Source: an uncultured Candidatus Berkelbacteria bacterium
GTDB taxonomy: Bacteria; Patescibacteriota; UBA1384; UBA12157
Assembly (NCBI GenBank): GCA_903877885.1
Contig: CAIRFN010000007.1
Coordinates: forward strand, 111-64,110
Length of the DNA stretch: 64,000 nucleotides
Reading direction: 5' to 3'
How positions within the stretch are numbered: the stretch's first letter is position 1; the number at the start of each line of letters is the position of its first letter. Below, piece after piece: positions 1 to 64,000 of the stretch. The notes beneath the pieces were generated by a model. That model was not told the origin of the DNA. It saw only the letters and a program-made list of their open reading frames with translations, and did not search any database. The translations under genes and the position numbers were made by a program.

Positions 1-1083
1 ATGACAGTTAAAGATGAACTAAAGTCAAAATATGCGACCGAGCAATCGGACGAGCTTAAGGTTATTAAAGAAAAGTTAAAGTTTGAATCGGAAAAAAGAG
101 CCGAGGCCCAAAAAAAAGAATTGGATTTTATTCAAAAACAAAATGAACTCGAAGATAAATTAAAAAATCAGGAAATTGAAGTCGTCCGCCGCATTCAGGA
201 AGAAAAGAAAAACATTGAGGAAAAATTGCAAATCGAGCTGGAAGAAAAAAAGAACTTTGAAGTTTTAGAACTGCGCAAACAACTTGAAGATACTAAAAAA
301 TCCTTGTCGGAAGCCCAACGCAAGGCTCAACAAGGCTCAATGCAAACGCAAGGCGAAGTAATGGAGCTGGTTTTGCGTGATGCTTTGAAAGCCAAATTTA
401 AGTTTGATGAAATTGAGGATGTGGCTAAAGGCGCCAACGGCGCCGATATTATCCAGAAGGTTATGACTCAAAATGGCGAGCTGGCCGGCATTATCGCTTG
501 GGAATCCAAACAAACCAAAGCCTGGGTTGAGGATTGGGTCACTAAACTCAAAGATGACGGCCATCGCGTCAAAGCCAATTTGCTGGTTTTAGTGAGCAAC
601 GTCTTACCAAAAGAGATTGAGCATTTTGGACCATACAAAGGCATTTGGGTTGCTGATCATGCTTCAGCTTTGGGTATGGCTAGCGCGCTTCGCAACAATC
701 TCTTGTCGATTTATTCCGTCGCGCTCGCCAATGAAAACAGTCAAGACAAAGCGATGGTACTATACAAGCATCTGACCAGCCAAGCTTTTATTAATCGCGT
801 CCAATCAATTTCCGAAACGCATATTGCTATGATAACGGAACTATCTAAAGAAAAGCTGGCTATGGAGCGAATTTGGGTTTCAAGAGAAAAACAAATCGAA
901 AGACTCGGTGCCAACACTCGCCAGGTTTTTAATGAAATCGGCGGCATTGTTGGCGGCCAATATTCTGGTATTGAGATTTTAGAGGAATTGGCGAGTGAGG
1001 CTTTGCCAGAACCAGAATCTAACCAATCCAAAACTGGAAAACCGAAAAATCCCACTGACGAAATCCAAGCTAATTTGTTTTAA
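1..1083 (+). CDS. DUF2130-like protein: N-terminal Lys/Glu-rich coiled coil, C-terminal PD-(D/E)XK-like motif (GADIIQ...ESK). May be 5'-truncated by the window edge.
   Basis: ORF track. The N-terminal half is EK-rich heptad-like. The C-terminal block GANGADIIQKV...GIIAWESKQTKAWV resembles DUF2130 / restriction-endonuclease-like folds. The ORF starts at base 1. Confidence 0.5.
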   Translation: MTVKDELKSKYATEQSDELKVIKEKLKFESEKRAEAQKKELDFIQKQNELEDKLKNQEIEVVRRIQEEKKNIEEKLQIELEEKKNFEVLELRKQLEDTKKSLSEAQRKAQQGSMQTQGEVMELVLRDALKAKFKFDEIEDVAKGANGADIIQKVMTQNGELAGIIAWESKQTKAWVEDWVTKLKDDGHRVKANLLVLVSNVLPKEIEHFGPYKGIWVADHASALGMASALRNNLLSIYSVALANENSQDKAMVLYKHLTSQAFINRVQSISETHIAMITELSKEKLAMERIWVSREKQIERLGANTRQVFNEIGGIVGGQYSGIEILEELASEALPEPESNQSKTGKPKNPTDEIQANLF

Positions 1084-1090
1084 CCTTCCT

Positions 1091-1130
1091 TGTCATTCCA
1101 GACCGGCGGGCCGTAGGATCTGGAATCCAG
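1091..1130. repeat. Repeat A (palindromic about 40-bp element), forward copy.
   Basis: TGTCATTCCAGACCGGCGGGCCGTAGGATCTGGAATCCAG; its ends match all other A copies. Confidence 0.85.
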
Positions 1131-1137
1131 AATTTAA

Positions 1138-1425
1138 ATGAATACATATTATGTTTATATTTTAGCAAGTGATAAAAATGGTACACTTTATATTGGCGTA
1201 ACAAACAATTTGATTCGGCGAATTTATGAACATAAAAATAAACTAGCTGATGGTTTTACAAAGAAATATAATATCGAGCAGTTAGTTTACTTTGAGCAAA
1301 CAACAGATATTGAATCAGCAATAATAAGAGAAAAACAATTGAAAGCCTGGAATCGAAAATGGAAGTTGGATATAATCGAAAAAAATAATCCTAATTGGGA
1401 TGACTTGTATTTAAAAATTCTTTAA
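1138..1425 (+). CDS. Small GIY-YIG nuclease family protein (about 95 aa).
   Basis: N-terminal YVYIL...GTLYIGVTNNLIRRIYEH matches the GIY-YIG motif (GIY...YIG, conserved R and E). The gene is bracketed by inverted copies of repeat A. Confidence 0.85.
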   Translation: MNTYYVYILASDKNGTLYIGVTNNLIRRIYEHKNKLADGFTKKYNIEQLVYFEQTTDIESAIIREKQLKAWNRKWKLDIIEKNNPNWDDLYLKIL

Positions 1426-1465
1426 CTGGATTCCAGATCCTGACGCCGTCCGGTCTGGAATGACA
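1426..1465. repeat. Repeat A, inverted copy.
   Basis: CTGGATTCCAGATCCTGACGCCGTCCGGTCTGGAATGACA. With the 1091-1130 copy it forms an inverted pair around the GIY-YIG gene. Confidence 0.85.
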
Positions 1466-1483
1466 CTAAAATCATTACAAATA

Positions 1484-1520
1484 GATTCCAGATCAAGGTT
1501 GACACCTGTCTGGAATGACA
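1484..1520. repeat. Repeat A, inverted and degenerate copy.
   Basis: GATTCCAGATCAAGGTTGACACCTGTCTGGAATGACAA. Confidence 0.7.
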
Positions 1521-1534
1521 AAATAAATTCACTA

Positions 1535-2392
1535 ATGAAAAACATAATTAATTATCCAATAATTGATTTACATGTTCACCTGCGAGATAAGGTTAGTTTT
1601 TATAGCAAACAAGCTAAATATTCCGGTTTATCAATTTTAGCTTGTATGCCAAACACTAATCCTTGTTTAGATAATTTAGAAACAATTAAACAATATTTAC
1701 TAGTTAAAAACTACACCAAAATAATCCCAGTTAGCGCAATCACGCTTGGTCGAAAAGGAAAAGAGTTAGTTAATATTGATAAGCTAAAAAAGCATGTCTT
1801 GGGCTTTTCCGACGATGGTGATTGTTTAATGAATCTAGATTTGGTTAAAGAAGCTCTGGACAAAGATGTTTTACTGATGGTCCATTTAGAACCAGAAGTT
1901 GAAATGACCCGAAAATATCTCCAAGTCTTATCTAAGGTTAAGTCTGGCCGATTACATATTCAACACGTGAGTCAAAAAGAAACAGTGGATTTAATTCGCA
2001 AAGCAAAGAAAAAGGGACTTTCTGTTACTTGCGAAACTTGTCCACATTACTTTACATTTGATAATGAAATTGAGGACAAAGCAGTTAATCCGCCATTAGG
2101 AAATAGTCAGGATATTAAAGCAATCAAAAAAGGCCTAGCTGATGGTACAATCGATTGTATTGTTTCCGATTTTGCGCCTGTTCCTAGACCTAAAAATACC
2201 GGTTTTGCTTCGTTTGATGCTTTTATCTGGCTAAGTTATGGTTTAGTTTTAGAAAGAACTCTTACGCCACAGCAATTAAAAGAAAAATTATATTTAAATC
2301 CGATGAAAATTATCAAACAAAATTTAAATCCAGAAATACTGGATTCCAGACCTGACGGCGTCAGGATCTGGAATGACAACAATAACCTATGA
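1535..2392 (+). CDS. Amidohydrolase-family protein, dihydroorotase-like and short. The last ~17 codons are encoded by a repeat A copy.
   Basis: IDLHVHLRD metal-binding HxH motif near the N-terminus and an SDFAP block near the C-terminus. The ORF-track start (1460) lies inside repeat sequence, so the internal Met at 1535 is preferred. The 3' end reads through the repeat at 2339-2378. Confidence 0.55.
   Translation: MKNIINYPIIDLHVHLRDKVSFYSKQAKYSGLSILACMPNTNPCLDNLETIKQYLLVKNYTKIIPVSAITLGRKGKELVNIDKLKKHVLGFSDDGDCLMNLDLVKEALDKDVLLMVHLEPEVEMTRKYLQVLSKVKSGRLHIQHVSQKETVDLIRKAKKKGLSVTCETCPHYFTFDNEIEDKAVNPPLGNSQDIKAIKKGLADGTIDCIVSDFAPVPRPKNTGFASFDAFIWLSYGLVLERTLTPQQLKEKLYLNPMKIIKQNLNPEILDSRPDGVRIWNDNNNL
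2339..2378. repeat. Repeat A, inverted copy lying inside the 3' end of the amidohydrolase ORF.
   Basis: CTGGATTCCAGACCTGACGGCGTCAGGATCTGGAATGACA; its core CCTGACGGCGTCAGG is a perfect palindrome. Confidence 0.85.
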
Positions 2393-5300
2393 TCAACAAA
2401 AAATTTATAACTGAATTTAAGAAACTCAATGACCATCAGCGCGAAGCGGTGGAAGCAATTGAAGGACCGGTGATGGTAATTGCCGGGCCCGGCACCGGCA
2501 AGACTCAAATCTTGGCTATGCGGATTGCCAATATTTTAAAAGAAGCTCAAGTTGATGCCGGCAATATTTTGTGTCTTACCTTTACCAACTCCGGTGTTTG
2601 GGCTATGCGAAAAAGACTACTAGAAATTATTGGTCCGGCCAGCTACAAAGTCCATGTCCACACATATCATTCTTTTTGCAATGAAGTCATCCAAACTTTT
2701 CCGGAAAAATTCCTATTTAGCCGCAATTTGGAACAAATTAACGACTTGGACCAAATTCTAACCATTAAAAAGATTTTAGATGAAAATAATTTTCAAAGAA
2801 TTAAAACCCTTAAAGCGCCGTATTATTATCAATCAGCCATCTTGCAATCAATTAATAGCTTAAAGCAAGAAAATATCAGCCCGCAGTTTTTTAAGAAAAT
2901 TGTTCAAAAAGAAATTAAGACCATCGATCAAATTGAAGATCTCTATCACGACAAAGGTCCGAATAAGGGCAAGATTAAGGCTAAGTATGTGGACCTGAAA
3001 GATCAATTGGAAAAAAACTTGGAGCTGGCCGAGGCTTACAAGCTCTATAATTTAGCACTTCAAAAAAACGGTCAATACGATTACGCCGATATGATCTTGT
3101 ACGTTGTTCGTGAACTAAGTAAAGACCAGGAACTTTTGAGTTATTATCAGGAAAAATTTCAGTATTTTTTAGTTGATGAATATCAAGACACCAACAGCGC
3201 TCAAAATGAAATCGTTCGGCTTTTATCTAGCTTCTACGATGAGCCAAACCTTTTTGTGGTTGGCGACGATGAGCAATCAATCTTTCGTTTTCAAGGCGCG
3301 GCCTTGGAAAACATTTTGGAGTTTATGAGCTTACATCCGAATGCTAAAAAGATTGTTTTAGAAGAAAACTATCGGTCGGGTCAACAGATTCTGGATGCAT
3401 CAAGAAGCCTGATTAAAAATAATCAAAAACAGATTTTCAGTGTTTTAAAGATCGATAAACATCTTGTTAGCACTAAAGCGATTGAGTCTAAAATCAACCT
3501 GGCTCAGTTTAGTTCCGATCAAACCGAAAATTTTTTCATTGCCAAGGAAATTAAAAAATTACTCAAGAAAAACATTGACCCAGCCGAAATCGCTTGTATC
3601 TACAAAGAACATCGCGATGCTACCGCTTTAGCCGAAACTTTAGCTAAAAGTAAAATTCCATACTCGCAAAACAATTCTGATAATATTTTGCTTGATCCAG
3701 ACACACAAAAGATTATCAACATGCTTAAAATCGTTGCAAATGCCGACACCGAACTTTTGTTTGAAATAATGCATTATCCTTTTTTTAAGCTTAATAAACT
3801 GGATATTTACCGACTGGCTAATTTGGCTTACAAAAACAAAACCAGTATTTTTAAAACAATGGTTGATCTTAAGAAAGAGGATTTGGCCCTGCCGGCAAAT
3901 CGTAAAAAAACTTTAACCAAATTCATTAACTTGATTTTGACTAGCTCGAGTAATTTTTCCAATCTGACTTTTGCCGCCGCTTTTGAGGTTTTGGTTAACT
4001 CGAGCGGCTATTTAAATTACTTACTTAAACTCCCGGACGCGCCGATTAAACTCAATCGCTTAAAATCACTCTTTGATGAAGTTAAAACCATTAACACTAA
4101 AAATGCCAATTTGAATCTCAAAGGTTTTTTAAACTACCTTAACGAGCTGGAAGAAAATAATTTGAAGATTATGGAACGACCGATGGAGGCGGATTTTCAT
4201 GGTGTTAAATTAATGACTGCTCACCAGGCGAAAGGTTTGGAGTTTGAATATGTTTTTATGATTCATTTAACCGATAATCATTGGGGTAACAAAACGGCTC
4301 GCAAATTAATTAAACTGCCGGCCGGTTTACTGAAAATTGAAAATGATACAGATGAAAACGACGAAGAAGAACGCCGCTTGTTTTATGTTGGTCTAACCCG
4401 GGCTAAAAAAGATATTTATCTAACTTATGCCGATATTTATAATGAAAGCGCAAGTCCGACACTGCCGAGCAAATTTTTATCTGAAATCGAGCCGAAATAT
4501 TTGACTGACTTAAATGTAACTAAATACGAACAAAACTTTGTCGAAAGATTAAAAATCGAGTTAAAACCAAGTCTGCTGGCGCCAGCCAAAGACCTCAAAA
4601 AATACTTGGCAGAACTAGCCGAAAAATTTGTTTTAAGTGCCACCAGTTTTAACGCCTATTTGGATTGTCCACAAAAGTTTTTCTATAATCAATTTTTGAA
4701 AGTGCCGAAATTAAAAGATTTTAATCTTGCCTATGGTTCGGCTGTTCACTACGGTCTGGAACTGTTTTTTAAAAAACAAAAACAGGATTTTGCCTTGCCC
4801 TCAAAGAAGTTTTTACTTAACCAATTTAAGGTTGGCCTAAAACGGGAAATTCTTTCACTGGCCGAGCTTAAAAGAGCCTTACATTTGGGACGGAAGGTTT
4901 TGAGTGAATACTATGATTTTTATGCCGCCGACTGGACTCGCCACATTCCGATTGCCGCCGAATATAATTTTAGCTATCACAATGTTCATTTTGGTCCAAT
5001 TCCAATTACCGGAAAAATCGACAAGATCGAGCTTCTTGATAAAATCGGTAAATCTGTCAAAATCGTTGATTACAAAACTACCACGGCCAAAAGTCAAAAC
5101 TATTTACTGGGGCTTACCAAAGACGAAGATTTGTCCTATTTATATCAAGCTTTCTTTTACAAACTTTTGGCCGAAAATGATCCGTTGTTTGACTGGGTCA
5201 TTGCCGAAGTCGAGTTTGATTTTATTTCTTCGGACAAAGGCAAATTTACTAAAGTCAGTATTCCGATTGACCAAGCGGCCTATGAAGAATTTAAAAAACA

Positions 5301-5406
5301 GGTTGGGACTACTTATCATGACATTTTGGATTTGAAATTTTCGCCTGATTTAACCGCTTGCGCTAAGAGTCGCTACAAATGCGATTTTGAAAACCTGTGC
5401 CATTAG
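2389..5406 (+). CDS. UvrD/PcrA-family SF1 helicase fused to a C-terminal RecB/AddB/Cas4-like PD-(D/E)XK nuclease with a Cys cluster.
   Basis: Helicase motifs: VIAGPGTGKT (Walker A), FLVDEYQDTN (II), VGDDEQSIFRFQGA (III), ENYRS (IV), TAHQAKGLEFEYVF (V) and GLTRAK (VI). C-terminus: IDKIEL...KIVDYKTT (D...E.K) plus a C...CAKSRYKCDFENLC cluster. Confidence 0.85.
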   Translation: MINKKFITEFKKLNDHQREAVEAIEGPVMVIAGPGTGKTQILAMRIANILKEAQVDAGNILCLTFTNSGVWAMRKRLLEIIGPASYKVHVHTYHSFCNEVIQTFPEKFLFSRNLEQINDLDQILTIKKILDENNFQRIKTLKAPYYYQSAILQSINSLKQENISPQFFKKIVQKEIKTIDQIEDLYHDKGPNKGKIKAKYVDLKDQLEKNLELAEAYKLYNLALQKNGQYDYADMILYVVRELSKDQELLSYYQEKFQYFLVDEYQDTNSAQNEIVRLLSSFYDEPNLFVVGDDEQSIFRFQGAALENILEFMSLHPNAKKIVLEENYRSGQQILDASRSLIKNNQKQIFSVLKIDKHLVSTKAIESKINLAQFSSDQTENFFIAKEIKKLLKKNIDPAEIACIYKEHRDATALAETLAKSKIPYSQNNSDNILLDPDTQKIINMLKIVANADTELLFEIMHYPFFKLNKLDIYRLANLAYKNKTSIFKTMVDLKKEDLALPANRKKTLTKFINLILTSSSNFSNLTFAAAFEVLVNSSGYLNYLLKLPDAPIKLNRLKSLFDEVKTINTKNANLNLKGFLNYLNELEENNLKIMERPMEADFHGVKLMTAHQAKGLEFEYVFMIHLTDNHWGNKTARKLIKLPAGLLKIENDTDENDEEERRLFYVGLTRAKKDIYLTYADIYNESASPTLPSKFLSEIEPKYLTDLNVTKYEQNFVERLKIELKPSLLAPAKDLKKYLAELAEKFVLSATSFNAYLDCPQKFFYNQFLKVPKLKDFNLAYGSAVHYGLELFFKKQKQDFALPSKKFLLNQFKVGLKREILSLAELKRALHLGRKVLSEYYDFYAADWTRHIPIAAEYNFSYHNVHFGPIPITGKIDKIELLDKIGKSVKIVDYKTTTAKSQNYLLGLTKDEDLSYLYQAFFYKLLAENDPLFDWVIAEVEFDFISSDKGKFTKVSIPIDQAAYEEFKKQVGTTYHDILDLKFSPDLTACAKSRYKCDFENLCH

Positions 5407-5443
5407 TCTTTAATATCTTAAAAATAACTGATAGAATGAATTT

Positions 5444-6322
5444 ATGAAGAAAAAGCAGAAAAAAACTTCGTTTAAACCCAGATGGTCTATTTTGGTTGTA
5501 GCACTGGCCATGATATTGTTTGGTTCGTTTTTGTTGTGGCAAAATTATCAAGCCATAAAAATTCCGATCCGGCAACTAAAACCAGAAAAAGCCATCGCTT
5601 TAAAATCAGCCGAACCGCAAATATCAGCTAGTCCAATTTCTAACCATAATAATTTAGAAAAATTCCAGGTTCCGATTTTAATGTATCATTATATTCGCGT
5701 CGCTGATCCGGCCGATACGATGGGTGTGGCTTTGTCAGTTACACCGGAAAACTTTGCTGCCCAAATGACTTGGCTTAGCCAAAACGATTACGAATCAATG
5801 AAATTGACTGATTTGGCTGACCCGGCTAAAACCGTTCTTCACAAAATCGAAGCCAAAAATAAAAAACCGATCATTATTACTTTTGATGATGGTTACGACA
5901 ATGCTTATACACAAGCCATGCCAATCCTTAAAAAACACGATTTTACTGGTACGTTTTTCATTATTCGCCATTTTGTCGGCCGACCGGAATATGCTACTCA
6001 AACTCAAATCGATCAAATGGCCAAAGCAAGTATGGAAATCGGCTCGCACACCTTGGACCATAAAGATTTGGCTAAAAATTCAATCGAAGTTGATCATCAA
6101 CAAATTTTTGATTCTAAGCTTGACGCCAACACTTTTTGCTATCCGTCAGGAAGATACACCGAAGAAACGGTTAATTTAGTTAAAGAAGCCGGCTATGTCG
6201 CGGCTGTCACTACCCGCGACGGCATCGCTAATCAAGACTCGAGTTTATTCGAATTACCCCGCGTCAGAATTAAAAATGTTGATTTAGAAACTTTTGCAAA
6301 TAGAGTTAAAGGTTTGAAGTAA
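5444..6322 (+). CDS. Polysaccharide deacetylase (NodB homology domain) with an N-terminal membrane anchor.
   Basis: Hydrophobic N-terminus, then ITFDDGYDNAY and a His-containing catalytic block (SHTLDH). Confidence 0.8.
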   Translation: MKKKQKKTSFKPRWSILVVALAMILFGSFLLWQNYQAIKIPIRQLKPEKAIALKSAEPQISASPISNHNNLEKFQVPILMYHYIRVADPADTMGVALSVTPENFAAQMTWLSQNDYESMKLTDLADPAKTVLHKIEAKNKKPIIITFDDGYDNAYTQAMPILKKHDFTGTFFIIRHFVGRPEYATQTQIDQMAKASMEIGSHTLDHKDLAKNSIEVDHQQIFDSKLDANTFCYPSGRYTEETVNLVKEAGYVAAVTTRDGIANQDSSLFELPRVRIKNVDLETFANRVKGLK

Positions 6323-6366
6323 ATAAACCACGGCCCACTTCCAGGGTGGGTTATAAGGTCAAAAAT

Positions 6367-7077
6367 ATGAAAATAATTTATGAAAATGACAATTATTTGG
6401 TGGTGGATAAACCAGCGGGAGTTTTGGTTCACCCAACCGCAGCCAATGAAACCAATACTTTGGTAGATTGGTTGTGCGACAGATATTCGGATTTTAAAAA
6501 CCAAGCTTGGGCTGAACCAATGCGCGCCGGTATTGTTCATCGACTGGATAAAGACACTTCCGGTTTGATTGTGCTGGCTAAAAATCCGGCGACTTTGGAG
6601 CGACTCCAAAATTTGTTCAAAAGTCGCGAAGTTCACAAAACCTACCAGGCACTAGTAGCTGGACATGCACCGGAAAAAGGCAAAGTTGATTTACCGATTA
6701 TCCGCGACAGCCAAAAAGATCTAATGCGGACTCAAGCGATGAGTTTTTCTTTTAGCCGTGGCACGGCCCGCGAAGCGGTCACAGAATATAAAACAATCGC
6801 AAGATATAAGTTTAAAAAAGATGAATTAAGTTTGGTTGAAGTCTATCCAGCGACTGGCCGCATGCATCAAATTCGCGTTCATCTAAAAAGCGATGGCTTT
6901 CCGCTCATCGGCGACCAACTCTATTTTAATAAACTGTCCAAACGCATTTCCAAGGAATTTAAATTTGATCGTCAGTTTTTGCATGCTGTCAGATTAGAAA
7001 TCGATGGCCAAACATTTGAGTCAGATTTAAGCGATGATTTAAAAGAAATTATAACCAAACTAAAGGTAATCGAATGA
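6367..7077 (+). CDS. RluA-family 23S/tRNA pseudouridine synthase.
   Basis: HRLDKDTSGLIVLAKN catalytic Asp motif. An internal Met with context is preferred over the ORF-track start. Confidence 0.85.
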   Translation: MKIIYENDNYLVVDKPAGVLVHPTAANETNTLVDWLCDRYSDFKNQAWAEPMRAGIVHRLDKDTSGLIVLAKNPATLERLQNLFKSREVHKTYQALVAGHAPEKGKVDLPIIRDSQKDLMRTQAMSFSFSRGTAREAVTEYKTIARYKFKKDELSLVEVYPATGRMHQIRVHLKSDGFPLIGDQLYFNKLSKRISKEFKFDRQFLHAVRLEIDGQTFESDLSDDLKEIITKLKVIE

Positions 7078-7643
7078 GCAAAATCTTTATCATTTCTGGT
7101 CCATCCGGTTGCGGAAAAGGCACGATTATCGATAAGCTTTTGCAAAATCAAGAGCTTAATTTGTACTGGGCTAAAAGTTATACCACTCGGCCCATTCGCG
7201 AATCGGACCGCAAAGAAAATAAATATCTTTTTACTACAGTTAAAGAATTTAAGGAAATTGAACGCCGCGGCGAGATTTTGGAGTCGAATTTGTATAATGG
7301 CAATTGGTACGGCACCTCGCGGATGGAAATTCAAAATGCTTTAAAAAAAGGGGTAAATGTTATTAAAGACATTGATGTTCACGGCGCAATGGCCTATACC
7401 AAAATGTTCCAAAATTTAGTTTTGATTTTTATCAAAAGCGATTTGGTTGATATTGAAACCAGATTACAAAATCGCCAGCAAAATTCCGAAGAAGAAATTC
7501 AAAATCGTTTAGCTGAAGCTATTAAAGAAATGGAATTTGCCAAACACTATGATTATGTCGTCGAAAACAAACAAAATCATTTGGACGAAGCAATCACAGA
7601 AATATCAAATATAATCAAAAAGGAAAATAATGAGAGAAATTAA
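7074..7643 (+). CDS. gmk: Guanylate kinase.
   Basis: P-loop IISGPSGCGKGT, SYTTRP and a GMP-binding region. Overlaps the upstream gene by 4 nt (ATGA). Confidence 0.85.
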   Translation: MSKIFIISGPSGCGKGTIIDKLLQNQELNLYWAKSYTTRPIRESDRKENKYLFTTVKEFKEIERRGEILESNLYNGNWYGTSRMEIQNALKKGVNVIKDIDVHGAMAYTKMFQNLVLIFIKSDLVDIETRLQNRQQNSEEEIQNRLAEAIKEMEFAKHYDYVVENKQNHLDEAITEISNIIKKENNERN

Positions 7644-8100
7644 CAGAGAAATTGTTTCAGCCGTAATTATTTCGAAGGATAATAAAATCTTTATGGGTCG
7701 TAGTGGCGACCAACGCGGCCAGGTTTATTCTGATTGTTGGCGAATTCCTGGTGGTGGTGTTGAAGAAGGTGAGGATCAAATCACTGCCTTAGATCGAGAA
7801 ATGATTGAAGAAACAGGAATTGATACTACAAAATATAATAAAGAATTAATTACTGATCAAAAATTTGGAAATTGCGAAAAATGCCTAAGAACGACCGGCG
7901 AAAAAGTTTTAGTTCATATGCATTTCTTTGATTATAAAATCACAATTGGCGATAAAGACGCCGATGAGATTGTATTAAAGCCAGTTGACGATGAATTTGA
8001 TGAAATTAAATGGTTTACTCCAGATGAAATTAAAAAATTAAAACTTTCCCCACCATCAATCGAATTATTTGAAGAGATGGGGATTATTTCAGGAGAATAA
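7630..8100 (+). CDS. NUDIX hydrolase.
   Basis: Nudix box GGGVEEGEDQITALDREMIEETGI (GX5EX7REUXEEXGU). Confidence 0.8.
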   Translation: MREINREIVSAVIISKDNKIFMGRSGDQRGQVYSDCWRIPGGGVEEGEDQITALDREMIEETGIDTTKYNKELITDQKFGNCEKCLRTTGEKVLVHMHFFDYKITIGDKDADEIVLKPVDDEFDEIKWFTPDEIKKLKLSPPSIELFEEMGIISGE

Positions 8101-8158
8101 ATAAATGACCTTTGATACACCTACGAGGTGTATCAAATTGGTGACATAAAGGATTAAA

Positions 8159-8524
8159 ATGTTAAACGAAAAACAAATTGAACTTTTAAAAAATCAAAAA
8201 ACTGTTGTGCTAACAACATCAGACGCTGATAACCAACCTCGATCGGTTTTTGTTGAAGCCAGCATTGTTAGAAACGATAGTATTTTTATTACAGACAATC
8301 ATTTAGAAAAAACAATAGAAAATATCAAGCAAAATGAAAAAGTTTTTATTTTAGCTTACAAAGAAGATTACAGTTATATTGTTTATATCACTGGCACAAC
8401 AATTTATCATGACAATGGTAATATTCTTGAAGAAATTAAAAATCTCCCAGAAAATAAAAAATACAATCCAAAAAGCGTGATTGAAATAAAAATAAATAAG
8501 ATCGAAGAACCTTTTAATATTTAA
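8159..8524 (+). CDS. Pyridoxamine 5'-phosphate oxidase-like FMN-binding split-barrel protein (putative).
   Basis: Size and N-terminal pattern (LL...TVVLTT...G.P...V) resemble the PNPOx-like fold. This is a weak call. Confidence 0.4.
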   Translation: MLNEKQIELLKNQKTVVLTTSDADNQPRSVFVEASIVRNDSIFITDNHLEKTIENIKQNEKVFILAYKEDYSYIVYITGTTIYHDNGNILEEIKNLPENKKYNPKSVIEIKINKIEEPFNI

Positions 8525-8533
8525 GGAGCTAAC

Positions 8534-9100
8534 ATGGCTGAAGTAAAAGTTTTAATTGAAGGTTGGACCAATGCAGATACAAAAGCAGAGGGTGAAGACG
8601 AAACAACTTGTTGTACAACCTGTTTAATAACTGACGATAATTTAAAAATCGTCACTGATCCAGGCGTACTCGCTGACCAAAAAATTATGACCGATGCGCT
8701 CGCTAAAGAAAATTTAAGCGTCAATGATATTACTCACGTTTTCCTTACTCATTCTCACATCGACCATTATCGAAATATTGGAATGTTTCCAAATGCCAAA
8801 ACCGTGGAATATTGGGGACTTTGGGACGGCGCTAAAACTTGGGACCGACCTGAAAAACTATCTGATAATATCGATATTATCGAAACGCCTGGCCATAACT
8901 ATGATGGTTTATCGCTTATTGTTAATACTAATGAAGGTAAGGTTGCAATTGTGGGTGATGTTTGGTGGAAGGAGGATTATCCAGAAACCGATCCCTATGC
9001 TTCAGATCCAGAAAAACTCAATAAAAGTCGCAAAAAAGTTTTGGAATTAGCCAACTATATAATTCCTGGACATGGGAAGTTGTTTAAGGTGGAGAAGTAA
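8534..9100 (+). CDS. MBL-fold metallo-hydrolase.
   Basis: THSHIDHY (HxHxDH) motif and downstream His/Asp ligands. A strong RBS (AAGGAG) lies upstream. Confidence 0.75.
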   Translation: MAEVKVLIEGWTNADTKAEGEDETTCCTTCLITDDNLKIVTDPGVLADQKIMTDALAKENLSVNDITHVFLTHSHIDHYRNIGMFPNAKTVEYWGLWDGAKTWDRPEKLSDNIDIIETPGHNYDGLSLIVNTNEGKVAIVGDVWWKEDYPETDPYASDPEKLNKSRKKVLELANYIIPGHGKLFKVEK

Positions 9101-9102
9101 TC

Positions 9103-9636
9103 ATGCAAGAATATTTTGATGTTTTGGATGAAAATGGCAAGAAGACAGGACAGATAAAATTGCGGTCCGAGGTTCATCGTGACGGCGATTGGCACGCGGC
9201 AGTTCATATCTGGATTTTGAATTCTAACAATGAATTATTGATTCAAAAGCGATCACCAGAGAAGGACTCGCATCCTAACCTTTGGGATATTTCCGCCGCC
9301 GGCCATATTTCCGCTGGCCATGAAATTATCGATTCAGCTATTCGCGAAATCAATGAAGAACTTGGCCTAAATATTGAGCCATCAGAGTTAGAACATCTCT
9401 ATACCTACACTCAAAAACATACCCACGATGGTTTTAATAATAATCAACTGAATTATGTTTATCTTTTAAAAAAGGACCTTGATATCGATAAACTCGTTTT
9501 ACAAAAAGAAGAAGTTGCCGAAGTTAAATTTATTCCTTATCAAGAATTAGCAGTTTTATCAGCTAATGGCACGATGGTGCCACATCCTGAGGAACATCAA
9601 AAAATCCTTGAAGTTTTGAATGAAAGGTTTAAGTAA
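9103..9636 (+). CDS. NUDIX hydrolase, type-1 IPP-isomerase-like.
   Basis: HRDGDWHAAVHIWILN...LLIQKRS..K...P..WD.S.AGH pattern and a REINEELGL Nudix-box remnant. Confidence 0.6.
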   Translation: MQEYFDVLDENGKKTGQIKLRSEVHRDGDWHAAVHIWILNSNNELLIQKRSPEKDSHPNLWDISAAGHISAGHEIIDSAIREINEELGLNIEPSELEHLYTYTQKHTHDGFNNNQLNYVYLLKKDLDIDKLVLQKEEVAEVKFIPYQELAVLSANGTMVPHPEEHQKILEVLNERFK

Positions 9637-9650
9637 TGAATTGAATGATA

Positions 9651-9687
9651 GATTCCAGATCCTGCGGCCCGCCGGTCTGGAATGACA
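9651..9687. repeat. Repeat A, inverted copy.
   Basis: GATTCCAGATCCTGCGGCCCGCCGGTCTGGAATGACA. Confidence 0.8.
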
Positions 9688-9721
9688 ATAATTATTTATA
9701 AAATAATATAAAAGGAGCTAA

Positions 9722-10036
9722 ATGAACGAAAGCAAATATCAACCACCATATGATGATGAATTAATTGCCGGCACTACGACCGAAAAAAACCGAATTGAAA
9801 TTAATAGCATTCTCGCCGAAGAAGAAATTCAAAAATACGAGACCTATTTGGCTCATTTAAAAGAATCGTTTGCCAAAACAGCCAGTCCAAGAATCGGTCG
9901 GGATATTGCTAGAATTGAGGACATGCTCGCTCGGATGAAACATGACTATAAGGAACAAAAAGAAAATGTCGAGGGTTATAGAAAACAGGTTAGTTATCCC
10001 TTTAAACCAAAAGAAGAACAAAAACAAGTTGACTAA
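9722..10036 (+). CDS. Hypothetical protein.
   Basis: ORF with a good RBS (AAAGGAGC). No recognisable domain. Confidence 0.5.
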   Translation: MNESKYQPPYDDELIAGTTTEKNRIEINSILAEEEIQKYETYLAHLKESFAKTASPRIGRDIARIEDMLARMKHDYKEQKENVEGYRKQVSYPFKPKEEQKQVD

Positions 10037-10065
10037 TTACAGGTTTCAACCTAGAATAGAGACAT

Positions 10066-11148
10066 ATGCAAAATAATAACTACATTGTCATAATGGCAGG
10101 TGGATCTGGGACCAGGCTTTGGCCGGTGTCTCGAGCTAATTTACCCAAACAATTTCACAAGTTCTCGGACAATGAAAAATCGTTAATTCAAGAAACATAT
10201 GACAGGGTTAAGGATTTGGTGCCGCGCGAGAATATTTATGTTTCGCTAGTTAGCAATATTTTCAAAACCACTCGCGAACAATTACCAGATATTCCGGAAC
10301 ACAATTTTATTATCGAGCCAGAAGGCAAAAACACAGCGCCGGCGATTGGACTGATCGCTAGTTTAATCGAGCACGAAAATCCCGAAGCGATTGTTGCTAC
10401 TGTAGCATCAGATCATACGGTTGAAGATGTAGAACAATTTCAAAAAGTTCTAAAACAGGCTTTCAAATTCGTTAAAGACCGTCCAGGGTATTTAGTCACC
10501 GTTGGTATTAAACCGACCGAGCCAAATACTGGTTATGGCTATATTAAACTTGGCCGTAAGTTTCCTAATGAAGAAGTCCATGAAGTCGAAAAGTTTGTGG
10601 AAAAACCAAATTTAGCGACCGCCAAACAATATGTTGATTCCGGCGAATATCTTTGGAACGCCAGCTATTTTATTTGGAAAGCTAGCCAAATGATTGCCAA
10701 TTTCGTTAAACACGCACCACATATTCACTCTCATTTAAGCTCAATTTACAAAGCGGTTAATACCAAAAACTATCAAGAAACTTTGGAAAAAGAATATGCT
10801 AAGTTTTTGAAAGAACCAATTGATACGGCTATTATTGAAAAATTAACCAAAGTCGCAGTTATTCCGGCCGATTTAGGTTGGTCCGATGTTGGCACCTGGT
10901 CCAGCTTGTACGAGTTGCTAAGCAAAAATACTGGTGAAACCAATGTTACGCGCGGTCATCACATTGGGGTTGACGACAAGAACTGTTTAATTTATGCTCA
11001 AGATAAGTTATTGGCTACGGTTGGGTTAGAAAATATCATCATAGTAGACACACCAGATGTGACTTTAGTCTGCGATAAGAGCAAAACCCAAGAAATCAAA
11101 GCCTTAATGGAAAAATTAAAAGAACAAGGTCAAGAAAAATATTTGTAG
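10066..11148 (+). CDS. manC: Mannose-1-phosphate guanylyltransferase (GDP-mannose pyrophosphorylase).
   Basis: N-terminal IMAGGSGTRLWPVSR...PKQF nucleotidyltransferase signature. Typical length. Confidence 0.8.
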   Translation: MQNNNYIVIMAGGSGTRLWPVSRANLPKQFHKFSDNEKSLIQETYDRVKDLVPRENIYVSLVSNIFKTTREQLPDIPEHNFIIEPEGKNTAPAIGLIASLIEHENPEAIVATVASDHTVEDVEQFQKVLKQAFKFVKDRPGYLVTVGIKPTEPNTGYGYIKLGRKFPNEEVHEVEKFVEKPNLATAKQYVDSGEYLWNASYFIWKASQMIANFVKHAPHIHSHLSSIYKAVNTKNYQETLEKEYAKFLKEPIDTAIIEKLTKVAVIPADLGWSDVGTWSSLYELLSKNTGETNVTRGHHIGVDDKNCLIYAQDKLLATVGLENIIIVDTPDVTLVCDKSKTQEIKALMEKLKEQGQEKYL

Positions 11149-11166
11149 AATACAAAGGAGCTCATT

Positions 11167-12486
11167 TTGCGACGAAATCTCTGGATAATTTTAGGTGTAA
11201 TTTTATTAATCGCCATTGGCGCTGGTTTTATGGATTGGCCAACCGGACCAAACATTTCCATTGGTAAGTTTTACAAGGAAATTAAGGTCCATGAAGGTTT
11301 GGATTTACAAGGTGGGACCCATTTAGTTTATGAACTTGACACTTCCAAAATCGACCAAAAAAATCTCCAATCCGCCAGTCAGTCTGTGGTCAATGTGATT
11401 GATCGCCGTATCAACGGTCTTGGCGTTTCCGAACCAGTGATTCAAACTGCCAAAATCGGCGACAAACAAACCGTTATTATTGAACTACCTGGCATTTCCG
11501 ATATTAATGAAGCCACTAACTTGATTGGTAAAACCGCCCAATTAAAATTCAAGGAATTAGATACGACAGCCCAGCCGACAAAAAATGCCGATGGCTCAAC
11601 TACTATTAGCGGTGGTCAAAATGTTGGCACAACTTGGAAAGATACGGAATTAACCGGCGCCAATTTACAAAGCGCAACGGTTGATTTTAGTAAAGATAAT
11701 GGCGAGCCAGAAGTGGCGATTCAGTTTAATAATGATGGCGCCAAAATTTTCTCGGCTCTAACGCAAAAGAATTTACAAAAACCGATTGCCATTGAACTTG
11801 ATGGCGAAATTATTTCCGCCCCAACTGTGCAAACTCAAATCGATAACGGTCAAGCGGTCATCACTGGTAAATTTACTATTCAAGAAGCTAAGAAATTAGC
11901 TTTAGAGCTTAACGCTGGCGCACTGCCAGTGCCAATTAAATTGATTGAGCAACAAAATATCGGCGCAACCTTAGGGACCGAATCAGTCAAAAAGAGTTTG
12001 GTTGCCGGCTTAATTGGACTTTTGCTTGTCGCTGTCTTTATGATTGTTTATTACCGTCTACCAGGCGCTCTCGCCGTCGTGGCTTTGTTTATTTACACTT
12101 TGGTAACATTGGCTTTATTTAAACTTATTCCAGTTACTTTAACCCTGGCTGGCATTGCCGGTTTCATTCTTTCTGTTGGTATGGCCGTGGATGCTAACAT
12201 CTTAATTTTTGAACGCGTCAAAGAAGAATTAAATATAGGCAAGTCTATGGGGTTAGCGATTGAAGAAGGTTTTAAACGCGCTTGGAGTTCCATTCGCGAT
12301 TCCAACATTTCATCGCTTATCACTGCCGGCATTTTGTATTATGGCACTACCGGCGTGGTTCGCGGCTTTGCTGTCACTTTGGCTTTGGGTATTTTCATTT
12401 CACTCTTTACCGCCATTACTGTCACCCGAACATTCTTACGATTGTTTGTCGGCACCAGCTTAGAGAAATATTTAACTGTTAAATAG
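11167..12486 (+). CDS. secD: Protein translocase subunit SecD.
   Basis: GLDLQGGTHLVYEL motif and six C-terminal TM helices. TTG start after an AAAGGAGC RBS. Confidence 0.9.
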   Translation: MRRNLWIILGVILLIAIGAGFMDWPTGPNISIGKFYKEIKVHEGLDLQGGTHLVYELDTSKIDQKNLQSASQSVVNVIDRRINGLGVSEPVIQTAKIGDKQTVIIELPGISDINEATNLIGKTAQLKFKELDTTAQPTKNADGSTTISGGQNVGTTWKDTELTGANLQSATVDFSKDNGEPEVAIQFNNDGAKIFSALTQKNLQKPIAIELDGEIISAPTVQTQIDNGQAVITGKFTIQEAKKLALELNAGALPVPIKLIEQQNIGATLGTESVKKSLVAGLIGLLLVAVFMIVYYRLPGALAVVALFIYTLVTLALFKLIPVTLTLAGIAGFILSVGMAVDANILIFERVKEELNIGKSMGLAIEEGFKRAWSSIRDSNISSLITAGILYYGTTGVVRGFAVTLALGIFISLFTAITVTRTFLRLFVGTSLEKYLTVK

Positions 12487-12498
12487 GAGTCCATCATT

Positions 12499-13404
12499 AT
12501 GAACATTATTGGTTACAGAAAAATTTGGTATACAATTAGCGGCATTTTAATTATTCCTGGCATTATCGCTCTCTTTGTATGGGGTTTAAAACCCGGGATC
12601 GATTTTAAAGGTGGCACCATTATTGAAACAAAGTTTAGTCAAAATACTTCAGTTGACCAGGTTAAAAATGGCTTAGGGGAGTTACAACTTAAAAATCTAA
12701 CCGTGCAAACAACTTCGCCAAATACTTTTTTTATCCGAACTGAACCAATTACGCAAGATCAACACTCAAAAATTGGTGAGAGCCTTATAAAAGTAGGGGA
12801 GAACCAAGAATTAAGTTATCAAACTGTTGGTCCAACTGTCAGTAATGATTTGAAGACAAAGGCGGTTGTGGCTGTTATTTTAGCTAGTTTTGCCATTATT
12901 TTTTATGTCGCATTTGCTTTTCGTCAAGTCCCCCGTCCAGCCAGTTCTTGGAAATTTGGGGTAGCGGCAGTGCTCGCTTTAATCCATGATTTAGCTTTTG
13001 TCACTGGTATATGGGCGATTCTAGGCCATTTTCTTGGTTATGAAATCGATTCCTTGTTTATAACCGGTTTACTTACGATTATGGGTTTCTCGGTTCACGA
13101 TACCATCGTTGTCTTTGATCGTATCCGAGAAAACCTGCGTAAACATCCGTCATTGGGCTTTGAAGAAAATGTGAATAATAGTATTATCCAAACCATCAAT
13201 CGGTCACTTAATACGTCTTTGACCGTTCTAATCGTTTTGGCGGCCTTGTATTTCCTTGGCGGTGCTTCGCTTAAGCATTTTGTCTTATTACTCTTAATCG
13301 GCATTACCATTGGCACATATTCATCGATATTTAATGCTTCGCCGATCTTAGTCAGTTGGCAAGGATGGGCCATGAACCGTCTTAATAAAAAGACTGCGGC
13401 CTAG
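12499..13404 (+). CDS. secF: Protein translocase subunit SecF.
   Basis: GIDFKGGT motif and C-terminal TM bundle. Immediately follows secD. Confidence 0.9.
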   Translation: MNIIGYRKIWYTISGILIIPGIIALFVWGLKPGIDFKGGTIIETKFSQNTSVDQVKNGLGELQLKNLTVQTTSPNTFFIRTEPITQDQHSKIGESLIKVGENQELSYQTVGPTVSNDLKTKAVVAVILASFAIIFYVAFAFRQVPRPASSWKFGVAAVLALIHDLAFVTGIWAILGHFLGYEIDSLFITGLLTIMGFSVHDTIVVFDRIRENLRKHPSLGFEENVNNSIIQTINRSLNTSLTVLIVLAALYFLGGASLKHFVLLLLIGITIGTYSSIFNASPILVSWQGWAMNRLNKKTAA

Positions 13405-13723
13405 GCCCGTGTAGAGCCTTATTTAACAGGTTCAAAGTCTAACTAAAAATACGATCGTAAGCCAAGTAAACGTCTGCAAATCTACTTAACTCACGATCGT
13501 ATTTTTAGTAAAATAACTACTATTATATAGTATATATAGTAGTGGAGACAGGTGAGAGTCAGGTTGAAAAACAGCACTACAGGCTGACTAGTTAGCTCCT
13601 GGTATAAAAAGATAATAGGTTAGTTGATATGATTTTACCTGTTATTCGTCAAAATGATGTAAATAATGCGTCTGAAAATAAACCTTTTGCGACGCAACAA
13701 TAGTATCAGATATAAAGATCTAT

Positions 13724-13752
13724 AAAAACACTTTTATTTAAGAGTGTTTTTG
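13724..13752. terminator. Intrinsic terminator-like hairpin in the secF/ATPase convergent intergenic region.
   Basis: AAAAACACT...AGTGTTTTTG. Confidence 0.45.
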
Positions 13753-13890
13753 ATTAAATAAAGGATTTCAAATTTTGTTAAATTACTCTATTTTGCAATG
13801 TTTAGCGCCCGACATTAAAATAAAACTACTTTTGAAAAAGTGCGAAAAATTCGAAATTCGCCTCTCTCGCCCTCTCCCCCAGTCTATTTC

Positions 13891-13924
13891 CAAAAATAAC
13901 AGGTTTGTGAACCTGTTATTTTTG
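13891..13924. terminator. Bidirectional intrinsic terminator.
   Basis: AAAAATAACAGGTT-TGTG-AACCTGTTATTTTT: an 11-bp stem flanked by an A-run and a T-run, about 70 nt past the stop of the 941-aa ATPase gene. Confidence 0.65.
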
Positions 13925-13996
13925 CGGAAAACTAGAAAACAACATGTCGCTAGACTGTTATTTTTTACTCAATCACCTATTTGTGTCTATATCATC

Positions 13997-16822
13997 TTAA
14001 ATTTTAACCGATTTACCCTCTTCTAAAGGCTCTGCATTACTATTTGCTAGGCTTTTCATAATAATAGCTTTATCTTCTTCAATCTCTGAATTGATTGGCT
14101 TAAGCACTACTGGAGCTATAACAGCTGGCTCTTCGGTAGAAGTTTCTGGCTCTAATGCCGCCAGACGATCCTTTTGCCATTGTTCCATTTTATCATCAAA
14201 AACTTCCGCTTTTTCTTCAGTTTTTTGAATTTTTTCTTGGACCGTTTCTTCAGTTAAAGGTTGATCTTCGGTGCCACCGCCCAAGTACCAACGAACATCG
14301 CCGGGGTTTTGGACTTCGCGGTAATAGGTCTCCCCTATTTTTGGTGGGATTTTCACCACTAACTTCTTTTGCTGTTTAGTCATAATCTCTTCAATTTTTG
14401 GTAAATCCGCAATTTGACCAATTTGGGCTTCAACATATTCCCGATTCTTACTGTAAGTTTTCCGGGAAAACTCAATGATTTTTTCCACATTATTAAACTT
14501 AGTGGCGCTTCGCGGTAAGGTCTTGGCAGAAAACGCCGGGCTCGTCACACTATCAATGGACATCTTCACATAGACATGATAGTTATCGAGGTTAATTAAA
14601 TCATTGGCTTCGAAAATCGGCATAAACTCTGATTGTAGAAAATCCGCATCCGGTGAGCCAACGCGGAAAGTAATAATGGTCCCAACGTTACCGATAACCG
14701 CATCGCGGACCGGTTCAATCATTTGGGCCACATATTGATGAGCCATAATTAAGTTCAAATGATATTTGCGAGCTTCAGACAAAATAGTGGCAAACGATTC
14801 GGTCGCAAAGTTTTGAAACTCATCAACATAGAGATAGAAATCGCGACGATCTTCTTCTTTGATGCTGGCGCGGCGCATCGCAGTTAACTGAATTTTGGTA
14901 ATCATAAGAGAACCAAGCAAGGCCGAAGCATCTTCACCAATCTCACCAGTAGAAAGATTGACCAAGAAGATTTTGCCCGTATTCATAATTTCTTCAATAT
15001 TGATGGTCGACTTTGGCTGGCCAATAATATTACGAATCGTGGAGCTGGAAAGAAACTGACCAACTTTGTTTTGAATTGGAGCAATGGCTTCAGTTCGAAA
15101 CTTTGGATCGTATTGCTCATATTCGTTGACAAAGAAATCTTTAATCACCGGATCGGTAATTTGGGTGACGACTTTGTCGCGATAGGATTTATCAACCAGA
15201 AGTCTGGTTACGCCGAGCATAGTGGAATTTGGCACATCCAAGAGCGCCAGGACCGTGTTACGCAAAATGTATTCCAGTCTTGGACCCCAACTTTCACCAA
15301 AGATTTTTTTGAAAATACCGACGACACCAGAGGCGATAATGTTTTTCAAATCTGGATCAACGTTTTCCAATGGATTAAAAGCCACCGGATAGTTTCGATC
15401 GGCTGGCGAGAAAATAACCACATCTTTAATTCGCTCTTCGGGAATATATTCAATAATATGATTAATCAAATCACCATGAGGATCGACCACGGCAATACCA
15501 CGACCTTCGCGAATATCATCAATGGCCATATTTTCCAGCAAAGTTGATTTACCGGTCCCAGTCTTACCAATGACATACATATGATAGCGGCGATCCGGGA
15601 TCTTAATCCCAAATTTGTGTTTCAAATGCCTGAAGTCGGTTTGACCAAAAATCGTTAAATCTTGCGGGTCCACATTTTCTTCAATTGGCAAGTTCGCTGG
15701 CGGTTCGCCTTTTTTACTTCCGGCCCAAACAATGTTTGGCGTGGCGACGGTAATACTCGGTAAATGGTAAATGCTAGCTAATTCTTCGGTATTTAGAACA
15801 TAGCCTTCATCGATAAACAAACGGTGAGCATAATCAGCCCAGGCCGTCGGAGAGGTGTTAAGCGAACCGGATTTAAAACCATTCATATTTAAAAGATTAA
15901 ATTGTTTAAAAGCGCTCACGATTTCGGTAATTTTAGCTCTAGCTGTATTTTCATTGGGCGCGACTGATAATAAACGGATTTTGGTCCCGAAGCCCAATTT
16001 AGTCACTTTGGTTTCAATGCCTTTAAGTCCTGCCTCTTCAGTCCCGGACAGTTTAGTTTCTTCAGCCTTAACTCCACGAGCCGATTCTGGTGTAGTGCCA
16101 GTCATAATTGTGGTAAAAATCGCCGAGAGACTTCTGGCGACAGTACCCCAGAAAATCTCACTTAGATTTTTGCCTTTGACAGTGCCAGACTTAACCGCTT
16201 TAATATGTTTCATGCCCTTGGATTGCCAATCATCAGGCACAGGTTTAACCATAATTTGCATCCAGATTTGTTCATCACGTTCGATTTTTGATAAGACACT
16301 AGTAATAGCAGACAAAGGATCGACTTCAAAATTTAAGAAGGATTTAATCGGAAAAACATCGTTATTGGTTAAACTAATTTCGGTCCCAGCAACTTTGGCG
16401 CTACCAGAATTAACATGTTCAGCTTCTTCTAGAGTGTAGTCATCGACTTCGTTAATTTCCGCAGTCGGATATTGGGCATAGATCTGACCGGTGACAAAAT
16501 CTTTTAAATGAGTTGGAGTGCAAACATAGAAATAGATGTATTTATCACGCGCCGCAATTTCAAAACTAATATATTCTTGATAAGGATTTTCTGCTCGGTA
16601 AATACCATGAATAGCCGAAAACATTTGTTCGGCAGCTAATGGTGTTTTTTCATTGTTTTTTGGGACCAGAATTCTAAGGACAACAAAACGTATTTTCGAA
16701 AACCATTCGATTTTCTGGTTTTGTTGGCGATTCTTGATGATTTTAGAAATAATCAGCATTGGCATCAAAATAACTCCGAGTAGAATTAAGCCTTTAATAA
16801 ATAGTGGTAATAATGTTTGCAT
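13997..16822 (-). CDS. Membrane-anchored FtsK/HerA-superfamily ATPase, TraG/VirD4 (T4CP)-like, with a long N-terminal domain and an acidic C-terminal tail.
   Basis: N-terminal TM helix; Walker A VIGKTGTGKST followed by AVVDPHGDL (T4CP DPKGE-like); Walker B YLYVDEFQNF. Paralog of the 17384-19900 gene. Confidence 0.7.
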   Translation of the reverse strand: MQTLLPLFIKGLILLGVILMPMLIISKIIKNRQQNQKIEWFSKIRFVVLRILVPKNNEKTPLAAEQMFSAIHGIYRAENPYQEYISFEIAARDKYIYFYVCTPTHLKDFVTGQIYAQYPTAEINEVDDYTLEEAEHVNSGSAKVAGTEISLTNNDVFPIKSFLNFEVDPLSAITSVLSKIERDEQIWMQIMVKPVPDDWQSKGMKHIKAVKSGTVKGKNLSEIFWGTVARSLSAIFTTIMTGTTPESARGVKAEETKLSGTEEAGLKGIETKVTKLGFGTKIRLLSVAPNENTARAKITEIVSAFKQFNLLNMNGFKSGSLNTSPTAWADYAHRLFIDEGYVLNTEELASIYHLPSITVATPNIVWAGSKKGEPPANLPIEENVDPQDLTIFGQTDFRHLKHKFGIKIPDRRYHMYVIGKTGTGKSTLLENMAIDDIREGRGIAVVDPHGDLINHIIEYIPEERIKDVVIFSPADRNYPVAFNPLENVDPDLKNIIASGVVGIFKKIFGESWGPRLEYILRNTVLALLDVPNSTMLGVTRLLVDKSYRDKVVTQITDPVIKDFFVNEYEQYDPKFRTEAIAPIQNKVGQFLSSSTIRNIIGQPKSTINIEEIMNTGKIFLVNLSTGEIGEDASALLGSLMITKIQLTAMRRASIKEEDRRDFYLYVDEFQNFATESFATILSEARKYHLNLIMAHQYVAQMIEPVRDAVIGNVGTIITFRVGSPDADFLQSEFMPIFEANDLINLDNYHVYVKMSIDSVTSPAFSAKTLPRSATKFNNVEKIIEFSRKTYSKNREYVEAQIGQIADLPKIEEIMTKQQKKLVVKIPPKIGETYYREVQNPGDVRWYLGGGTEDQPLTEETVQEKIQKTEEKAEVFDDKMEQWQKDRLAALEPETSTEEPAVIAPVVLKPINSEIEEDKAIIMKSLANSNAEPLEEGKSVKI

Positions 16823-16834
16823 AAGTTATTTTCT

Positions 16835-17347
16835 TTACTTTTTTTCAACTAAATTTTCGATGGCTGCCCAATCGCATTCACCAACTTTTGGTACCACAGC
16901 GGTAACTTTGTCGCCAGCTTTGGCTTTGAAATATGTGACTGATGATTGCAGACATTGATACTTTTTGTTATCACAAGTAACATGCCAGCGTTCACTAGTT
17001 TTTTGCAATTTGCCCATCACACGTTTGCGTTCGACTGGTCCAATTTGTTTAAAGATAAAAGAGCCGTCGGGACTGATGGTTAGTTTCATTTTGTCGCCAG
17101 CCACCAATTTTGATTTGGACGCATAGTTAGCGGGCACAGAATGCTTGGTCCCATCTTTATCAATCATTTCTTCGCCATCAAACACACCTTCGATAATCGT
17201 TAACGGTCCGGTGGTAATCATTTCTAAATTCTCGGCTTCTTCTTGATAAACTTGCTCAAACATAATCCGACGCACCGATCGAACTTTTTCTTCAATTTCT
17301 TCTAATAGTTTTCTAAGTTGTGTAAATTTTTTACCATCTTGATCCAT
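16835..17347 (-). CDS. Hypothetical 170-aa protein encoded between the two T4CP-like ATPase genes.
   Basis: ORF, co-directional and tightly spaced with its neighbours. No recognisable domain. Confidence 0.5.
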   Translation of the reverse strand: MDQDGKKFTQLRKLLEEIEEKVRSVRRIMFEQVYQEEAENLEMITTGPLTIIEGVFDGEEMIDKDGTKHSVPANYASKSKLVAGDKMKLTISPDGSFIFKQIGPVERKRVMGKLQKTSERWHVTCDNKKYQCLQSSVTYFKAKAGDKVTAVVPKVGECDWAAIENLVEKK

Positions 17348-17383
17348 AGTATCCTCATTTTTGTTTTTGTATTTTAAAGTATC

Positions 17384-19900
17384 CTACAAATTGTTTAGTG
17401 GTCCATTTGCTCCAGCTGGTGGAGTAACTGGCGGTTGAGCTGCGAAACTTTCGGCCATAATTTGATTTATTTCGGCTACCGGTCGGCAATAATTTTGGCG
17501 CGACAGGTTCCTCACTTGCTCACGAACTTCCGGATTTGAAGGAACACCGCTTTTAATTCCTTTCATACTAAACGGCTTGGTCGGCGTACCATCAACCAGT
17601 AGTTTAGTATAAGTGTTAAATTTATCTAAATTGGTCATATCGTCAACTGACAGCCCCGGAAATTCCTTGACCATGAACTCGGCGTCAGCCGCACCAATGC
17701 GATAGCAAATCATGGTGCCAGCGTTACCGACGACCGCATCACGAATCTTTTCGGTTAGTTGAGCAATATATTGGTTGGTAATATTTAAGCTTAGTCGATA
17801 TTTGCGCGCTTCAGACAAAATAGTGGCAAAACTGTCGGTGGCAAAGTTTTGAAACTCATCAACATAGAGATAGAAATCCTTGCGGGTTTCCTCTGGCATA
17901 TCGGCGCGGGAGAAGGCGGCCATTTGGATTTTATTAACAATAATCAAACCCAAAAGGCTCATATTGACTTCGCCGATTTTACCTTTACTTAAGTTTACCA
18001 ATAAAATTTTGCCTTCATCCATAATCTGGCGAAAATCAAAAGCCGATTTTTTCTGACCGATAATATTGCGCATCATATCGTTGGTCATAAAACGACCAAA
18101 TTTAGATGTAAAATAATTTAACATTTCCGATTTATGAAAATCAGCGGTTTTAGCCATTTGCTGATCCCAGAAACCCTTGACCACCGGGTCGGTGACATAG
18201 GACACGACTTTTGTTTTGAAAGCATCATCGGTAAAAATACGCGGAATATCGATTAAGGTACCGCCGCCTGGTTGAGCCATAATAGTTAGTGCCGCATTTC
18301 GAAACCAATGTTCAAATTGCGGTCCGACCATACCGGTACGATTCGGGTCAAATAATTTATAGAAAATCTCGATCACTTCTTGAATTAAAAAGTCACGATC
18401 TTCCGCATTTTTAAATTCCATCATGTTAAGACCAGCCGGCCATTCGGTATCCGAGGGGTCAAATAGAATAACATCTTTCATTCGTTCCGGTGGAATTTTA
18501 CCAAGCAAATCTTCGATGGCGTCGCCCAATGGATCAATATAACAACAACCGTGACCGGCCAGAATATCTTGCTCAATCATATTGGTAAACAAAGTGGTTT
18601 TACCCACACCGGTTTTACCAATCATGAAAATGTGGCGGCGGCGGTCATCAGGCTTAATTTTAATAAAAGTTTCTTGGTCCCGATAAACCGACAAGCCCAT
18701 GGTTGTGCCTTCGGTTGGCACATTGGCTGGCGGCGCCATTTCTTTAGCCAAGAGCCAGCGAATGTTTGGGGTTTCAATGTTTTGGTTGGGAAAGTGATAT
18801 AAAGTCGCCAATTCTTCGGTATTTAGGATAAAGCTCTTTTTACCTCGAAGAAAGCGTCGCAAAATGTATTCTTTGGCTGTAGTAGCATCGCCAGATTTGA
18901 TTTTAAAACCATTAAGTTCCGGTGTACCCAAAACCGCAAAAGCCGAAGCCATATTTTGCAAATTAGTGCTCGCCGACATTTTATCGGTGGCCACACTCAC
19001 TAAGCGCAAAGTTGTCTTAAAACCGTTTTTAGAAACCTTTTCATTGAGAGCCTTCATCAAACCATCTTGAATCGGGGTCATTGGTTTGTAAGTATTTTTA
19101 TCCATGCCTGGCGGTTTGTTGGCAATGGAATCGGTCCCGGAATGGACCGCACTGGAAAAACTATCAAAAAACCAATGAATCGCTTTAATATACCATTTGT
19201 CGATTAAAACCGAGGTCTTACCTTCCTGAACTTTTTTAATCGCGGTAATGGCCGGAATGCGCCAGTTCTCACCGGCTGGTCGAATAATCATTTGGAATGC
19301 GGCATTAGCACCTTCGCCCAATTTACTCATGGTGTTAGTAATACTATTTAAAGGATCACTTTCGAGCGCGGCATAGGTTTTGATCGGCAAAATAAATCTT
19401 TTAGTTAATTTCATCGTAGCGGTGGCGAAATCACCGGTTTGAACTTGGCCATCAGCATTTTTAAGTTCAAAAATATTTGGGGTTCGCACTGACACTAAAT
19501 TGGCAGTTGGATATTGCGATTGGATTTGTTTAGAGACCATTTCCTCAATCATTTTGGGACAAGAAACATAGAAAGAAATCAAATTGTCCTTGGCCACAAT
19601 TTCAAAGGAAATTTGTTCTTGTTCCTGAATGATTTGATTAGTGATGTCCGATGAGTACAAGCTGGCAAAAGACGAAAACATTTGCTCAGCCACAGAAATA
19701 AGTTGTTTAAAATCTTTTGGCGCTTCCTTGTCGCTAACATGATGAAGTTCTTTAGGTAGAGTCACCAAGAAAACCCGAGTATTTAAAACCCGTTGAATTT
19801 CCAAGTTTTTGCGATGATTCTCGACCAGCCAATAAATAAAATAAGCTAGGCCGAAAATTGCGACAACTATCAGCCAAAAAATGATAAAATTAAATTCCAT
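17384..19900 (-). CDS. Membrane-anchored FtsK/HerA-superfamily ATPase, TraG/VirD4 (T4CP)-like, paralog of the 941-aa protein.
   Basis: N-terminal TM; MIGKTGVGKTT then YIDPLGD; YLYVDEFQNFATDSFATILSEARKY is near-identical to the block in the 941-aa paralog. Confidence 0.7.
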   Translation of the reverse strand: MEFNFIIFWLIVVAIFGLAYFIYWLVENHRKNLEIQRVLNTRVFLVTLPKELHHVSDKEAPKDFKQLISVAEQMFSSFASLYSSDITNQIIQEQEQISFEIVAKDNLISFYVSCPKMIEEMVSKQIQSQYPTANLVSVRTPNIFELKNADGQVQTGDFATATMKLTKRFILPIKTYAALESDPLNSITNTMSKLGEGANAAFQMIIRPAGENWRIPAITAIKKVQEGKTSVLIDKWYIKAIHWFFDSFSSAVHSGTDSIANKPPGMDKNTYKPMTPIQDGLMKALNEKVSKNGFKTTLRLVSVATDKMSASTNLQNMASAFAVLGTPELNGFKIKSGDATTAKEYILRRFLRGKKSFILNTEELATLYHFPNQNIETPNIRWLLAKEMAPPANVPTEGTTMGLSVYRDQETFIKIKPDDRRRHIFMIGKTGVGKTTLFTNMIEQDILAGHGCCYIDPLGDAIEDLLGKIPPERMKDVILFDPSDTEWPAGLNMMEFKNAEDRDFLIQEVIEIFYKLFDPNRTGMVGPQFEHWFRNAALTIMAQPGGGTLIDIPRIFTDDAFKTKVVSYVTDPVVKGFWDQQMAKTADFHKSEMLNYFTSKFGRFMTNDMMRNIIGQKKSAFDFRQIMDEGKILLVNLSKGKIGEVNMSLLGLIIVNKIQMAAFSRADMPEETRKDFYLYVDEFQNFATDSFATILSEARKYRLSLNITNQYIAQLTEKIRDAVVGNAGTMICYRIGAADAEFMVKEFPGLSVDDMTNLDKFNTYTKLLVDGTPTKPFSMKGIKSGVPSNPEVREQVRNLSRQNYCRPVAEINQIMAESFAAQPPVTPPAGANGPLNNL

Positions 19901-19939
19901 TATCCCCTGCCCTCTTTGTTTTTACAAATATTTTTTGTT

Positions 19940-20350
19940 TTATTTTTGAACTGGTTCGTCAACGGTGTAGGCGCTGACTTTGTCAGCTAAATCACGAAGA
20001 GCATCTAAAGTTGGCGCTGGAGTGTCGATTAAACTTTCGGCGTAGTCCAATGAATTTTCGGCTTTGATCACTTCTTTAGCTGGGATTGGCGCTGGCATAT
20101 TTTCTGGAGTGATAACCGGAGTTGGTTCAATTGGCGGTGGTGGCGGTAGCTCGGTCACGGTTTCTGGCGCTTTAATATTTTGAATTGGTTCAACCGCAAC
20201 TGGAATTTCTGGAGTCGGCAAATTTACTGGAGTTGGTGCAACTTCAGTTGGACTTGGAGTAACAGGTGGCGTATTTGGATTTAGTTCTGGCATTGCGCCA
20301 GGTACTGGCGGTATTACCGGTGGCGTCATTGGATTCTGATTTGGATTCAT
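19940..20350 (-). CDS. Proline-rich low-complexity protein, first gene of the ATPase operon.
   Basis: ORF of 136 aa, about 30% Pro (PPV/TP repeats). Good RBS (GGAG). Confidence 0.5.
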   Translation of the reverse strand: MNPNQNPMTPPVIPPVPGAMPELNPNTPPVTPSPTEVAPTPVNLPTPEIPVAVEPIQNIKAPETVTELPPPPPIEPTPVITPENMPAPIPAKEVIKAENSLDYAESLIDTPAPTLDALRDLADKVSAYTVDEPVQK

Positions 20351-20424
20351 AAAGATTAGCTCCCTTCTAGCTAATATTATACCGCAAATAAATTAGAAGT
20401 AAAATCAAAAAGGGTAATACAACT

Positions 20425-20518
20425 TGTCATTCCAGACAGGTTGGCAACCTAGATCTGGAATCCAGGAAAATTATTCTGGATTCTTGATGTCGAGTTACCA
20501 CTCGGCTCGAGAATGACA
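20425..20518. repeat. Composite repeat A+B unit.
   Basis: TGTCATTCCAGACAGGTTGGCAACCTAGATCTGGAATCCAGG, a 9-nt AT linker, then TCTGGATTCTTGATGTCGAGTTACCACTCGGCTCGAGAATGACA. Lies upstream of the ATPase operon. Confidence 0.85.
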
Positions 20519-20571
20519 TTTGTTATTTATTGATATATTGATTATCTCATAAATTGAGATAAAAAAATACC

Positions 20572-21693
20572 TTAGATCTCTTCTCTAACTCTACGCATGA
20601 GTTCATGAAGGAGCCACAAATTATGAAGGCTTAGCAAACGCATGCCAAGCATTTCACCAGATCGGATTAAGTGCGATAAATAGGCTTTGGTGTAGCCGGC
20701 TCGACAGCTTGGACACTGACAATTTGGCATTAATATAGAATTATCTTCGGCAAATTTTGTTTTAGCAAGATCGGTTTTGGAAAATGATTTCCAGTCTTCA
20801 GTTACCCACACAATCCCGTGACGGCCCAATCTGGTAGGTAAAACACAATCAAACATATCAATCCCCTGCTTGGTGGCAAACAAAATATCTTCGGGTTCCC
20901 CTACTCCCATCAAATAGCGTGGCTTATTTAACGGAATAAGCGGCAAAGTATAGAGCAAAGCGTCTTGTTGTTTCTTTTTGCTTTCGCCGCCGTTAGCGAC
21001 ACCGCCGATGGAAAAACCATCAACTGGAAATTGACTCAAAAAATTATAGGATTTTTCGCGTAAATCTTTGTAGAAACTACCTTGAATAATGGCAAAAATA
21101 GCCGGACGCTTTTCCATATCTTTAGTTTTTAAAGCGAAATGCTCATAGGCTTGTTTAAACCAGATATTGGTGACATCAACCGCGTGTTCAATTTCTTCTT
21201 TGGTCGCATCAGCGCTGGGGCAAAAATCAAGCGGCATGATAATGTCAGAGCCAAGTGCCAATTGAATATCAATCACCTTTTCCGGCGTAAACAAATGTTT
21301 TGAACCGTCCAAATGCGAGCGAAACCAGACACCGCGCTTGACCACTTGAGTTAAGGATTCGGTTCTTTTGCCGTAGACTGTGTATTTATCGGACAGCGAA
21401 AAAACTTGATAACCGCCGGAATCAGTTAACATCGAATGTGGCCAGTTGATGAATTTTTGTAAGCCACCTTGGTTTTGAATCAAACCTTCGCCGGGACGCA
21501 AATATAAATGATAGGTATTACCTAAAATCATTTTGTAACCAATCTCGTCGAGTTCTTCGGCCGAAATTCCTTTAACCGAACCGTTAGTCGCGCACGGCAT
21601 AAAAACCGGAGTATCAATTTTACTTCGGTGAGTTTCCAATTGGCCTAAACGAATGGCTGATTCTTTTGATTGTTTGGTGATTTTAAATTTCAT
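20572..21693 (-). CDS. tgt: Queuine tRNA-ribosyltransferase.
   Basis: TPVFMPCATNGSVKG, LGNTYHL, and the zinc site CQCPSCRAGYTKAYLSHL. Confidence 0.9.
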   Translation of the reverse strand: MKFKITKQSKESAIRLGQLETHRSKIDTPVFMPCATNGSVKGISAEELDEIGYKMILGNTYHLYLRPGEGLIQNQGGLQKFINWPHSMLTDSGGYQVFSLSDKYTVYGKRTESLTQVVKRGVWFRSHLDGSKHLFTPEKVIDIQLALGSDIIMPLDFCPSADATKEEIEHAVDVTNIWFKQAYEHFALKTKDMEKRPAIFAIIQGSFYKDLREKSYNFLSQFPVDGFSIGGVANGGESKKKQQDALLYTLPLIPLNKPRYLMGVGEPEDILFATKQGIDMFDCVLPTRLGRHGIVWVTEDWKSFSKTDLAKTKFAEDNSILMPNCQCPSCRAGYTKAYLSHLIRSGEMLGMRLLSLHNLWLLHELMRRVREEI

Positions 21694-21745
21694 ATGATAT
21701 CATCATACCATAAAAATCAGCTTCTGTCACTTAATTTATACAAAA

Positions 21746-21778
21746 AAACCGCCGTTGATGTGATCGCGAGCGGTTTTT
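21746..21778. terminator. Putative terminator downstream of rplL.
   Basis: AAACCGC-N17-GCGGTTTTT with an upstream A-run. Usable on either strand. Confidence 0.4.
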
Positions 21779-21789
21779 GATACATATTA

Positions 21790-21833
21790 TCTGGATTCTT
21801 GATGTCGGATTACCATCCGGCTCGAGAATGACA
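21790..21833. repeat. Repeat B copy.
   Basis: TCTGGATTCTTGATGTCGGATTACCATCCGGCTCGAGAATGACA, between rplL and tgt. Confidence 0.8.
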
Positions 21834-21845
21834 AGATAAGATTAA

Positions 21846-22229
21846 CTATTTGAGCTCCACTTTTGCGCCGGCAGCTTCAAGCTTTTTCTTGGCTTCTTCT
21901 GCATCAGCTTTTGGCATGTCTTTTTTGACTTCTTTTGGAGCGGCATCAGCTAAGTCTTTGGCTTCTTTTAAGCCTAATTCTTGGTTGATTTCGCGAAGAG
22001 CTTTAATAACGGCGATTTTTTGAGCGCCGGCATCGGCTAAAACCAAAGTGTATGAAGATTTTTCTTCAGCAGCTTCGGCAGTGGCAGCAGGAGCACCAGC
22101 AGCCATCATCATTGGAGCGGCGGCTGAAACACCAAATTTTTCTTCTAAAGCTTTAACTAATTCTGAAAGTTCCAAGGTGGTTAAACCTTCGATTTCAGTA
22201 ATCAATTTTTCGAATTTTTCGTTTGCCAT
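21846..22229 (-). CDS. rplL: 50S ribosomal protein L7/L12.
   Basis: N-terminal dimerisation region, Ala/Glu-rich hinge, and a C-terminal domain ending KVELK. Confidence 0.9.
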
Positions 22230-22290
22230 TGTTTTTCCTTTCCCGCCTCATCGGCGGGTCACCGTAGAGGTGACTTTATATTATTTTAAT

Positions 22291-23079
22291 TTATTCTTTG
22301 TTTGCTTCTTCAGCTGTTTCATTGTCAGTGTTAATCGCAGCAATTTCGGCTGGGATTTCGGCATCAGCGCCAACTGCTTCTTCTTCGGCGGCCGAGACTT
22401 CGGCCACTTCATCAACAGATGAATTTTCTTCAGCTGATGGATTTAAATCAAGCTTGGCCTCAACTTCTGCTTCGGCTTCGGCTTGTTTTTCTTCTTGTTG
22501 GACTGGATTGTCATTTGCCATGGTTTCTCCTTTATCACCTCTAATTTTATTATAACCTCTGGTTTGGTTATATTGATCTAAAATAGAAACTAGACTTCGT
22601 AGGTTACCTTGCAGAACATTGACCAAGCCAACCAAAGGCGCATTCAAGGTTCCCACCAATTTGGCATATAGTTCTTCTCGACCAGGAAGAGCTGCTAATT
22701 GCTTAATGGTGTTAGCGTCTGCAAATTGATTGTTAACAATTCCACCGATAATCTGTAATTTTTCCGCTTCTTTGGTAAAGCTGACTGTTGATTTAGCTGG
22801 TGTAACTTCATCTTCTTGGCCCCAAACGACCGCAACTGGTTGGTCCAAGATTTCAGCCGGAATTTCAATCCCCTGTTTCTTTAACACGATTTTAAACAAG
22901 CTATTTTTCACGATCTGAAAATGAATGCCGACTTCGAGCAATTTCTTTTTCAAATTATGAATTTCTTTAACCTTCAAACCTTGGTAATTAACTAAAACTA
23001 CCGTTTTGGCGGTTTGAATTTTTTCGGCCATTTCGGCCACTAATTGTTCTTTTTCAGTACGATTTAATAACATTATCAC
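22291..23079 (-). CDS. rplJ: 50S ribosomal protein L10 with a ~90-aa acidic C-terminal extension.
   Basis: The L10 core covers residues 1-170 (KEQLVAEMAEK...VLVNYQGLKV). A long E/A-rich tail follows. Immediately upstream of rplL. Confidence 0.85.
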   Translation of the reverse strand: MIMLLNRTEKEQLVAEMAEKIQTAKTVVLVNYQGLKVKEIHNLKKKLLEVGIHFQIVKNSLFKIVLKKQGIEIPAEILDQPVAVVWGQEDEVTPAKSTVSFTKEAEKLQIIGGIVNNQFADANTIKQLAALPGREELYAKLVGTLNAPLVGLVNVLQGNLRSLVSILDQYNQTRGYNKIRGDKGETMANDNPVQQEEKQAEAEAEVEAKLDLNPSAEENSSVDEVAEVSAAEEEAVGADAEIPAEIAAINTDNETAEEANKE

Positions 23080-23321
23080 CTCTTTACAAATTACAAATTT
23101 ATATACAAATTTACAAATAAAAAAAGACTCATGTCGCGAGTCAATAATAATATCAAAATGGATTTGATACTAATTTTGTCTCGTAAGGGAATTAATCCGC
23201 CAACTGGCGGAACCTTATTTCTACGACAGATATATAATATCAAAATTTCTGAATTTTGTCAACAAAAAAAGTTTAACCATATACCAATCTCATACTAACC
23301 TTGGAAGTTAGTATGGGTAAT

Positions 23322-23350
23322 AAAAAAACCGCCAGAGTTGACGGTTGGAG
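23322..23350 (-). terminator. Putative terminator after the small-protein pair.
   Basis: Minus-strand AACCGTCAACTCTGGCGGTT followed by TTTTTTT. Confidence 0.4.
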
Positions 23351-23352
23351 TT

Positions 23353-23721
23353 TTAGATAAAATCGCGGGCATAGACACCAGGCGAATTACCATGAGGTAA
23401 ATCCAGGTAAAGCATGACTCGGCCGCAGGGCCAGAGAAGAATTCGTTTGATTTTATAGGGACCACGACCAAGCCATTGAAGATTAAAAGTACGATGTTGC
23501 TTGGCGAAAAACTCTTCATCGCTTCGCTTTTGAGCTTTTTCTTTTTCTGATAAATCTTTCTTGGCCAACACTTCGTCGACCATTGCCATGTATTGATTAA
23601 CTGGCATCAGGTCCACCATATCGCCGACCACCACTTTTCGGCCGTTTAGTAGAGTAGCTTCATCAATATATTCTGAATTCTGTGATCCAAGTTGTATCAT
23701 AGGTACACCTCCTTCTAACAA
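23353..23721 (-). CDS. Hypothetical small protein, paralog of the adjacent 96-aa ORF.
   Basis: Shares ATL..GR.V.VGD.V-L and WLG.GPY blocks with the 23715-24005 ORF. Locally higher G+C. Confidence 0.5.
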   Translation of the reverse strand: MLEGGVPMIQLGSQNSEYIDEATLLNGRKVVVGDMVDLMPVNQYMAMVDEVLAKKDLSEKEKAQKRSDEEFFAKQHRTFNLQWLGRGPYKIKRILLWPCGRVMLYLDLPHGNSPGVYARDFI

Positions 23722-24005
23722 AAATCGTTCATTTTAGCTGTCGGCTCGCCGACACAGGTACCATTACCGGATGTTTCGAGCGTTAACATTGTCCAGTCAT
23801 TGGGCCAGTGTTCGGTCCGAATAATCGTATAAGGACCGGCCCCGAGCCAACTACACAAATGTTCGTAATGCAACCGCGTCAGATGGTTCTCGTGATCGGT
23901 CCTGGTCAGTCGAGGTGCCAGCGGAATTAATTCCACTTGATCGCCAACTTTAACAGCCCGACCAGAAGTTAAGGTCGCTTCAGCAATGATTTCGATCTTG
24001 TCCAT
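23715..24005 (-). CDS. Hypothetical small protein, paralog of the 23353-23721 ORF.
   Basis: Same conserved blocks. Overlaps the downstream paralog by 7 nt. Confidence 0.5.
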   Translation of the reverse strand: MDKIEIIAEATLTSGRAVKVGDQVELIPLAPRLTRTDHENHLTRLHYEHLCSWLGAGPYTIIRTEHWPNDWTMLTLETSGNGTCVGEPTAKMNDFC

Positions 24006-24111
24006 AGAATCCCCCTTAGTTCCTTTTTGACTTAAAGGAACTTAAATGCATGATAGTCGCTTTATGGAAAAAAGTCAACAAAAAACCGCCGGGTTGCCCT
24101 GGCGGAAGATG

Positions 24112-25344
24112 TTATTTGTGATTTAGAATTTCGGCGTTTATGAGTCGAATTAGATTTTCAACTAATTCTTCTGATTTACTGGTTTGTCGACATCTCTGGA
24201 TTTTGCATGACAGGTCAATGCTGACTCGATAACGCGGACCATATTTATTTATCAAATGGCTCTCATTTAGTTTTTGACAGCCGGTTTTCACAAATTTAGT
24301 CATATTTTGAAGGTTAACTAAATTATCAACTCCGCCGAAATTAATCAGATTTGCCAGCAAATAAGCTGACGAGACTACTTCCAGATTCGCTATCCCGGCA
24401 AAAATCTGATATTGATCAATGTTCTTTGAAGAATGTTTAAGCAAGGCTACCAAATTCATTGTTTTGACAATCAAATCACTTTCAGTCAAAAACGTGGTGA
24501 CAATTTCATGACTTTGAGTAAAACAGCTGATAACATAGGCTTGGGCTAAAAATGCTTCGAATGTTTCCGGCTCAACCGTCTTAATTTTGATAATACAAGA
24601 ATTGAGTTTCTCGCCAAAGGCCGAATAATCGACTGGTTTAGGCATAGACTCAAGTTCTTCATTTTCTATCTCTATTCTCGATTGTTTTCTCCGATTAGCT
24701 AAAATCGACATTGCTTCAGCCACAATCGGTTTAGCTTTTTGGGCCGCTTGTTTCGGCTTTCCAGATTCAAAACATTGATCCATAACATAGGCTTGGAACA
24801 TATTTGGAAAATCAAACCGATAGCACACATATCCTTTTTCGGTGCATTCTTCTTTAGCCTCCACTAAATCCAATTCTATCCAATACTTTATTTTTCGAGC
24901 GGTAACGAGCTCGATTTCCTCAATCAGACCGGCCGTCGGCCGAAACTGTTCGATTAGCACATTAGTGAACAAAGTCTGGATAGAACTAGCACTGTGACGA
25001 CAAAAGATCGAACTGGTAATTTGCGGATCTGGGCCAGAATTAAAAAAGAATTTATGGTAGTTACAAGCTATTTGCGCTTTTCGAATTGAGAAAGTTCCTG
25101 ATCCGAGACTCATTGCCACCATATAGGCTTTAATCATCTCGGAGCCAGTGTACTCACGATTCTTGCCATCGCGGATACAATCGATCATTTCACAATCAGT
25201 CCAATAACCTAATTGCCGAGGACTAATACCGATTAATTCGGCAGCCTGACCAATTTTGTAATGGTGGTTCAAGATTAGCCCAAAATAGTCATCCAAAAGG
25301 GTTTTGGCTGAAGGGACTACTACTGGTGCAGTTGCTTTTTTCAT
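24112..25344 (-). CDS. MerR/excisionase-like HTH-containing protein (410 aa); the remainder is uncharacterised.
   Basis: IGQAAELIGISPRQLGYWTD helix-turn-helix near the N-terminus. Start chosen at MKKATAP, which has a GGAGG RBS 6 nt upstream; the ORF-track start (25401) lacks an RBS. Confidence 0.55.
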   Translation of the reverse strand: MKKATAPVVVPSAKTLLDDYFGLILNHHYKIGQAAELIGISPRQLGYWTDCEMIDCIRDGKNREYTGSEMIKAYMVAMSLGSGTFSIRKAQIACNYHKFFFNSGPDPQITSSIFCRHSASSIQTLFTNVLIEQFRPTAGLIEEIELVTARKIKYWIELDLVEAKEECTEKGYVCYRFDFPNMFQAYVMDQCFESGKPKQAAQKAKPIVAEAMSILANRRKQSRIEIENEELESMPKPVDYSAFGEKLNSCIIKIKTVEPETFEAFLAQAYVISCFTQSHEIVTTFLTESDLIVKTMNLVALLKHSSKNIDQYQIFAGIANLEVVSSAYLLANLINFGGVDNLVNLQNMTKFVKTGCQKLNESHLINKYGPRYRVSIDLSCKIQRCRQTSKSEELVENLIRLINAEILNHK

Positions 25345-25491
25345 GTTCGCCTCCAAAGTGCAGGATGAGCAAATGATAACACAAAAAGCGATTTTAGTCA
25401 ATCATATTTGAATCGATTTGTACCAAAAAGGACAGTCCTTTCGTTCATTGAAGGACTGTCCTTGAGATGCTAATTACTAATTTCTCATCTC

Positions 25492-26382
25492 TTACTTCTG
25501 GATCTTAATACTTGGTCCCATAGTGGCGGAAATATTAATGGAAACAGCTTTTTCAATTGGAAGACTGACAACCAAAGCTTTGTAGTTAGCGGCTAGTTCT
25601 TCAGCTTTGCCGGAAACCTTACCAATGATTTGATGAACAATGCCATAGGAATCGGATTTGAATTCGGCGCGGCCACCTTCAAGTTCAGCTTTAGTTTTGG
25701 CTGGGTCCAAAGTGATAGTGCCAGATTTTGGATTTGGCATTTTACCTTTTGGTCCCAAGATGCGAGCCAATTTAGCCACTTTCGGCATATCAGCCGGAGT
25801 GGTTAGATAGACATCGGCATCGGCTTTACCAGACTTGATAATTTCTTCAATGGTCGCTTCATCCAGAATTTCGACACTGACTTTTTTGCCAGTGGTATGT
25901 GGATAACTAATCATCCCGCGAACTTGTTCTGGTTTGCCAGATTTACCAATTAAGCGGATGTGAACTTCGACATTGCCATCGAATTTGGTTAAAGAGGTTT
26001 TCTTTACCAATTCCAAGGCTTCGGCAATGGTGTATTTCTTGTTTTTATCAACTAATTCCAAAGCTTTAACGTATTTACCGGAGCGGACTTTGACTTTAGC
26101 TTTCTTGGATTTTTTTCCACCGTCGCCTTTGGCTTTGGTGGACTTCGCTTTGCTCGCTTTTTCTTCCGTTTCGATAGTTTCACCAGATTCAATTTCTACT
26201 TCTTCTTCTGCCGCTTCATTAGCTTTAATCCGAGCTTGTTTGATTTCTTCTTCAATATTTGATTTTTGGTCTTTTTCGTGAGACTTTTCTTTACCGTGAT
26301 GATCAGTTTCGATCTCACCTAAATCCCCACCTTTTCCAAGGGTTTCTTCTGCTGATTTTAATAGTTCGTCTAAATCTGCCAT
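25492..26382 (-). CDS. rplA: 50S ribosomal protein L1 with a ~70-aa charged N-terminal extension.
   Basis: The L1 core runs from KYVKALELVDK... to the end (GPKGKMPNPK.GT). Start at MADLDELL, which has an AGAGGA RBS; the ORF-track start lies further upstream and is hydrophobic with no RBS. Confidence 0.85.
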   Translation of the reverse strand: MADLDELLKSAEETLGKGGDLGEIETDHHGKEKSHEKDQKSNIEEEIKQARIKANEAAEEEVEIESGETIETEEKASKAKSTKAKGDGGKKSKKAKVKVRSGKYVKALELVDKNKKYTIAEALELVKKTSLTKFDGNVEVHIRLIGKSGKPEQVRGMISYPHTTGKKVSVEILDEATIEEIIKSGKADADVYLTTPADMPKVAKLARILGPKGKMPNPKSGTITLDPAKTKAELEGGRAEFKSDSYGIVHQIIGKVSGKAEELAANYKALVVSLPIEKAVSINISATMGPSIKIQK

Positions 26383-26501
26383 AGTGTTTTCCTCTGTGGT
26401 ATTAGCGGCTTGCGGCCTCCCACTGGATATTAATTTACTTTTACTAAAACATAACATACCACAAATATGATAGATCGTCAATAAGAATATAATAAATAAT
26501 C

Positions 26502-26530
26502 TTGACACTCATATAAGTTCCCTATATAAT
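26502..26530 (+). promoter_or_regulatory. Sigma-70-type promoter, exact consensus TTGACA-17-TATAAT.
   Basis: TTGACACTCATATAAGTTCCCTATATAAT, about 90 nt upstream of the 26621 ORF. Confidence 0.6.
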
Positions 26531-26620
26531 GATCTGTAGTGATAAATCGCTCGAACCTAATAAAATATAATTGCGTCAGACCATTTTGGCTGATGAGAAC
26601 ATACCCAAAGGAGAACGGAT

Positions 26621-26986
26621 ATGATGCCTGAAACAACGTCGACTGAAACCAAAATTTCTGTGAATACATTTAGCGTCGGTAAGCTTAGTATCGACGTCGA
26701 TAAACAAATTTCTGAAAGCAAACCAATGAAGTTCGATTGGCCAGTAATAGAAATTGATCAAGCAAATCTAAGTCAGTTAGGATCAAAAGGTAAAAAAATC
26801 GTTTTAAAAGTTTTAGCTCTGGACGGAGTGTTAAGCATTACTATTAGTCGCTATCAAATCACGGTTTGTCTTGGAAATTTATTTAATAATAATACCGTCT
26901 ATGAAAACATTCTCCAGATAATCGAAGAAATCTTTCCTGATAGTTCGGTTATCGGCGCCGGTTGGCGACCACACGGTAGTATGTAA
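26621..26986 (+). CDS. Hypothetical protein, a stand-alone transcription unit.
   Basis: Consensus promoter at 26502-26530, RBS AAAGGAGA, and an intrinsic terminator at 27015-27044. Confidence 0.5.
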   Translation: MMPETTSTETKISVNTFSVGKLSIDVDKQISESKPMKFDWPVIEIDQANLSQLGSKGKKIVLKVLALDGVLSITISRYQITVCLGNLFNNNTVYENILQIIEEIFPDSSVIGAGWRPHGSM

Positions 26987-27014
26987 AGTATTTAACTGTA
27001 GATATTATCGCAGC

Positions 27015-27044
27015 ATCCCACTAGAATTATAGTGGGATTTTTTA
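27015..27044 (+). terminator. Intrinsic terminator for the 26621-26986 ORF.
   Basis: ATCCCACTA-GAATTA-TAGTGGGAT then TTTTTT. Confidence 0.7.
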
Positions 27045-27593
27045 ATTAAGATTAATTGATTCAGTTTTAAGACCATTGTCCAAAGAGCTCATTACATAGT
27101 CAGCGGTTTTGTCAACCATATCATTGAGTTTGGCGTCGTCTTCAAAATTCATTAAAACCCATTCTTCGGTTGGGATAAGATCAGACTTACCCACTCCAAC
27201 GCGAATGCGCCAGAATTGATCGGTCCACAGTTGATCAATAATCGATTGAACGCCTTTGTGTCCAGCCGATGAACCACCGAGTGCGATACGGACTTTACCA
27301 AAATCCAAATCAATATCGTCATGGATAACCCAAATATCTTCAGTATCCAGTTTATAGTAACTGCGAAGTTTGCTTACCGATTGGCCGGATTCATTCATGA
27401 AAGTCTGTGGTTTAGCCAGCATGGTTCGGTCATTGATATCGCCAAAATCCCCTTTTTCCGCTTTGAAATCGTTTTCCAAACGCATCACAATTGATTTTTT
27501 TGCGGCGATATCATCCACCACCAAAAAACCCATATTATGACGAGTCTTTTTATACTTCTCACCAGGATTTCCTAACCCAACTATTAGTTTCAT
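27042..27593 (-). CDS. pth: Peptidyl-tRNA hydrolase.
   Basis: MKLIVGLGNPG...HNMGF signature. Confidence 0.9.
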   Translation of the reverse strand: MKLIVGLGNPGEKYKKTRHNMGFLVVDDIAAKKSIVMRLENDFKAEKGDFGDINDRTMLAKPQTFMNESGQSVSKLRSYYKLDTEDIWVIHDDIDLDFGKVRIALGGSSAGHKGVQSIIDQLWTDQFWRIRVGVGKSDLIPTEEWVLMNFEDDAKLNDMVDKTADYVMSSLDNGLKTESINLN

Positions 27594-27601
27594 AATGTTA
27601 A

Positions 27602-27684
27602 TGTCATTCCGGACAGGTTGGTAACCTAGATCCGGAATCTAGTCTGGATCCCCGATGTTGAAATACCATTCAACTCGAGGATGA
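27602..27684. repeat. Composite repeat A+B unit (diverged).
   Basis: TGTCATTCCGGACAGGTTGGTAACCTAGATCCGGAATCTAG then TCTGGATCCCCGATGTTGAAATACCATTCAACTCGAGGATGACA. Confidence 0.8.
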
Positions 27685-27698
27685 CAGAATAAATATTT

Positions 27699-27998
27699 CT
27701 ACATTCCTGGAATATTAAGGTCGCCGGCAATGGCTTTCATTTTTTCCGCGGCAATAGCCTGAACGCGTGAAAGCGCTTCGGCAATAGCTTGTTGCAAAGC
27801 CTTTTCCAGATCCCGTTTGTTTTCCGCTTTCAAGAGACTTTCATCAATGGTAATTTCCTGAACATGCTGTTCGCCGTTAAAAACTACGGTAATTAAACCA
27901 TTGGCCGCTTTGGCTTCGACTTCAGTTTCTTTTAATTCTTTTTGAATGGCACGGGCTTTTTTTTGTAATTCCCACATTTGTTTAGCTTTGTCTAACAT
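27699..27998 (-). CDS. ybaB: YbaB/EbfC-family nucleoid-associated protein.
   Basis: About 100 aa with N- and C-terminal helices and a central conserved block (LITV..NG...V). Confidence 0.85.
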   Translation of the reverse strand: MLDKAKQMWELQKKARAIQKELKETEVEAKAANGLITVVFNGEQHVQEITIDESLLKAENKRDLEKALQQAIAEALSRVQAIAAEKMKAIAGDLNIPGM

Positions 27999-28016
27999 AG
28001 TAACTCCTAATTAATA

Positions 28017-28982
28017 TTATTTTTGATATTTCAGATAGCTTTCGATAAAACCGTCTAAGTCGCCGTTTAAGACTGCGTCGGGATCAGTCGAAGTATAATC
28101 GGTCCGATGGTCTTTGACTTGTTTGTATGGATGCAGAACATAGGAGCGGATTTGCGAGCCAAACTCGGCCGAGATATGCTCACCACGAAGTTTAACTTCT
28201 TCCTCGCGCTGTCGTTTTAATTCTAAAGCAAGCAACCGTGATTGTAAAATCTTCATGGCCATTTCTTTGTTTTGCAGTTGCGAACGTTCGTTTTGAACCG
28301 CAACAACTAGACCGGTTGGCAAGTGTGTTAACCGCACGGCCGAGTCAGTCGTATTGACTGATTGGCCGCCATGGCCGCCAGCGCGATAAACATCAACTTT
28401 CAAATCTTTATCTTCAATCGTAATATCGGTGGACTTATCAACTTCCGGCACGACTTCGACTAAAGCGAATGAGGTGTGACGAGCTTTGTCGGAATCATAG
28501 GGGCTTAGTCGGACTAAGCGGTGAACACCGGCTTCGCCTTTTAGTAACCCGAAAGCAAATGGTCCCTTAATTTCCAAAGTCGCGGACTTAATCCCCACTT
28601 CCTCGCCCGATGAAACTTCCAAAATCGTTTGAGTGAAACTTTTGCGGTCCGCATAGCGCTCATACATTCTAAGCAACATTTCCGCCCAATCTTGAGCGTC
28701 AGTGCCACCGGCTCCGGCGTGAATGGAAATAATAGCATTATTAGTATCGTATTTACCAGACAGCGTCGCTTTAATTTCCAGCGCATGAATTTGATCTTCG
28801 GTTACAGCCTCTGTCCATTCATCAACCAGTTTTTGCAAACTACTCATTTGTTGAGTCTTAAGCCCAGCTTCTTGAGGGTTAGCCCAAAAATCGGGACTAT
28901 TCATCTCTTGGTGAATGGCGGTAATTTTCTCTTCTTTAGCCGCTATATTTAATAAATTATATAATTCTTCTTTACTTGTCAT
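28017..28982 (-). CDS. prfB: Peptide chain release factor 2, encoded in a single frame with no programmed frameshift.
   Basis: GGQ motif (AGGHGGQSVNTTDSAVRLTHLPTG) and SPY (SPF-type) specificity loop RLSPYDSDKARHTSFA. Confidence 0.85.
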   Translation of the reverse strand: MTSKEELYNLLNIAAKEEKITAIHQEMNSPDFWANPQEAGLKTQQMSSLQKLVDEWTEAVTEDQIHALEIKATLSGKYDTNNAIISIHAGAGGTDAQDWAEMLLRMYERYADRKSFTQTILEVSSGEEVGIKSATLEIKGPFAFGLLKGEAGVHRLVRLSPYDSDKARHTSFALVEVVPEVDKSTDITIEDKDLKVDVYRAGGHGGQSVNTTDSAVRLTHLPTGLVVAVQNERSQLQNKEMAMKILQSRLLALELKRQREEEVKLRGEHISAEFGSQIRSYVLHPYKQVKDHRTDYTSTDPDAVLNGDLDGFIESYLKYQK

Positions 28983-29033
28983 GATTAGATTATAACAGGA
29001 AGGTCCAATAAGCTCAAGTCGGTTTAGTTAAGT

Positions 29034-29060
29034 ACAAAAAAACCGCGAAATAAATCGCGG
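29034..29060 (-). terminator. Intrinsic terminator after the 437-aa gene.
   Basis: Minus-strand CCGCGA-TTTATT-TCGCGG followed by a T7 run. Confidence 0.65.
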
Positions 29061-29074
29061 AATAAGTTTCGATA

Positions 29075-30388
29075 TTAATCGCCAGATTTTAACAATCTGA
29101 TAATATCCTGTTGTAAATTGGCTTTGACAAAGATTGGCTGCCAATGTTCAGCCGTGTCTTTGCCAGTATCGTAGGGTAAGACATAAGTCGAATTTTTGCT
29201 CAAATGTTTGATGATATCCAGACCACTTTGGCGCTCGTAGTCTTCGACTTTTGTGCGTTGTATGTCAGACATCTTGGTTTTTCGAACATGACCGCGAACC
29301 GCATGCGGCGATTTAAAGTTATTTGTGCATTCTTTGCGAATCGGTTTTAGTTCATCGGTTTTGAGAACTTTAGTAGAAATAGTCCGCTGAATGTAGATAA
29401 ACCGTGGTTTGTATTCGGAAATTAGCCGAACACCATAGGTTTTGGCTGGTTTCCAATCCTGGCGCGCCTGACTTCGATCATTAACTTTAACTTCCTTGGC
29501 TGTGCATAAGTCATGATAGATCAGCCAAGCAATAAAGTAAGCGAAATTGTAAGGACGGCCGCCATGGTCCATACCGATAGAAGTAAGAACATCGGGATCA
29601 ACGGCAACCATTGTCAATGAACCATAAGTGAATTCGGCTTTAATCATTAAGCCAAAATCGCCGGTCCCATACATCTGTTTGGGTTTAATTTTAACCCATT
29701 TGAGAATCGGATAACCGTGAATAACCACCTCGGTCCCGTCTGGGTCCGGCGCGTAACGGAAATTTTCTTTCAAGTCTTGATAGAGATTAGTAATAATACG
29801 TAAATCATTGAAAATTGGAATCTGATCGACAATTTGTTCAATCTGATAAATATCCGTCGGATCCGAAATGTAATCAAGATCAGTTTCATTGTCATACCAT
29901 AGTAACTGACCTTTGACTGGCAAAATCATTGTTCGCAAATCTTCAACCGATGTAACTTGTTTGCGGAGATTTTTAAACAATGGTTTACGGCCACTATAGC
30001 CGACTAGAACTTTGGTTTCATCGCCGATCAGATAATGAATCTGAACAATGATAATGTAAAGCAAGCTGTAAATATCATCGTCACCATCCACCCGAATTTC
30101 GGCCAGAATAGTATAGAATTCATCGAGTAGACTGAACTGCCGAGTGACTTCGATTTGCTTGGCAATAAGCGAAATTTTTTCAAACAGTCGATCAATAAAC
30201 AGTTCGGCCGATTCTTGATATTTATCGTCCGACATTTCAGTCATCATCGAAGTCAAAAATTTGCCACCGGTAGCGCAATCATCAGGCACCGGCAAAGTGA
30301 TGTTCGGATTAACACAAACTTTTTGAAGTAGTCGATGAGCCGCGCTTCGCGCAAGATAAGTCTTTAAAATTTCTGGCTTCTGCCACAT
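29075..30388 (-). CDS. Hypothetical protein (437 aa), GC-richer than the core genome.
   Basis: ORF followed by an intrinsic terminator at 29034-29060. No recognisable domain. Confidence 0.5.
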   Translation of the reverse strand: MWQKPEILKTYLARSAAHRLLQKVCVNPNITLPVPDDCATGGKFLTSMMTEMSDDKYQESAELFIDRLFEKISLIAKQIEVTRQFSLLDEFYTILAEIRVDGDDDIYSLLYIIIVQIHYLIGDETKVLVGYSGRKPLFKNLRKQVTSVEDLRTMILPVKGQLLWYDNETDLDYISDPTDIYQIEQIVDQIPIFNDLRIITNLYQDLKENFRYAPDPDGTEVVIHGYPILKWVKIKPKQMYGTGDFGLMIKAEFTYGSLTMVAVDPDVLTSIGMDHGGRPYNFAYFIAWLIYHDLCTAKEVKVNDRSQARQDWKPAKTYGVRLISEYKPRFIYIQRTISTKVLKTDELKPIRKECTNNFKSPHAVRGHVRKTKMSDIQRTKVEDYERQSGLDIIKHLSKNSTYVLPYDTGKDTAEHWQPIFVKANLQQDIIRLLKSGD

Positions 30389-30486
30389 ATCAGTCTCTCC
30401 TTTTGTCTGCAGGTTGGATTGTTAAGGTCGCATCGATAATAAGTAATTTTAACACCAAAACGACTAATCGTCAAGATTTTTAGTAC

Positions 30487-30527
30487 TAAAAAAGACTCTT
30501 TTGATATTATCGCCAGAGTCTTTTTTC
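30487..30527. terminator. Bidirectional terminator downstream of the LPXTG gene.
   Basis: AAAAAAGACTCT-N15-AGAGTCTTTTTT. Confidence 0.6.
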
Positions 30528-30538
30528 TTATATTAACT

Positions 30539-31147
30539 TTAGAAGTTTAATAAGTGAGAAACTGAATTGATACCTTGTTTGGTCCGATTAATTAGATAAC
30601 CGGTAGTTCCCAAACCAGCGACCAATAATGAAACAGCCACGTCCGCACCAGTTTTTGGCAAAGTGCCAGAACTGACCGGAGTACCAATTTTCACAACATT
30701 ACTGTTGGAGTTGGCATTGCTGTTCTTGCTGGTTTTATTGCTGGTTGAAGAAGATTTCTTGCTACCAGCAGTAGATTTGGCATTAGCAGTTGCTGAAGCC
30801 GAACCAGAAGCAGAACCAGAACCAATGTTAATAACATTGTTATTGGCATTAGCGTTAGCATTACTATTAGCATTGTTGTTGCCAGTAGTAGTCGCCAACT
30901 GGTGACTGGTTTGATGAGTAGAAGTGGTGTTGTTGGCCGCAGTTGATTTAGCGGTCGAATCAGCATCGGCTGAACCTTTAGCTGAGCCTGAACCAACGTT
31001 GATAACATTGTTGTTAGCATTTGAGCTAGCATTAGAGTTAGCATTATTGTTGGTAATTACAGCATCACTAGCATATGAAATGCCAGTAGTTGCCAATAGA
31101 CACAAAGCCATGGCCACTGCCACGAAAGTTTTGTTAGTTTTGTTCAT
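30539..31147 (-). CDS. LPXTG-anchored Asn/Ser-rich repetitive surface protein.
   Basis: Signal peptide and NANSNA.NNNVIN.GSGSA repeats. C-terminal LPKTG, then a hydrophobic stretch, then a basic tail (NRTKQ). Confidence 0.7.
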   Translation of the reverse strand: MNKTNKTFVAVAMALCLLATTGISYASDAVITNNNANSNASSNANNNVINVGSGSAKGSADADSTAKSTAANNTTSTHQTSHQLATTTGNNNANSNANANANNNVINIGSGSASGSASATANAKSTAGSKKSSSTSNKTSKNSNANSNSNVVKIGTPVSSGTLPKTGADVAVSLLVAGLGTTGYLINRTKQGINSVSHLLNF

Positions 31148-31329
31148 TTTATCCTTTCTTGGATATTATATGTTTTTTGAAATAAAATCAAATTCAAATT
31201 TACAAGACAACCCTGGAAGTTACCTTCTGATTCAAATTGACATTTTTTCGCCTTTCGACAAAGGCCTTGGGATTCTTCCCAAATTCGATTGCCTCGGAAG
31301 TTACTCCGAGGCGTTCGATCTAGAAGGAA

Positions 31330-32151
31330 TCAGCGGGCTACCGCCCAATTGTTGTTGGCGTTGCTATTAACATTTGAATTCAAGTTGTTGTTGGTTATCG
31401 GACCAACCGATCCACCGGTGGCCGATCCACCGGCTCCGCCGGTGGCAGTCGCAGACACATTGATTCGCGTCGGCGACGTTGTCGAAATACCGATCAACTG
31501 CCATGTGTTCATGGTCGCGCCATAAACACCACCCATCTGCGCGCAACCGTATTGTTGCGGTGCGAAGTTGTTCGTGATGTTATACACCACGATTGGTTGC
31601 ATCGGCGGTTGCGGTTGAGGCAGCGTAACTTGTTTTTCGATAACCCGCTCGATCACTCTTGTCTCACCAGGGTCACCTTTATCGCCTTGTTTACCTGTCG
31701 CCCCGACTAATCCCTGAATCACTGTCGTCGTATTCTTTTGAACGACGATTGTTTCAGGTTTGTCAAGCTTGCCATAGAAGAGAATCGCGTTACCGCGGAT
31801 CCCCTTCTGGGCATGCAGGAAATGGCCGTCGCCCGTCTGAAAGGTTACTCCAACCATTTGGGCTGACTCTTGCGGCGTGACATCCGGCCAAGGGACAGCA
31901 TCGTCCGGAGCAATACCCCACCGAAATTTGCCATTGGCACCAACCGGCAGATTTTCTTCAACACCTTCGTGTTTTGTAAAAAAATCCTTCGGCAGGCCAA
32001 ACCAATGAGCAAACCCAGTGTATCGCGCATCGGTACGAACCTCACTGACTGTGAGTTTCGCACGCTGTTCGGTCACATAGCCAGGCACACTAGCCTGGAC
32101 AAGGGTTACTGCCATTACGGCTAGCAGCAAAGCCATCACCAGATTTTTCAT
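31330..32151 (-). CDS. Secreted protein with a short collagen-like G-X-Y run and an Asn/Ser-rich C-terminus.
   Basis: Signal peptide; GATGKQGDKGDPGE; C-terminal NNNLNSNVNSNANNN resembling the adjacent LPXTG protein. High G+C. Confidence 0.5.
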   Translation of the reverse strand: MKNLVMALLLAVMAVTLVQASVPGYVTEQRAKLTVSEVRTDARYTGFAHWFGLPKDFFTKHEGVEENLPVGANGKFRWGIAPDDAVPWPDVTPQESAQMVGVTFQTGDGHFLHAQKGIRGNAILFYGKLDKPETIVVQKNTTTVIQGLVGATGKQGDKGDPGETRVIERVIEKQVTLPQPQPPMQPIVVYNITNNFAPQQYGCAQMGGVYGATMNTWQLIGISTTSPTRINVSATATGGAGGSATGGSVGPITNNNLNSNVNSNANNNWAVAR

Positions 32152-32154
32152 CGA

Positions 32155-33504
32155 CTAATCCTCCTCAATCGTGATGAAATCCGTTTTTATCGTGGGTATT
32201 TCACCACGATAAATATGTATTTCCAGGATATTCACATCCGCGTTGGTACACTGGACGGAATTCGCCGTAGCCGTGGCATAAGCAAGGACGGCACCAGTCT
32301 TATGGTCACAGAGTGAGATACACTGCGGTTTAGCCATTAACTGGTAAAACCACTTACTATTGACCAACTGAGTTGGGCATTTTATATTCTTAATGCCCTT
32401 CCAGATAACGACTGTGACACTCAAATTGAGTGTAACTAACTCTTCAGACGGTTGCGTTTTTATAACAGTTGATACGCTCGCCGTCGCTGTCGATGATGCA
32501 GTCGCGGTTACACTCACCGATGAAGATGAGCTTACTCGTACTTGTCCATCAACATGAATTGTTGGCGGAATATTCGATTCCACCTGCGGTACTGTTGGCA
32601 CAATTGCCTGCGGTACAGCTGGCGGACCAAGTGGTTCTCCTTGCGGCATTGGTGGCTCGATTTTCTGTGGTACCACCACCGGCGGCAACGGAATCGGAAT
32701 CGGAACTGGAGTTGGCGGCGGCGCTTGTTGACTTGGACTTGGCGGCGGTTGGGTATGATTATTAGTCATACCAGCCACTGTGTTATTCAAAGCCACCACA
32801 GCCGGATCAGGTGTTGCCCAACTGGGCACAAAACCTCTAAGATACGTAAATGTCGTATGATCGCCGTCAATAGTATTCGGTATTTGGTCGAAATCAGGCA
32901 TTGCCTGCTGGACCATAATATCGAATCCGACTGTTACCTTGCGAGTTGAGTCATAAGTAATCGGAATAATTACGATTGTGATTTTATTATGTTTATCACA
33001 AACCGCGACTTTCCATTCTAGACTTGACATCTCACCAGGCGTTAACGCGACTGCAATATCGCGCGACTCATAGACATCCTTATCTTTCGCCTTTTTCTTT
33101 GGCATTAGAACTTTACATTTCATTAACACCGGCTCATTGCCGATAGGTAATGATAATGAATAGCCCTTATTGACAAAAAAATTAGTCTGCCAAACAGTGT
33201 TGCCACCATCTGGCGTCATAATCGCCTCTTCGATTTTTCCACCTTCGATACCGACAGTGGAAAGCGAAACTTCGTAAGACATCGATGAATGCGCTGTTAC
33301 CACAGTTAAAACATTCATCTTGGTGCTTGTACCACCGACCGGACGACCAAAGTGCTTGGCATTACAACGTGACGAAAGCCCAGTTAGGTCAGTCCATTCA
33401 GTGATGGAAATTCCACCACTCCATTGAAAGTCTTGCGCCAGAATCGGCGCTACTGTAATCGCTATGATTACAGCAAGAAACCAAATTTTCAAATTACCTC
33501 GCAT
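32155..33504 (-). CDS. Secreted protein with a Pro-rich linker and a Ser/Thr/Ala-rich segment.
   Basis: Signal peptide (AVIIAITVAPILAQ); PPPSPSQQAPPPTPVPIPIPLPP linker; SSSSVSVTATASSTATAS. High G+C. Confidence 0.5.
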   Translation of the reverse strand: MRGNLKIWFLAVIIAITVAPILAQDFQWSGGISITEWTDLTGLSSRCNAKHFGRPVGGTSTKMNVLTVVTAHSSMSYEVSLSTVGIEGGKIEEAIMTPDGGNTVWQTNFFVNKGYSLSLPIGNEPVLMKCKVLMPKKKAKDKDVYESRDIAVALTPGEMSSLEWKVAVCDKHNKITIVIIPITYDSTRKVTVGFDIMVQQAMPDFDQIPNTIDGDHTTFTYLRGFVPSWATPDPAVVALNNTVAGMTNNHTQPPPSPSQQAPPPTPVPIPIPLPPVVVPQKIEPPMPQGEPLGPPAVPQAIVPTVPQVESNIPPTIHVDGQVRVSSSSSVSVTATASSTATASVSTVIKTQPSEELVTLNLSVTVVIWKGIKNIKCPTQLVNSKWFYQLMAKPQCISLCDHKTGAVLAYATATANSVQCTNADVNILEIHIYRGEIPTIKTDFITIEED

Positions 33505-33677
33505 GTCGATACCTCCTCAACTGAATTTCGATTGCGAATTTTTTTGCCAAAAGATTTTGGCCTTGTTAAAGGGCGGAGATCTTTTTGGCGAAAGATTAGC
33601 CGGAGTAAGGGACGAGGGGCAGACCCAATATAATAAGGGTCAACTCTCCACAAACCCCAGCTAATCTTTTGTCAAAA

Positions 33678-33706
33678 AGAAGGGCACCTTGGCCCTCTCC
33701 TTTTTT
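33678..33706. terminator. Putative terminator downstream of cysS.
   Basis: AGGGC-ACCTTG-GCCCT then CTCCTTTTTTT. The stem is short. Confidence 0.4.
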
Positions 33707-33746
33707 TATTTTCAACACTAAATTGTAACACAAACCGACTGGTTTG

Positions 33747-35102
33747 TCAAGGTTTATTTAGTATTTTTGTGCCTTCAGCCGTGTCTTCGATATTAATGCC
33801 TTGCTCGGCCAACTCGCTTCTTATTTTATCAGATTTAGCCCAATCACCAACCTTGCGCGCCGCTTCGCGTTCTTCAACCATTGATTTTTGTTCGACAGAT
33901 AATTCGGTTTTAGCCTCTTTTTGAATTAAGTCCAAACCCAAAACCCTATCCATTTCAGCAACGGTTGCTAGCTTATCTTCAGGGCTAATTTTGTCATCGC
34001 GAACCAATTCCCAAAGAACTGACAATGCCCCTGGCGAATCTAAATCATTAGCCATTTTAAGGTTAAACTGGCCAGAATATTCAGTGTTAATACTACCAAT
34101 ATTTACATCAAAATCCTCGATTATCCGCTTTAATCTGGTTCGCGCGTTTCTGGCACCTTCCAGACCATCCCAGGTAAAATTCATTTTAGTTCGATAATGG
34201 GCCCCTAAGCAAAGATAACGAAAATCGAGCCCGGAAAAACCCTTAGCTTTGATATCGTTTAAAGTATAGAAATTATTTAAGGATTTGCTCATCTTCTTGT
34301 TGTCAACCAAAAGATGTTCGTTGTGGAGCCAGTAATTAACAAATTTAACCCCGGTTTTGCCTTCAGATTGAGCAATTTCGTTTTCATGGTGCGGAAAAAT
34401 ATTATCAACGCCGCCGGTATGAATATCTAGAGTGTTACCCAAAATATCCATCGACATCGCCGAGCATTCAATACTCCAACCAGGCCGACCTTTACCAAGT
34501 GACGTTTCCCAAAAAATCTCGCCGTCAGCTTCGTCCCAAGCTTTCCATAAAACAAAATCAGCCGGGTTTTCCTTGTCATATTCGTCTTGATTGACTCTAG
34601 CACCAGGCTTTAAACTAGTCTGATCCAAATGCGCCAATTTACCATATTCAGGAAATTTGGCAATCGAAAAATAAATTGAACCGTCGCTGGTTTTATAGGC
34701 CAAACCTTTTTCCAGCAATACTTCGATAAATTTAACCATTTTGTCAACGTATTTAGTCGCGTTAGTCACCACATTTGGCTTCAGATTATTAATTTGGGAA
34801 AAATCAGACCAAAACTGGTCTTCATATTTTTTAATCACCTGCTCAAATTCCGCCCTCTTGCCCTCGCCTTTTTTGATTGTTTTATCGTCAATATCAGTAA
34901 TATTCATCACCCGATTCAGATCGTATCCGGCGTGAGTCAAAACTCTGGTCAAAAGATCAGCAAAAATATAGGCGCGCAAATTGCCAATGTGAACCGAGTC
35001 GTAAACCGTTGGACCGCAAGTGTAAAGTTTAACTTTACCCGGTTCGATTGGTTTAAAATCTTCGATTTTACGATCTAAGGTATTAAAAAATTTAATCGTC
35101 AA
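33747..35102 (-). CDS. cysS: Cysteinyl-tRNA synthetase.
   Basis: CGPTVYDSVHIGN (HIGH) and KMSKSLNN (KMSKS) motifs; Zn ligands. Confidence 0.9.
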   Translation of the reverse strand: MTIKFFNTLDRKIEDFKPIEPGKVKLYTCGPTVYDSVHIGNLRAYIFADLLTRVLTHAGYDLNRVMNITDIDDKTIKKGEGKRAEFEQVIKKYEDQFWSDFSQINNLKPNVVTNATKYVDKMVKFIEVLLEKGLAYKTSDGSIYFSIAKFPEYGKLAHLDQTSLKPGARVNQDEYDKENPADFVLWKAWDEADGEIFWETSLGKGRPGWSIECSAMSMDILGNTLDIHTGGVDNIFPHHENEIAQSEGKTGVKFVNYWLHNEHLLVDNKKMSKSLNNFYTLNDIKAKGFSGLDFRYLCLGAHYRTKMNFTWDGLEGARNARTRLKRIIEDFDVNIGSINTEYSGQFNLKMANDLDSPGALSVLWELVRDDKISPEDKLATVAEMDRVLGLDLIQKEAKTELSVEQKSMVEEREAARKVGDWAKSDKIRSELAEQGINIEDTAEGTKILNKP

Positions 35103-35331
35103 ATTTATCTTCTTCCTCTTCGTCAGCCTCTTCTAATGGCACGATTTCAATCTCACCATCTTTTTGAACCATATCTTTCGGATACGATTCCAAATCTTCA
35201 TCGTCAAATTCATCATAAGCGGAATTACCTTCCGAAAAAACACCACCGCAAATGTCGCAAATATCCCCAATTGGACCTTTTTCGCCACATTCACAGACAC
35301 CTTCTAAAAGTTGATCTTCTGTCATTTCCAT
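35092..35331 (-). CDS. Small acidic protein with a CxC...CxxC zinc-ribbon-like cluster.
   Basis: 79-aa ORF with GVCECGEKGPIGDICDICGG and D/E-rich flanks. Overlaps the cysS start. Confidence 0.4.
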   Translation of the reverse strand: MEMTEDQLLEGVCECGEKGPIGDICDICGGVFSEGNSAYDEFDDEDLESYPKDMVQKDGEIEIVPLEEADEEEEDKFDD

Positions 35332-35340
35332 CTCCCTTTA

Positions 35341-35420
35341 TTAATTATTTAATGCAGAATGCAGAATTAATTAATTTATTTTTTAATTCTTTTATTCTGA
35401 ATTCTGAATTATCTAATTAT
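35341..35420. repeat. Repeat D copy 1 (AT-rich palindromic element).
   Basis: Contains ATGCAGAATGCAGAATTAATTAAT...TTCTGAATTCTGAATTA. Immediately downstream of the recR stop. Confidence 0.5.
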
Positions 35421-36022
35421 TAATATTCTTTTCTTCCCTCTAATGCTCTAGTTAGAGTGATTTCATCGGCATATTCCAGATCGCCACCAACCGGCAAACC
35501 TCTGGCAATCCGGGTCACCTTAACTTTGAAGCCTTTTTTATGTATTTGGCTATCCAAATACATACTGGTCGCTTCCCCTTCCAATGATGGGTCGGTAGCC
35601 AAAATCACCTCTTTAATTTCGGGGTTCTTCTCGATTTTAGCTAAAAACTCCGCAATACGCAAATTTTCCGGGCCAATACCATCGATCGGCGAAATTACCC
35701 CGCCTAATGTAAAGTATAAACCATCGTAATCGGTCTTTTCCAGTGCCACAATGTCAAGAGGTTCCTCCACTACCATAATTTTAGTTTTATCGCGTTGAGG
35801 ATTAGCGCAAATTTCGCACGGTTCGCTTTCAGTAATATTAAAACATTCGGAACAATATTTTAGGTTTTTCTTGAGATTTGAAACCGCCTCGCCCAGGTTT
35901 TTAATATCATAATCAGGTTTATTAAGTAAATAAAAAGTCAGCCGCCCGGCGGTTTTAGGCCCAATTCCAGGCAGTTTTCCAAATTCTTCAATTAAATTTT
36001 CGATCGATTTCGGTAACCGCAT
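35420..36022 (-). CDS. recR: Recombination protein RecR.
   Basis: LPGIGPKTAGR helix-hairpin-helix, C4 zinc finger CSEC...CEIC, Toprim domain. Start at MRLPKS. Confidence 0.9.
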   Translation of the reverse strand: MRLPKSIENLIEEFGKLPGIGPKTAGRLTFYLLNKPDYDIKNLGEAVSNLKKNLKYCSECFNITESEPCEICANPQRDKTKIMVVEEPLDIVALEKTDYDGLYFTLGGVISPIDGIGPENLRIAEFLAKIEKNPEIKEVILATDPSLEGEATSMYLDSQIHKKGFKVKVTRIARGLPVGGDLEYADEITLTRALEGRKEY

Positions 36023-36115
36023 ATATTGAATATATAAATTACTGGATGTTTTAGCAAGGGGCATTTTCCACCACCGCCACTTCGGAAGTGGAGGTGAGGT
36101 TTGAGCCCCGTCCTC

Positions 36116-36144
36116 TTGACTTTTGAGGGATTTTGGAGTATGAT
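36116..36144 (+). promoter_or_regulatory. Sigma-70-type promoter TTGACT-17-TATGAT for cassette 1.
   Basis: TTGACTTTTGAGGGATTTTGGAGTATGAT, followed by an AAGGAGG RBS. Confidence 0.55.
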
Positions 36145-36181
36145 ATTATATTGAATCTGGAAATCGAAAAGGAGGAAATAG

Positions 36182-36403
36182 ATGAAAGATTGTATGGACA
36201 TCACGTCCCCAAAGGGGACAAAAGTCCGGTTTTCCTACCCTAAAAATGGGTATGACAGTGACCAGGCCACGGCTAAAAAACATTTAACTGTCGGTCAGGT
36301 CTATACCGTGGACCACACCGTGGTTCACGACTGGCACACTGAAGTCTTTCTCCAGGAAAAGCCTGGAGTAAGCTTCAATCACGTGCATTTTGCGAAAGCA
36401 TAG
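36182..36403 (+). CDS. Hypothetical 73-aa protein in self-contained cassette 1.
   Basis: Own consensus promoter, AAGGAGG RBS and intrinsic terminator. GC-richer than the flanks. Confidence 0.5.
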   Translation: MKDCMDITSPKGTKVRFSYPKNGYDSDQATAKKHLTVGQVYTVDHTVVHDWHTEVFLQEKPGVSFNHVHFAKA

Positions 36404-36417
36404 GCACATTCTAACAG

Positions 36418-36484
36418 CCCGCGAAAAGACCCGTGAAGACATAAATTTATTTTTATTTCTTCATCCCGTCTTCGCGGGTTTTTT
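36418..36484 (+). terminator. Intrinsic terminator of cassette 1.
   Basis: CCCGCGAAAAGACCCGTGAAGAC...GTCTTCATCCCGTCTTCGCGGG then TTTTTT. Confidence 0.7.
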
Positions 36485-36508
36485 CGTATTTAAAAAATAC
36501 ACTTACTC

Positions 36509-36537
36509 TTGACAAATGACGGATTTTACCATATAAT
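36509..36537 (+). promoter_or_regulatory. Sigma-70-type promoter TTGACA-17-TATAAT for cassette 2.
   Basis: TTGACAAATGACGGATTTTACCATATAAT. Homologous to the cassette 1 promoter (CTCTTGAC...TGA.GGATTTT). Confidence 0.6.
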
Positions 36538-36566
36538 TGCTATATCAAAATCCAGAGGAGGACGTT

Positions 36567-36869
36567 ATGTCTTTACGACCATTTCACGAAACGATTGTGG
36601 ATGCCATTAAGCGATGCAAGCCCAGTCCATCTGCTGGCGAGATTCTTCATCTCCATCGATTGATTATGGACACCAAAATCCCGTCAAATCACGATGCAAT
36701 CCTGGAAGCGCTTCGCAAATATTGGGATTTCCCAGGATCCAGTAAATGGGGCCTCGAAATTCAGGACGTTGAAAAATCTCTGCGTGAGCAGAAGCAGAAA
36801 CATCTCGAAGAACAGGCTGAACACCAGCCGAAAATGACCGAAGAGGAAGACTACCGTCTGCGTCGATAA
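36567..36869 (+). CDS. Hypothetical ~100-aa protein in self-contained cassette 2.
   Basis: Consensus promoter TTGACA-17-TATAAT, AGGAGG RBS 6 nt before the ATG at 36567, and a terminator homologous to that of cassette 1. Confidence 0.5.
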   Translation: MSLRPFHETIVDAIKRCKPSPSAGEILHLHRLIMDTKIPSNHDAILEALRKYWDFPGSSKWGLEIQDVEKSLREQKQKHLEEQAEHQPKMTEEEDYRLRR

Positions 36870-36893
36870 AATATAACCAATAACCCGCGAAAG

Positions 36894-36930
36894 CGGCGGA
36901 AAAGCCCGCCCTCTAGTTCGCGGGTTTTTT
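36894..36930 (+). terminator. Intrinsic terminator of cassette 2, homologous to the cassette 1 terminator.
   Basis: CCCGCGAAAGCGGCGGAAAAGCCCGCCCTCTAGTTCGCGGG then TTTTTT. Shares its ends and 3' flank (TTTTTTCGTA.TTAAAAA) with the 36418 element. Confidence 0.7.
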
Positions 36931-37013
36931 CGTACTTAAAAATATAAAATTTATATCTTTTCATACCTTTCCATCCACCTCGTAGGTGGAACAATAGGTT
37001 TAGTAACCAGTTA

Positions 37014-37055
37014 CTGGATTCTTGATGTCGAGTGCCACTCGGCTCTAGAATGACA
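37014..37055. repeat. Repeat B copy.
   Basis: CTGGATTCTTGATGTCGAGTGCCACTCGGCTCTAGAATGACA, downstream of the topA stop. Confidence 0.8.
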
Positions 37056-37068
37056 ACTATAATGAGAA

Positions 37069-39222
37069 CTATTCTTTACACACTGGGCATTGGAGTTCGC
37101 CCTTGGGAGTTTTGGTCATTATACCCTTACATTTTGGGCATTTTTCAGTCGTTGGTTCATTCCAAAATGCGGTTTTGCACTCTGGATAACCTTCGCAACC
37201 CCAAAACATGCGGCCGCGTTTACTGCGGCGTTTTAATAATTTTTTACCGCAATTTGGGCAAGGCACTTCTGCCGCCGGTGCCAAACTCTTAGTTTGTTTA
37301 CATTCCGGGTAACCTGAACAAGCCAAAAATGCACCAAAACGCGATTGCTTTAAAACCATTGGTTTACCGCACTTTTCGCATTTTTCCTCACTCGCCTTTT
37401 CCGCCGCTTCTTGAGTTTTAGCATCAAGTAAAGGTTTAGTATATTTACAATCCGGGTATTTTGAGCAGGAATAAAATCGGCCAAAACGACCGTGTTTGAT
37501 TACCACTGGTGCGCCACAGTCAGGACAAATTTCATCGGTTTCTTCATCCAGATTTTCTTTCACCACGCTTTTGGTTTTTTCTTCCAAGTGTTTTTCAAAC
37601 GGTTCATAAAAATCTTTAATCACTGGTTGCCAACCAACTTTACCTTCGGCAATATCATCAAACTGATCTTCAATCTTGGCCGTAAAATCAAAATCCACAA
37701 TCTCAGGAAAATGCTCGACTAAAATATCGTTAACCCGAACACCAATTTCCAAAGGTTTCAACCGACCTTCCAATTTTTCGACATAACCACGTTCTTGAAT
37801 TGTCGATATGGTTGGCGCGTAAGTTGACGGTCGACCAATCCCCCGTTTTTCCAGTTCTTTTACCAAGGTGCCTTCAGAGTAACGAGCCGGCGGCTCGGTA
37901 AAATGCTGAAGTTTTTCCAATTTTTCTAAATCTAATTTTTCATCAACCTTAAGCGGTGGCAATTGCTGGCTAGCGCGATCATCATCTTCGATATTATAAA
38001 CTTTCAAAAAACCGTCGAATTTAATTTTTGAGCCATTAGCGTTAAAACCGTATTTACCAGCGCTAATTTTGGCTTGAGTTTCGGCAAATACAGCTTCCGG
38101 CATTTGGCTAGCCATAAAACGCTGCCAAATCAATTTATACATTCGCTCGCTTTGACTATCTAATTTGACTGCTTCCGGGCGCAAACCTGGTTCAGTTGGA
38201 CGAATTGCTTCGTGCGCTTCTTGGGCGCCTTTGGATTTGGTTTTGAAAAATCGCGGCGAAGTTAAGGCGTATTTATCGCCAAATTCTCTTTTCAAAACTT
38301 CGGCCGCTTCTTTGGCCGCAATCGGCGAAATATTAACCGAATCGGTACGCATGTAAGTGATTAAACCGTCTTCATAGAGTTTTTGAGCCAGGCGCATGGT
38401 TTGCTTGGCCGAATAACCTAATTTATGGCCAGCGTCTTGTTGCAAAGTACTGGTTGTAAATGGCGGCAACGGATTGCGAACTCGGTCTTTTTCTTCCAAA
38501 CTTTTAATAATATATTCTGCTTTTTCCAAATCAGCTAAGATTTTTTGGGCATCAACATCGGCACAAATTGCCATTTTGTCGATTTTTTTACTATCAATCT
38601 CGGTTAAAATCGCTTTAAACGGTTTTTTGATAGTCGATAACATGGCTTCAATTGACCAATATTCTTCAGATTTAAAATTTTCCACTTCCCGCTCGCGCTC
38701 GACAATCAACCGCAAAGCCACAGATTGGACCCGGCCAGCCGAAAGGCCGCGAGCCACTTTGGCCCATAAAAATGGCGAAAGTTTATAACCAACCAACCGA
38801 TCCAGAACCCGGCGAGCCTGTTGAGCATCAACCAGGTTCAAATCAATCTGACGCGGATTTTTAACCGCTTCCAAAATCGCAGGTTTAGTAATTTCGTGAA
38901 AAGTGATTCGTTTAGTATTTTTATCTTTCAAACCAGTTGCTTGGACAATATGCCACGCAATCGCCTCCCCTTCGCGGTCATAGTCAGTAGCAAGATAAAC
39001 AGTATCGGCTTTAGCTATCGCCTCTTTCAAGGCTTTGATGGTTTTTTTGGCTCCAGCCGGAATAATATAACTTGGTTTGAAATTATCTTTAACATCAACG
39101 CCGATTTTACTTTTCGGTAAATCGCGGACATGACCAAAAGAGGCCAGAACCTTATAGTCCTTGCCTAAATACTTTTCAATTGTTTTGCCTTTTGCCGGCG
39201 ACTCAACGATAACTAAATTCAT
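37069..39222 (-). CDS. topA: DNA topoisomerase I with C-terminal Cys4 zinc-ribbon repeats.
   Basis: Toprim N-terminus (VIVESPAKGKTI), catalytic Tyr region, and four CxxC...CxxC ribbons. Confidence 0.9.
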   Translation of the reverse strand: MNLVIVESPAKGKTIEKYLGKDYKVLASFGHVRDLPKSKIGVDVKDNFKPSYIIPAGAKKTIKALKEAIAKADTVYLATDYDREGEAIAWHIVQATGLKDKNTKRITFHEITKPAILEAVKNPRQIDLNLVDAQQARRVLDRLVGYKLSPFLWAKVARGLSAGRVQSVALRLIVEREREVENFKSEEYWSIEAMLSTIKKPFKAILTEIDSKKIDKMAICADVDAQKILADLEKAEYIIKSLEEKDRVRNPLPPFTTSTLQQDAGHKLGYSAKQTMRLAQKLYEDGLITYMRTDSVNISPIAAKEAAEVLKREFGDKYALTSPRFFKTKSKGAQEAHEAIRPTEPGLRPEAVKLDSQSERMYKLIWQRFMASQMPEAVFAETQAKISAGKYGFNANGSKIKFDGFLKVYNIEDDDRASQQLPPLKVDEKLDLEKLEKLQHFTEPPARYSEGTLVKELEKRGIGRPSTYAPTISTIQERGYVEKLEGRLKPLEIGVRVNDILVEHFPEIVDFDFTAKIEDQFDDIAEGKVGWQPVIKDFYEPFEKHLEEKTKSVVKENLDEETDEICPDCGAPVVIKHGRFGRFYSCSKYPDCKYTKPLLDAKTQEAAEKASEEKCEKCGKPMVLKQSRFGAFLACSGYPECKQTKSLAPAAEVPCPNCGKKLLKRRSKRGRMFWGCEGYPECKTAFWNEPTTEKCPKCKGIMTKTPKGELQCPVCKE

Positions 39223-39227
39223 AAGTA

Positions 39228-39285
39228 ATTATTTAATTCAGAATGCATAATTAATTAATTCTGAATTCTGCATTATCCAATTAAT
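39228..39285. repeat. Repeat D copy 2.
   Basis: TTCAGAATGCATAATTAATTAATTCTGAATTCTGCATTA, immediately downstream of the dprA stop. Shares the CAGAATGCA / TTAATTAAT / CTGAATTCTG blocks. Confidence 0.5.
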
Positions 39286-40393
39286 TTTTCAGTTTCCCCC
39301 TAATAACATACCTTGTGCCTCCGAGGTTGGAAACCGCGCCTTTCATTTCTAACATAATTAGGGTGGTGTTGACAAGGGGTGGAGCCATTTTTGTGGCCAT
39401 AATCAGCTCATCAACCAACATTGGTTCTTTCAATAATCTTAACAGAATTTCTTCGTTTTGGCTATCGGCAACAATCACAGCTTGAGCTTCTTTCTCGAGT
39501 AAACTTTGTTCCATATTAAATTCAACCAAGATATCTTGGGCGTCCATAACCATTTTGGCACCCATTTGAATTAACCGATTTGGCCCTTCCGAAGTTTCCG
39601 AAAAAATTGAACCAGGAACAGCAAAAACTTCACGATTATAATCGAGCGCCGCTCGAGCCGTAATGAGCGAGCCGGAGTCAACCGCGCCTTCAATCACTAA
39701 AGTACCCAGCGACATTCCGGCAATAATTCGGTTGCGCATCGGAAAATTAAATTTTAAGGCCGGCGTACCGACAGGAAATTCCGAAATAATCGCTCCCCGA
39801 CCCTGAATGATCTGGTCTGCAAGGCGCACATTGCTCGCAGGATAGATTTGATCCAGTCCGCAACCTAAAACTGCCAGGGTACGGCCGCCGGCACGCAAGG
39901 CGGCCGTATGAGCCAAGGTATCGATTCCTAAAGCTAACCCTGAAATAATGGTCATTTTTTGTTTGGCCAGCGGATAAATTAACTTTTCCACTGCCCGCTC
40001 GCCATAATCAGTATATTTTCGAGAACCAACTACACCGATTGACAGTTCATCAACCAGTAAAATTTCGCCGCGATAATATAAAATTGCCGGCGGATCAGGA
40101 ATTTCTTTAAGTAGCTGTGGATAACTTTTGTCGGCCAGAGTCCAAACTTTGATTTTAAATCGATCTAATTTGGCCATTTCGCGATCCGGATCAACCCCGG
40201 CCACTACCTCTAAAACCGCTTTGATTTGACTAGAATCTAACCCTGACTCAAGCAATTTTCCTTTTTCACCTGTCCAGATTTTTGACATCTTGCCAAAACG
40301 TTTGTAAAGCTTTGTCAGCGTTCTGGCACCGATTTTCGGGTGAGTTGAGAGCGCGACCCAAAATTTTCGATCAAATTCAACTTCGTTTTCCAT
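39281..40393 (-). CDS. dprA: DNA-processing protein DprA (Smf).
   Basis: Rossmann-like GSRKYTDYG...GLALGIDTLAH...GCGLDQIYP signature. Confidence 0.85.
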   Translation of the reverse strand: MENEVEFDRKFWVALSTHPKIGARTLTKLYKRFGKMSKIWTGEKGKLLESGLDSSQIKAVLEVVAGVDPDREMAKLDRFKIKVWTLADKSYPQLLKEIPDPPAILYYRGEILLVDELSIGVVGSRKYTDYGERAVEKLIYPLAKQKMTIISGLALGIDTLAHTAALRAGGRTLAVLGCGLDQIYPASNVRLADQIIQGRGAIISEFPVGTPALKFNFPMRNRIIAGMSLGTLVIEGAVDSGSLITARAALDYNREVFAVPGSIFSETSEGPNRLIQMGAKMVMDAQDILVEFNMEQSLLEKEAQAVIVADSQNEEILLRLLKEPMLVDELIMATKMAPPLVNTTLIMLEMKGAVSNLGGTRYVIRGKLKN

Positions 40394-40450
40394 GTTTTAA
40401 TTGTACCAAAAAAGCCTGAAAATATCAGACTTTTGAGGTTAAAAATAAAT

Positions 40451-41101
40451 TTAAAATATTTTACTGTCGCTCGGACCATGACTGGAAGATGATTTTGTTG
40501 AGGGTTTGGTCGAAGCATTTAAAGTCGGTGATGGCGCTGTTGGCACTGGAACTGGTGATAATGATAAAGTTGGAGTCGCCACTGGGGCCGGCTTTAAATA
40601 TTGGTAATTTGGACCGTAAATTACTTGCCAAGCGTTATTACTGCTGGCTGTAAAAATCAAATGATCCTGCATCGCCTTTTGCGCTTGCATTACCTGATCT
40701 TTAACTATGGTTGGACCAGATTTGGTTGCGCCTAAAACCGTCGTATGATGAACCAAATTTTCGGCAATAGTTTTATCATCAAAAACTTTTATATTGTAAG
40801 TGACAACTTGACCTTTGACTGGTTTGATTTTTTTGTTATTTTTGGCATCGCTCTTAACCCGATTAACTAAACTAGTAATTGTTTTAGCATTCGCATCAGA
40901 TTTAGCTAAATAAACAATCACCTCTGAACTGCCTTTGGTCGATACGATTTTGTATTTCTGAGTTAGCGCAATGAAACCAAAATAGCCGCCAATAATTAAG
41001 GCAACAATAATCAGACCAACCAAAAGCATTGGCACAAAACTTTTTTTGATTTGGCGCGGCATGATATGCGACGTTGACTGTGCTTGATTCATCGAGTTCA
41101 T
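40451..41101 (-). CDS. Membrane-anchored hypothetical protein with a Pro/Ser-rich C-terminus.
   Basis: A single TM helix near the N-terminus. No recognisable domain. Confidence 0.5.
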   Translation of the reverse strand: MNSMNQAQSTSHIMPRQIKKSFVPMLLVGLIIVALIIGGYFGFIALTQKYKIVSTKGSSEVIVYLAKSDANAKTITSLVNRVKSDAKNNKKIKPVKGQVVTYNIKVFDDKTIAENLVHHTTVLGATKSGPTIVKDQVMQAQKAMQDHLIFTASSNNAWQVIYGPNYQYLKPAPVATPTLSLSPVPVPTAPSPTLNASTKPSTKSSSSHGPSDSKIF

Positions 41102-41188
41102 ATTCCCCTCCGATATTTAAAATTACCCCTCCGGGACCACATATTAATCATACATATTAAATAAAAAGATGTAAAGACGGCCGCTCTA

Positions 41189-41217
41189 TTGACATTTTAG
41201 GTTTAATATGGTATAAT
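41189..41217 (+). promoter_or_regulatory. Sigma-70-type promoter, exact consensus TTGACA-17-TATAAT, driving a non-coding transcript.
   Basis: TTGACATTTTAGGTTTAATATGGTATAAT. No ORF follows before the terminator at 41413-41437. Confidence 0.55.
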
Positions 41218-41223
41218 AGTTTA

Positions 41224-41438
41224 ACAGAGTCGAAAGACCTGTATCAAGGTAAAAGGAAGAAATCTGGTTCGCCTACCCGTTTGTAGCGGATGTACTCAGG
41301 TTGGCCAGTTTCTCTCTGTTACCTTCACCCCAGTCTTGTACTTTAAAAAAAATTTGAGGCTGGTAAAATCCCGTAAGGGTGGTTGAGGTTCAAAGGAGAG
41401 GATAAACAAAAAGGAACTGCGCAAGCGGTTCCTTTTTG
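41224..41438 (+). ncRNA. Candidate small non-coding RNA (~215 nt) of unknown class.
   Basis: Lies between a perfect consensus promoter and an intrinsic terminator (GGAACUGC-GCAA-GCGGUUCC followed by UUUUU). No ORF over 30 codons. Located between convergent/tandem minus-strand genes. Confidence 0.35.
41413..41437. terminator. Bidirectional intrinsic terminator (ends the candidate ncRNA; also usable for yrdC on the minus strand).
   Basis: GGAACTGC-GCAA-GCGGTTCC with a GNRA loop, A5 upstream and T5 downstream. Confidence 0.65.
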
Positions 41439-41456
41439 TGTATAAAATAATTTTAA

Positions 41457-42026
41457 TTACCGAATGTCTTTTTTGAGGTCTAAATGATAAATTGAGCTCG
41501 GAGTGCCTTTGAGTTTTTCATTAGTTTCGATGGTTAGATCGGCTTCTTTTTTGATTTGATCTGAAACCTCAGCAAAATTGGCAGGAGTAGGCTCGCCTTT
41601 TTTATTGGCTGAAGTGGTCACAATTGGACCAACTTCGTCAATGAGCTTAGAAAGCCACGCATGATTTGGCAGTCGAATGCCAATCGTATTGTCTTCGGCC
41701 ACAATCATTTTGGGAAATTCAATGGCGTAATTTACAATATCATCGATAATCGTTAATTCGCCAGAATAGAATTTCTGATCTAATTTTAAGTCCAAAACCA
41801 AATCACTGTTTCTTTTACCATCAAAAACATTGCGACTCATTAAAACTGCAGTTGGTTGAGTCGCCGGCCGATTTTTAATTTTGTAAAGTTTGCGAATCGC
41901 TGTTTTATTTAAAATACAACCAATCCCATAAACCGTATCGGTAGGCATTACCAAAACACCACCAGAAGTTAAAACTTCGGTGGCGTTTTTTAGACTATCT
42001 TTTGATTTAATATCGATGATATTCAT
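41457..42026 (-). CDS. tsaC: L-threonylcarbamoyladenylate synthase (YrdC/Sua5/TsaC family).
   Basis: VLVMPTDTVYGIGC motif; about 190 aa YrdC domain only. Confidence 0.8.
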   Translation of the reverse strand: MNIIDIKSKDSLKNATEVLTSGGVLVMPTDTVYGIGCILNKTAIRKLYKIKNRPATQPTAVLMSRNVFDGKRNSDLVLDLKLDQKFYSGELTIIDDIVNYAIEFPKMIVAEDNTIGIRLPNHAWLSKLIDEVGPIVTTSANKKGEPTPANFAEVSDQIKKEADLTIETNEKLKGTPSSIYHLDLKKDIR

Positions 42027-42033
42027 AGTGAAT

Positions 42034-42086
42034 TATTGCGATGGAATACAGAGCAACAAGGTTCTGCCGCAAGGCAGGTTCTTACT
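42034..42086. repeat. Repeat C copy 1 (about 52 bp).
   Basis: ATTGCGATGGAATACAGAGCAACAAGGTTCTGCCGCAAGGCAGGTTCTTAC, downstream of the rplK stop. Contains CTGCC-GCAA-GGCAG (a GNRA-loop hairpin). Confidence 0.7.
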
Positions 42087-42504
42087 TAACTTCAATCCCC
42101 ATGCTTTTGCAGGTTCCGCGAACGATTTCTTTAGCTGACTCTAGTTCAAAAGCATTGGTATCTTGCATTTTTTGTTTGGCAATTTCTTCAACTTGAGCTT
42201 CGGTGATTTTGCCAACTTTTTCACGATTCGGCACGCCTGAACCTTTAGCCACACCAGCCGCTTTCATAATGAGGTTAGCCATTGGTGGCTGTTTCATAAT
42301 GAAATCAAAAGTACGATCTTCATAAACAGTGATTTCGACCGGAATAACAGTGTCGCCCATGGAACGGGTCGCTTCATTGAATTTGTTTACAAAGTCCATG
42401 ATGTTTAAACCATGTTGACCCAAAGCTGGACCAATTGGAGGCGCTGGATTAGCTTTTCCGGCTGGAGCTTGTAATTTGATGATTGTTTTAATTTTCTTTG
42501 CCAT
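42082..42504 (-). CDS. rplK: 50S ribosomal protein L11.
   Basis: MAKKI...[23 protein letters not shown] signature. Confidence 0.9.
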
Positions 42505-42526
42505 GATATCCTTTGGAATATTTTAT

Positions 42527-43273
42527 TTATACTTTATTTACTTGTAAAAAGTCGAGGGAGACTGGTGTTTCACGACCAAACATATTAACCAAGACTTTAA
42601 TTTTACCTTTGCTTTCATCAATTTCGGTCACTTTGGCTTCAAAACCCTTGAGCGGACCATCATTGATACGAACCAAATCGCCAGGGCGATATTCGATTTT
42701 ATATTTCGGTTCTTCTACACCCATCCGTTTTTTAATTCGATCGATTTCATCTGGCATCATTGGAGTTGGTCGCACCCCGAGACCAATAAAACCAGTCACG
42801 TTTGGAGTATTTCGAACAATATACCATGAATCGTCGGTAACGGTCATTTCGACCATGACATAACCTGGGAAAATTCTTTTTTCGACAGTTTTTCGTTTGC
42901 CATTTTTGATTTCAATTTGCTTTTCTTTCGGCACCAAAACTTGGAAAATTTTATCTTCCATACCCAAAGATTCGATTCTTTGTTTAAGGTTTTCCGCCAC
43001 TTGTTCTTCGTAACCAGAATAAGTATGAATTACATACCAACCACGGTCACCAGTTTGCTTTTGGGTTAAAAATCGATTTTCAGTTTCAACCGCATCATCA
43101 ACAATATCTTCTTCGGATTCTTCTTTAGTGTCTTTAGCCGCATCTTCAGTTGGTTCAGCCGCTTCGATTTCGCGACCAACTTCCTGAATTATATCATCTT
43201 CAACCTTAATTTCTTCGGCTGAAGTTTGATCGATTTGGTCTTTAGTTGTTTGTGCTTGGTTATTTTGATCCAT
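42527..43273 (-). CDS. nusG: Transcription termination/antitermination factor NusG with an acidic N-terminal extension.
   Basis: NGN domain (WYVIHTYSGYE) and KOW (GDLVRINDGPLKGFEAKV). Start at MDQNN, just after the secE stop; about 70 aa of D/E/Q-rich sequence precede the NGN domain. Confidence 0.85.
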   Translation of the reverse strand: MDQNNQAQTTKDQIDQTSAEEIKVEDDIIQEVGREIEAAEPTEDAAKDTKEESEEDIVDDAVETENRFLTQKQTGDRGWYVIHTYSGYEEQVAENLKQRIESLGMEDKIFQVLVPKEKQIEIKNGKRKTVEKRIFPGYVMVEMTVTDDSWYIVRNTPNVTGFIGLGVRPTPMMPDEIDRIKKRMGVEEPKYKIEYRPGDLVRINDGPLKGFEAKVTEIDESKGKIKVLVNMFGRETPVSLDFLQVNKV

Positions 43274-43304
43274 TTTGTCCTCTTTTTTAAAGTGGATTGT
43301 TTGG

Positions 43305-43499
43305 TTAGACTTTAGAATAGATGAGCCATTGAATTGTGGAGAATAATCCGAAATCAATCGCTGCAATTAAAGCCATGGCTACGGCAACTGCCACAATCAC
43401 AATAATCGTATGGTTGATGACTGTTTTACGGTCTGGCCAAATGACTTTTTTTAATTCTTCGTATGATCCGATGAAAAAATTTTGAATTTTTCCAATCAT
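43305..43499 (-). CDS. secE: Protein translocase subunit SecE.
   Basis: About 64 aa with a single C-terminal TM helix. Start at MIGK, immediately after the rplU stop. Confidence 0.7.
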   Translation of the reverse strand: MIGKIQNFFIGSYEELKKVIWPDRKTVINHTIIVIVAVAVAMALIAAIDFGLFSTIQWLIYSKV

Positions 43500-43500
43500 A

Positions 43501-43770
43501 TTATTTAATAGCCTCAATCTTAATTTCAGTAAACGCTTGACGGTGACCCTTAGTTCGTTGATAACGTTTCTTAGAATTGAATTTCAAAACTGTGATTTTA
43601 TCATGACGACCTTGGCCCAAAATCGAAGCGGTCACTTTTTTACCACCTAAAATATCGTCGAAATCGAGTTTGGCGTTATCTTCGCCTTCGATTTTTTCGA
43701 CTTTGATCACGTCGCCGGCTTCAACTTTATATTGTTTTCCCCCAGTTTTGATAATGGCAATTTCTGACAT
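43501..43770 (-). CDS. rplU: 50S ribosomal protein L21.
   Basis: AIIKTGGKQYKV...VEKI and C-terminal GHRQ.FTEIKI pattern. Confidence 0.75.
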   Translation of the reverse strand: MSEIAIIKTGGKQYKVEAGDVIKVEKIEGEDNAKLDFDDILGGKKVTASILGQGRHDKITVLKFNSKKRYQRTKGHRQAFTEIKIEAIK

Positions 43771-43822
43771 AAATCCTCTTTAACTTCTTTAATTTTATTA
43801 TATATAAATTTTTGTCGATTTC

Positions 43823-43840
43823 AAAAAATCCCCGAGGGGA
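43823..43840 (-). terminator. Putative terminator after rodA/ftsW.
   Basis: Minus-strand TCCCCTCGGGGA hairpin followed by TTTTTT. Confidence 0.5.
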
Positions 43841-43884
43841 CTGTTACATATCTATAATATAACAGTTGTCGATGTTTGTCAAGA

Positions 43885-44985
43885 CTAAAAATTAATCTGG
43901 CGATGACGCATGTAAATGCTTTGTAGAATACCAATCGCCGCCATATTAGTTAGCATGGCCGAGCCGCCATAAGAAACAAAAGGTAGCGGAATACCAGTTA
44001 CTGGCATAATTCCCATATTCATGCCAATATTAACCAGAATTTGAAACAAAAACATGGCCGCAAAGCCAACACTCAAATACATCCCAAAGTCATCTTTAGC
44101 CACTTTGGCAACGTTTATGACTCGAAAAACTAAAATCATTAATAGAATAAACAGAAAAATTGAGCCGAAAAACCCGGTCGATTCGGCAGTGCCGGCAAAA
44201 ATAAAATCAGTGTGAGCCACTGGCAAAAAGTTAAGTTGCGACTGCGAACCTTTGCCTAAACCAGTGCCAACTAGGCCGCCGGAGCCAATGGCAATTTTCG
44301 ATTGACTGACATTGTAACCGGCGCCATGCGGATCAGACGCCGGATTAATAAAAGCTTCAATTCGATTTTTTTGGTATGGCTTTAAAAAATGCCAAGCTAC
44401 CGGCATTAAACAGAGGAAAACTGCCAAACTGATAATTAAATACAATTTTTTAATTGGCGAAAGAATTAACATCACAATCGTGACAATAAATACAACCGAA
44501 GCCGTACCTAAATCTGGTTGAACTAAAATAAGTAAAAGCGGCAAACCAATTAATCCTAAAACCCAGAAATATTTTTTTAAATCAAACTCGCCGGCCCAGT
44601 CAGTAAAAAGTTTGGCTAAAAATATCACCACTACCAATTTAAAAACTTCCGATGGTTGAAGTTGGAAAACATATAAATTAATCCAGCGAGTCGCGCCAAA
44701 AGTACTGGCACCCAAAAATAGAACCAATAAAAGTAAACCCAAACCAAGTAAATAGAGAATTAAATATAAACCTTTGAGCGTGCGATAATCGAAAAACATT
44801 AAAGCAACGGCAGCAATTAAACCAATAACTAAATATTCGATTTGATCAATTGCGATATTTGATTTACTACCGTAGCTAATGGAAAAAATAATCACAATCC
44901 CGAAAACAGCTAAAAGAATTGGAATGATGTACAGACTCCAATCAAAACCAAAGTTAAACTTTAGTTTTGGCCAACCAATTTTCAC
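43885..44985 (-). CDS. FtsW/RodA/SpoVE-family peptidoglycan glycosyltransferase.
   Basis: About ten TM helices and the conserved SEAG-family C-terminal blocks (VAHTDFIFA, PFVSYGGS). Confidence 0.8.
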   Translation of the reverse strand: MKIGWPKLKFNFGFDWSLYIIPILLAVFGIVIIFSISYGSKSNIAIDQIEYLVIGLIAAVALMFFDYRTLKGLYLILYLLGLGLLLLVLFLGASTFGATRWINLYVFQLQPSEVFKLVVVIFLAKLFTDWAGEFDLKKYFWVLGLIGLPLLLILVQPDLGTASVVFIVTIVMLILSPIKKLYLIISLAVFLCLMPVAWHFLKPYQKNRIEAFINPASDPHGAGYNVSQSKIAIGSGGLVGTGLGKGSQSQLNFLPVAHTDFIFAGTAESTGFFGSIFLFILLMILVFRVINVAKVAKDDFGMYLSVGFAAMFLFQILVNIGMNMGIMPVTGIPLPFVSYGGSAMLTNMAAIGILQSIYMRHRQINF

Positions 44986-47765
44986 GCTTTTTCTCCTAGA
45001 ATAATGTCAGCGCCTTCTACTTGGCTCACGTTCGACAAGTTAGTTTCTTTTTTCAATTCTTCAGTATATTTTTCAATTATTTCAAAATCAGCAAAATCCT
45101 TGCCGTAAAAAAGTTCTACTTTATCGCCTTGATTTAAGCCAGCCGCTTTTCGCAGATCTTGAACCACTCGTATCAAATCGCGATATCTACCTTCTACTAG
45201 CAAGTCGTTCGTGAGCTTAGTATCGAGCTCGATTTCGCTAGTAATATTTTTGTCAACTTTTATTTCTTTGACATTGATTTCATCTTTCAAAATTTCTTGC
45301 AGTTCATTTGCTAATTCGATTTTAATTGTGGCACTAGCCAAAGGTTGTCGAATTCGGATTTTGGCTTCGGCCCTAGCCGCGTGGGCTTTTTCAACTAATT
45401 CTTTAACTTTCGCCATTTGATCTAAAATTGTTTGATCAATCTCCCCTGCTTTTGGCCAGTCAGCAAGATGGACAGATTCAGCACCATCAGTTTTCAAATT
45501 TTGATAAATTGCTTCAGCTGTAAAAGGGATAAAAGGCGCGGAAAGCTTGGCCAAATTAATTAAAATATGAAATAATGTGGCATAAAAATCATTATCACGG
45601 CGTTTGCGCGATCGGCGTAAATACCAGGTTGAAAGTTCGTTAGTAAATTCACTAATTGCCCTGGCGGCATTCATAATATTATACTCATCTAAATTTTCAG
45701 TCACATCGGTTATTAGTTGATTAAACTCACTTAAAACCCATTTATCCAAAAGATTTTCGGATTTAGATTGCCAATTTGGATCGCGAAGAGCAGGTTTAAA
45801 TTCATCGATATTCGCGTAAGTAGTGAAAAAGGAATAAACATTCCAGAGTGTTAAAATAAATTGACGCAAAGTTTGTTCCATGTTTCGCGCGCTCATTCGT
45901 TTAGGCATGCCTGGATCATTGACTGTGTAGAAAAACCAACGGACCGAGTCGGCGCCGAATTGATCAATCACTTCCCATGGACTGATAATATTACCCTTGC
46001 TCTTACTCATCTTCTTACCAGTTTCATCTAAAATATGAGCATAACAAATGACATTTTTGTATGGTGATTCCTCACCTAAACAAGTTGCAATTGCCAACAA
46101 AGTGTAAAACCAACCTCGAGTTTGGTCGATTGCCTCGCAAATATAATCTGCCGGATAATTTTCCGGAAATTCTCCACTAGCAAAAGGCATTGCACCAGAG
46201 TCAAACCAAACATCAATCACTTCGGAAACTCGATGCATTGATTTGCCACAACTATCACATTTAATTTTTACCTCATCAACATATGGTTTATGCAAATCTA
46301 AATCATCGGCAAAATTTGTTATTGCTTTTTCTTTCAATTCTGTCACACTACCAATAATCTGATGTTGGCCGCACTCGCATTCCCAAATTGGCAACGGTGT
46401 CCCCCAATAACGTTCTCTTGATAATGCCCAATCCTTAATATCTTTGAGCCACTCGCCAAAACGGCCATTTTTGATATAGCCAGGAATCCAGTTAATTGTC
46501 TCATTATTGCTCAATAATTTATCGCGAAGTTGGTTCATTTTGATAAACCAAGTTTGTTTGGCAAAATAGATGAGCGGTGAATCACAGCGCCAGCAAAATG
46601 GATATTCGTGTTTAAATTTTTCTTCTTTATAAAGCAAGTGACGTTCAGCTAAATCGGCTTTGACATCAACATCAGCATCTTTAACAAATTTTTCTTTCGC
46701 AAGATCTGTTAGCATTTTACCGTCTGGCCCAACCGTCATCGGGATAGAAAAACTATTTTCTTCTTGCAAATTTTTATCATCAACACCATAAGCTGGAGCA
46801 ATATGGACAATGCCAGAACCGTCAGTATCAGTCACAAAATTAGCCGCCCAGACACGATAATCTTTAGCTGGATTTAGTTCGACAATTTTAGAAATATCAA
46901 ATAGCGGTAAATATTCTTGGCCGACCAAATCCTGTCCACTTAATTCACGAACAACGTCGTAATTAGGTTTCAAAACTTTCAACCTACTTTCGGCTAAAAT
47001 TAAATTACCTTCTTCAGTTTTTACTTCAACATATTTGAAATTTTTATTAATAGCCAAGGCGATATTGGCAGGCAATGTCCATGGTGTAGTTGTCCAAACC
47101 AGAAAATAAGTATCTTTCTTGTCTTTTAAAGCAAATTTTACATAAGCCGATTGGTCTTCAACGATTTTATAACCTTGAGCAACTTCATGACTAGATAAAG
47201 TTGTGCCACAACGTGGACAATATGGTACTACTTTAAAACCGGAATAGATTAAATCTTTATCCCAGATTTTTTTGAGCACGCCCCAAACTTTTTCAATATA
47301 GGAATTTTCGTAGGTAATATATGGCTTATTTAGATCAACCCAAAAACCGATTCGCTCGGTTAATTTCTCCCACTCGGTTTTATAAGTCCAAACACTTTCG
47401 CGACATTTTTCATTAAATTTGGCAACACCATAATCTTCGATTTGTTTTTTTCCAGAAATACCTAGTTGCTTCTCCACTTCAATTTCCACCGGCAAACCAT
47501 GAGTGTCCCAACCAGCTTTACGACTGACGTGATACCCACGCATAGTTTTGTAACGCGGAATTAAATCCTTAAACGCTCGGCCGATAACATGATGAATGCC
47601 AGGTTTACCATTGGCTGTTGGCGGACCCTCATAAAAGACGAATTTTCCCGATGGAGCGTCTTTTTCTAAGGATTTCTTAAAAATTTCATTCTTTTGCCAA
47701 AATTGCAGAATTTCTTCTTCTAATTGAGGAAAATTTTGTCTTGGATCAACTTCTTTAAAATTCAT
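44982..47765 (-). CDS. ileS: Isoleucyl-tRNA synthetase.
   Basis: PPTANGKPGIHHV (HIGH), KMSKSKGN, CP1 editing domain, C-terminal zinc Cys pairs. Confidence 0.9.
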   Translation of the reverse strand: MNFKEVDPRQNFPQLEEEILQFWQKNEIFKKSLEKDAPSGKFVFYEGPPTANGKPGIHHVIGRAFKDLIPRYKTMRGYHVSRKAGWDTHGLPVEIEVEKQLGISGKKQIEDYGVAKFNEKCRESVWTYKTEWEKLTERIGFWVDLNKPYITYENSYIEKVWGVLKKIWDKDLIYSGFKVVPYCPRCGTTLSSHEVAQGYKIVEDQSAYVKFALKDKKDTYFLVWTTTPWTLPANIALAINKNFKYVEVKTEEGNLILAESRLKVLKPNYDVVRELSGQDLVGQEYLPLFDISKIVELNPAKDYRVWAANFVTDTDGSGIVHIAPAYGVDDKNLQEENSFSIPMTVGPDGKMLTDLAKEKFVKDADVDVKADLAERHLLYKEEKFKHEYPFCWRCDSPLIYFAKQTWFIKMNQLRDKLLSNNETINWIPGYIKNGRFGEWLKDIKDWALSRERYWGTPLPIWECECGQHQIIGSVTELKEKAITNFADDLDLHKPYVDEVKIKCDSCGKSMHRVSEVIDVWFDSGAMPFASGEFPENYPADYICEAIDQTRGWFYTLLAIATCLGEESPYKNVICYAHILDETGKKMSKSKGNIISPWEVIDQFGADSVRWFFYTVNDPGMPKRMSARNMEQTLRQFILTLWNVYSFFTTYANIDEFKPALRDPNWQSKSENLLDKWVLSEFNQLITDVTENLDEYNIMNAARAISEFTNELSTWYLRRSRKRRDNDFYATLFHILINLAKLSAPFIPFTAEAIYQNLKTDGAESVHLADWPKAGEIDQTILDQMAKVKELVEKAHAARAEAKIRIRQPLASATIKIELANELQEILKDEINVKEIKVDKNITSEIELDTKLTNDLLVEGRYRDLIRVVQDLRKAAGLNQGDKVELFYGKDFADFEIIEKYTEELKKETNLSNVSQVEGADIILGEKA

Positions 47766-47766
47766 A

Positions 47767-48198
47767 TTAAACTCCGTTTTGATTATCCAGCGCTTTGTTA
47801 ACTAAAGCGTCGGCTTCTTTATTTTGTTCACGAGGAACGTAACTAAAATTAATTTGACCACCCAAATCCATCATCAACCCGCGAATTTGCCAAAACAAAG
47901 GTTTTAATCCTTCATTTTTCATTTTGTAGTTACCATTTAATTGTTCCACCACTAATTGTGAGTCCAGAAAAAAATCGATTTCCACATCGTCTTTAATATT
48001 TTCTTTGACCCACTCTAGAGCTTTAACAACGGCTGAATATTCGGCAATATTATTTGTAGCCACACCAATAAATTCGGAGATTTCTTCGACTCGATCGCCT
48101 AAATTTATAACCACACCGCAAGCGGCCGGCCCAGGGTTACCACGAGAACCACCATCAGTATGAATAATTATTTTTTGAATTTTTTCAGTTTTTTCCAT
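47767..48198 (-). CDS. rnhA: Ribonuclease HI.
   Basis: IHTDGGSRGNPGPAA and the DEDD catalytic pattern. Confidence 0.85.
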   Translation of the reverse strand: MEKTEKIQKIIIHTDGGSRGNPGPAACGVVINLGDRVEEISEFIGVATNNIAEYSAVVKALEWVKENIKDDVEIDFFLDSQLVVEQLNGNYKMKNEGLKPLFWQIRGLMMDLGGQINFSYVPREQNKEADALVNKALDNQNGV

Positions 48199-48270
48199 AT
48201 CTATATCTTACCGATTTTCCCCTACAATATCAAGACCAAAAACAATCTAAAAAAATATTGTTTAGTTCTT

Positions 48271-48306
48271 TTAACACATTATGCGCATATACGCAAAATG
48301 TGTTAA
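48271..48306. promoter_or_regulatory. Palindromic operator-like site (TTAACACATT-N16-AATGTGTTAA) between the PaaX-like gene and rnhA.
   Basis: Perfect 10-bp inverted arms with a GCGCATATACGC core. Confidence 0.5.
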
Positions 48307-48334
48307 ATAATTATTTTAGATTATATTATTTTAT

Positions 48335-48958
48335 TTATCTTTTCCTTGATCTAAGATCCTTTCCTTGATTTAAGATACCTCGATCGACAAATTCAGAGAC
48401 TAAATCAATTTCTGATTCGATAATATCGGCCACCAAATATTTAACATATAGCTCGATTTGATAGAGATCTCTTAAATAACTAATCTCGCGAGCGCAATCA
48501 TAAGGAAAAACAAAAACTGATTTTTGAATTTGATAAAAACCAATTTCCTGGAGTTTGCGTCGGAAAGCATCCCTGGTTTTACCCTTAGTATTAGGAATAT
48601 CGAAAAGTACAATTCGCCATTTTCCATCCCAACTAGTTTTGGCAACTTTAGGCATTTCTCTAGCCAAATAATTGGGCACCAAATTTTTCCCTTTTTGAGT
48701 CAACTCGACTATCTCCCTGTTATCCTTATGAAAAACTTCGATAATTTTTTCTTTTTTTAACCGGTTTAAAATAGCTCGAAAACGACTTTTATCAAATTCT
48801 CGCCAAGAAAAATAATCGTCAATCGCCTTTTGATAATTCTTACTACCATCAAAAATTTGATACATAAAATTGTGCGCATCGATCAAATAAAGCATAATTT
48901 GTCTGGTAGTCAAAATAACTTTTTTTACCATTATTTTCTTTTGCATTTTTATCTTCAA
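48335..48958 (-). CDS. PaaX-family-like transcriptional regulator (winged HTH plus a Cas2-fold middle domain).
   Basis: WDGKWRIVLFDIPNTKGKTRDAFRRKLQEIGFYQIQKSVFVFP matches the PaaX W.G.W..V.YDIPE..R..R...L...GF..LQ.SVW..P block. Flanked by palindromic operator-like sites. Confidence 0.6.
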   Translation of the reverse strand: MKIKMQKKIMVKKVILTTRQIMLYLIDAHNFMYQIFDGSKNYQKAIDDYFSWREFDKSRFRAILNRLKKEKIIEVFHKDNREIVELTQKGKNLVPNYLAREMPKVAKTSWDGKWRIVLFDIPNTKGKTRDAFRRKLQEIGFYQIQKSVFVFPYDCAREISYLRDLYQIELYVKYLVADIIESEIDLVSEFVDRGILNQGKDLRSRKR

Positions 48959-48972
48959 TTTTTATAATTTTT

Positions 48973-48997
48973 TGCGCATATACGCAAAATGTGTTAA
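48973..48997. promoter_or_regulatory. Second copy of the operator-like core (TGCGCATATACGCAAAATGTGTTAA), just upstream of the PaaX-like gene.
   Basis: A 25-bp exact match to the right half of the 48271-48306 site. Confidence 0.5.
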
Positions 48998-49184
48998 TGA
49001 ATTTTATATTTAAATACTTATAACAAATCTTTGAAATGGTCATTTATATTGAAGATGAAGAAATATTACTTTGGCGAGAGCTACCATCCGTATGAATAAT
49101 TATTTTTTCCATAAACTAATCATACGGATTTTAGAGAACTTTTTCAAGATTAAATTAGTGTTATTTTCATACTAATTCTAATTT

Positions 49185-51131
49185 TTACTGATACACTACA
49201 CCCAAATTACCATTACTGTATTTATTAATCTTAAAATTGCCATTTGTAGCTAGCCAATAGATAGGTTGATCATTAAAACTTATCCCGAAATCATAATATT
49301 GAAAGAAATAACTAAAAGAACTGGAAGTAAGATTAAAAATCTTAAATATATCCTGATCTTGACTAGTCCATGAATAAGAAGCAGTTACTGCTTTCGGTGT
49401 AAAATTATTCCACGGTACAACTCCGAGATTATCATTCAAGCCAATACTCATATTAGATGTCCGATAACCACCATTTAATCCAGTACCAGACCGAAGTGCA
49501 TCTGTGACATCACCTTTAACCGCGATCCAATACATACCGCAAGGATTAGCAACAGGTACCGTAACATCATAAGTATAAGTAACCCATCCACCATTATAAG
49601 GATCATAATTAAAATAAGTTTCTTCAGCGGTTTCGCCAGTCTTTTTCTGATAAGAACAATCTGTAGCCACTGAATCATCCCCGGCATATTGGAAACCATC
49701 TTTAGTCACATTGAAAACTTTGGACATTTGATCATTTCCTTGTCCAGCGTAATTTCTAGATATTACCACAGTAGGCGCCGAGTCAAAAAACCCGGCTGGA
49801 AAATTGACTTGGTTAATATTATCATCAATCGGACTATTAGCATGAAAACCACCAGTAATAACATTTTGAATTTGACCTTTTAGGATAATATAGTAAGCAC
49901 CACAGGTATTTGCAGGTTTACTACTTGAATCAGTACAGCCACTACCACCGGCACCATTAATTCCAAAGCTATTCGAAAAAAGATGATTAATATTTGCCAT
50001 GATACTACTTCGCGCCCAAGAGTTCACAGAGATTGTTATTGCTGACGGTTGAGCATTGCCGGTAAAAGGTTGAAATAATGTATTCCAAGCACCCGTAATC
50101 TGGTCATCATAACTTGCTAAATTAGGGTTAACAAACCCTGACCGGATTTCGGCTGTTTCGATAATTACAGGATTAGCTATCACTGCCACGCTGACCGAAG
50201 CGCTTGCCGGTGTCGTGCCTTCGGCGCCATAACAAGTAATTGAATAAGCCGTGGTAGTTGTGGGCGAAATTGCTTGAGTACCGTTTAGGCCAGAAACAAC
50301 AAAATTAACAGCTGAACAAATATTAGTATTGGTCGATGTCCAGGTTAAAGTGCTGGAACTGCCAGAAGTAATCGTAGTTGGATTAGCAACTAAAGTAACT
50401 GTTGGCGGCACTAATGGCGGTGGGATATTATTTACAGTAACATCGGCCGTTGCATCGACTAAAGCACCAGCGCTATTATAACAAGTCAGATGATAAGTCG
50501 TAGTAGGAGCAGTTGAAGGGGAAATTGGTGCAGAGCCGTTTATTGAATTGGAAGTATTAAAATCTGCGCTAGTACAATGATCAGTATTTATTGATGTCCA
50601 AATTAAAGTCGATGGCGCTCCCAAAGTAACAACACTGGGACTAGCATAGAATGATGTAATTAGTGGCGCTGGCGGCGCCACAGGTGGAGTTACTGTAATT
50701 TTTACGCTAGTATTAGCTGGGGTTGTACCATCAGCACCAATACAATTAATATAATATGTTGTATCTACAGTTGGACTCACTGGTTGTGTGCCATAAATAT
50801 TATTTGGATGAAAATCCGAATTACTACTTGTACAACTAGTAGCATTTTTGGGACTCCAAGTTAAAGTACTAGAACTACCAGAATTAATCGATGTCAGGCT
50901 AGTCGTCAAAGTCACTGTTGGATTTTGAACAATAGTTGGATTTGGTAACAACAAATCAAAATTACTATCAACTTGTTGGCCATTTTCATCCCAAAAAACA
51001 TCAACACCAATGTGGCGACCGGGATTAGTTGCGGCAAAAACTTTGGTACCAAAAGTTAGAACTAGAATAAAAATCAGTCCGGCAAATAACAAGGCTTGAA
51101 AATTGAATTTGTGTTTTGTCATATTTTGCAA
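49185..51131 (-). CDS. Large secreted protein with Ig-like repeats; candidate pilus-associated adhesin, paralog of the 52996-54789 gene.
   Basis: Signal peptide plus a shared N-terminal module TFGTKVFAATNPGRHIGVDVFWDENG. Repeated ~90-aa T/S-rich units (TLTWTS...C...GT...SPT...Y.I.C). Shared C-terminal NGNFKINKYSNG.LG..YQ. Confidence 0.6.
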   Translation of the reverse strand: MQNMTKHKFNFQALLFAGLIFILVLTFGTKVFAATNPGRHIGVDVFWDENGQQVDSNFDLLLPNPTIVQNPTVTLTTSLTSINSGSSSTLTWSPKNATSCTSSNSDFHPNNIYGTQPVSPTVDTTYYINCIGADGTTPANTSVKITVTPPVAPPAPLITSFYASPSVVTLGAPSTLIWTSINTDHCTSADFNTSNSINGSAPISPSTAPTTTYHLTCYNSAGALVDATADVTVNNIPPPLVPPTVTLVANPTTITSGSSSTLTWTSTNTNICSAVNFVVSGLNGTQAISPTTTTAYSITCYGAEGTTPASASVSVAVIANPVIIETAEIRSGFVNPNLASYDDQITGAWNTLFQPFTGNAQPSAITISVNSWARSSIMANINHLFSNSFGINGAGGSGCTDSSSKPANTCGAYYIILKGQIQNVITGGFHANSPIDDNINQVNFPAGFFDSAPTVVISRNYAGQGNDQMSKVFNVTKDGFQYAGDDSVATDCSYQKKTGETAEETYFNYDPYNGGWVTYTYDVTVPVANPCGMYWIAVKGDVTDALRSGTGLNGGYRTSNMSIGLNDNLGVVPWNNFTPKAVTASYSWTSQDQDIFKIFNLTSSSFSYFFQYYDFGISFNDQPIYWLATNGNFKINKYSNGNLGVVYQ

Positions 51132-51133
51132 AA

Positions 51134-51175
51134 CCTAGATTCCGGATCTAGGTTGCCAACCTGTCCGGAATGACA
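51134..51175. repeat. Repeat A, inverted copy.
   Basis: CCTAGATTCCGGATCTAGGTTGCCAACCTGTCCGGAATGACA, between the Ig-like protein and the vWA protein. Confidence 0.8.
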
Positions 51176-51186
51176 AAAAGGAAATT

Positions 51187-52917
51187 CTAATAATTATAGG
51201 TCACGTGGATGGTGGCGCCAGATGGTGGCACAAAGGAACCAACGAAAACAATCGCTTGTTTAAGTTCATTATAAGTCCAACCATTATCACCTTGAGCAAT
51301 AACCGTGCCATTGACCGTAACCTTGATCGTCGAAACGATTGGTTTATTCTTTAGTGTAAAACTACTCGCTAAATCAGCAATATTATTACTGATTAAATCC
51401 ATAATTTTTTGATAGTTAGCTATAGTGCCAGTGGAATTAAAAATGCTAGCAATAAGCCCGCCTGTCTCTGTGGCCGCTTGCTGATATCGATCGCTTCCGA
51501 GAGTATCACTAGTTGTACCACAATTTGGATTTACCGAATCATTAATATTTGAGGGCCTGGTTGTTCTAGATGTATCTACAACTACATCAATCACAACTTT
51601 CTTGGGATTAGCTTTTAACGCTCGAAGTCGATTAATATACGACATCGTACTGCCACAAGATTGATCATTTTCGTCAGACACAATAATCGCAATTAACCAA
51701 GCGTCAGACCTAAGAAAACCATAATTTTTATTAATGGTGGTTCCCCATTTTTGAGGCGCACTGACACTGCCATTTTCAGCAGCTTTGGCTGCCGCTACCA
51801 AACCCTGTTCGACACTTTGACTAATTCCGACCAAAACATTGCTTTTGAAATAATTAATAATATTTGACACTGTCAAATAATTAGGATCTAGAATCGGGTA
51901 AGCGCCAACAAAAAGACCATCGGTGTTTGCTTCAGCACCACCATTTTTAACTGTTGTGATTCCAATTTTATAATCAATTTTATTATTCGGATCGGTCAAA
52001 TTATTAATAAAAGCGGCGGCATTATCTTTTAAAGCATCTTGATCATCGTACATTGAACCAGAATTATCCACCACCCAAATAATATCGGCTTTGTTATTCG
52101 CAGAATTTTGAGTAAAAACTTCATCAGCCGAGTTTGGAAGCGGAGCTGGCGGAGTCGGTGGAGTCGGCGGAGTCGGCGGCGAAGGTGGCGCCGGGTTAAC
52201 CGTAATTATGGCTTCAGCGCTATTTGAAATATCATCATTATTTTTACAGGTTAAGTTATAATTGAAATTTGTAGTAGTGGCTGCTGTTGGTGAAACATCT
52301 TGATTGCCACTAGAAATAGAAGTTGATGTAAAACCAGACCCAGTTCTTGTACAACTTTTAACATCTGGTGATAAAATCCAGGTTAATTTACTTGAATTAC
52401 CAGAAATGATAGTTGTTGGATTGGCAGCCAAAGTCACTTTTGGTTCAACTGTAACGGTTATACTTTGACTAGTATGCGGATTAGTAGCTGTCGGATCGCC
52501 ATCACAATCAATCTTATAAGTTGTCTTGGCTGTTGGATTATCTGATTTATTACCGGATTCACTATTTGTTGCGGTTGAAATTGCAAAGCTACCCAAGTGA
52601 GATGAACTACAACTTTTAACATGTTTCACTGTCCAATTTAATGTTACTGAATCGCCATAGGTAATACTTGTCTGACTAGCAGTTAAAGTAATACTTGGAT
52701 CTGGAGCTGGTGGCGGATTCAAAACTGCAAAAGTGCCAGTGACAGTTTGGCTTTGATCATCCCAAGAAACTAGAACTTGAGCCCGGCGAACCAGATTCAA
52801 AGAACTAGCTTGGAAAAAACCTTCGTTTAAAAAAACGCCAACCATAATCGCTAAAACCACTGCCACCGCGGCAGTATAAAATAGAAATTTTTTGTTTTTG
52901 ATTAGTTTTTTAAACAT
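51187..52917 (-). CDS. Membrane-anchored protein with Ig-like repeats, a (PTP)n linker and a C-terminal von Willebrand factor A domain (MIDAS DNSGS); PilY1-like candidate tip adhesin.
   Basis: N-terminal TM; TLTAS/TLTAN repeats; PPSPPTPPTPPTPPAP; IIWVVDNSGSMYDD...AF..N MIDAS motif. Confidence 0.65.
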   Translation of the reverse strand: MFKKLIKNKKFLFYTAAVAVVLAIMVGVFLNEGFFQASSLNLVRRAQVLVSWDDQSQTVTGTFAVLNPPPAPDPSITLTASQTSITYGDSVTLNWTVKHVKSCSSSHLGSFAISTATNSESGNKSDNPTAKTTYKIDCDGDPTATNPHTSQSITVTVEPKVTLAANPTTIISGNSSKLTWILSPDVKSCTRTGSGFTSTSISSGNQDVSPTAATTTNFNYNLTCKNNDDISNSAEAIITVNPAPPSPPTPPTPPTPPAPLPNSADEVFTQNSANNKADIIWVVDNSGSMYDDQDALKDNAAAFINNLTDPNNKIDYKIGITTVKNGGAEANTDGLFVGAYPILDPNYLTVSNIINYFKSNVLVGISQSVEQGLVAAAKAAENGSVSAPQKWGTTINKNYGFLRSDAWLIAIIVSDENDQSCGSTMSYINRLRALKANPKKVVIDVVVDTSRTTRPSNINDSVNPNCGTTSDTLGSDRYQQAATETGGLIASIFNSTGTIANYQKIMDLISNNIADLASSFTLKNKPIVSTIKVTVNGTVIAQGDNGWTYNELKQAIVFVGSFVPPSGATIHVTYNY

Positions 52918-52948
52918 ATTTTTTTACTCCTCGAACATTTTATGAAAT

Positions 52949-52988
52949 CTGGATTCCAGATCCTGATGCCATCCGGTCTGGAATGACA
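52949..52988. repeat. Repeat A, inverted copy.
   Basis: CTGGATTCCAGATCCTGATGCCATCCGGTCTGGAATGACA. Confidence 0.8.
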
Positions 52989-52995
52989 AGACAGA

Positions 52996-54789
52996 TTACT
53001 GATATGTTGTGCCAAGGCTACCATTTGAATATTTATTAATTTTAAAATTACCATTGGCGCCCACCCAGAAAAATGGTCTCGTGGTCGATGAACCAAAACA
53101 ATAAACTCTTGGGGAAAATTGAAAACTATTCTGGACAATATTAAAAATACTATAAATATCTTGTTGGCCATCAATATAACCCGTGCTGCCAAAAGCAGCG
53201 ACAATCGCTTTAAGATTCGTGGCCGAGCTGATATTTGTTGTGCCTGTAGCATTGTCACCATATGGACTAGCGCCGCAATCTTCTCCTGTACCGGAACGAA
53301 TAGCATCAGTAACATTTCCTTTAATTGCAATCCAATGAACACCACACCAGTTGGCGGCTGAATTGCCATTCAAATCTAAACTGGAAGTATCATCACAGTC
53401 AGTCGTATAATAACAAGGATTATTAACACCATCTTCAACGCATTCAAGATGCGAAGCTACTCCGGCAGTTTGAATATATGTCAAATCGCCAGTATATTGA
53501 AAACCATCTTTAGTAATATTCATCACCATTGGCATTTGCTCACTTTGTTCAAACCAGTTTCTCGAAAGAATAACTGCGGTCGGCGCAGTTGTGAAAGAAC
53601 CGGCTGGAAAATTAACTTGATTAATAGTTTTATTCGGGTCAGAACTAATATTGTAATTTGCATGAAAACCGCCAGTAATTACATCTTTGACTTGACCAGT
53701 TAGGCCGATGTAATAAACACCGCATCGATTCGTGGTTGTAGTTACACCTCTGGCGGTTCTAACGATATCTGGGTAACCAGTGGATGAATCTTTACAGCCA
53801 TCGATTTGAGTTGTGCCATCGCCAGAATAGCTAAAAGAGTTTGATGTCAGACTGTGCGCTTTTGGCATTTGATCGTTGCCACCCCAAAAGTTACGAGCAA
53901 TAACTAAAGCTGACGGATTTCCAAGCGTAAATGGTTTAAAAGTAGCTTTAAAATTGTCTGTGCCGGTATTGGCAATAAACCCAGAACGGATTTCGGCCGT
54001 GCCCTCGATGGTTGGCGTCGGAGTAGGAGGAGAAGCAACAGTAATGCTAACTTGTTTGTAAGCTGATACTGTTTTTGTAGCATCATAACATCTGATTTTA
54101 TAAACCGTATCTGTCGTTGGATGAACAATCGCACTACCATTCAAGCCTGGATTATAACCCGTACCTTGATCGTCACAACTAGTTGCGTTAGTTGAAGTCC
54201 AAACCAAAGTTGCTGTTTCGCCAGAGTTGATAGTCGCACTCGACAGACCATTAACAGTTAAAGTTGTGTCAAGTATTGAAACGGTTACACTAGTAGTAGC
54301 TGGTGGTGTACCCGTCGCACCGACACAATTTATATTATAAGTTGTAGTAGTTGCAATTGGATGAACTATTGCCGAACCACTGGTGCTTATTGGATTTATA
54401 TAATTAGGATCAGTATTAATGGTTGTACAACTGTTAGCATGTGTCGATGACCAAGTCAGAATCGCAGACCCTTGAGAATTGATAATTGCGCTCGACGAAC
54501 CATTTACTGTTAAAGTAACTATCGGAGCCAAAACTACTGGTAAAGGATTATCCGGTGTAGTATCCGAAGGCGGTTCTGCCGGAGGATTAACAATAATATT
54601 CTGGTTTGGTAATAACAGATCGAAATTACTATCGACTGTGATGCCATTTTCGTCCCAAAAAACATCGACACCGATATGGCGGCCAGGATTAGTTGCGGCA
54701 AAAACTTTGGTACCAAAAGTTAGGACTAATACGAAAATAATTAGTGAAAATAACAAGGATTGAGAATTGAATTGTCTTAATTTCTTCAT
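52996..54789 (-). CDS. Large secreted protein with Ig-like repeats; paralog of the 49185-51131 gene.
   Basis: Identical N-terminal module (TFGTKVFAATNPGRHIGVDVFWDENG) and C-terminal module (ANGNFKINKYSNGSLGTTYQ). Confidence 0.6.
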   Translation of the reverse strand: MKKLRQFNSQSLLFSLIIFVLVLTFGTKVFAATNPGRHIGVDVFWDENGITVDSNFDLLLPNQNIIVNPPAEPPSDTTPDNPLPVVLAPIVTLTVNGSSSAIINSQGSAILTWSSTHANSCTTINTDPNYINPISTSGSAIVHPIATTTTYNINCVGATGTPPATTSVTVSILDTTLTVNGLSSATINSGETATLVWTSTNATSCDDQGTGYNPGLNGSAIVHPTTDTVYKIRCYDATKTVSAYKQVSITVASPPTPTPTIEGTAEIRSGFIANTGTDNFKATFKPFTLGNPSALVIARNFWGGNDQMPKAHSLTSNSFSYSGDGTTQIDGCKDSSTGYPDIVRTARGVTTTTNRCGVYYIGLTGQVKDVITGGFHANYNISSDPNKTINQVNFPAGSFTTAPTAVILSRNWFEQSEQMPMVMNITKDGFQYTGDLTYIQTAGVASHLECVEDGVNNPCYYTTDCDDTSSLDLNGNSAANWCGVHWIAIKGNVTDAIRSGTGEDCGASPYGDNATGTTNISSATNLKAIVAAFGSTGYIDGQQDIYSIFNIVQNSFQFSPRVYCFGSSTTRPFFWVGANGNFKINKYSNGSLGTTYQ

Positions 54790-54807
54790 TATTCTTTCCT
54801 TTGTATG

Positions 54808-55224
54808 TTAATCTGCAATTTTAATAGTTCGTCTAAAATCTTTTTTGTCGATAGTTATAACATCTTCATTAGGCATATTTGCACAAACTTTTTGATCAGT
54901 GGACCAATTACCAGCATCATCTTTACAGCGATATAATGATTGATCTGCTATATGAATATAATAAATTCCGGCAGCGCAAGTATCTAAATTTGGACAATTA
55001 CCAGTAGTAATATCTGGAGCTCCGACGGTTCTTTGCTGGTCAGCCATAGATTTAACAATGTTCATCCCCTCTTGAGCAATGCCATTGGCTTGAACTTTGT
55101 ATTTGTCTTGTGCGCCAAATTTAATATTGCCGGTTTCCACGGCAACAAAGGCAATAATTACGATGATAAAAATCACCATAGCGATTAGGACTTCGATTAG
55201 GGTGAACGCTCGTTTAGTTTTCAT
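54808..55224 (-). CDS. Type IV pilin-like (minor pilin/pseudopilin) with a prepilin leader.
   Basis: MKTKRAFTLIEVLIAMVIF: a class III signal with G/A-FTLIE and Glu at +5. Confidence 0.75.
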   Translation of the reverse strand: MKTKRAFTLIEVLIAMVIFIIVIIAFVAVETGNIKFGAQDKYKVQANGIAQEGMNIVKSMADQQRTVGAPDITTGNCPNLDTCAAGIYYIHIADQSLYRCKDDAGNWSTDQKVCANMPNEDVITIDKKDFRRTIKIAD

Positions 55225-55244
55225 TTGTACTCCTTTATTTATGA

Positions 55245-55339
55245 TGTCATTCCAGACAGATTGGCAATCTTGATCTGGAATCCAGGAAAATTGTTACTGG
55301 ATCCCCGATGTTGAATTACCATTCAACTCGAGGATGACA
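55245..55339. repeat. Composite repeat A+B unit.
   Basis: TGTCATTCCAGACAGATTGGCAATCTTGATCTGGAATCCAGG then CTGGATCCCCGATGTTGAATTACCATTCAACTCGAGGATGACA, between minor pilin genes. Confidence 0.85.
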
Positions 55340-55353
55340 AGGAGAAATTATTA

Positions 55354-55899
55354 TTAAAAAGATTCGCTGGTTTGATAAATTCGGATCGTATCTTTATTAT
55401 GAATTCCATTTCCGATAGAATTACCAGAATTATCAGTAATTTTTGCTTTTAATGTAATTTTGCGACCGTTTTTATAACCGGTGCTTAAAATATTGTCGCA
55501 TACTCCACCAGAACATTTGACTTGGTAGATATATACGCCAGCAACCAAAACATCTGAATTACTATTTTTCCAATTTACTAAGTCTGATTGTGATTTTTTA
55601 ATGGTTTTATAACCATCAGTAGGATCATTATAATAAATATTTACTTCATTATCTGACGGAATAGAAGAAATCGACGCACCAGAAACTCCAGATTCAACAT
55701 TAGAAGCTTGTTGTAAATATGCAGTCCAGCCGTTATTAATACCGCTTCGCGCTAGGCTATAGGTTTCGGTAATGGTTTTTGATTGAGAAGTAAGTTTAAC
55801 ATCGGAAACAATCGCCAGAGAAATGGCGGTGATGACAATTAAAACAATGGCAGTAAAAAGTAAGACTAGAATTAAAGCAAAACCTTTTTTTTGACGCAT
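55354..55899 (-). CDS. Pilin-like protein (PilX-like minor pilin).
   Basis: Start at MRQKKGFALILVLLFTAIVL (prepilin-like hydrophobic N-terminus without Glu5). The ORF-track start overlaps the upstream gene. Confidence 0.55.
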   Translation of the reverse strand: MRQKKGFALILVLLFTAIVLIVITAISLAIVSDVKLTSQSKTITETYSLARSGINNGWTAYLQQASNVESGVSGASISSIPSDNEVNIYYNDPTDGYKTIKKSQSDLVNWKNSNSDVLVAGVYIYQVKCSGGVCDNILSTGYKNGRKITLKAKITDNSGNSIGNGIHNKDTIRIYQTSESF

Positions 55900-55927
55900 T
55901 TTTTCCTTTAGAATATTATGGACCAGC

Positions 55928-56575
55928 TTACGGCGCCGCAGTATATTCCGGATTTGGAATTGAAACCATATTTCTGGTATTTTCCCCATCCATAGTGAAA
56001 GTGGTAGCCAAATTAACTTCATCATTAATATCATTAGCGCTAACAGCCGTAATTTTAACTGCTAATTTAGGGATAAATTTAGTATTAGATGGATCTGTCA
56101 TTGGTTTATAACCAGTTAAATCAAAAGTTTTGATATGAACTTTTTCAGGGGTTAAACTACTACCAACTGATGATAAATCTGTTGAATGTAACAAATCTCC
56201 AGAACAATTATTTTGAGCTGTTTTTAATGAATTGTCAGCTAGACCGAAATAAGTACAGACTGTACTTCCGGTCTCGCCTTTTGAAACAATTACAACCATT
56301 TGATTTGGACTAGAATCATAGGCTTTAAATCCATAGACGGAAGTACCACCGATTGTCGCTTCGTCATTCGCATTATTCATTCTAACGGCCATTTCGTCTA
56401 AAGCGCGGCGAATGGAATCATTCAAAATTTTAATTTGCGCGGAGCGAAGTCGGCCGGCAGTAAAATTGGCTAATCCAGAAACCATAACTACAACCATAGC
56501 CAAAATACCCAGCGTGACCAACATTTCTACTAATGTGAAAGCTTTTTTCTTCATATGTTTATAGAGTTTTAACAT
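55928..56575 (-). CDS. Type IV minor pilin/pseudopilin.
   Basis: MKKKAFTLVEMLVTLGILAMV prepilin leader. Confidence 0.7.
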   Translation of the reverse strand: MLKLYKHMKKKAFTLVEMLVTLGILAMVVVMVSGLANFTAGRLRSAQIKILNDSIRRALDEMAVRMNNANDEATIGGTSVYGFKAYDSSPNQMVVIVSKGETGSTVCTYFGLADNSLKTAQNNCSGDLLHSTDLSSVGSSLTPEKVHIKTFDLTGYKPMTDPSNTKFIPKLAVKITAVSANDINDEVNLATTFTMDGENTRNMVSIPNPEYTAAP

Positions 56576-57119
56576 AAGTTACTAAACCAGTTAATTTATC
56601 GATTGTTATAGTAAAACTATTTTCAGGAATAGTGGTGTTATGGATCTTAAAAGATAGATTATTATCAAGCGACTTGCCATTTGATATATCTTCTAGCATA
56701 CCGATTGTTGGCGCATTGTCAGCAACGAAATCAAGACAATAATCAGGTGAGCAAGAGTTAACATCAAAAGTAAAATTTTCTAATTTTATGTCTCCAGTTA
56801 AATCCAAAAGTAATTTTTCACCAGTCTGATTTCCACTTTTGTCAATCTGATAACCCCAAATTTGTGGCGGACTTGAAACAATTCTTATTCTTTCCGCTTT
56901 CATTCCAGATGTAGCGTCAAAAGCCGGCAAAATAGCTAAATTGCGTGTTTCGGCAAAAACATTTTGAATCTGTGAAGCATAGCTTTCAACCATTTTATTT
57001 CGTCTGGCTGATTGATAAACCCCAACGCTAATAGTCATCATAATTGCCATGATCGCCATAACAATCATCGTTTCTACCAAAGTGAAAGCTTTTTTATTTT
57101 GATAAAGATTTTTTTTCAT
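56559..57119 (-). CDS. Type IV minor pilin/pseudopilin (GspH/FimT-like).
   Basis: KKAFTLVETMIVMAIMAIM prepilin leader. Confidence 0.7.
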   Translation of the reverse strand: MKKNLYQNKKAFTLVETMIVMAIMAIMMTISVGVYQSARRNKMVESYASQIQNVFAETRNLAILPAFDATSGMKAERIRIVSSPPQIWGYQIDKSGNQTGEKLLLDLTGDIKLENFTFDVNSCSPDYCLDFVADNAPTIGMLEDISNGKSLDNNLSFKIHNTTIPENSFTITIDKLTGLVTYVKTL

Positions 57120-57120
57120 T

Positions 57121-57909
57121 TTAGCGAATAAGTAAATGTGTATACCAAGTTAAAATTTGATTCCCCCAAAAAATCGTAATAAACAGACCTAAAATTAGAA
57201 ATGGCGCAAACGGTAATTGATCTTTTAATTTGGATATTTTACAAATCATCAGGATAATTCCAACAACAGCGCCTAAAAAGAATGAGAAAAAGGAACTGAT
57301 TAAAACTAATGGCCAACCAATAATGGCGCCAAGCAGAGCGCCAAGTCCAATATCCCCCGCGCCCATCCATTTTTCCTTGGATATTAGAACCATCAAACCA
57401 AGGAAACCACCGAGAGCAAGAGCGCCATAGAATGAAGAAAGAAGCATGGAGTATGGAGCATGGAAAAAGAAAAATGATATTGCTAAATAAATTATCCACA
57501 GGCCGGCGGCGATGATAATTAACCAGTCGGAAATTTCTAGGTTCAACATATCGTAAACCAAGGCCACGATTAAGACACAAGAAATGGCCATCAAGAAATA
57601 TGTTTCAAGATTGGTTAAACCGAATTTCCAAAAAATTAAAGCAAAGATGATAGCAGTACCGGCTTCGACCAACGGATATTGCCACGAGATCGGTTTCTGG
57701 CATTTACTGCATTTGGCGCGAAGTAAAATAAAAGATAAAACCGGAATTAGTTCATACCAAACCAGGGTTTTCTGGCAATGCGGGCACTGCGACCGACCGA
57801 AGAAAATCGTGGTTAAATCATCGAATCGCAAAATAATCACGTTTAAAAACGAACCGATGATCAGTCCAGAAATGATAAAAATTAAGTAATCAAGAATAAT
57901 GTTGTTCAT
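57121..57909 (-). CDS. pilD: Prepilin peptidase (A24 family).
   Basis: N-terminal tetra-Cys (CPHC...CSKC), TM helices and the conserved catalytic Asp blocks. Confidence 0.85.
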   Translation of the reverse strand: MNNIILDYLIFIISGLIIGSFLNVIILRFDDLTTIFFGRSQCPHCQKTLVWYELIPVLSFILLRAKCSKCQKPISWQYPLVEAGTAIIFALIFWKFGLTNLETYFLMAISCVLIVALVYDMLNLEISDWLIIIAAGLWIIYLAISFFFFHAPYSMLLSSFYGALALGGFLGLMVLISKEKWMGAGDIGLGALLGAIIGWPLVLISSFFSFFLGAVVGIILMICKISKLKDQLPFAPFLILGLFITIFWGNQILTWYTHLLIR

Positions 57910-57928
57910 ATGGTATTAAGTTTTTGCT

Positions 57929-58023
57929 TGTCATTCCAGACAGGTTGGCAACCTAGATCTGGAATCCAGGACAATTAATCTGGATTCTTGATGTCGGATT
58001 AACCATCCGGCTCGAGAATGACA
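57929..58023. repeat. Composite repeat A+B unit.
   Basis: Near-identical to the 20425 and 59141 copies, between pilD and the pilin-like gene. Confidence 0.85.
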
Positions 58024-58035
58024 ATTCGATTACGT

Positions 58036-58587
58036 TTACATATCTGCGCAAGTGAAGGTTTTGCCGTTAACTAAACCAGTATCTGGACATTGGCTATTTT
58101 GGAAAGTATTGGGGAAACTGGTACACAATCTAACTTTACCGGCATCATTGGCGCAAATCGTTGGTTGATCCGGGCTATTGGTTACATTTTTACTTGGCAA
58201 AAGCGCGGAAACAGTCCAATGAGTGGCGTCACTTTGAATTGTAACATAACCAGCAAAGTCTGATTGATTATTGTCAATATCACTGGCAAATTTAGCAATA
58301 TTAGTCGCGGTTTCCGGTGAAACTAAAGCTGGTTGCCAGCTAGCTGTTAGCTGACCGCAACTTGGCACGGTTGTCGGGTTGCATTTTCCAACCAGATAAG
58401 TCCCGAGTTGATTATTGACCTGAAAAATCGAAAGTTGTTGAGCTATACCTTTAATATCCGAACGCACCCGAATATCTTGAGAATTTCGTTTAACCGAATA
58501 ACCAGCTATAACTACACCATAAGCTAAACCGCCAACAATTAAAATAGTTAAAGCAATTTCTAAAAATTTAACACCTTTTTCATTCAT
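58036..58587 (-). CDS. Pilin-like protein with a non-canonical N-terminus.
   Basis: MNEKGVKFLEIALTILIVGGLAYG: hydrophobic alpha-1-like helix with a Glu, but no G/FTLIE cleavage motif. Confidence 0.45.
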   Translation of the reverse strand: MNEKGVKFLEIALTILIVGGLAYGVVIAGYSVKRNSQDIRVRSDIKGIAQQLSIFQVNNQLGTYLVGKCNPTTVPSCGQLTASWQPALVSPETATNIAKFASDIDNNQSDFAGYVTIQSDATHWTVSALLPSKNVTNSPDQPTICANDAGKVRLCTSFPNTFQNSQCPDTGLVNGKTFTCADM

Positions 58588-58680
58588 ATTTTCCTTTTGA
58601 TATTATTCATCTATATCTTTTCTCAAGGGATCGCCCCACCTCCGCCGCTTGGCGGTTGAGGCGATTTGCTTGAAAACTAA

Positions 58681-59121
58681 TTATGAAGCAGGACAGACAG
58701 TCGCAGTCAAAGCAATCGGTGTAGAAGTAGAAGCTAAGGCTTTGCTTGTACCTGCACTATCGATACAATAATAACCTGTAGATGTTTTAGCCTCGATAAC
58801 ATAGGTTGTTGCATTCAACGCTTGATAATAATTTCCACCAGTTGGAACATTAGCTAGAATATCCGTAACAACTGTTTTATAATTACCAGTAAGATCGGCA
58901 ACAGCTGGACTTAACACTGTAGGATCAGCAGCAGTGATAGCAAAAGTATTAGCAGTATTATCTGATTCTAACTGGGTGCGAATTTGTGTTAGACCAGAGA
59001 TTACTCTTGTGTCTTTAGCTTTACTACGTGCTGAATTCAATGAAACTAGAACCATGGCGGCCAAGATACCAATAATGGCGATGACGACCAAAAGTTCAAT
59101 AAGTGTAAAAGCTTTTTTCAT
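58681..59121 (-). CDS. pilA: Type IV major pilin (PilA-like).
   Basis: MKKAFTLIELLVVIAIIGILAAMV leader and a C-terminal Cys pair (C...C). Confidence 0.8.
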   Translation of the reverse strand: MKKAFTLIELLVVIAIIGILAAMVLVSLNSARSKAKDTRVISGLTQIRTQLESDNTANTFAITAADPTVLSPAVADLTGNYKTVVTDILANVPTGGNYYQALNATTYVIEAKTSTGYYCIDSAGTSKALASTSTPIALTATVCPAS

Positions 59122-59140
59122 TTTTCTCTCCTTTTATTAC

Positions 59141-59235
59141 TGTCATTCCAGACAGGTTGGCAACCTAGATCTGGAATCCAGGATAATTAATTCTGGATTC
59201 TTGATGTCGGATTACCATCCGGCTCGAGAATGACA
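59141..59235. repeat. Composite repeat A+B unit.
   Basis: TGTCATTCCAGACAGGTTGGCAACCTAGATCTGGAATCCAGG then TTCTGGATTCTTGATGTCGGATTACCATCCGGCTCGAGAATGACA, between pilA and pilC. Confidence 0.85.
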
Positions 59236-59300
59236 AATTTTTTGATTATTTGATTATTCCTTAGGCTTAATCGACCAACTAGCCTTTTATTAAGGATAAA

Positions 59301-60377
59301 TTAAAAGCCTGTCGAGGCGATAGAATAAATCGGTGACATAATAGCGTAAACCAAGAAACCAACACCGCCACCAATAATCACAATAATCATTGGCTCGATT
59401 AAACCAGCCAAACCTTTAATCATATTATCAGTTTCTTTTTCATAAAAATCGGCCATTTTGTTTAAAACAATTTCCATTTTTCCGGTTTGCTCACCGACCA
59501 TAACCATTTCGGAAATCAAAACTGGAAAATTTTTATCACGTTGCATTGGTACCGACATTGGAATGCCGCGTTCAACTTGGGCACTGATGTTTTTCAAACT
59601 GACAGCATAAACACGATTTTGAATCACGTCCGAAGTAATGGCAATGGTTTCGATAATTGGCAAGCCCGCGCCAATTAACATACTCATGGTGCGGCAGAAC
59701 CTGGCCATATAAATTTGAGTATATAAATCTTTAATCACCGGGAATTTGATCTTTAATCTGTCCCATAAACTACCGCCGTTTTCACCGCGGAAAAAGTAGA
59801 ACAAAATTATACTGACAATAATAAGCGCGATTAATTCAGCCCACCAAAATTTAACTGTAAAATCAGACAAAGCCACAATCATAGCCGTAGCAAATGGTAG
59901 TTGTGTGCCGGTCGAGTCGAACACGGTTTTAAGTTTAGGAATAACAAAAATCATCATAATAACGATAATGCCAATCATGGCAATCAAAATGAAAGCCGGA
60001 TAAAACATAGCGGAACGAACTTTACTGGTAAAATCTTGATTCATTTCCAACTGATCAGCCAACTGATCTAAAACTTTGTCGATTTGACCCGAACTTTCAC
60101 CAGAACGAACAACTGAAATAAAAACCGGATCAAAGACATCTTTAAATCGGCTCAAAGCATTAGAAAGGCTTTGGCCTTGTTCGAGATCAGCGATGACTTG
60201 TTGCGCCACTTTTTGCAAATACGGATTAGCGCTTTGTTGGGCGATCACTTTAAAAGATTGGTCGAGAGCTAAACCCGCGCCAAGCATGGTCGCCAACTGG
60301 CGAGTTAAAAAGACTTTCTCTTTTAGTGAAACGTGATTAAAAAGAGAAATGTTGCCACCAAGATTAAGTTTAGCCAT
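59301..60377 (-). CDS. pilC: Type IV pilus assembly platform protein PilC (GspF family).
   Basis: Two GspF repeats, three TM segments, a conserved MLIG.GLP...I block. Confidence 0.85.
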   Translation of the reverse strand: MAKLNLGGNISLFNHVSLKEKVFLTRQLATMLGAGLALDQSFKVIAQQSANPYLQKVAQQVIADLEQGQSLSNALSRFKDVFDPVFISVVRSGESSGQIDKVLDQLADQLEMNQDFTSKVRSAMFYPAFILIAMIGIIVIMMIFVIPKLKTVFDSTGTQLPFATAMIVALSDFTVKFWWAELIALIIVSIILFYFFRGENGGSLWDRLKIKFPVIKDLYTQIYMARFCRTMSMLIGAGLPIIETIAITSDVIQNRVYAVSLKNISAQVERGIPMSVPMQRDKNFPVLISEMVMVGEQTGKMEIVLNKMADFYEKETDNMIKGLAGLIEPMIIVIIGGGVGFLVYAIMSPIYSIASTGF

Positions 60378-60504
60378 GAGTTTACCCCTCCAAAATCGAC
60401 GAATGTCGGTTTTATTTCCCTGATACTATTATAACAAATTCTATAAAAAAACCATAGATGATGTTGCGTCATTGCCATGACGAAAACGCTGCGCGTTTAT
60501 CGGC

Positions 60505-61572
60505 CTAGTAAACCATCATCTTAAACGCCTTGGGATCTAAGGCCCAGGTTAAAGCGCTGTCAATGGTAATATCGCCTTTGGAAACCAGTTCGGCCAAAAC
60601 CTTATCCATACTAATCATGCCTTCGGCGGCCGAAGTTTGAATGATGTTAGTAAGTTGATGAGTTTTGCCTTCACGAATCGTGTTGCGAACCGCCGAATTG
60701 GCAATCATAATTTCGCAAGCCGCCACTCGCCCACCTTGAGCTTTTGGAATTAGTCTTTGACTTACTACGCCTAATAAAACATTAGCTAATTGCATTCTAA
60801 CCTGTTGTTGTTGATGCGGCGGAAAAACATCGACGACACGATCAGCCGTTTGTGCCGCCGAGTTGGTGTGCAAAGTGGTAAAAACCAAATGGCCAGTTTC
60901 TGCCATAGTCAAGGCCGCTTCAATTGTTTCCAAATCGCGCATTTCACCGATTAAAACCACGTTTGGATCTTCTCGAAGAGCGGAACGTAAAGCCCGGCCG
61001 AAAGTGTTAGTATCGGAACCGACCTCGCGTTGGGAAATAATCGACTTTTCGTGTTCAAATACATATTCAATCGGATCTTCAATCGTAATAATATGCTCGG
61101 TTCGAGTGTGATTGATCTGGTTGATCATCGCGGCCAAGGTGGTTGATTTACCATGCCCGGTTGGACCGGTAATAATGACCAAACCCTGACTTGGTGTAAT
61201 GAACTTTTCCAAAATCGGCGCTAGGCCAAGTTCAGCAATATTTTGAACCAATTTGGGAATAACTCGCAAGCTGGCGGCAATATAACCTTTTTGAAAATAA
61301 ACATTAGTTCGAAAACGCATGCTCTGATAACCAAAGGAAAAATCAATTTCCTTGCGGATTTTTAGCCGTTCAACTTGATCTTGAGTCATGAAACTCTGAA
61401 CCAATTGCAACGCCACCTCGCCAGTAACTGGTTGAGTTTGGGCGATTGGCATTAAAACACCATCAATTCGAAGCATTGGCGGCATACCAACCGTGATATG
61501 TAAGTCCGAAGCTTTACGCTCAACTGCCATATCCAATAATTTTTTCATTTCCGGAATTAAACCAATTTGCAT
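60505..61572 (-). CDS. pilT: Twitching-motility retraction ATPase PilT.
   Basis: GLVIITGPTGHGKSTTLAAM Walker A; His/Asp boxes; about 350 aa with no N-terminal GSPII domain. Confidence 0.85.
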   Translation of the reverse strand: MQIGLIPEMKKLLDMAVERKASDLHITVGMPPMLRIDGVLMPIAQTQPVTGEVALQLVQSFMTQDQVERLKIRKEIDFSFGYQSMRFRTNVYFQKGYIAASLRVIPKLVQNIAELGLAPILEKFITPSQGLVIITGPTGHGKSTTLAAMINQINHTRTEHIITIEDPIEYVFEHEKSIISQREVGSDTNTFGRALRSALREDPNVVLIGEMRDLETIEAALTMAETGHLVFTTLHTNSAAQTADRVVDVFPPHQQQQVRMQLANVLLGVVSQRLIPKAQGGRVAACEIMIANSAVRNTIREGKTHQLTNIIQTSAAEGMISMDKVLAELVSKGDITIDSALTWALDPKAFKMMVY

Positions 61573-61593
61573 AGACCCTCCTAATTAATAATT

Positions 61594-61646
61594 TTATTGC
61601 GATGGAATACTGAGCAACAAGGTTCTGCCGTCAGGCAGGTTCTTAT
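61594..61646. repeat. Repeat C copy 2.
   Basis: ATTGCGATGGAATACTGAGCAACAAGGTTCTGCCGTCAGGCAGGTTCTTAT, downstream of the pilB stop. About 90% identical to copy 1. Confidence 0.7.
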
Positions 61647-63937
61647 TCTATTAATGTGACTCTTAAAACTTCGCTGATAGTAGTTAAACCTTGAAGTGCC
61701 TTTATCAAGCCGTCTTGTTTCATGGTAATCATGCCGTCGGCAATGGCCGCCACTTTTATTTCCGAAGCTGGTCGACGGTTAATAGCTAAATCTTCAATTT
61801 TTTCTGTCATCGACAAAACTTCATAAATACCCAATCGGCCGGAATAACCATTATTGCATTCCGTACACCCGGTGCCTTCAAAAAATTTATATGGTTTGGG
61901 TAAATTAAGATTCGCCAATTCTTTTTCAATATCGGCCACAAGTTGCGGCGGAATATTAGCCTCGTGTCTACAATGCGGACAAACTTTTCGCACCAAACGT
62001 TGACCAATCACTAAATTGATTGAAGAAGTAATTAAGAATGGTTCCACGCCCATATTGGTAAGTCGCGGCAAAGCGCCAGCGGCATCATTGGTGTGAAGCG
62101 TCGATAAAACTAAATGCCCTGTTAAAGCGGCGTGAGTCGTCATACCAGCAGTTTCGGCGTCACGAATTTCTCCAACCATAATAATATTTGGATCTTGTCT
62201 TAAAACCGAACGTAAACCTTCAGCAAAGGAAAAACCGATTTTTGGTTTAACCTGACATTGATTAATGCCAGGCATTTCATATTCAACCGGATCTTCGAGA
62301 GTAATCACATTAACCGATGGACCGGCAACTTTTTTAAGAATTGAATACAGAGTAGTTGATTTACCTGAACCAGTTGGACCAGTTGAAAGAATCACGCCAT
62401 ATGGTTTGGTGATATTTTCTTCCAAAACTTTCAAATTTCGACCCGAAAAGCCTAAATCTTCCAAGGTATAAATATTTTGAGATTTATCTAAAATACGCAA
62501 AGCCGCTTTTTCGCCACGAATCGTTGGCAGGGTTGAAACACGCAAATCGATTTCGTGACCTTGAACTTTAACATCAAACCGACCATCTTGCGGCACGCGC
62601 GTTTCATCGATTTTCATACGAGATAAAATTTTAATTCTCGAAACGAGCGCAGCGTGCAAAGCCAGTGGCGCTTTTAAGATATCGCGCAAAATACCATCAA
62701 CACGGAAACGGAAACGCAAATCAGCGCCTTCAGCCTCGATATGAATATCGGAAGCTTTCATGGCTACGCCAAGCGCAACCACGCCAGCTAAAATTTGCGG
62801 AATATTTCCGGTTTGAACGATATTTTTGAAAGTATCGATATTGGTAACTGGCTGACCCAAAAACGTATCCAAATCATTTTCCGGCGCAATCACCGCTTTG
62901 GCTTCCATTTCTTCTTCATTACGATCCGTCAGTTGAGCCTGCTGTTCTTGTTGGATTTTAGCGGTTTCGTAAGGAATCGGCCGACGAACAAATTTTTTGC
63001 GTTCATTTGGCGTAACTGGTTGAACTGAATTCGACGGATTGGATATTGTAGCCGCCAGCGCAACTGGAGCCGGTGTAACATTTTCGGAAATTGGCGCAGT
63101 CGAAGTGATTGTCGGTACATTTTGCGGTGGTGGCGGTACTGGCATATTTGGGCTTTCTGCCGAATTTTCTTCCGGTTTTCGATAATAAAGCTTAATTGAT
63201 TCGTCAATTTCAGTCGGGCTGGCGACAAATTCTTCAATCACAATATTATTTTTATTGCGGACAAAGTCTAAAATTTCTCGAACTTTTTGATCGGTTGGAT
63301 CAGACAATGCCACTTGAATGGTATTTGGAGCGGTGCTGGCAAAAACCACCATTTTATATTTTTGAGAAATTTCCACCGGAAATTTGGAAATAACATCGTA
63401 AGGAATTTTAATTGTCCGTAAATCTACGGTTCGCAGATGAGAAATTTCCGGATAAGAAACGTCTTTATCCAGAGTTTTAACTTCAGCTGTTGGACCGCTG
63501 GCAAATCGAGCGGCCACCTTTTGAATATCTTCTGGTGTGGTAATATAAAGTTCAACAATCAAACCTTTTTTATCTTTAAGATCAGCTAAAATCGCCGGCG
63601 GATTACCGCTTAACTGGCTCGGCGCGCCAATCGCCACTTTAATTTTTCGTTCGCCCAGACGCTCGAAACTTATGAGTTGATATTTTTGCACATCAGCTAA
63701 AGGAATAAGATTAAACGCCTCGGGCGTGATTTCATAACCTTCCAACCGAATAAACGGCAAGTCAAAAATCACCGCGTAGGCTTTAGCAATATCTTCCGAA
63801 GTTGCTAACTTTTCTTGTCGCAGTTTAGCTTCAATTTGCTCGTTTGTCGCTTGTTTATCAAAATCTCCCACCTGATTTGGTGTGAGCCGATTTTTTTCTA
63901 AAAGCACATCGATAATTGTTTTTCGAACTGTATCCAT
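61643..63937 (-). CDS. pilB: Type IV pilus extension ATPase PilB (GspE family) with a long N-terminal region and a Pro-rich linker.
   Basis: N-terminal GSPII-like domains, Walker A STGPTGSGKSTTLYS, and a C-terminal tetra-Cys (CPHC...C..C) zinc site. Confidence 0.85.
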   Translation of the reverse strand: MDTVRKTIIDVLLEKNRLTPNQVGDFDKQATNEQIEAKLRQEKLATSEDIAKAYAVIFDLPFIRLEGYEITPEAFNLIPLADVQKYQLISFERLGERKIKVAIGAPSQLSGNPPAILADLKDKKGLIVELYITTPEDIQKVAARFASGPTAEVKTLDKDVSYPEISHLRTVDLRTIKIPYDVISKFPVEISQKYKMVVFASTAPNTIQVALSDPTDQKVREILDFVRNKNNIVIEEFVASPTEIDESIKLYYRKPEENSAESPNMPVPPPPQNVPTITSTAPISENVTPAPVALAATISNPSNSVQPVTPNERKKFVRRPIPYETAKIQQEQQAQLTDRNEEEMEAKAVIAPENDLDTFLGQPVTNIDTFKNIVQTGNIPQILAGVVALGVAMKASDIHIEAEGADLRFRFRVDGILRDILKAPLALHAALVSRIKILSRMKIDETRVPQDGRFDVKVQGHEIDLRVSTLPTIRGEKAALRILDKSQNIYTLEDLGFSGRNLKVLEENITKPYGVILSTGPTGSGKSTTLYSILKKVAGPSVNVITLEDPVEYEMPGINQCQVKPKIGFSFAEGLRSVLRQDPNIIMVGEIRDAETAGMTTHAALTGHLVLSTLHTNDAAGALPRLTNMGVEPFLITSSINLVIGQRLVRKVCPHCRHEANIPPQLVADIEKELANLNLPKPYKFFEGTGCTECNNGYSGRLGIYEVLSMTEKIEDLAINRRPASEIKVAAIADGMITMKQDGLIKALQGLTTISEVLRVTLIE

Positions 63938-64000
63938 CCCCTCCCTTTTTAGTTCGTCACCACTTTGTCCTTATATTTAGTATATTATAAATAAAGATTT

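Follow-up and report, generated by a model that had tools for sequence, protein, structure and literature searches.

Four genes between cysS and prfB

The window, the whole 64,000-nucleotide stretch of DNA that was analysed, holds four open reading frames between cysS and prfB: gene A (32155-33504, 449 aa), gene B (31330-32151, 273 aa), gene C (30539-31147, 202 aa) and gene D (29075-30388, 437 aa). These genes, and all features located below, are on the minus strand. The ORF calls agree with a preliminary description of the locus that listed four co-directional genes, and its placing of terminators on both sides also holds. An intrinsic-terminator-like hairpin with a U-run after cysS (33680..33697) forms the upstream boundary, with equivalent hairpins after cysS in the related genomes L010 and L014; a strong intrinsic terminator after gene D (29043..29060; CCGCGA-loop-TCGCGG plus T7) forms the downstream boundary, ahead of the prfB promoter. 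A near-consensus sigma-70-like promoter (33722..33750; TTGACA-17-TACAAT, TG-extended, 11 of 12 matches) overlaps the cysS stop codon. This promoter has an uncertain role, given that the terminator hairpin of cysS is located downstream.

Are the four genes a single unit, as had been supposed? They are not: gene D is a separate, optional gene. Genes A and B are only 3 nt apart, and a further hairpin (30488..30526; GACTCT/AGAGTC, with a 15-nt loop and flanking A- and T-runs) follows gene C. This hairpin was read directly; the terminator scan took loops of up to 8 nt and so passed over it. It is terminator-like and would end the A-B-C unit. Gene D has, besides its own terminator, its own promoter-like site (30446..30474; TTGACG-17-TAAAAT, TG-extended). 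Together, the 3-nt A-B gap, the terminator after C and the separate D promoter suggest that A-B-C is an operon-like unit. Gene D falls outside this surface-protein unit because it lacks a signal peptide, is served by a promoter-like site and a terminator separate from those of A-B-C, and is absent from most relatives (L010, L013, L014, L016 and contig MooJyNsJ). Only one homologue was found among 5.8 billion proteins (P0010, 39% identity, in the same position), and searches for a family, defence, phage or PDB match gave none. Gene D is a near-orphan with a cytoplasmic product, and its insertion between C and prfB is optional.

Genes A, B and C encode secreted or surface proteins, which supports the earlier claim of surface exposure. 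Gene A is the secreted protein with a long Pro-rich linker that had been noted: a signal peptide is followed by a beta-rich N-terminal domain of ~240 aa, the linker (residues ~254-312), a Ser/Thr run and a C-terminal domain of ~90 aa. AF2 models the C-terminal domain at pLDDT ~82 and the N-terminal domain only in part, and the fold has no match in the PDB. Homologues of the protein number just six, and there is no Pfam, NCBIfam or PHROG family. The window carries what we call type A1; some relatives hold an unrelated protein, A2, in the same slot.

Gene B consists of a signal peptide, a conserved N-terminal domain (residues ~23-130; 31762-32085), a degenerate collagen-like tract (31660-31713), a linker and a Gly-rich plus Asn-rich tail module (31333-31452). 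The collagen-like G-X-Y run and Asn-rich tail of the preliminary description are both present, as six triplets (GLVGATGKQGDKGDPGET) and a tail that resembles the module of C. With these six triplets only, the window B gives no match to PF01391 at E<=1. The family is carried by 7 of 10 B homologues, whose tracts line up with that of the window; the window B therefore belongs to a collagen-like family, as a copy that has been shortened. The protein as a whole belongs to no Pfam family, and the family of its N-terminal domain comprises just 32 clusters among 1.84 billion representatives. AF2 gives this domain pLDDT ~80 and predicts the remainder, tail included, to be disordered; the structure has no match in the PDB. 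The C-terminus has neither an LPXTG motif nor a membrane segment, and ends in a soluble Asn-rich tail. The tail is polymorphic: alignment places a 68-nt indel at 31347..31348 in sequences that are otherwise 100% identical. The short form, found in the window and most contigs (15), has 273 aa and ends in NWAVAR and a stop codon; the long form, on 3 contigs (among them L006 and ERZ1426629), has 293 aa and ends in NNNVINTGSGSAHGSSDATGTGTSTSGR and a stop codon. In the window population, the dominant allele has a truncated tail.

Gene C fits the description of an Asn/Ser-repeat protein ending in LPKTG, a hydrophobic segment and a basic tail, and it is a sortase-substrate-type protein, as had been proposed. 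By its sequence features, the signal peptide (MNKTNKTFVAVAMALCLLATTGISYA, followed by SD) has a basic n-region, a hydrophobic core and an A-x-A-like cleavage context. Two Asn/Ser module copies (30920-31052 and 30749-30881), which match the B tail, form a 133-nt direct repeat that is 71% identical; a low-complexity Ala/Ser/Gly-rich spacer separates them from LPKTG (residues 163-167; 30647-30661). The hydrophobic segment and basic tail (30542-30646) comprise a stretch of 20 residues with a mean Kyte-Doolittle value of 1.3 and the tail RTKQGINSVSHLLNF, with a charge of +2/0. Gene C scores 15.6 bits against TIGR01167, 0.3 bit below the cut-off of 15.9, and 20.2 bits (E 6e-4) against NF053819 (EF0750_LPXTG), which has a cut-off of 47. 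In Pfam, it has two far-sub-threshold matches at E<=1, to the unrelated PF09307 and PF24544. The sorting signal is present in all six C orthologues, the window included. The five from other genomes have LP[KE][TA]G (LPKTG and LPETG once each, LPEAG three times), 21-23 hydrophobic residues and a basic tail. The window indeed lacks a sortase, since the TLxTC motif occurs in no real ORF, and Pfam annotation shows no sortase among the genes called across scaffold positions 10,024-92,501 (82.5 kb, the whole window included). TM7 genomes reportedly encode sortases and sorted proteins (PMC3812714), and a sortase family is present in over half of the CPR genomes (PMC6744442).

The leader of gene A contains a conserved three-stem RNA hairpin of ~95 nt (33582..33674), with the invariant strings GGAGAGUUG and GCCCCUC on either side of the apical stem. 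Five lineages have it ahead of gene A. RNAalifold predicts 34 pairs, and 11 of these show compensatory changes; 92% of cells are paired, as compared with 34-65% in slid controls, and none of 500 shuffles reached as high. A covariance model scores 71-106 bits on the sense strand and 24-36 bits on the antisense strand, and the fold z of the gene A leader is -5.8. The model found no further copies in 180 kb, and none of 80 viral loci carrying both invariant strings matched the hairpin. No Rfam 15 family reached its gathering score in the window; E-value mode on the hairpin returned only miRNA-hairpin noise, at 15-27 bits where 48-230 are required. The hairpin is a previously undescribed structured RNA and a candidate cis-regulatory element, with no Rfam family.

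Composition and descent of the cluster

The preliminary description assigned elevated G+C to all four genes. This stands for genes A and B only. Against a window mean of 39.3%, gene B has 52.3% G+C (GC3 0.54, z 3.6) and gene A shows a moderate rise to 45.6% (z 2.0), whereas gene C (41.7%) and gene D (40.9%) are ordinary. Tetranucleotide usage agrees: positions 31501-33500, in the A/B region, are the top outlier (z 4.0), and positions 28001-31500, in the C/D region, are ordinary, gene D among them.

Is the cluster then a horizontally acquired, compositionally foreign island of surface proteins? L010/L012 (labelled "uncultured Ca. Saccharibacteria" at NCBI), L013, L014, L016 and contig MooJyNsJ all have the gene order cysS-[A or A2]-B-C-prfB-ybaB-pth, and L017 and L015 have parts of it. 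The cluster occupies the cysS-prfB slot in six or more Saccharibacteria-type genomes that are only distantly related, with a prfB identity of 57-82%. Identity of the B N-terminal domain tracks that of prfB (Spearman 0.95, 10 pairs). There is no tRNA in the 64 kb, and no integrase, transposase, other mobility gene or repeat boundary among the neighbours of the cluster. In every relative, GC3 is likewise high along the whole of A and B, whereas in C it is not. Because all relatives conserve it, this excess is a property of A and B themselves and does not signal recent transfer.

Several observations do favour a foreign origin: genes A and B stand out in G+C, GC3 and tetranucleotide usage, their families are very rare, two unrelated proteins occupy the A slot in different genomes, and an exchanged cassette in L013 and L023, described below, shows that DNA has moved at the locus. 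Against these stand the constancy of the chromosomal slot down to 57% prfB identity, the parallel divergence of B and prfB, the absence of mobility features and the ordinary composition of C and D; moreover, neutral amelioration after a single old transfer would erase the GC3 excess that all relatives retain. A foreign island is consequently improbable, and that part of the preliminary description is not supported. Genes A-B-C are a conserved, lineage-specific cluster that has probably been inherited vertically.

A second kind of foreign origin, as a prophage or tail-fibre remnant whose collagen-like repeats and receptor-binding-type domains came from phage, is far less probable still. Phage tail fibres often contain collagen-like repeats, the viral fold comparison of A returned weak collagen-repeat phage entries, and a small PF27001 (Phage_T4_Y07B) gene lies ~3 kb away. 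Yet none of the four proteins has a PHROG family, no relative of the B N-terminal domain occurs on 2.9 million viral contigs, and A has no significant fold match among viral structures. Genes A, B and C all encode Sec signal peptides, C carries a sortase signal, and the surrounding synteny is that of conserved housekeeping genes.

Matching segments in B and C

In each genome examined, the last ~40 residues of B resemble the mature N-terminal tip of C from the same genome. The shared motif differs widely among genomes and may be Asn-rich, Gln/Asn-rich or Ser/Ala-rich; in 5 of 6 genomes, the cognate pairing has the top score. Against shuffled tails, the four non-trivial motifs give z values of 15, 12, 10 and 5; for the Ser/Ala-rich types of L014 and L016 (z 0.8 and 2.5), the match is inseparable from composition. 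Gene A, used as a control, has no match to the C tip (z about 0). The match resides in the protein and not in the DNA. The B tail and C tip of the window agree at 29 of 40 residues, of which only 15 are encoded by identical codons, and their nucleotide sequences are 62% identical; in L010, identical codons encode only 4 of the 21 residues that agree.

The segments also travel together. Over the 1123 nt that lead up to B residue 265, L023 and L013 share 99.6% identity. Beyond that point they diverge completely: one continues with an N-rich tail and an N-rich C, the other with a Ser-rich tail and a Ser-rich C. The B tail and C have been exchanged as a cassette between near-identical strains. This exchange and the 68-nt indel in the B tail support the strain-level variation that had been anticipated for the locus. 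In principle, an assembly chimera could account for the junction in L023 and L013.

The match invites the reading that B docks on C. An alternative is that B and C act independently on the surface, without binding to one another. The disordered module that they share would then mark both as substrates of one strain-specific modification (such as the glycosylation of Asn/Ser/Thr-rich segments), or would have been shaped by the same selection for a wall-spanning or spacer role. The shared segments are of low complexity and are predicted to be disordered, as this alternative would have it, and the Ser/Ala-rich variants are indistinguishable from composition. Ser/Thr/Asn-rich stretches are typical targets of glycosylation, and linkage alone would swap adjacent genes, and so co-transfer the B tail and C. 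On the other hand, the remaining matches are ordered motifs beyond composition (z 5-15 against shuffles) and occupy defined sites, the extreme C-terminus of B and the mature N-terminus of C. Gene A has a Ser/Thr-rich run of its own without the shared motifs; there is no glycosyltransferase in the swapped cassette or in the cluster; and a co-evolving enzyme would need a new specificity for every motif type. Independence of the two proteins is, on this balance, unlikely, though a serious contender.

A possible surface fibre and its known counterparts

What might the cluster build? We propose, with about even confidence and on the strength of sequence comparison, that A-B-C is a lineage-specific surface-fibre operon of Saccharibacteria-type Patescibacteria, fixed between cysS and prfB, in which B docks on C. 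A sortase would attach C covalently to peptidoglycan as a stalk, with the Ala/Ser/Gly-rich spacer spanning the wall. The B tail would dock non-covalently on the matching C tip by like-with-like, beta-type pairing, which would leave the conserved N-terminal domain of B distal. Where the collagen tract is long, it probably trimerises B; trimerisation of the window B is doubtful because it has only six triplets and no PF01391 match. Gene A would be translationally coupled to B and, with its two unrelated types, may supply an accessory or specificity subunit. The assembly could serve as a surface nap or adhesin for cell-cell contact by an epibiotic bacterium, with a docking module and tail length that vary between strains; the conserved structured leader RNA would regulate the operon, and D would be an unrelated gene inserted downstream. 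Several observations count against this proposal. No sortase appears in the 82.5 kb of scaffold covered, C falls just short of the TIGR01167 cut-off, and three C orthologues have LPEAG instead of LPXTG. The Ser/Ala-rich matches, the linkage of B and C and the possible chimera count against it too, as do the truncated tail of the dominant window allele and the disorder that AF2 predicts for the tails.

A bolder form of this proposal links three claims, a strain-specific tail/tip zipper, a new leader RNA and a maintained GC3 excess, into an undescribed way of building a fibre, and it is put forward tentatively, as somewhat doubtful. First, a secreted collagen-like protein may be tethered to a sortase-anchored stalk by a "like-binds-like" low-complexity zipper, whose code, swapped between naturally competent strains, would set which fibre fits which anchor. 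Second, the leader RNA may be a riboswitch or protein-binding element that controls the operon. Third, selection or biased gene conversion may maintain the GC3 excess. Should these epibionts attach to their hosts by means of the fibre, the fibre would represent a new determinant of host range in Patescibacteria.

A sortase-assembled Gram-positive pilus was considered and rejected, because LPXTG occurs in C only and the operon has no sortase; the SpaH/EbpB model NF033902 reaches only E 0.7.

Parts of the proposed fibre have counterparts in known systems. The streptococcal Scl1 and Scl2 carry a signal peptide, a variable globular domain, a collagen-like region, a linker and an LPXTG anchor on one chain. 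From distal to proximal, B plus C repeats this order: signal peptide, N-terminal globular domain, collagen-like tract and low-complexity linker, and finally LPXTG, membrane segment and basic tail. Here, however, the parts are split over two genes, each with its own signal peptide and with LPXTG on C; B and C would be joined, if at all, by their matching low-complexity segments, and the globular domain of B belongs to an unrelated, uncharacterised family. In the Bacillus exosporium protein BclA and in Pasteuria fibres, collagen-like filaments form a hair-like nap that is held non-covalently to an anchoring layer protein, and repeat number varies among strains. The non-covalent attachment to an anchor protein and the strain variation are as proposed for B. 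BclA attaches to basal-layer proteins by its N-terminus and has a C1q-like C-terminal head, whereas B would attach to a sortase substrate by its C-terminal tail and has its head at the N-terminus; beyond G-X-Y, neither BclA nor Pasteuria is related to B in sequence. Curli, which belong to a Gram-negative secretion system (CsgG/E/F), pair a surface-bound nucleator, CsgB, with a secreted subunit, CsgA, through related Asn/Gln-rich repeats. The likeness lies in the cell-bound and secreted partners and in the principle that like templates like, but with one short module per B, docking would be expected rather than fibre polymerisation.

Streptomyces chaplins offer a counterpart for the tethering step. 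The long ChpA-C have a sortase signal and two chaplin domains, the short secreted ChpD-H have one, and co-assembly of short chaplins with those domains of the anchored long ones tethers the layer to the cell (PMC5618241). Here too, an anchored and a secreted protein have a short module in common (self-associating in chaplins; B tail and C tip here), with two copies in the anchored protein (two in the window C) and one in the secreted protein, and by analogy tethering may occur through co-assembly of like domains. A Pfam search at E<=1 found neither the chaplin domain PF03777 nor a curlin repeat in B or C. The B/C module is polar, Asn/Gln/Ser-rich and variable in sequence by genome, while that of chaplins is hydrophobic, and B is a protein of ~270-470 aa with a globular head and collagen tract, unlike the 55-aa peptide of a short chaplin. 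Finally, the Pam pili of CPR bacteria are built of Ig-like pilins by donor-strand exchange, with PapD-like chaperones, from an operon adjoining the ATP synthase genes (bioRxiv 10.64898/2026.03.03.709456). They have no overlap with A-B-C in sequence, architecture or locus, but they too are a lineage-specific surface filament system of Saccharimonadia encoded by otherwise hypothetical genes.

Layout and conservation of the gene cluster

Four ORFs on the minus strand, here called genes A to D, lie between the upstream flank cysS (33747-35102) and the downstream flank prfB (28017-28982): A (32155-33504; 449 aa), B (31330-32151; 273 aa), C (30539-31147; 202 aa) and D (29075-30388; 437 aa). These are exactly the coordinates of a preliminary description made from the sequence alone, which was largely accurate as a description, although its reading of the region as a foreign island is unsupported. 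Gene C encodes a protein with a sorting signal, in which LPKTG (residues 163-167) is followed by a hydrophobic stretch of 20 residues and then by a basic tail. A low-complexity spacer is also present, and the Asn/Ser module of C occurs twice, as a 133-nt direct repeat (71% identical). Protein B has a G-X-Y run of six triplets and an Asn-rich tail, and protein A has a long Pro-rich linker. Typical Sec signal peptides start A, B and C, and D has none. The spacing between A and B is 3 nt. Terminator-like hairpins stand on both sides of the region (33697-33680 and 29060-29043), as had been described, and a third lies 3′ of C (30526-30488). The window was also correctly said to lack a sortase: neither a sortase motif nor a Pfam sortase was found there, or in the annotatable 82.5 kb of the parent scaffold.

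Pfam, NCBIfam and PHROGs returned no family for any of the four proteins except weak LPXTG-type matches for C, which scores 15.6 against TIGR01167 (cut-off 15.9). AF2 models of A and B are confident in part only. The N-terminal domain of B (residues 23-130) is predicted to be alpha/beta, with pLDDT ~80, and the remainder to be disordered; in A, the C-terminal domain (358-449) has pLDDT ~82 and the N-terminal domain is modelled partly as a beta-sandwich. Foldseek found no match for A or B in the PDB, or for A among viral structures, at E<0.08 or TM>0.35, so the fold is left without assignment. A PDB sequence search with a profile of the B N-terminal domain was likewise empty.

Is the region foreign? 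The three secreted proteins form a conserved operon. In all readable contexts (L010/L012, L013, L014, L016 and the ENA contig MooJyNsJ), B lies between cysS and prfB, preceded by a secreted protein of ~380-430 aa and followed by one of ~190-230 aa; L015, L017 and L021-L024 show the context in part. Identity of prfB among the cluster-bearing genomes is only 57-82%, and identity of the B N-terminal domain tracks it (Spearman 0.95 over 10 non-independent pairs). The borders of the cluster hold no tRNA, integrase or transposase. Thus, occupancy of the same slot in distant genomes, co-variation with prfB and borders free of mobility genes speak against the proposed island, and acquisition by horizontal transfer is improbable: the A-B-C cluster is conserved, not foreign. 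A phage remnant is a still weaker candidate, to be given very little credence, because there is no PHROG family match and no relative of B was found on viral contigs, both of which argue against a phage origin.

The first slot holds either A1, the type of gene A in the window, or an unrelated protein, A2. The two are without detectable homology, and remote homology was rejected (hhalign probability 2.6%; nothing by BLASTP). These are very rare families, with 6 homologues of A and 10 of B among 5.8 billion proteins, and 32 clusters for the B N-terminal domain among 1.84 billion representatives. A scan of a genome collection found one locus only, and a metagenome scan with a 4-sequence alignment found four. 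Identical DNA (100% over 4.9 kb) occurs in many freshwater-lake metagenome assemblies (BUCK21 samples), on a 159-kb scaffold. The neighbourhood reads dprA-topA-recR-cysS ... prfB-ybaB-pth-rplA ... rplJ-rplL-tgt-DUF8128 ATPases. A contig with the NCBI title “uncultured Candidatus Saccharibacteria bacterium” agrees with it in every gene, which suggests a Saccharibacteria-type member of the Patescibacteria as the source.

Gene D is the variable element: besides the window, only one relative has it (P0010; 39% identity, same position). Its product is a near-orphan of the cytoplasm, for which 5.8 billion proteins yielded a single homologue, and the gene has its own terminator and its own promoter-like site (30474-30446). 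D matched no family (Pfam, NCBIfam, PHROGs), defence-system, phage or PDB entry; the PADLOC scan, which covered D and P0010 only, found nothing, and the PDB sequence search was empty for D alone and for a profile combining it with P0010.

A conserved compositional anomaly

Composition was one point in favour of the island reading. The preliminary description had all four genes clearly elevated in G+C. Against a window value of 39.3%, this holds for A, which is moderately raised (45.6%, GC3 0.42), and for B, a clear outlier (52.3%, GC3 0.54, z 3.6, the top GC3 of 55 genes), but C (41.7%) and D (40.9%) are ordinary; the “four GC-rich genes” are therefore really two. Tetranucleotide distance gives the same partial answer, with a peak in 31501-33500 (z 4.0, the largest across 64 kb), whereas the stretch with D and most of C is average. 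In every one of the relatives, GC3 is 0.62-0.72 in A (or A2) and B, versus 0.30-0.43 in the flanks and 0.29-0.39 in C. The excess is gene-wide in A and B (window 31330-33504; L010, L013-L017, L021-L024) but not in C, and the flanks have 36-45% G+C. It spans the globular domains and reaches its minimum in the collagen tract, so amino-acid composition does not explain it, and neither does recent transfer. Three causes are candidates. Gene conversion may be biased where recombination has a hot spot; rare codons or mRNA structure may be selected for; or an ancient transfer from a high-GC host may have brought in the genes, with amelioration held back by selection. A strong local anomaly in G+C, GC3 and tetranucleotides can be an old, conserved property of certain genes rather than evidence of horizontal transfer.

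Matching of the B tail and the C tip

The tripartite sorting signal is kept in all six C orthologues, as LP[KE][TA]G, 21-23 hydrophobic residues and a basic tail. Genome by genome, the last ~40 residues of B (the B tail) resemble the start of mature C (the C tip), and the motif varies greatly between genomes. In the window, represented by its long allele, the B tail is ITNNNSNSNVNSNANNNVINTGSGSAHGSSDAT and the C tip ITNNNANSNASSNANNNVINVGSGSAKGSADAD; the corresponding pairs are VNQTQNTGVSVDNSNSNANSNNVGVAVDG and VNQDQTTSVDIINNNSNANSNNIAIAVDADG in L013, and NTAVQQSQAQAQDN and NTAVSQNQSQAQNS in L017, while L014 and L016 have Ser/Ala runs in both tail and tip. The cognate pair, from one genome, is the top score in five of six rows. 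Against composition-preserving shuffles, cognate z is 15, 12, 10 and 5 for the four informative motifs, whereas the Ser/Ala types reach 0.8 and 2.5. When A replaces C in this comparison, z is ~0; a docking module common to A was rejected on this control.

How is the likeness maintained? In the window, tail and tip agree at 29 of 40 residues but share the codon at only 15 of these, with 62% nucleotide identity; in L010, only 4 of 21 identical residues have a codon in common. Overall, nucleotide identity is 40-62%, and most identical residues have differing codons. The similarity is therefore held at the protein level, which excludes recent gene conversion as its cause. Recombinational fusion of B and C across the repeats is unlikely for the same reasons, the longest exact DNA match being ~14-16 nt (by eye).

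The preliminary description had proposed a check for length variation among strains, and such variation is found in the tail of B. Relative to the window, a minority allele (L006 and an ERZ1426629 contig), which encodes 293 aa, has one SNP and an additional 68 nt in the tail. The window allele lacks the 68 nt, which shifts its frame, and only the first half of the motif precedes its ending, NWAVAR*. The short form is seen in 15 contigs and long forms in 3. L023 and L013 also differ. From the end of A2 through B residue 265, a stretch of 1123 nt, their identity is 99.6%, and similarity then ends completely: beyond the breakpoint, L013 has an Asn-rich tail and an Asn-rich C, whereas in L023 the tail is rich in Ser/Gly, and C, rich in Ser, shares only ~70% identity with that of L016. 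B tail and C thus appear to have been exchanged as one cassette, and the break falls at the start of the tail module; an assembly chimera is also conceivable. Saccharibacteria are naturally competent (PMC10633639), which offers a route for such exchange. A natural cassette swap points to diversification of a docking module.

What might the cluster build? A large part of bacterial diversity belongs to the Patescibacteria, which live attached to other cells. To our knowledge, almost nothing is known of their surface structures beyond type IV pili and the recently described Pam pili; identity of the present system with Pam pili was rejected after comparison with the published preprint. Built from unannotated families, the locus is taken to be a conserved and so far uncharacterised surface-fibre module, for which docking is the hypothesis. 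C bears a complete sorting signal, the match between B tail and C tip is genome-specific, and both are swapped jointly between strains. A sortase-tethered fibre, with C anchored and B docked, can be given about an even chance. First, a sortase would tie C to peptidoglycan; sortases and sorted proteins have been reported in TM7 (PMC3812714), and sortases in more than half of CPR genomes (PMC6744442). Second, the Ala/Ser/Gly-rich spacer of C would pass through the wall. Third, the B tail would dock on the C tip by like-with-like pairing, with the conserved N-terminal domain of B facing outward. B with a long collagen tract would probably form a trimeric fibre, and A may be an accessory or specificity subunit. 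The main rival is that tail and tip share a modification or spacer module without docking, which seems rather unlikely. The docked-fibre model carries its own prediction for this compact three-gene system, namely that cognate B tails bind cognate C tips and non-cognate tails do not. The nearest working analogue is the chaplin system: there, the long chaplins are sortase-anchored, and the short ones assemble together with the chaplin domains of the long ones (PMC5618241). The order of parts is also like that of an Scl-type collagen-like adhesin, here split over two chains.

Leader RNA and genomic surroundings

Compared with shuffled sequence, the 217-nt leader of A folds far better (z −5.8), and the same is true of the leaders in L010 (z −8.2) and L014 (z −8.9). 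Common to the leaders is a three-stem hairpin of ~95 nt, in which invariant GGAGAGUUG and GCCCCUC flank the apical stem. This motif lies at 33582-33674 (minus strand) in the window and at L010 8496-8590, L014 5847-5941, L021 131-225 and L022 23-115, that is, in five lineages, each time 3′ of the cysS terminator and 5′ of A1 or A2. RNAalifold gives 34 pairs, 11 with compensatory double changes, from only five sequences. Pairing holds in 92% of cells versus 34-65% with slid partners, and 0 of 500 shuffles reach the observed values. Under a covariance model, the gene strand reaches 71-106 bits and the opposite strand 24-36 bits, and no further copy was found in 180 kb. The motif occurs once per locus. 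A primary-sequence pattern gave 94 chance matches on viral contigs; 80 were returned as loci with the two conserved strings, and the covariance model rejected all 80. Rfam 15 holds nothing comparable. The motif is regarded as a candidate cis-regulatory RNA, possibly governing surface-protein expression, and it contains an anti-Shine-Dalgarno-like CCCCUCC.

A near-consensus promoter, TTGACA-17-TACAAT, overlaps the cysS stop codon, 5′ of the cysS terminator hairpin (window 33680-33750, minus strand). The RNA motif begins ~6 nt past the terminator U-run, giving the order promoter-like site, cysS terminator, motif. Since this gap is too short for a separate promoter, the arrangement suggests control by read-through or attenuation.

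The whole 64-kb window is gene-dense, yet neither a tRNA gene nor any Rfam family at gathering score was found in it. Its lowest composition-normalised tetranucleotide correlation is at 35001-37000 (0.57, z −4.1). Here, between recR and topA, lie two small genes on the opposite strand, of which one matches PF27001 (Phage_T4_Y07B, 73 aa) and the other encodes a 100-aa unknown protein. Two adjacent large DUF8128/TrwB-like ATPases (941 and 838 aa) adjoin tgt at 13997-19900 (minus strand); L010, L013 and L014 have a single such ATPase adjoining tgt, in the same synteny. Positions 49185-63937 (minus strand) carry a complete type IV pilus operon. It encodes an MshEN/T2SSE ATPase, a second T2SSE ATPase, a T2SSF platform protein, an A24 prepilin peptidase and several N_methyl pilins, together with large proteins of 576-648 aa that have no annotation. 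On the same scaffold, beyond the window start (L020 1-2118), the ribonucleotide reductase large subunit is split by an intein with a LAGLIDADG endonuclease domain.

What the first reader, a model, noticed from the sequence alone, without database searches (positions are those of the whole stretch)
36075..36935. Two tandem moron-like cassettes with homologous promoters and terminators but unrelated small ORFs
Each cassette consists of a near-consensus sigma-70 promoter (CTCTTGAC…TGA.GGATTTT…TATGAT/TATAAT with 17-bp spacers), an E. coli-like Shine-Dalgarno (AAGGAGG / AGGAGG), a small GC-rich ORF (73 aa; ~100 aa), and an intrinsic terminator. The two terminators share their ends and 3' flank (CCCGCGAA…TTCGCGGGTTTTTTCGTA.TTAAAAA) but have different stem cores. 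The regulatory shells are therefore homologous while the cargo ORFs are not, like an exchangeable-cargo module (phage moron, integron-like unit or toxin/immunity pair). The cassettes sit between recR and a repeat B copy upstream of topA, and their G+C is much higher than the surroundings.
Basis: seen in the sequence. Interest (0 to 1): 0.6.

Follow-up and report, generated by a model that had tools for sequence, protein, structure and literature searches.

The report
Duplicated promoter-terminator shell, two small genes
Two small genes, each with its own strong promoter and terminator, sit in a variable 1-kb insert between topA and recR of an uncultured Berkelbacteria (CPR) genome; one is a captured phage-family gene, the other belongs to a large unannotated CPR protein family, and their matching regulatory ends are most likely copies of this locus's own promoter and terminator, not a known mobile cassette system.

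Summary
CTCTTGACnnnTGAnGGATTTT and TTCGCGGGTTTTTTCGTAnTTAAAAA each occur exactly twice in 64 kb (0.1 and 0 expected). Both ORFs are real genes. The segment is 100% identical in assemblies from several samples, so it is not a chimera.

The host is a Candidatus Berkelbacteria-like CPR bacterium. One relative has topA and recR 45 bp apart; here about 1 kb is inserted on the opposite strand.

- ORF1 (73 aa) is a phage-family protein (Pfam PF27001 Phage_T4_Y07B, phrog_8472) with an SH3-like model and strongly atypical codon usage.
- ORF2 (100 aa) belongs to a large unannotated, all-helical Patescibacteria family (710 clusters). It was not found in IMG/VR.
- Three other Berkelbacteria carry an orthologous promoter-cargo-terminator frame at the same site, with different cargo: ORF2 alone, ORFX-ORF2, or an ORFX fusion.
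- P1 and T2 are therefore the ancestral frame. T1 and P2 are a second copy that separates the phage-derived gene from ORF2.

This is not a prophage moron, an integron or a toxin-antitoxin pair.

Two things remain unexplained. The terminator ends are invariant across genomes whose synonymous sites are saturated. IS200-type hairpins bracket the cassette pair.

Interest is moderate.

The parts
36022..36057 (-). recR start codon (36022-36020) and recR's own promoter: TTGCTA (36057-36052), 17 nt, TATATT (36034-36029). It sits back to back with the cassette promoter.
   Evidence: Promoter scan. The block TATAAATT...GTTTgGCAAGGGG is conserved at the same place in L036, L015 and L027. RecR of four relatives starts at M-x-L-P-[KRQ]-S-I-E-N-L.
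36066..36099 (+). Left hairpin element TTCCACCACCGCCACTTCGGAAGTGGAGGTGAGG. It is part of a 54-nt insertion (36062-36115) that splits the ancestral GCAAGGGG|TTGACT junction.
   Evidence: Inverted repeat I9. The pattern TTCCAYC..TYGKARG occurs only twice in the window, against 0.06 expected. It is homologous to the hairpins that flank the IS200-like gene in L036. The insertion is seen relative to L036 and L015.
36113..36144 (+). Promoter P1 (CTC-TTGACT, 17 nt, TATGAT). This is the ancestral promoter of the islet.
   Evidence: It is orthologous to L036 TTGACTTTTGGGGGAAATTTTGCTATAAT and to the L015 and L027 promoters.
36170..36403 (+). Shine-Dalgarno AGGAGG (36170-36175) and ORF1 (36182-36403, 73 aa): phage-family small protein with an SH3-like beta-barrel model.
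   Evidence: Precomputed Pfam PF27001 Phage_T4_Y07B. phrog_8472 at 3e-10. 17 GenBank phage records (15 distinct genomes) and 9 IMG/VR contigs. AF2 pLDDT 83.6. Weak FeoA/DtxR-SH3/Tudor fold matches. GC3 0.55 and CAI 0.53; only 0.3% of 100-codon host-gene windows score as low.
36418..36496 (+). Terminator T1: CCCGCGAA (36418-36425), variable centre, TTCGCGGG (36471-36478), T6 (36479-36484), conserved tail CGTATTTAAAAA.
   Evidence: Model R1 scores it 53 bits, E 1e-10. Its centre ACCCGTGAAGACAT resembles the L027 terminator centre ACCCGTGAAAAACAT.
36506..36537 (+). Promoter P2 (CTC-TTGACA, 17 nt, TATAAT). Diverged second copy of the islet promoter.
   Evidence: 12/12 consensus. 23 of 32 positions are identical to P1, read.
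36556..36869 (+). Shine-Dalgarno AGGAGG (36556-36561) and ORF2 (36567-36869, 100 aa): member of a large unannotated Patescibacteria family (motif RPFHETIVDAI...IPxNHDxI), all-helical.
   Evidence: 265 homologs. 710 clusters at 50% identity with E<=1e-3. AF2 pLDDT 90.5. No Pfam, PDB-sequence, PDB-fold or BFVD match. No relative found in IMG/VR.
36884..36942 (+). Terminator T2: CCCGCGAAAGCGGCGG...CCCGCC...TTCGCGGG, T6, CGTACTTAAAAA. This is the ancestral terminator of the islet.
   Evidence: R1 scores it 67.6 bits. Nearly the same element follows the cargo in L015, L027, L036, L051 and L013.
36969..36992 (+). Right hairpin element TTCCATCCACCTCGTAGGTGGAAC, in the same orientation as the left one. 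It lies at the same position after T as the first IS200-end hairpin in L036.
   Evidence: (I7).
37014..37056 (+). Right half of a 'repeat B' copy (CTGGATTCTTGATGTCGAGTGCCACTCGGCTCTAGAATGACAA), immediately before the topA stop codon (37069).

Best explanation
Location and layout (shown). The region is a lineage-variable islet inserted on the opposite strand between topA and recR of a Berkelbacteria-like (CPR/Patescibacteria) chromosome. It holds two independent monocistronic expression units.

How it works (inferred from sequence). Each unit has a near-consensus sigma-70-type promoter, a short leader with a strong Shine-Dalgarno, a small cytosolic protein and an intrinsic terminator. Transcription runs away from recR, which has its own promoter back to back with P1. 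It runs towards the 3' end of topA, so T2 should shield topA from convergent antisense transcription.

Origin (shown by comparison). P1 and T2 are the islet's ancestral frame. The same promoter and terminator at the same site in other Berkelbacteria enclose ORF2 alone, an ORFX-ORF2 bicistron, or an ORFX fusion.

Origin (inferred). In this lineage a horizontally acquired phage-family gene (ORF1) took the position behind P1. A second copy of the terminator (T1) and promoter (P2) now separates it from the resident gene ORF2. The shells are therefore paralogous copies of the locus's own control elements. They could have arisen by tandem duplication of the unit followed by cargo replacement. Alternatively, recombination within the promoter with a DNA molecule carrying P-ORF1-T would duplicate P around the insert.

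Protein functions are unknown. ORF1 is a small SH3-like phage protein. ORF2 is a helical protein with invariant His/Glu/His residues. One homolog among the 120 scanned carries a C-terminal Fis-type HTH, which weakly hints at a nucleic-acid-linked role.
For: - Shell copies exceed chance.
- Both ORFs have many homologs, so they are real genes.
- Empty site: in Ca. Berkelbacteria MAG ELA735 (RecR 86% identical), the topA stop and recR start are 45 bp apart.
- Same-site variants: L027 has recR | P-ORF2-T | paaX-like | topA. L015 has recR | P-ORFX-ORF2-T | paaX-like. L036 has recR | P-ORFX fusion-T | IS200-like | topA.
- Promoter orthology, including the upstream recR-promoter block.
- Terminator orthology.
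- The T1 centre matches the L027 terminator centre, so T1 is a true family member.
- ORF1 is phage-type and compositionally foreign. ORF2 is cellular and CPR-wide.
- The region is identical in independent assemblies.
Against: - No expression data. Promoters and terminators are consensus and fold predictions only.
- The order of events (duplication versus import of a ready-made P-ORF1-T unit) cannot be resolved.
- ORF2 itself has atypical codon usage (CAI in the lowest 2.4% of host windows), so the whole islet may be foreign in origin.
- The terminator family also occurs at unrelated loci: in L013 with ORF2, and in L051 with an unrelated membrane ORF that reads through it. A purely local duplication does not explain that.
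- Islet presence is patchy relative to RecR similarity.
- Terminator ends are invariant although synonymous sites are saturated. This hints at a role beyond termination.
Confidence: 0.6

Rival explanations
1. The shell is a dispersed, recombination-active module. The conserved 'terminator' (invariant ends, variable centre), possibly together with the promoter, would act as a site for cassette exchange in Berkelbacteria. Exchange could go by homologous recombination after natural transformation, or through a dedicated recombinase. Cargo would then be swapped between P and T much as in an integron.
For: - Cargo differs between orthologous P and T in four genomes.
- The 17-nt and 18-nt ends of T are 100% identical in the window, L027, L036 and L051, although ORF2 third-codon positions are only 37-49% identical.
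- The centre of T varies by indels and shows no compensatory pairs.
- T occurs at unrelated loci with ORF2 (L013) and with an unrelated membrane ORF that reads through it (L051).
- Islet distribution is patchy.
Against: - No integrase or other recombinase among the called genes within about 6 kb on either side.
- The ends do not fit the attC core (GTTRRRY/RYYYAAC); this was read from the sequence.
- Only two T copies occur in 64 kb.
- Only three related T loci turned up in the scan of 241 million metagenome records.
- Every cassette has its own promoter.
- Terminators with a similar CCCGC...GCGGGTTTTTT.GTAT layout exist elsewhere in these genomes (L027:12053), so part of the similarity may be clade style.
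Confidence: 0.15
2. The cassettes are a remnant of, or an import from, a CPR phage. That phage's small genes would each be wrapped in this promoter/terminator pair (true morons), and the units were left in the chromosome after prophage decay or illegitimate recombination.
For: - ORF1 belongs to a phage family (PF27001, phrog_8472) found in 17 GenBank phage records (15 distinct genomes) and 9 IMG/VR contigs.
- Both ORFs deviate from host codon usage and GC3.
- Each unit has a promoter-ORF-terminator layout, it is absent from a close relative, and its GC is atypical. These match the moron description in PMC3594210.
Against: - No other phage gene lies within about 6 kb on either side.
- Exact-pattern scans of IMG/VR for both shell words found nothing.
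- ORF1 homologs in phage-like contigs sit in tightly packed co-directional arrays without this shell.
- No ORF2-family relative was found in IMG/VR, and the family is widespread in CPR chromosomes.
- P1 and T2 are orthologous to the locus frame of relatives that lack ORF1.
Confidence: 0.15
3. The segment between the two same-strand hairpins (36066-36992) is the cargo of a non-autonomous IS200/IS605-type element. A Y1 transposase encoded elsewhere would mobilise it in trans.
For: - The hairpin element TTCCAYC..TYGKARG occurs exactly twice in the window, on the same strand, bracketing both cassettes (0.06 expected).
- Homologous hairpins flank an IS200-like Y1 transposase gene (PF01797, 1.2e-7) at the same locus in L036.
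Against: - No Y1 transposase in the 64-kb window.
- P1 and T2 are at orthologous positions in relatives that lack the left hairpin. The left hairpin therefore looks like a later solo insertion between the two promoters.
- The right hairpin may be a footprint of an IS like the one in L036.
- No second copy of the bracketed segment was seen anywhere.
Confidence: 0.05
4. The two ORFs form a toxin-antitoxin or toxin-immunity pair.
For: Two adjacent small genes of unknown function. In L015 the ORF2 homolog overlaps an upstream small ORF by 8 nt.
Against: - In the window the genes are separated by a terminator and a promoter.
- ORF2 homologs are mostly solitary.
- There are no Pfam, NCBIfam or PADLOC matches.
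- ORF1 homologs lie in phage early-type gene arrays.
Confidence: 0.03

Closest known systems
Phage morons (HK97/HK022 type; Cumby, Davidson and Maxwell 2012, PMC3594210)
   Same: Autonomous promoter-ORF-terminator units. They appear as additions relative to related genomes, with G+C and codon usage unlike the neighbours. One cargo is a phage-family gene.
   Different: The units are not inside a phage or prophage. The flanks are housekeeping genes (recR, topA). The outer promoter and terminator are orthologous to the host locus frame in relatives. The shell is duplicated locally and was not found in phage collections.
Integron gene cassettes (ORF + attC)
   Same: A tandem array of small unrelated ORFs, each followed by an imperfect palindrome with conserved ends and a variable centre. 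Cargo varies between relatives.
   Different: No IntI or attI in the examined flanks. The palindrome ends do not fit the RYYYAAC/GTTRRRY cores. Every ORF has its own promoter. The palindrome is followed by a T-run, as in an intrinsic terminator.
IS200/IS605 elements and REP/RAYT hairpins
   Same: Same-strand hairpins homologous to those flanking an IS200-like Y1 transposase gene in a relative bracket the cassette pair.
   Different: No transposase in the window. The hairpins look like solo insertions or footprints. The promoter/terminator shell itself is unrelated to these hairpins.
Small genes of T4-like and large phages in family PF27001 (Phage_T4_Y07B) / phrog_8472
   Same: ORF1 is a sequence member: 41-51% identity to the IMG/VR relatives and 37-47% to the GenBank phage relatives, similar length, and the conserved KGTKV...YTVDHT...TEVYLQE motifs.
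   Different: In phage-like contigs the homologs lie in tightly packed, often overlapping co-directional gene arrays without their own promoter and terminator. Here the gene is chromosomal and individually insulated.

Membership tests
Phage moron | Own promoter | tested here: met
   10/12 and 12/12 sigma-70 consensus matches with 17-nt spacers. Sequence evidence only; no transcript data.
Phage moron | Own factor-independent terminator | tested here: met
   GC-rich hairpins followed by T6. Fold z-scores are -7.9 and -4.0.
Phage moron | Composition differs from the surrounding genes | tested here: met
   GC3 0.55 and 0.47 against 0.35 +/- 0.06. CAI falls in the lowest 0.3% and 2.4% of 100-codon host-gene windows.
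Phage moron | Present as an addition relative to related genomes | tested here: met
   MAG ELA735 has a 45-bp topA-recR spacer. L027 has ORF2 but no ORF1.
Phage moron | Located within a phage or prophage genome, between phage genes | tested here: not met
   Neighbours are cysS, recR, topA, dprA, sua5, rplK and nusG. The shell was not found in IMG/VR.
Integron gene cassette | attC site with RYYYAAC / GTTRRRY cores | tested here: not met
   The palindrome ends are AACCCGCGAA / TTCGCGGGTTTTTT. There is no GTTRRRY core.
Integron gene cassette | Adjacent intI integrase and attI | tested here: not met
   No integrase among the called genes within about 6 kb on either side. The rest of the genome was not examined.
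Integron gene cassette | Promoterless cassettes expressed from a common Pc | tested here: not met
   Each ORF has its own near-consensus promoter.
Pfam PF27001 Phage_T4_Y07B (ORF1) | Significant match to the family profile | tested here: met
   Precomputed PF27001 hit for the exact protein. phrog_8472 at E 3.1e-10. The local Pfam copy lacks this model.
Type II toxin-antitoxin pair | Co-transcribed adjacent genes with homology to known toxin or antitoxin families | tested here: not met
   A terminator and a promoter lie between the genes. No Pfam, NCBIfam or PADLOC match.
IS200/IS605-type element | Y1 (HUH) transposase gene | tested here: not met
   tblastn of the L036 Y1 protein against the window gives no significant hit.
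IS200/IS605-type element | Subterminal hairpins at both ends on the same strand | tested here: met
   Two same-strand hairpin copies at 36066 and 36969, homologous to the L036 IS-end hairpins.
IS200/IS605-type element | Defined cleavage/target tetra- or pentanucleotide, and copies at other sites | not tested
   No second copy of the bracketed segment was available for comparison.
Intrinsic (Rho-independent) terminator | Termination of transcription in vivo or in vitro | not testable with these tools
   Only sequence and fold predictions are available.

The most novel reading that the evidence does not exclude
The conserved terminator-like element T has ends that are invariant across genomes with saturated synonymous sites, a centre that varies by indels, and copies behind at least four unrelated cargos at three kinds of locus. 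Possibly together with the IS200-type hairpins that bracket the pair, T could be the recombination or recognition site of a previously undescribed cassette-exchange system in CPR bacteria. Such a system would install foreign small genes, including phage genes, into a ready-made, insulated expression frame.
Probability: 0.1. Interest if true: 0.75.

Novelty: new variant of a known kind. Interest (0 to 1): 0.38.

Why it matters
- CPR/Patescibacteria genomes are small and syntenic, and little is known about how they gain and express new genes.
- This locus gives a concrete, comparatively resolved example. It is a hot spot inside a conserved DNA-maintenance gene row (dprA, topA, recR, cysS).
- A fixed promoter/terminator frame there is re-used, and here duplicated, around changing small cargo that includes a captured phage gene.
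- The work also delimits a large unannotated Patescibacteria protein family (ORF2; 710 clusters) with a confident helical model.
- It identifies a terminator-like element whose ends are conserved far beyond neutral expectation. Both can be tested directly.
- If the element proves to be more than a terminator, it would point to a new route of gene capture in these organisms. If not, the case is an ordinary accessory islet.

Tried and rejected
- E. coli-like origin (suggested by the CTG/CGT codons and consensus signals): no blastn match in 5,426 E. coli genomes.
- Third cassette in L004: the longer ORF2-topA gap is a scaffold run of N inside topA.
- Shell in phages: exact scans of IMG/VR for the promoter word and the terminator word found nothing. 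Model R1 found no T next to ORF1 homologs in phage contigs.
- ORF2 in phages: no tblastn hit in GenBank phages, no relative found in IMG/VR, no BFVD fold match.
- Known RNA family: only a sub-threshold osmY hit (20.8 bits against a gathering score of 46.9), taken as chance.
- DNA-uptake-sequence idea for CCCGCGAA/TTCGCGGG: TTCGCGGG occurs only twice in 64 kb.
- Further T copies in the window: none with the covariance model (next best 15 bits, E 0.1).
- The generic terminator pattern scan of metagenomes returned 42 loci. 39 of them are unrelated terminators from organisms of other G+C content.
- Function by homology for ORF2 and ORFX: Pfam, NCBIfam, PADLOC, PDB sequence and Foldseek-PDB were all negative.
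- A small ORF across T on the minus strand (FRRFRGL peptide) was rejected. It is simply the translation of the conserved DNA, and no ORF is conserved there.
- Literature searches for Berkelbacteria phages and CPR small-gene islets found nothing bearing on this locus.
Full report
**1. Observation**

| Part | Unit 1 | Unit 2 |
|---|---|---|
| Promoter | P1: TTGACT, 17 nt, TATGAT (36116-36144) | P2: TTGACA, 17 nt, TATAAT (36509-36537; 12/12 consensus) |
| Shine-Dalgarno | AGGAGG, 6 nt before the ATG | AGGAGG, 5 nt before the ATG |
| ORF | 73 aa (36182-36403) | 100 aa (36567-36869) |
| Hairpin + T6 terminator | 36418-36484 | 36884-36930 |

- The promoter word CTCTTGACnnnTGAnGGATTTT occurs only at these two places in 64 kb, even with 3 mismatches allowed (0.10 expected).
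- The 26-nt terminator 3' half TTCGCGGGTTTTTTCGTAnTTAAAAA also occurs only twice (0 expected).
- The 5' arms match as well.
- The coding parts do not align.
- Both terminators fold much better than shuffles, with z-scores of -7.9 and -4.0.

G+C is 47% against a mean of 39.5% for 45 long ORFs of the window. GC3 is 0.55 and 0.47 against 0.35. Only 0.3% and 2.4% of 100-codon host-gene windows have a CAI as low.

**2. Not an artefact**

Both exact proteins occur together, in the same recR-ORF1-ORF2-topA order, on at least 19 contigs from several ENA samples. The 2.2-kb region is 100% identical in seven of eight fetched loci. The eighth differs only through a scaffold gap.

**3. Host and site**

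The closest genome in GTDB is a Candidatus Berkelbacteria MAG (RecR 86% identical, TopA 76%).

In that MAG the topA stop and the recR start are 45 bp apart. In the window they are about 1 kb apart, and everything in between lies on, or is read from, the opposite strand.

The neighbours are housekeeping genes: cysS, recR, topA, dprA, sua5, rplK and nusG. No phage gene or recombinase gene is among the called genes within about 6 kb on either side.

recR most likely starts at 36022, where the RecR proteins of four relatives start. It has its own promoter, TTGCTA-17-TATATT, on the minus strand. That promoter block is conserved at the same place in three relatives, back to back with the cassette promoter.

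**4. The two cargos**

*ORF1* carries the precomputed Pfam hit PF27001 (Phage_T4_Y07B) and matches phrog_8472 at 3e-10.
- It has 37-47% identical relatives in 17 GenBank phage records (15 distinct genomes; phages of Bacillus, cyanobacteria, Pseudomonas and Erwinia), and 39-51% identical relatives in 9 IMG/VR contigs.
- Its nearest metagenomic relatives lie in phage-like arrays of overlapping co-directional small genes, one directly after a radical-SAM gene. None has a promoter/terminator shell of its own.
- The AF2 model (pLDDT 83.6) is a small beta-barrel with one helix. It gives only weak SH3-like matches (FeoA, DtxR C-terminal domain, Tudor).

*ORF2* has no Pfam, PHROG, PADLOC or NCBIfam match. 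It nevertheless belongs to a large family.
- A profile search found 265 proteins.
- A search of the 50%-identity representative library found 710 clusters at E<=1e-3.
- Where a source names them, they come from Patescibacteria, Paceibacterota, Parcubacteria or Harrisonbacteria.
- Nearly invariant residues are P5, F6, H7, E8, T9, T36, P39 and H42.
- The model is confident (pLDDT 90.5) and all-helical. It has no significant PDB or BFVD fold match and no PDB sequence match.
- One homolog among the 120 scanned carries a C-terminal Fis-type HTH.
- No relative was found in IMG/VR or in GenBank phages.
- In other CPR lineages the gene is also a solitary unit behind a TTGAC-type -35 box, ended by its own hairpin/T-run terminator of unrelated sequence.

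**5. The shell in relatives**

A metagenome scan for CCCGCGAA-N18-48-TTCGCGGGTTTTTT gave 42 loci. Thirty-nine are unrelated generic terminators and three are true relatives. Two more came from contigs that carry ORF2 homologs.

| Locus | Arrangement |
|---|---|
| L009 (MAG ELA735) | topA, 45 bp, recR (no islet) |
| L027 | recR, promoter, ORF2 homolog, T, PaaX/Cas2-like gene, topA |
| L015 | recR, promoter, ORFX overlapping an ORF2 homolog, T, PaaX-like gene |
| L036 | recR, promoter, 146-aa protein with an ORFX-like N-terminus (E 3e-9), T, IS200-like Y1 transposase gene flanked by hairpins, topA |
| L013 | different locus: ORF2 homolog followed by T |
| L051 | different locus: unrelated 134-aa membrane ORF that reads through T |

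*Promoter.* The promoters of L036, L015 and L027 align with P1, including the upstream block GTTTGGCAAGGGG that holds the -35 box of the divergent recR promoter. In the window a 54-nt hairpin-containing insertion (36062-36115) splits that junction.

*Terminator.* The 17-mer ACCCGCGAAAGCGGCGG is identical in the window (T2), L015, L027, L036 and L051. The 18-mer TTCGCGGGTTTTTTCGTA is identical in T1, T2, L027, L036 and L051, with one mismatch in L015. T1 lacks the CGGCGG segment, but its centre ACCCGTGAAGACAT resembles the L027 centre ACCCGTGAAAAACAT. T1 is therefore a genuine family member and not a chance look-alike.

*Conclusion.* P1 and T2 are the ancestral frame of the islet. ORF2 is its usual resident. 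T1 plus P2 is a second copy of the frame that now separates ORF1 from ORF2.

**6. How it most likely works**

Shown:
- the anatomy of the region;
- that it is an insert;
- that the frame is orthologous in relatives;
- the phage affinity of ORF1;
- the cellular, CPR-wide distribution of ORF2.

Inferred:
- Two independent, probably strongly expressed monocistronic transcripts are made.
- T2 insulates the convergent topA.
- recR is driven by its own promoter, because the islet separates it from topA.
- The second shell copy arose in one of two ways. Either the unit was duplicated in tandem and its cargo then replaced, or the promoter recombined with a molecule carrying P-ORF1-T, which would leave P duplicated around the insert.

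The data cannot tell these routes apart. P1 and P2 share 23 of 32 positions. Part of that may be clade-typical promoter style:
- A 24/29 match to P1 lies upstream of a 167-aa gene (function not looked up) in L013.
- Host promoters in the window share G(G)TTT in the mid-spacer.
- CCTCTTGAC recurs before ORF2 homologs in other lineages.

**7. What is not explained**

(a) Between these genomes, ORF2 third-codon positions are 37-49% identical and recR DNA is 71-76% identical. Yet the outer stem, T-run and CGTA tail of T do not vary. The centre changes only by indels, and no pair shows a compensatory change. Selection on a terminator stem may be enough, but sequence-specific recognition or spread of T as an element cannot be excluded. 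T at the unrelated L051 locus points the same way.

(b) The element TTCCAYC..TYGKARG occurs exactly twice in the window, on the same strand, at 36066 and 36969 (0.06 expected). The two copies bracket both cassettes. They are homologous to the hairpins around the IS200-like gene at the same locus in L036. The window encodes no Y1 transposase.

(c) The islet is absent from a genome as close to the window as L027 is, yet it is present in the more distant L036.

**8. Comparison with known systems**

- *Phage morons.* The units meet four of the five moron criteria (PMC3594210): own promoter, own terminator, deviant composition, and presence as an addition. They fail the fifth and defining one, location inside a phage genome. 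They work like morons but are not members of that class.
- *Integron cassettes.* They fail every tested criterion: no attC cores, no integrase in the examined flanks, and each ORF has its own promoter.
- *Toxin-antitoxin pairs.* There is no support for this reading.
- *IS200/IS605 elements.* The hairpins are present but the transposase is not.

I file this as a new variant of a known kind: an accessory small-gene islet with a re-used, duplicated expression frame in a CPR chromosome. Interest is moderate (0.38). The most novel reading not excluded is a cassette-exchange role for T or for the hairpins. I give it about 10%.

Noticed in passing
window about 20424-20518, 21786-21833 (partial), 57928-58024, 59141-59237, and 36960-37056 (diverged): 'Repeat B' is an element of about 97 nt with terminal inverted repeats TTGTCATTC...GAATGACAA. 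It has five copies, all on the + strand, in gaps between minus-strand genes. It folds into a closing stem plus three hairpins (-40.7 kcal/mol, z -4.5) and has no Rfam match. The copy next to cassette 2 keeps the three-hairpin layout but with different stem sequences. It could be a MITE or a structured RNA.
   Followed up: partly
window 36020-36064: The recR ORF as listed starts at 36064, but relatives start at the Met encoded at 36022. A conserved promoter (TTGCTA-17-TATATT) ends 6 nt before that ATG, which suggests a leaderless or near-leaderless recR mRNA. The same layout is seen in L027 (TTGCCA-17-TATCAT, 6 nt, ATG).
   Followed up: partly
L036:279-938 (- strand), with hairpins at about 975-1000 and 225-255: An IS200-like Y1 transposase gene (PF01797, E 1.2e-7) sits between T and topA at the orthologous locus of a relative. 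It is flanked by two same-orientation hairpins CCATCCCGACCTTGGAAGTCGGGATGG.
   Followed up: partly
L051:318-722 (- strand): A 134-aa predicted membrane protein at an unrelated locus, next to a gene I read by eye as radical-SAM-like (not tested), reads through a T-family element. It stops only in the conserved tail CGTATCTAA, so T supplies its last roughly 20 codons.
   Followed up: partly
L027:6341-6910, L015:1179-1490; window 48410-48787 (- strand): A PaaX/Cas2-like gene (PF20803, E about 1e-19) occupies the islet between T and topA in two relatives. The window has a 39% identical paralog about 12 kb away instead.
   Followed up: no
ORF2 family (alignment A5; proteins P0008-P0228): This is a large Patescibacteria family with no Pfam model: 710 clusters at 50% identity, nearly invariant RPFHET and IPxxH motifs, and a confident 4-5-helix model. 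Many members are 140-300 aa with unannotated extensions. It is a candidate for a new domain family.
   Followed up: partly
L015:497-521 and L036:1553-1577 (- strand): The cassette leaders in L015 and L036 share a conserved hairpin, GTAACTCCGCA..AACGGAGTAAA, upstream of ORFX. It is absent from the window's leaders.
   Followed up: no
L027:12053-12079: A simpler terminator, TAACCCGCCCAACGGCGGGTTTTTTAGTATCAAAAAA, follows an unrelated 260-aa gene. It has the same overall layout as T (R1 23 bits, E 0.003). Part of the T 'shell' may therefore be a clade-typical terminator style.
   Followed up: partly
window 36073-36184: A sub-threshold Rfam hit to osmY RNA (20.8 bits against a gathering score of 46.9; E 0.049) overlaps the left hairpin and P1. 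I regard it as chance.
   Followed up: no

Follow-up and report, generated by a model that had tools for sequence, protein, structure and literature searches.

The described RNAs that come closest to the element reported here are 6S RNA (ssrS), the CsrB/RsmY/RsmZ RNAs of clan CL00106, riboswitches built on a three-way junction such as the purine riboswitch, riboswitch-controlled antisense RNAs, which are reportedly found in Listeria (B12/AspocR) and Clostridium acetobutylicum (S-box), and orphan motifs of the Breaker/Weinberg type (raiA; Chlorobi-1, Bacteroidales-1). In the Patescibacteria (CPR), whose members have tiny genomes and are mostly uncultivated, the non-coding RNA repertoire is almost unexplored. 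We found, in a 64,000-nt stretch of DNA from an uncultured Candidatus Berkelbacteria bacterium (the whole of which is called the window below), an element at 41224-41438 on the plus strand that is very probably a real, conserved, structured and stand-alone small RNA (sRNA) gene of a new family. The family appears to be limited, as far as it can be searched, to a Patescibacteria clade that includes a metagenome-assembled genome (MAG) labelled Candidatus Berkelbacteria, and this host clade consists of ultra-small, Berkelbacteria-like Patescibacteria. In kind, the predicted RNA is a lineage-restricted orphan structured sRNA, which as a family is previously undescribed; no account of it turned up in full-text searches of the literature. 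Transcript, ends and abundance are predictions from sequence throughout.

The element lies between two genes of the minus strand, one encoding a 216-aa membrane protein (40451-41101) and the other tsaC of the Sua5/YrdC family (41457-42026), and is read in the opposite direction from signals of its own:

41189-41194, plus strand: -35 hexamer TTGACA, identified by sequence reading and by a consensus scanner, with a counterpart in the homologues
41209-41217, plus strand: extended -10 element TGgTATAAT, with the TG at 41209-41210, TATAAT at 41212-41217 and a spacer of 17 nt
41224-41438, plus strand: predicted transcript of about 215 nt, its start placed from the promoter (A at 41223/41224) and its end from the U-run
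41406-41439, plus strand: bidirectional intrinsic terminator, with a G+C core at 41413-41432 and a U-run at 41433-41437

An earlier note on this DNA had described a TTGACA-17-TATAAT promoter at 41189-41217, a strong terminator with a GNRA loop and a T-run at 41413-41437, no meaningful plus-strand reading frame between the two, and the placement between two minus-strand genes, all of which we could reproduce. The promoter additionally carries the TG of an extended -10 element. The 64-kb window has three exact copies of TTGACA-N17-TATAAT, where shuffled sequence would lead one to expect 0.02, and the two others sit before small protein genes with ordinary ribosome-binding sites, which suggests that exact matches act as real promoters in this genome. 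The core of the terminator is composed of the stem strand GGAACUGC (41413-41420), a GCAA loop (41421-41424), the second strand GCGGUUCC (41425-41432) and five U residues (41433-41437); flanking A/U runs lengthen the stem to 15 bp at 41406-41439, and the predicted folding energy of the hairpin is -23 kcal/mol (z = -7.1). The terminator is missing from the output of the consensus scanner, probably because the extension by the A-run and U-run pulls the T tail into the stem. The A/U symmetry makes the hairpin bidirectional, so that it should also be able to terminate the convergent tsaC, whose stop codon (41457-41459) it follows at a distance of 17 nt. That the terminator works in both directions and is common to the RNA gene and tsaC had escaped the earlier note.

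Homologues of the element were found by way of the neighbouring genes as well as by way of the sequence itself. A TsaC scan of a genome collection gave one useful relative, L001, a Patescibacteria MAG with a TsaC of 45% identity; its tsaC-dprA spacer has, in opposite orientation, a TTGACA-17-TATCAT promoter, then sequence recognizably homologous to the element, and then a terminator. Eleven more loci came from a TsaC protein search combined with contig look-ups; they share the gene order ileS-ftsW-rplU-secE-nusG-rplK-tsaC-[0-2 variable genes]-dprA-topA-recR-cysS and, in the spacers that were read, the same element. Independently of synteny, a metagenome collection was scanned with a degenerate DNA pattern made from the conserved parts. 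This returned 30 loci, 29 of them with the element and one (L043) a chance match inside other sequence, and the scan of viral contigs with the pattern gave one chance match only, which had no covariance-model support. The covariance model, R1, was run over the loci, where it recognized exactly one copy per locus with 88-133 bits, the next best match scoring at most 19 bits. It also picked up two further homologues that the pattern had missed, including L050 (TsaC 42% identical); L051 was left out, as its sequence ends before the RNA position. We thus count about 31 distinct homologues, all in Patescibacteria metagenomic or MAG contigs, which stem from groundwater, lake and sediment, and the only taxon names attached to them are 'Patescibacteria group bacterium' and, in one case, 'Candidatus Berkelbacteria bacterium'.

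The transcription signals and the position of the element are shared among these loci. All 26 homologues with enough upstream sequence have TTGAC(A/T) at the matching relative position, and the same 26 have TGn followed by a TATAAT-like hexamer, with a spacer of 17 nt (16 in one) and scores of 11-13 out of 13. According to a tblastn map, the element is situated between (rplK-)tsaC and dprA-topA wherever the flanks are visible, and always on the opposite strand. Other genes part it from tsaC in L003, L005, L015, L025, L030 and L044, and tsaC is absent in L031 and L038; the terminator is kept in loci where tsaC is not adjacent. This fixed position may merely reflect a low rearrangement rate of these small genomes.

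The coding potential of the locus is minimal. No plus-strand open reading frame (ORF) of at least 25 aa is present within 41220-41440; short ORFs exist (18 codons on the plus strand at 41291-41347 and 42 aa on the minus strand at 41296-41424), and the ORFs at the locus are unconserved among homologues, in which indels shift the frames. The 18-codon ORF was rejected as a gene, as it has no start codon and lies in another frame in L001. Likewise rejected was an opposite-strand ORF that would begin at an ATG complementary to a conserved hairpin loop (ATG TAC AAG...), since this ATG is missing in the window and the frame meets a stop at codon 3 in L003. After a purine strand that resembles a Shine-Dalgarno (SD) sequence (see below), none of the homologues has a start codon, and in many UAA follows directly 3'. 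With a promoter of its own, a Rho-independent terminator of its own and non-coding sequence between them, the locus has what defines the generic class of stand-alone sRNAs. For 41224-41438, the predicted fold has -74.2 kcal/mol on the plus strand, with z = -4.56 relative to shuffles, and z = -3.44 on the opposite strand.

The same observations have to be weighed against a reading in which the spacer holds no RNA gene at all: the hairpin would be the terminator of tsaC, the promoter would be fortuitous or belong to a divergent gene, and the spacer would be plain intergenic sequence or a small-protein gene. A bidirectional hairpin 17 nt beyond the tsaC stop and short ORFs on both strands are what such a reading would predict. 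It does not account for the fact that promoter, core and terminator travel together in about 31 homologues, including loci with a distant or absent tsaC, nor for the compensatory changes and G-U pairs described below, which fix an RNA structure on the plus strand, and the ORFs do not stand up in comparison: the plus-strand one has no start in L001, and the minus-strand one that runs through the conserved loop is interrupted at codon 3 in L003 and lacks its ATG in the window. We therefore consider this reading hardly credible, and the sRNA gene remains by far the better explanation of the locus.

The structure that is conserved within the predicted transcript was derived from an alignment of 28 distinct cores with 174 columns (A1), by RNAalifold together with a direct count of pairs. 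The fold that emerges is a three-way junction, about 105 nt in size, with the terminator after it; in the window it comprises the following parts:

41309-41322, plus strand: pyrimidine tract UUUCUCUCUGUUAC (A1 columns 2-15), 5' strand of helix P1a or, alternatively, 3' strand of helix P0
41311-41320 with 41392-41401, plus strand: helix P1a, formed by the pyrimidine tract and the purine strand
41323-41329, plus strand: 5' strand of helix P1b, CUUCACC (A1 columns 17-23)
41330-41363, plus strand: hairpin P2, with the stem CCAGUCU/AGGCUGG (41330-41336/41357-41363) and a 20-nt loop
41364-41369, plus strand: linker J2/3, UAAAAU, 6 nt, with the consensus nnA(A/G)AU and one invariant A
41370-41379, plus strand: hairpin P3, CCC-GUAA-GGG, in homologues of other length and sequence and mostly with a UUCG or GNRA loop
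41381-41388, plus strand: 3' strand of helix P1b, GGUUGAGG, pairing with 41323-41329
41392-41402, plus strand: purine strand of P1, AAAGGAGAGGA, 3' strand of P1a, nearly invariant and SD-like

The conserved core is confined to some 130 nt at the 3' end (41309-41439), a further point not made in the earlier note. The 5' part is variable and in some homologues absent, which suggests that the conserved functional unit is this 3' part and not the whole 215 nt.

Covariation is strong. Across the structure, 95.1% of cells form standard pairs, as compared to 43-66% with the partners displaced by 1-3 columns, two-sided (compensatory) changes occur at 19 of the 33 pairs, and in none of 500 shuffles was any of five measures matched. 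P1b has compensatory changes at six out of six pairs (for example U-A in 11 sequences versus C-G in 11), and the stem of P2 is paired in 100% of cells with compensatory changes at three of its seven pairs (C-G/U-A; A-U/G-C; C-G/U-G/U-A/G-U), one of them split between A-U in 22 and G-C in 6 sequences. The terminator stem covaries at 9 of 10 pairs by pair counting in A1. P1, the closing stem, pairs the pyrimidine tract with the almost invariant, SD-like GUAAAGGAGAGGA, and P1a shows a different kind of support: its pyrimidine strand switches between UCUCUCU and CUUUCCU, and pairing is held by exchange of C-G for U-G against a constant purine strand, so that all changes are one-sided C/U changes and double compensatory changes are absent. 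Read from the other strand, each of these U-G pairs would turn into an A.C mismatch; together with the orientation of promoter and terminator, this fixes the plus strand as the functional one. A K-turn in the internal loop of P1 was considered and dismissed, as tandem G.A pairs are absent.

Two stretches of the core are constrained beyond these pairings. The first 11 positions of the P2 loop, U-GUAC-W-UUAAA (41337-41347), are invariant in the 28 sequences save for A/U at W, as are seven positions of the purine strand, an apparent invariance that is partly due to the search method because the metagenome pattern fixed parts of both the loop and the purine strand. The homologues derived from synteny, which were found without the pattern, agree on loop and purine strand, with slight variants in L011 (AAAGUGAGGA) and L049 (a 2-nt deletion).

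Does this RNA belong to a known family? A search with Rfam 15 (4227 models) over 41050-41520, of the sort that the earlier note had proposed with 6S, SRP, tmRNA and RNase P models, gave no match to 6S, SRP, tmRNA, RNase P, riboswitch or leader models even at E<=10, and nine homologous loci gave none at E<=5. Matches below threshold mostly fall on the terminator hairpin (BSnc120, STnc350, sraA, CsrC and others). Across the 64-kb window, ARAGORN found no tRNA or tmRNA and Rfam 15 gave no match at gathering score, in line with the remark in the earlier note that no other RNA genes are visible there. tmRNA and RNase P RNA were rejected on these grounds. Membership in the CsrB/Rsm family was rejected as well: CsrC and RsmY appear below threshold in two homologous loci with 15-23 bits, far under gathering scores of 57-61, and the GGA motifs of the RNA are few and helical. 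A mimicry of 16S rRNA was also tried. The P2 loop with part of its stem, GCCUUGUACA, resembles 16S rRNA positions around 1388-1397; the GCC part of this stretch covaries with its P2 partner, so that only UUGUACA (7 nt) is truly conserved, and the idea was discarded as weak. Mimicry of the L11/GAC three-way junction of 23S rRNA was weighed too, given its similar topology and the nearness of the gene to rplK; there is no evident match to the conserved GAC residues.

A divergent form of a known housekeeping RNA, 6S or SRP RNA, would nevertheless fit the strong constitutive-type promoter, the single copy, the fixed position and the size of about 200 nt in a reduced genome, and 6S RNAs are notorious for their sequence divergence, which counts in favour of a divergent 6S RNA. 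Besides the lack of 6S, SRP, tmRNA and RNase P model matches in the window and the nine homologous loci and the empty ARAGORN result, it is the structure that speaks against it. The conserved part, about 105 nt, forms a three-way junction and no rod with a central bubble; L015 and L040, minimal forms of about 150 nt, lack any 5' partner from which a rod could be made; and A1 contains no conserved GNAR-capped helix 8 with symmetric and asymmetric loops as expected of SRP RNA. We regard a hidden 6S or SRP RNA as very improbable. Of the identities that the earlier note had offered for its stand-alone, non-leader RNA of about 215 nt, the lineage-specific sRNA has therefore held, while 6S RNA and long-form SRP RNA have not; the stand-alone character itself, and the conservation and covariation that the note had wished to see checked in relatives, are borne out by the approximately 31 homologues with promoter, terminator and covarying structure and by the 19 compensatory pairs.

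Upstream of the core, the predicted transcripts carry a 5' extension of 0 to about 130 nt. L015 and L040 have none, their predicted transcripts beginning right at the pyrimidine tract, so that these minimal homologues are composed of junction and terminator only; elsewhere the extension consists of 40-130 nt of poorly conserved hairpins. In the window it measures 85 nt and contains two hairpins:

41224-41242, plus strand: 5' hairpin ACAGAGUC-GAAA-GACCUGU, seen in the fold and part of the variable extension
41246-41325, plus strand: P0, a long imperfect hairpin obtained from constrained folds, with the pyrimidine tract as its 3' strand

The 5' hairpin is kept in the closest homologue, L023, where a C-to-U change gives a U-G pair, and is missing in most others. 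P0 is of wider relevance. The extension of most homologues holds a purine tract, such as GUAAUAGGAAGGAA in L017, that is able to pair with the pyrimidine tract and the adjacent AUUAC. This pairing is incompatible with P1a and leaves P1b, P2 and P3 unaffected, and in constrained folds the terminator is intact in both states. The two states are close in predicted energy: in the window, P1 has -75.7 kcal/mol and P0 -73.7 kcal/mol, and among the 25 homologues whose extension could be placed with confidence, the difference (P0 minus P1) ranges from -6.8 to +2.8 kcal/mol, as compared to +9 to +10 kcal/mol in the two that have no extension. The partners in P0, which were taken from single-sequence folds and hence from a procedure that favours pairing, covary at tract columns 11 (A-U, G-C, C-G, G-U) and 12 (U-A, A-U). 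Complementarity between extension and tract averages -11.1 kcal/mol, versus -5.7 kcal/mol for shuffled extensions, and in 15 of the 25 homologues no more than 5 of 200 shuffled extensions equal it; in the window the P0 duplex is weak (-9.2 versus -8.4 kcal/mol for shuffles). We rate the support for the predicted P0/P1 alternative as moderate. Its weakness in the window and its absence from L015 and L040 imply that P0 cannot be essential for the core function.

A junction with a competing helix and a terminator directly behind it also invites a reading as a cis-acting riboswitch or attenuator, in which the junction would be the sensor and P0/P1 the switch, and the terminator would gate read-through into a same-strand gene or, as antisense, into tsaC-rplK-nusG. 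Read-through would indeed be antisense to tsaC in most loci, and same-strand genes past the terminator exist: the terminator of L005 is followed after about 30 nt by a VTT/DedA-family gene, and that of L030 after about 60 nt by a 199-aa ORF. These genes belong to unrelated families, however, and L005-type loci and L030 are the only ones with a same-strand gene 3' of the terminator; in the window and most loci, no such gene comes next. In addition, the terminator is long (13-15 bp) with no conserved antiterminator evident, the P0 strand is wholly missing in two homologues, and invariance resides in a hairpin loop of 12 nt instead of in a junction pocket. An antiterminator made from the free purine strand and the 3' half of the terminator was rejected because it would reach only about 6 bp, as opposed to 13-15 bp in the terminator, and a 5' UTR leader of a consistent same-strand gene was rejected because in most loci, the window included, the adjacent genes run the other way. 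Control in cis therefore seems improbable to us.

The RNA would instead be made constitutively and abundantly and act in trans. A consensus extended -10 promoter that is kept throughout argues for strong, probably constitutive transcription, and that genomes of less than 1 Mb keep the gene once and always at one place argues for a core rather than an accessory role. Constraint on the P2 loop and the purine strand that exceeds the needs of pairing suggests that both are read by another conserved macromolecule. The purine strand, constant while its partner drifts via G-U wobbles, could be the contact for such a partner. It looks just like the sequences that dominate upstream of the long ORFs in the window (AAAGGAG, AGGAGG, AAGGA), and in view of this resemblance to the ribosome-binding sites of the organism, a plausible partner would be the 16S rRNA anti-SD or a protein that binds SD or GGA sequences. 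Exposure of the strand might be controlled by the P0/P1 alternative. Both UGUACA, the core of the loop, and the UUAA after it are palindromic, a property that would also permit loop-loop dimerization.

An invariant loop can be read in yet another way, namely as the seed of an antisense sRNA: UUGUACAUUAAA would pair with a conserved mRNA segment, UUUAAUGUACAA, that would hold an AUG start. Such a function would agree with the own promoter, the structured body, the conserved single-stranded stretch and the Rho-independent terminator, and the loop complement does have an AUG, with the kind of U/A-rich surroundings that are typical of translation starts. The search for targets did not strengthen the idea. 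With up to two mismatches, UUUAAUGUACAA occurs 13 times in the 64-kb window, versus 16 expected, and across 443 kb of related loci its sole matches are the RNA gene and the chance match L043, window and loci together being a small share of each genome. Reduced CPR genomes are not known to encode chaperones of the Hfq or ProQ type, which likewise counts against an antisense function, and a seed in the loop would not explain why the purine strand within P1 is invariant. We consider an antisense function possible and yet unlikely.

Among the functions, we tentatively put first a protein-binding or housekeeping ribonucleoprotein (RNP) or a titrating RNA, including the case in which the SD-like strand engages the anti-SD of the 30S subunit; such probability as remains beside RNP or titration, antisense pairing and cis control would fall to functions of other kinds. 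A more specific version of the RNP reading can be drawn up, which we consider unlikely. In this CPR-lineage RNP or regulator, the closing helix would be an internal duplex of the SD:anti-SD type that is bistable through P0, AAAGGAGAGGA would be conditionally exposed to the 30S anti-SD or another partner, and the loop would dock a protein or dimerize. If such a conditionally exposed SD mimic were real, it would represent a ribosome- or translation-directed small RNA of an undescribed kind.

The known range of the family is narrow. Within it, a single-copy gene with a consensus promoter and a covarying fold is maintained at a fixed site across relatives whose TsaC proteins are just 40-50% identical, in genomes that have been shorn of most non-essentials, and this makes the RNA a candidate for a lineage-specific core function. 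With a core of about 105 nt, the RNA is a small and concrete object on which to probe structure, pull down partners and run checks in metatranscriptomes. A new Rfam family would improve the annotation of these MAGs, and annotation of the gene could prevent miscalls such as the 42-aa ORF opposite to it (41296-41424).

The element can be compared with the described systems one by one. With 6S RNA it shares the overall size (about 215 nt in the window), a strong and constitutive-looking promoter, a single copy and the non-coding character; it differs in its core of about 105 nt, which forms a three-way junction where 6S RNA has a long rod with a central bubble. Purine SD mimics that contain GGA (AAAGGAGAGGA, and AGGAAGGA in P0) recall CsrB, RsmY and RsmZ, whereas the Csr/Rsm RNAs carry many such motifs in hairpin loops and the element has two to three, inside helices. 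A P1-P2-P3 junction, a competing pairing of a P1 strand and a terminator right 3' of P1 are common to three-way-junction riboswitches, such as the purine riboswitch, and to riboswitch-controlled antisense RNAs; here, by contrast, there is no consistent downstream gene and no recognizable antiterminator, and the invariant residues lie in a hairpin loop. The element is most at home among the orphan motifs, with which it has in common that it is free-standing, with its own promoter and terminator and a covarying multi-stem fold, and occurs in one lineage. From these motifs it is set apart in that it matches no Rfam 15 model and comes from uncultivated Patescibacteria, and in that it occupies a strictly fixed position and holds an SD-like, nearly invariant strand within its closing helix.

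The second perfect TTGACA-17-TATAAT promoter in the window (36509-36537) drives a plus-strand ORF of about 100 aa, which lies downstream of topA, at the place where recR sits directly in the related loci, and which is flanked on both sides by two near-identical terminator-like repeats. The segment that holds promoter, ORF and repeats (36456-36950) looks like an inserted cassette. The third perfect consensus promoter (26502-26530) precedes an ORF of 121 aa by about 85 nt.

ORFs and repeats associated with the second and third consensus promoters (window coordinates)
~36471-36499, terminator-like repeat 1, ...CGCGGGTTTTTTCGTAtTTAAAAAATA
36568 (ATG) to 36867-36869 (stop), plus strand, ORF of ~100 aa, Shine-Dalgarno AGAGGAGGA
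~36920-36947, terminator-like repeat 2, ...CGCGGGTTTTTTCGTAcTTAAAAATATA
26621-26986, 121-aa ORF, Shine-Dalgarno AAAGGAGAACGG

Extra elements also occur around the RNA gene in related Patescibacteria/metagenomic loci. In locus L003, a ~33-nt unit occurs in three tandem copies directly after the terminator of the RNA; the other loci lack these copies. In loci L013 (6847-7150, minus strand) and L015 (8679-9240, minus strand), the stretch that separates dprA from the RNA gene holds an additional consensus promoter on the same strand as the RNA gene. Behind this promoter come small ORFs (67-80 aa), for which no Pfam match was found, and then a separate terminator of their own. Promoter, small ORFs and terminator are a small unit inserted upstream of the RNA gene.

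Extra elements in related loci (locus coordinates)
L003, 7880-7960, minus strand, three copies of a ~33-nt tandem unit, GGAATTTCAGTACTC(C)GAAATATACGAAGAAAC
L013, within 6847-7150, minus strand, extra consensus promoter, TTGACAAAGAATGAAATTTATGCTATAAT
L015, within 8679-9240, minus strand, extra consensus promoter, TTGACAAAGAGGAAAATTTATGTTATACT

A 42-aa TTG-start ORF (window 41296-41424, minus strand), which lies wholly inside the RNA gene on the opposite strand and is not conserved, could be annotated in error as a hypothetical protein. The database entry for the TsaC of the window (P0001) is a truncated call of 163 aa; the protein has 189 aa (P0088). In locus L008, nusG (4654-5322) was called as two ORFs of 94 and 120 aa, and the near-identical locus L009 encodes it as one 231-aa gene (4627-5322); the split in L008 probably stems from an assembly error or a frameshift.

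In this lineage, rplK (L11; window 42082-42504) is followed by tsaC, and not by rplA-rplJ-rplL, in the window and in all related loci. The secE-nusG-rplK cluster is joined to tsaC-dprA-topA-recR-cysS, a synteny that is very stable even at TsaC identities as low as ~40-45%.
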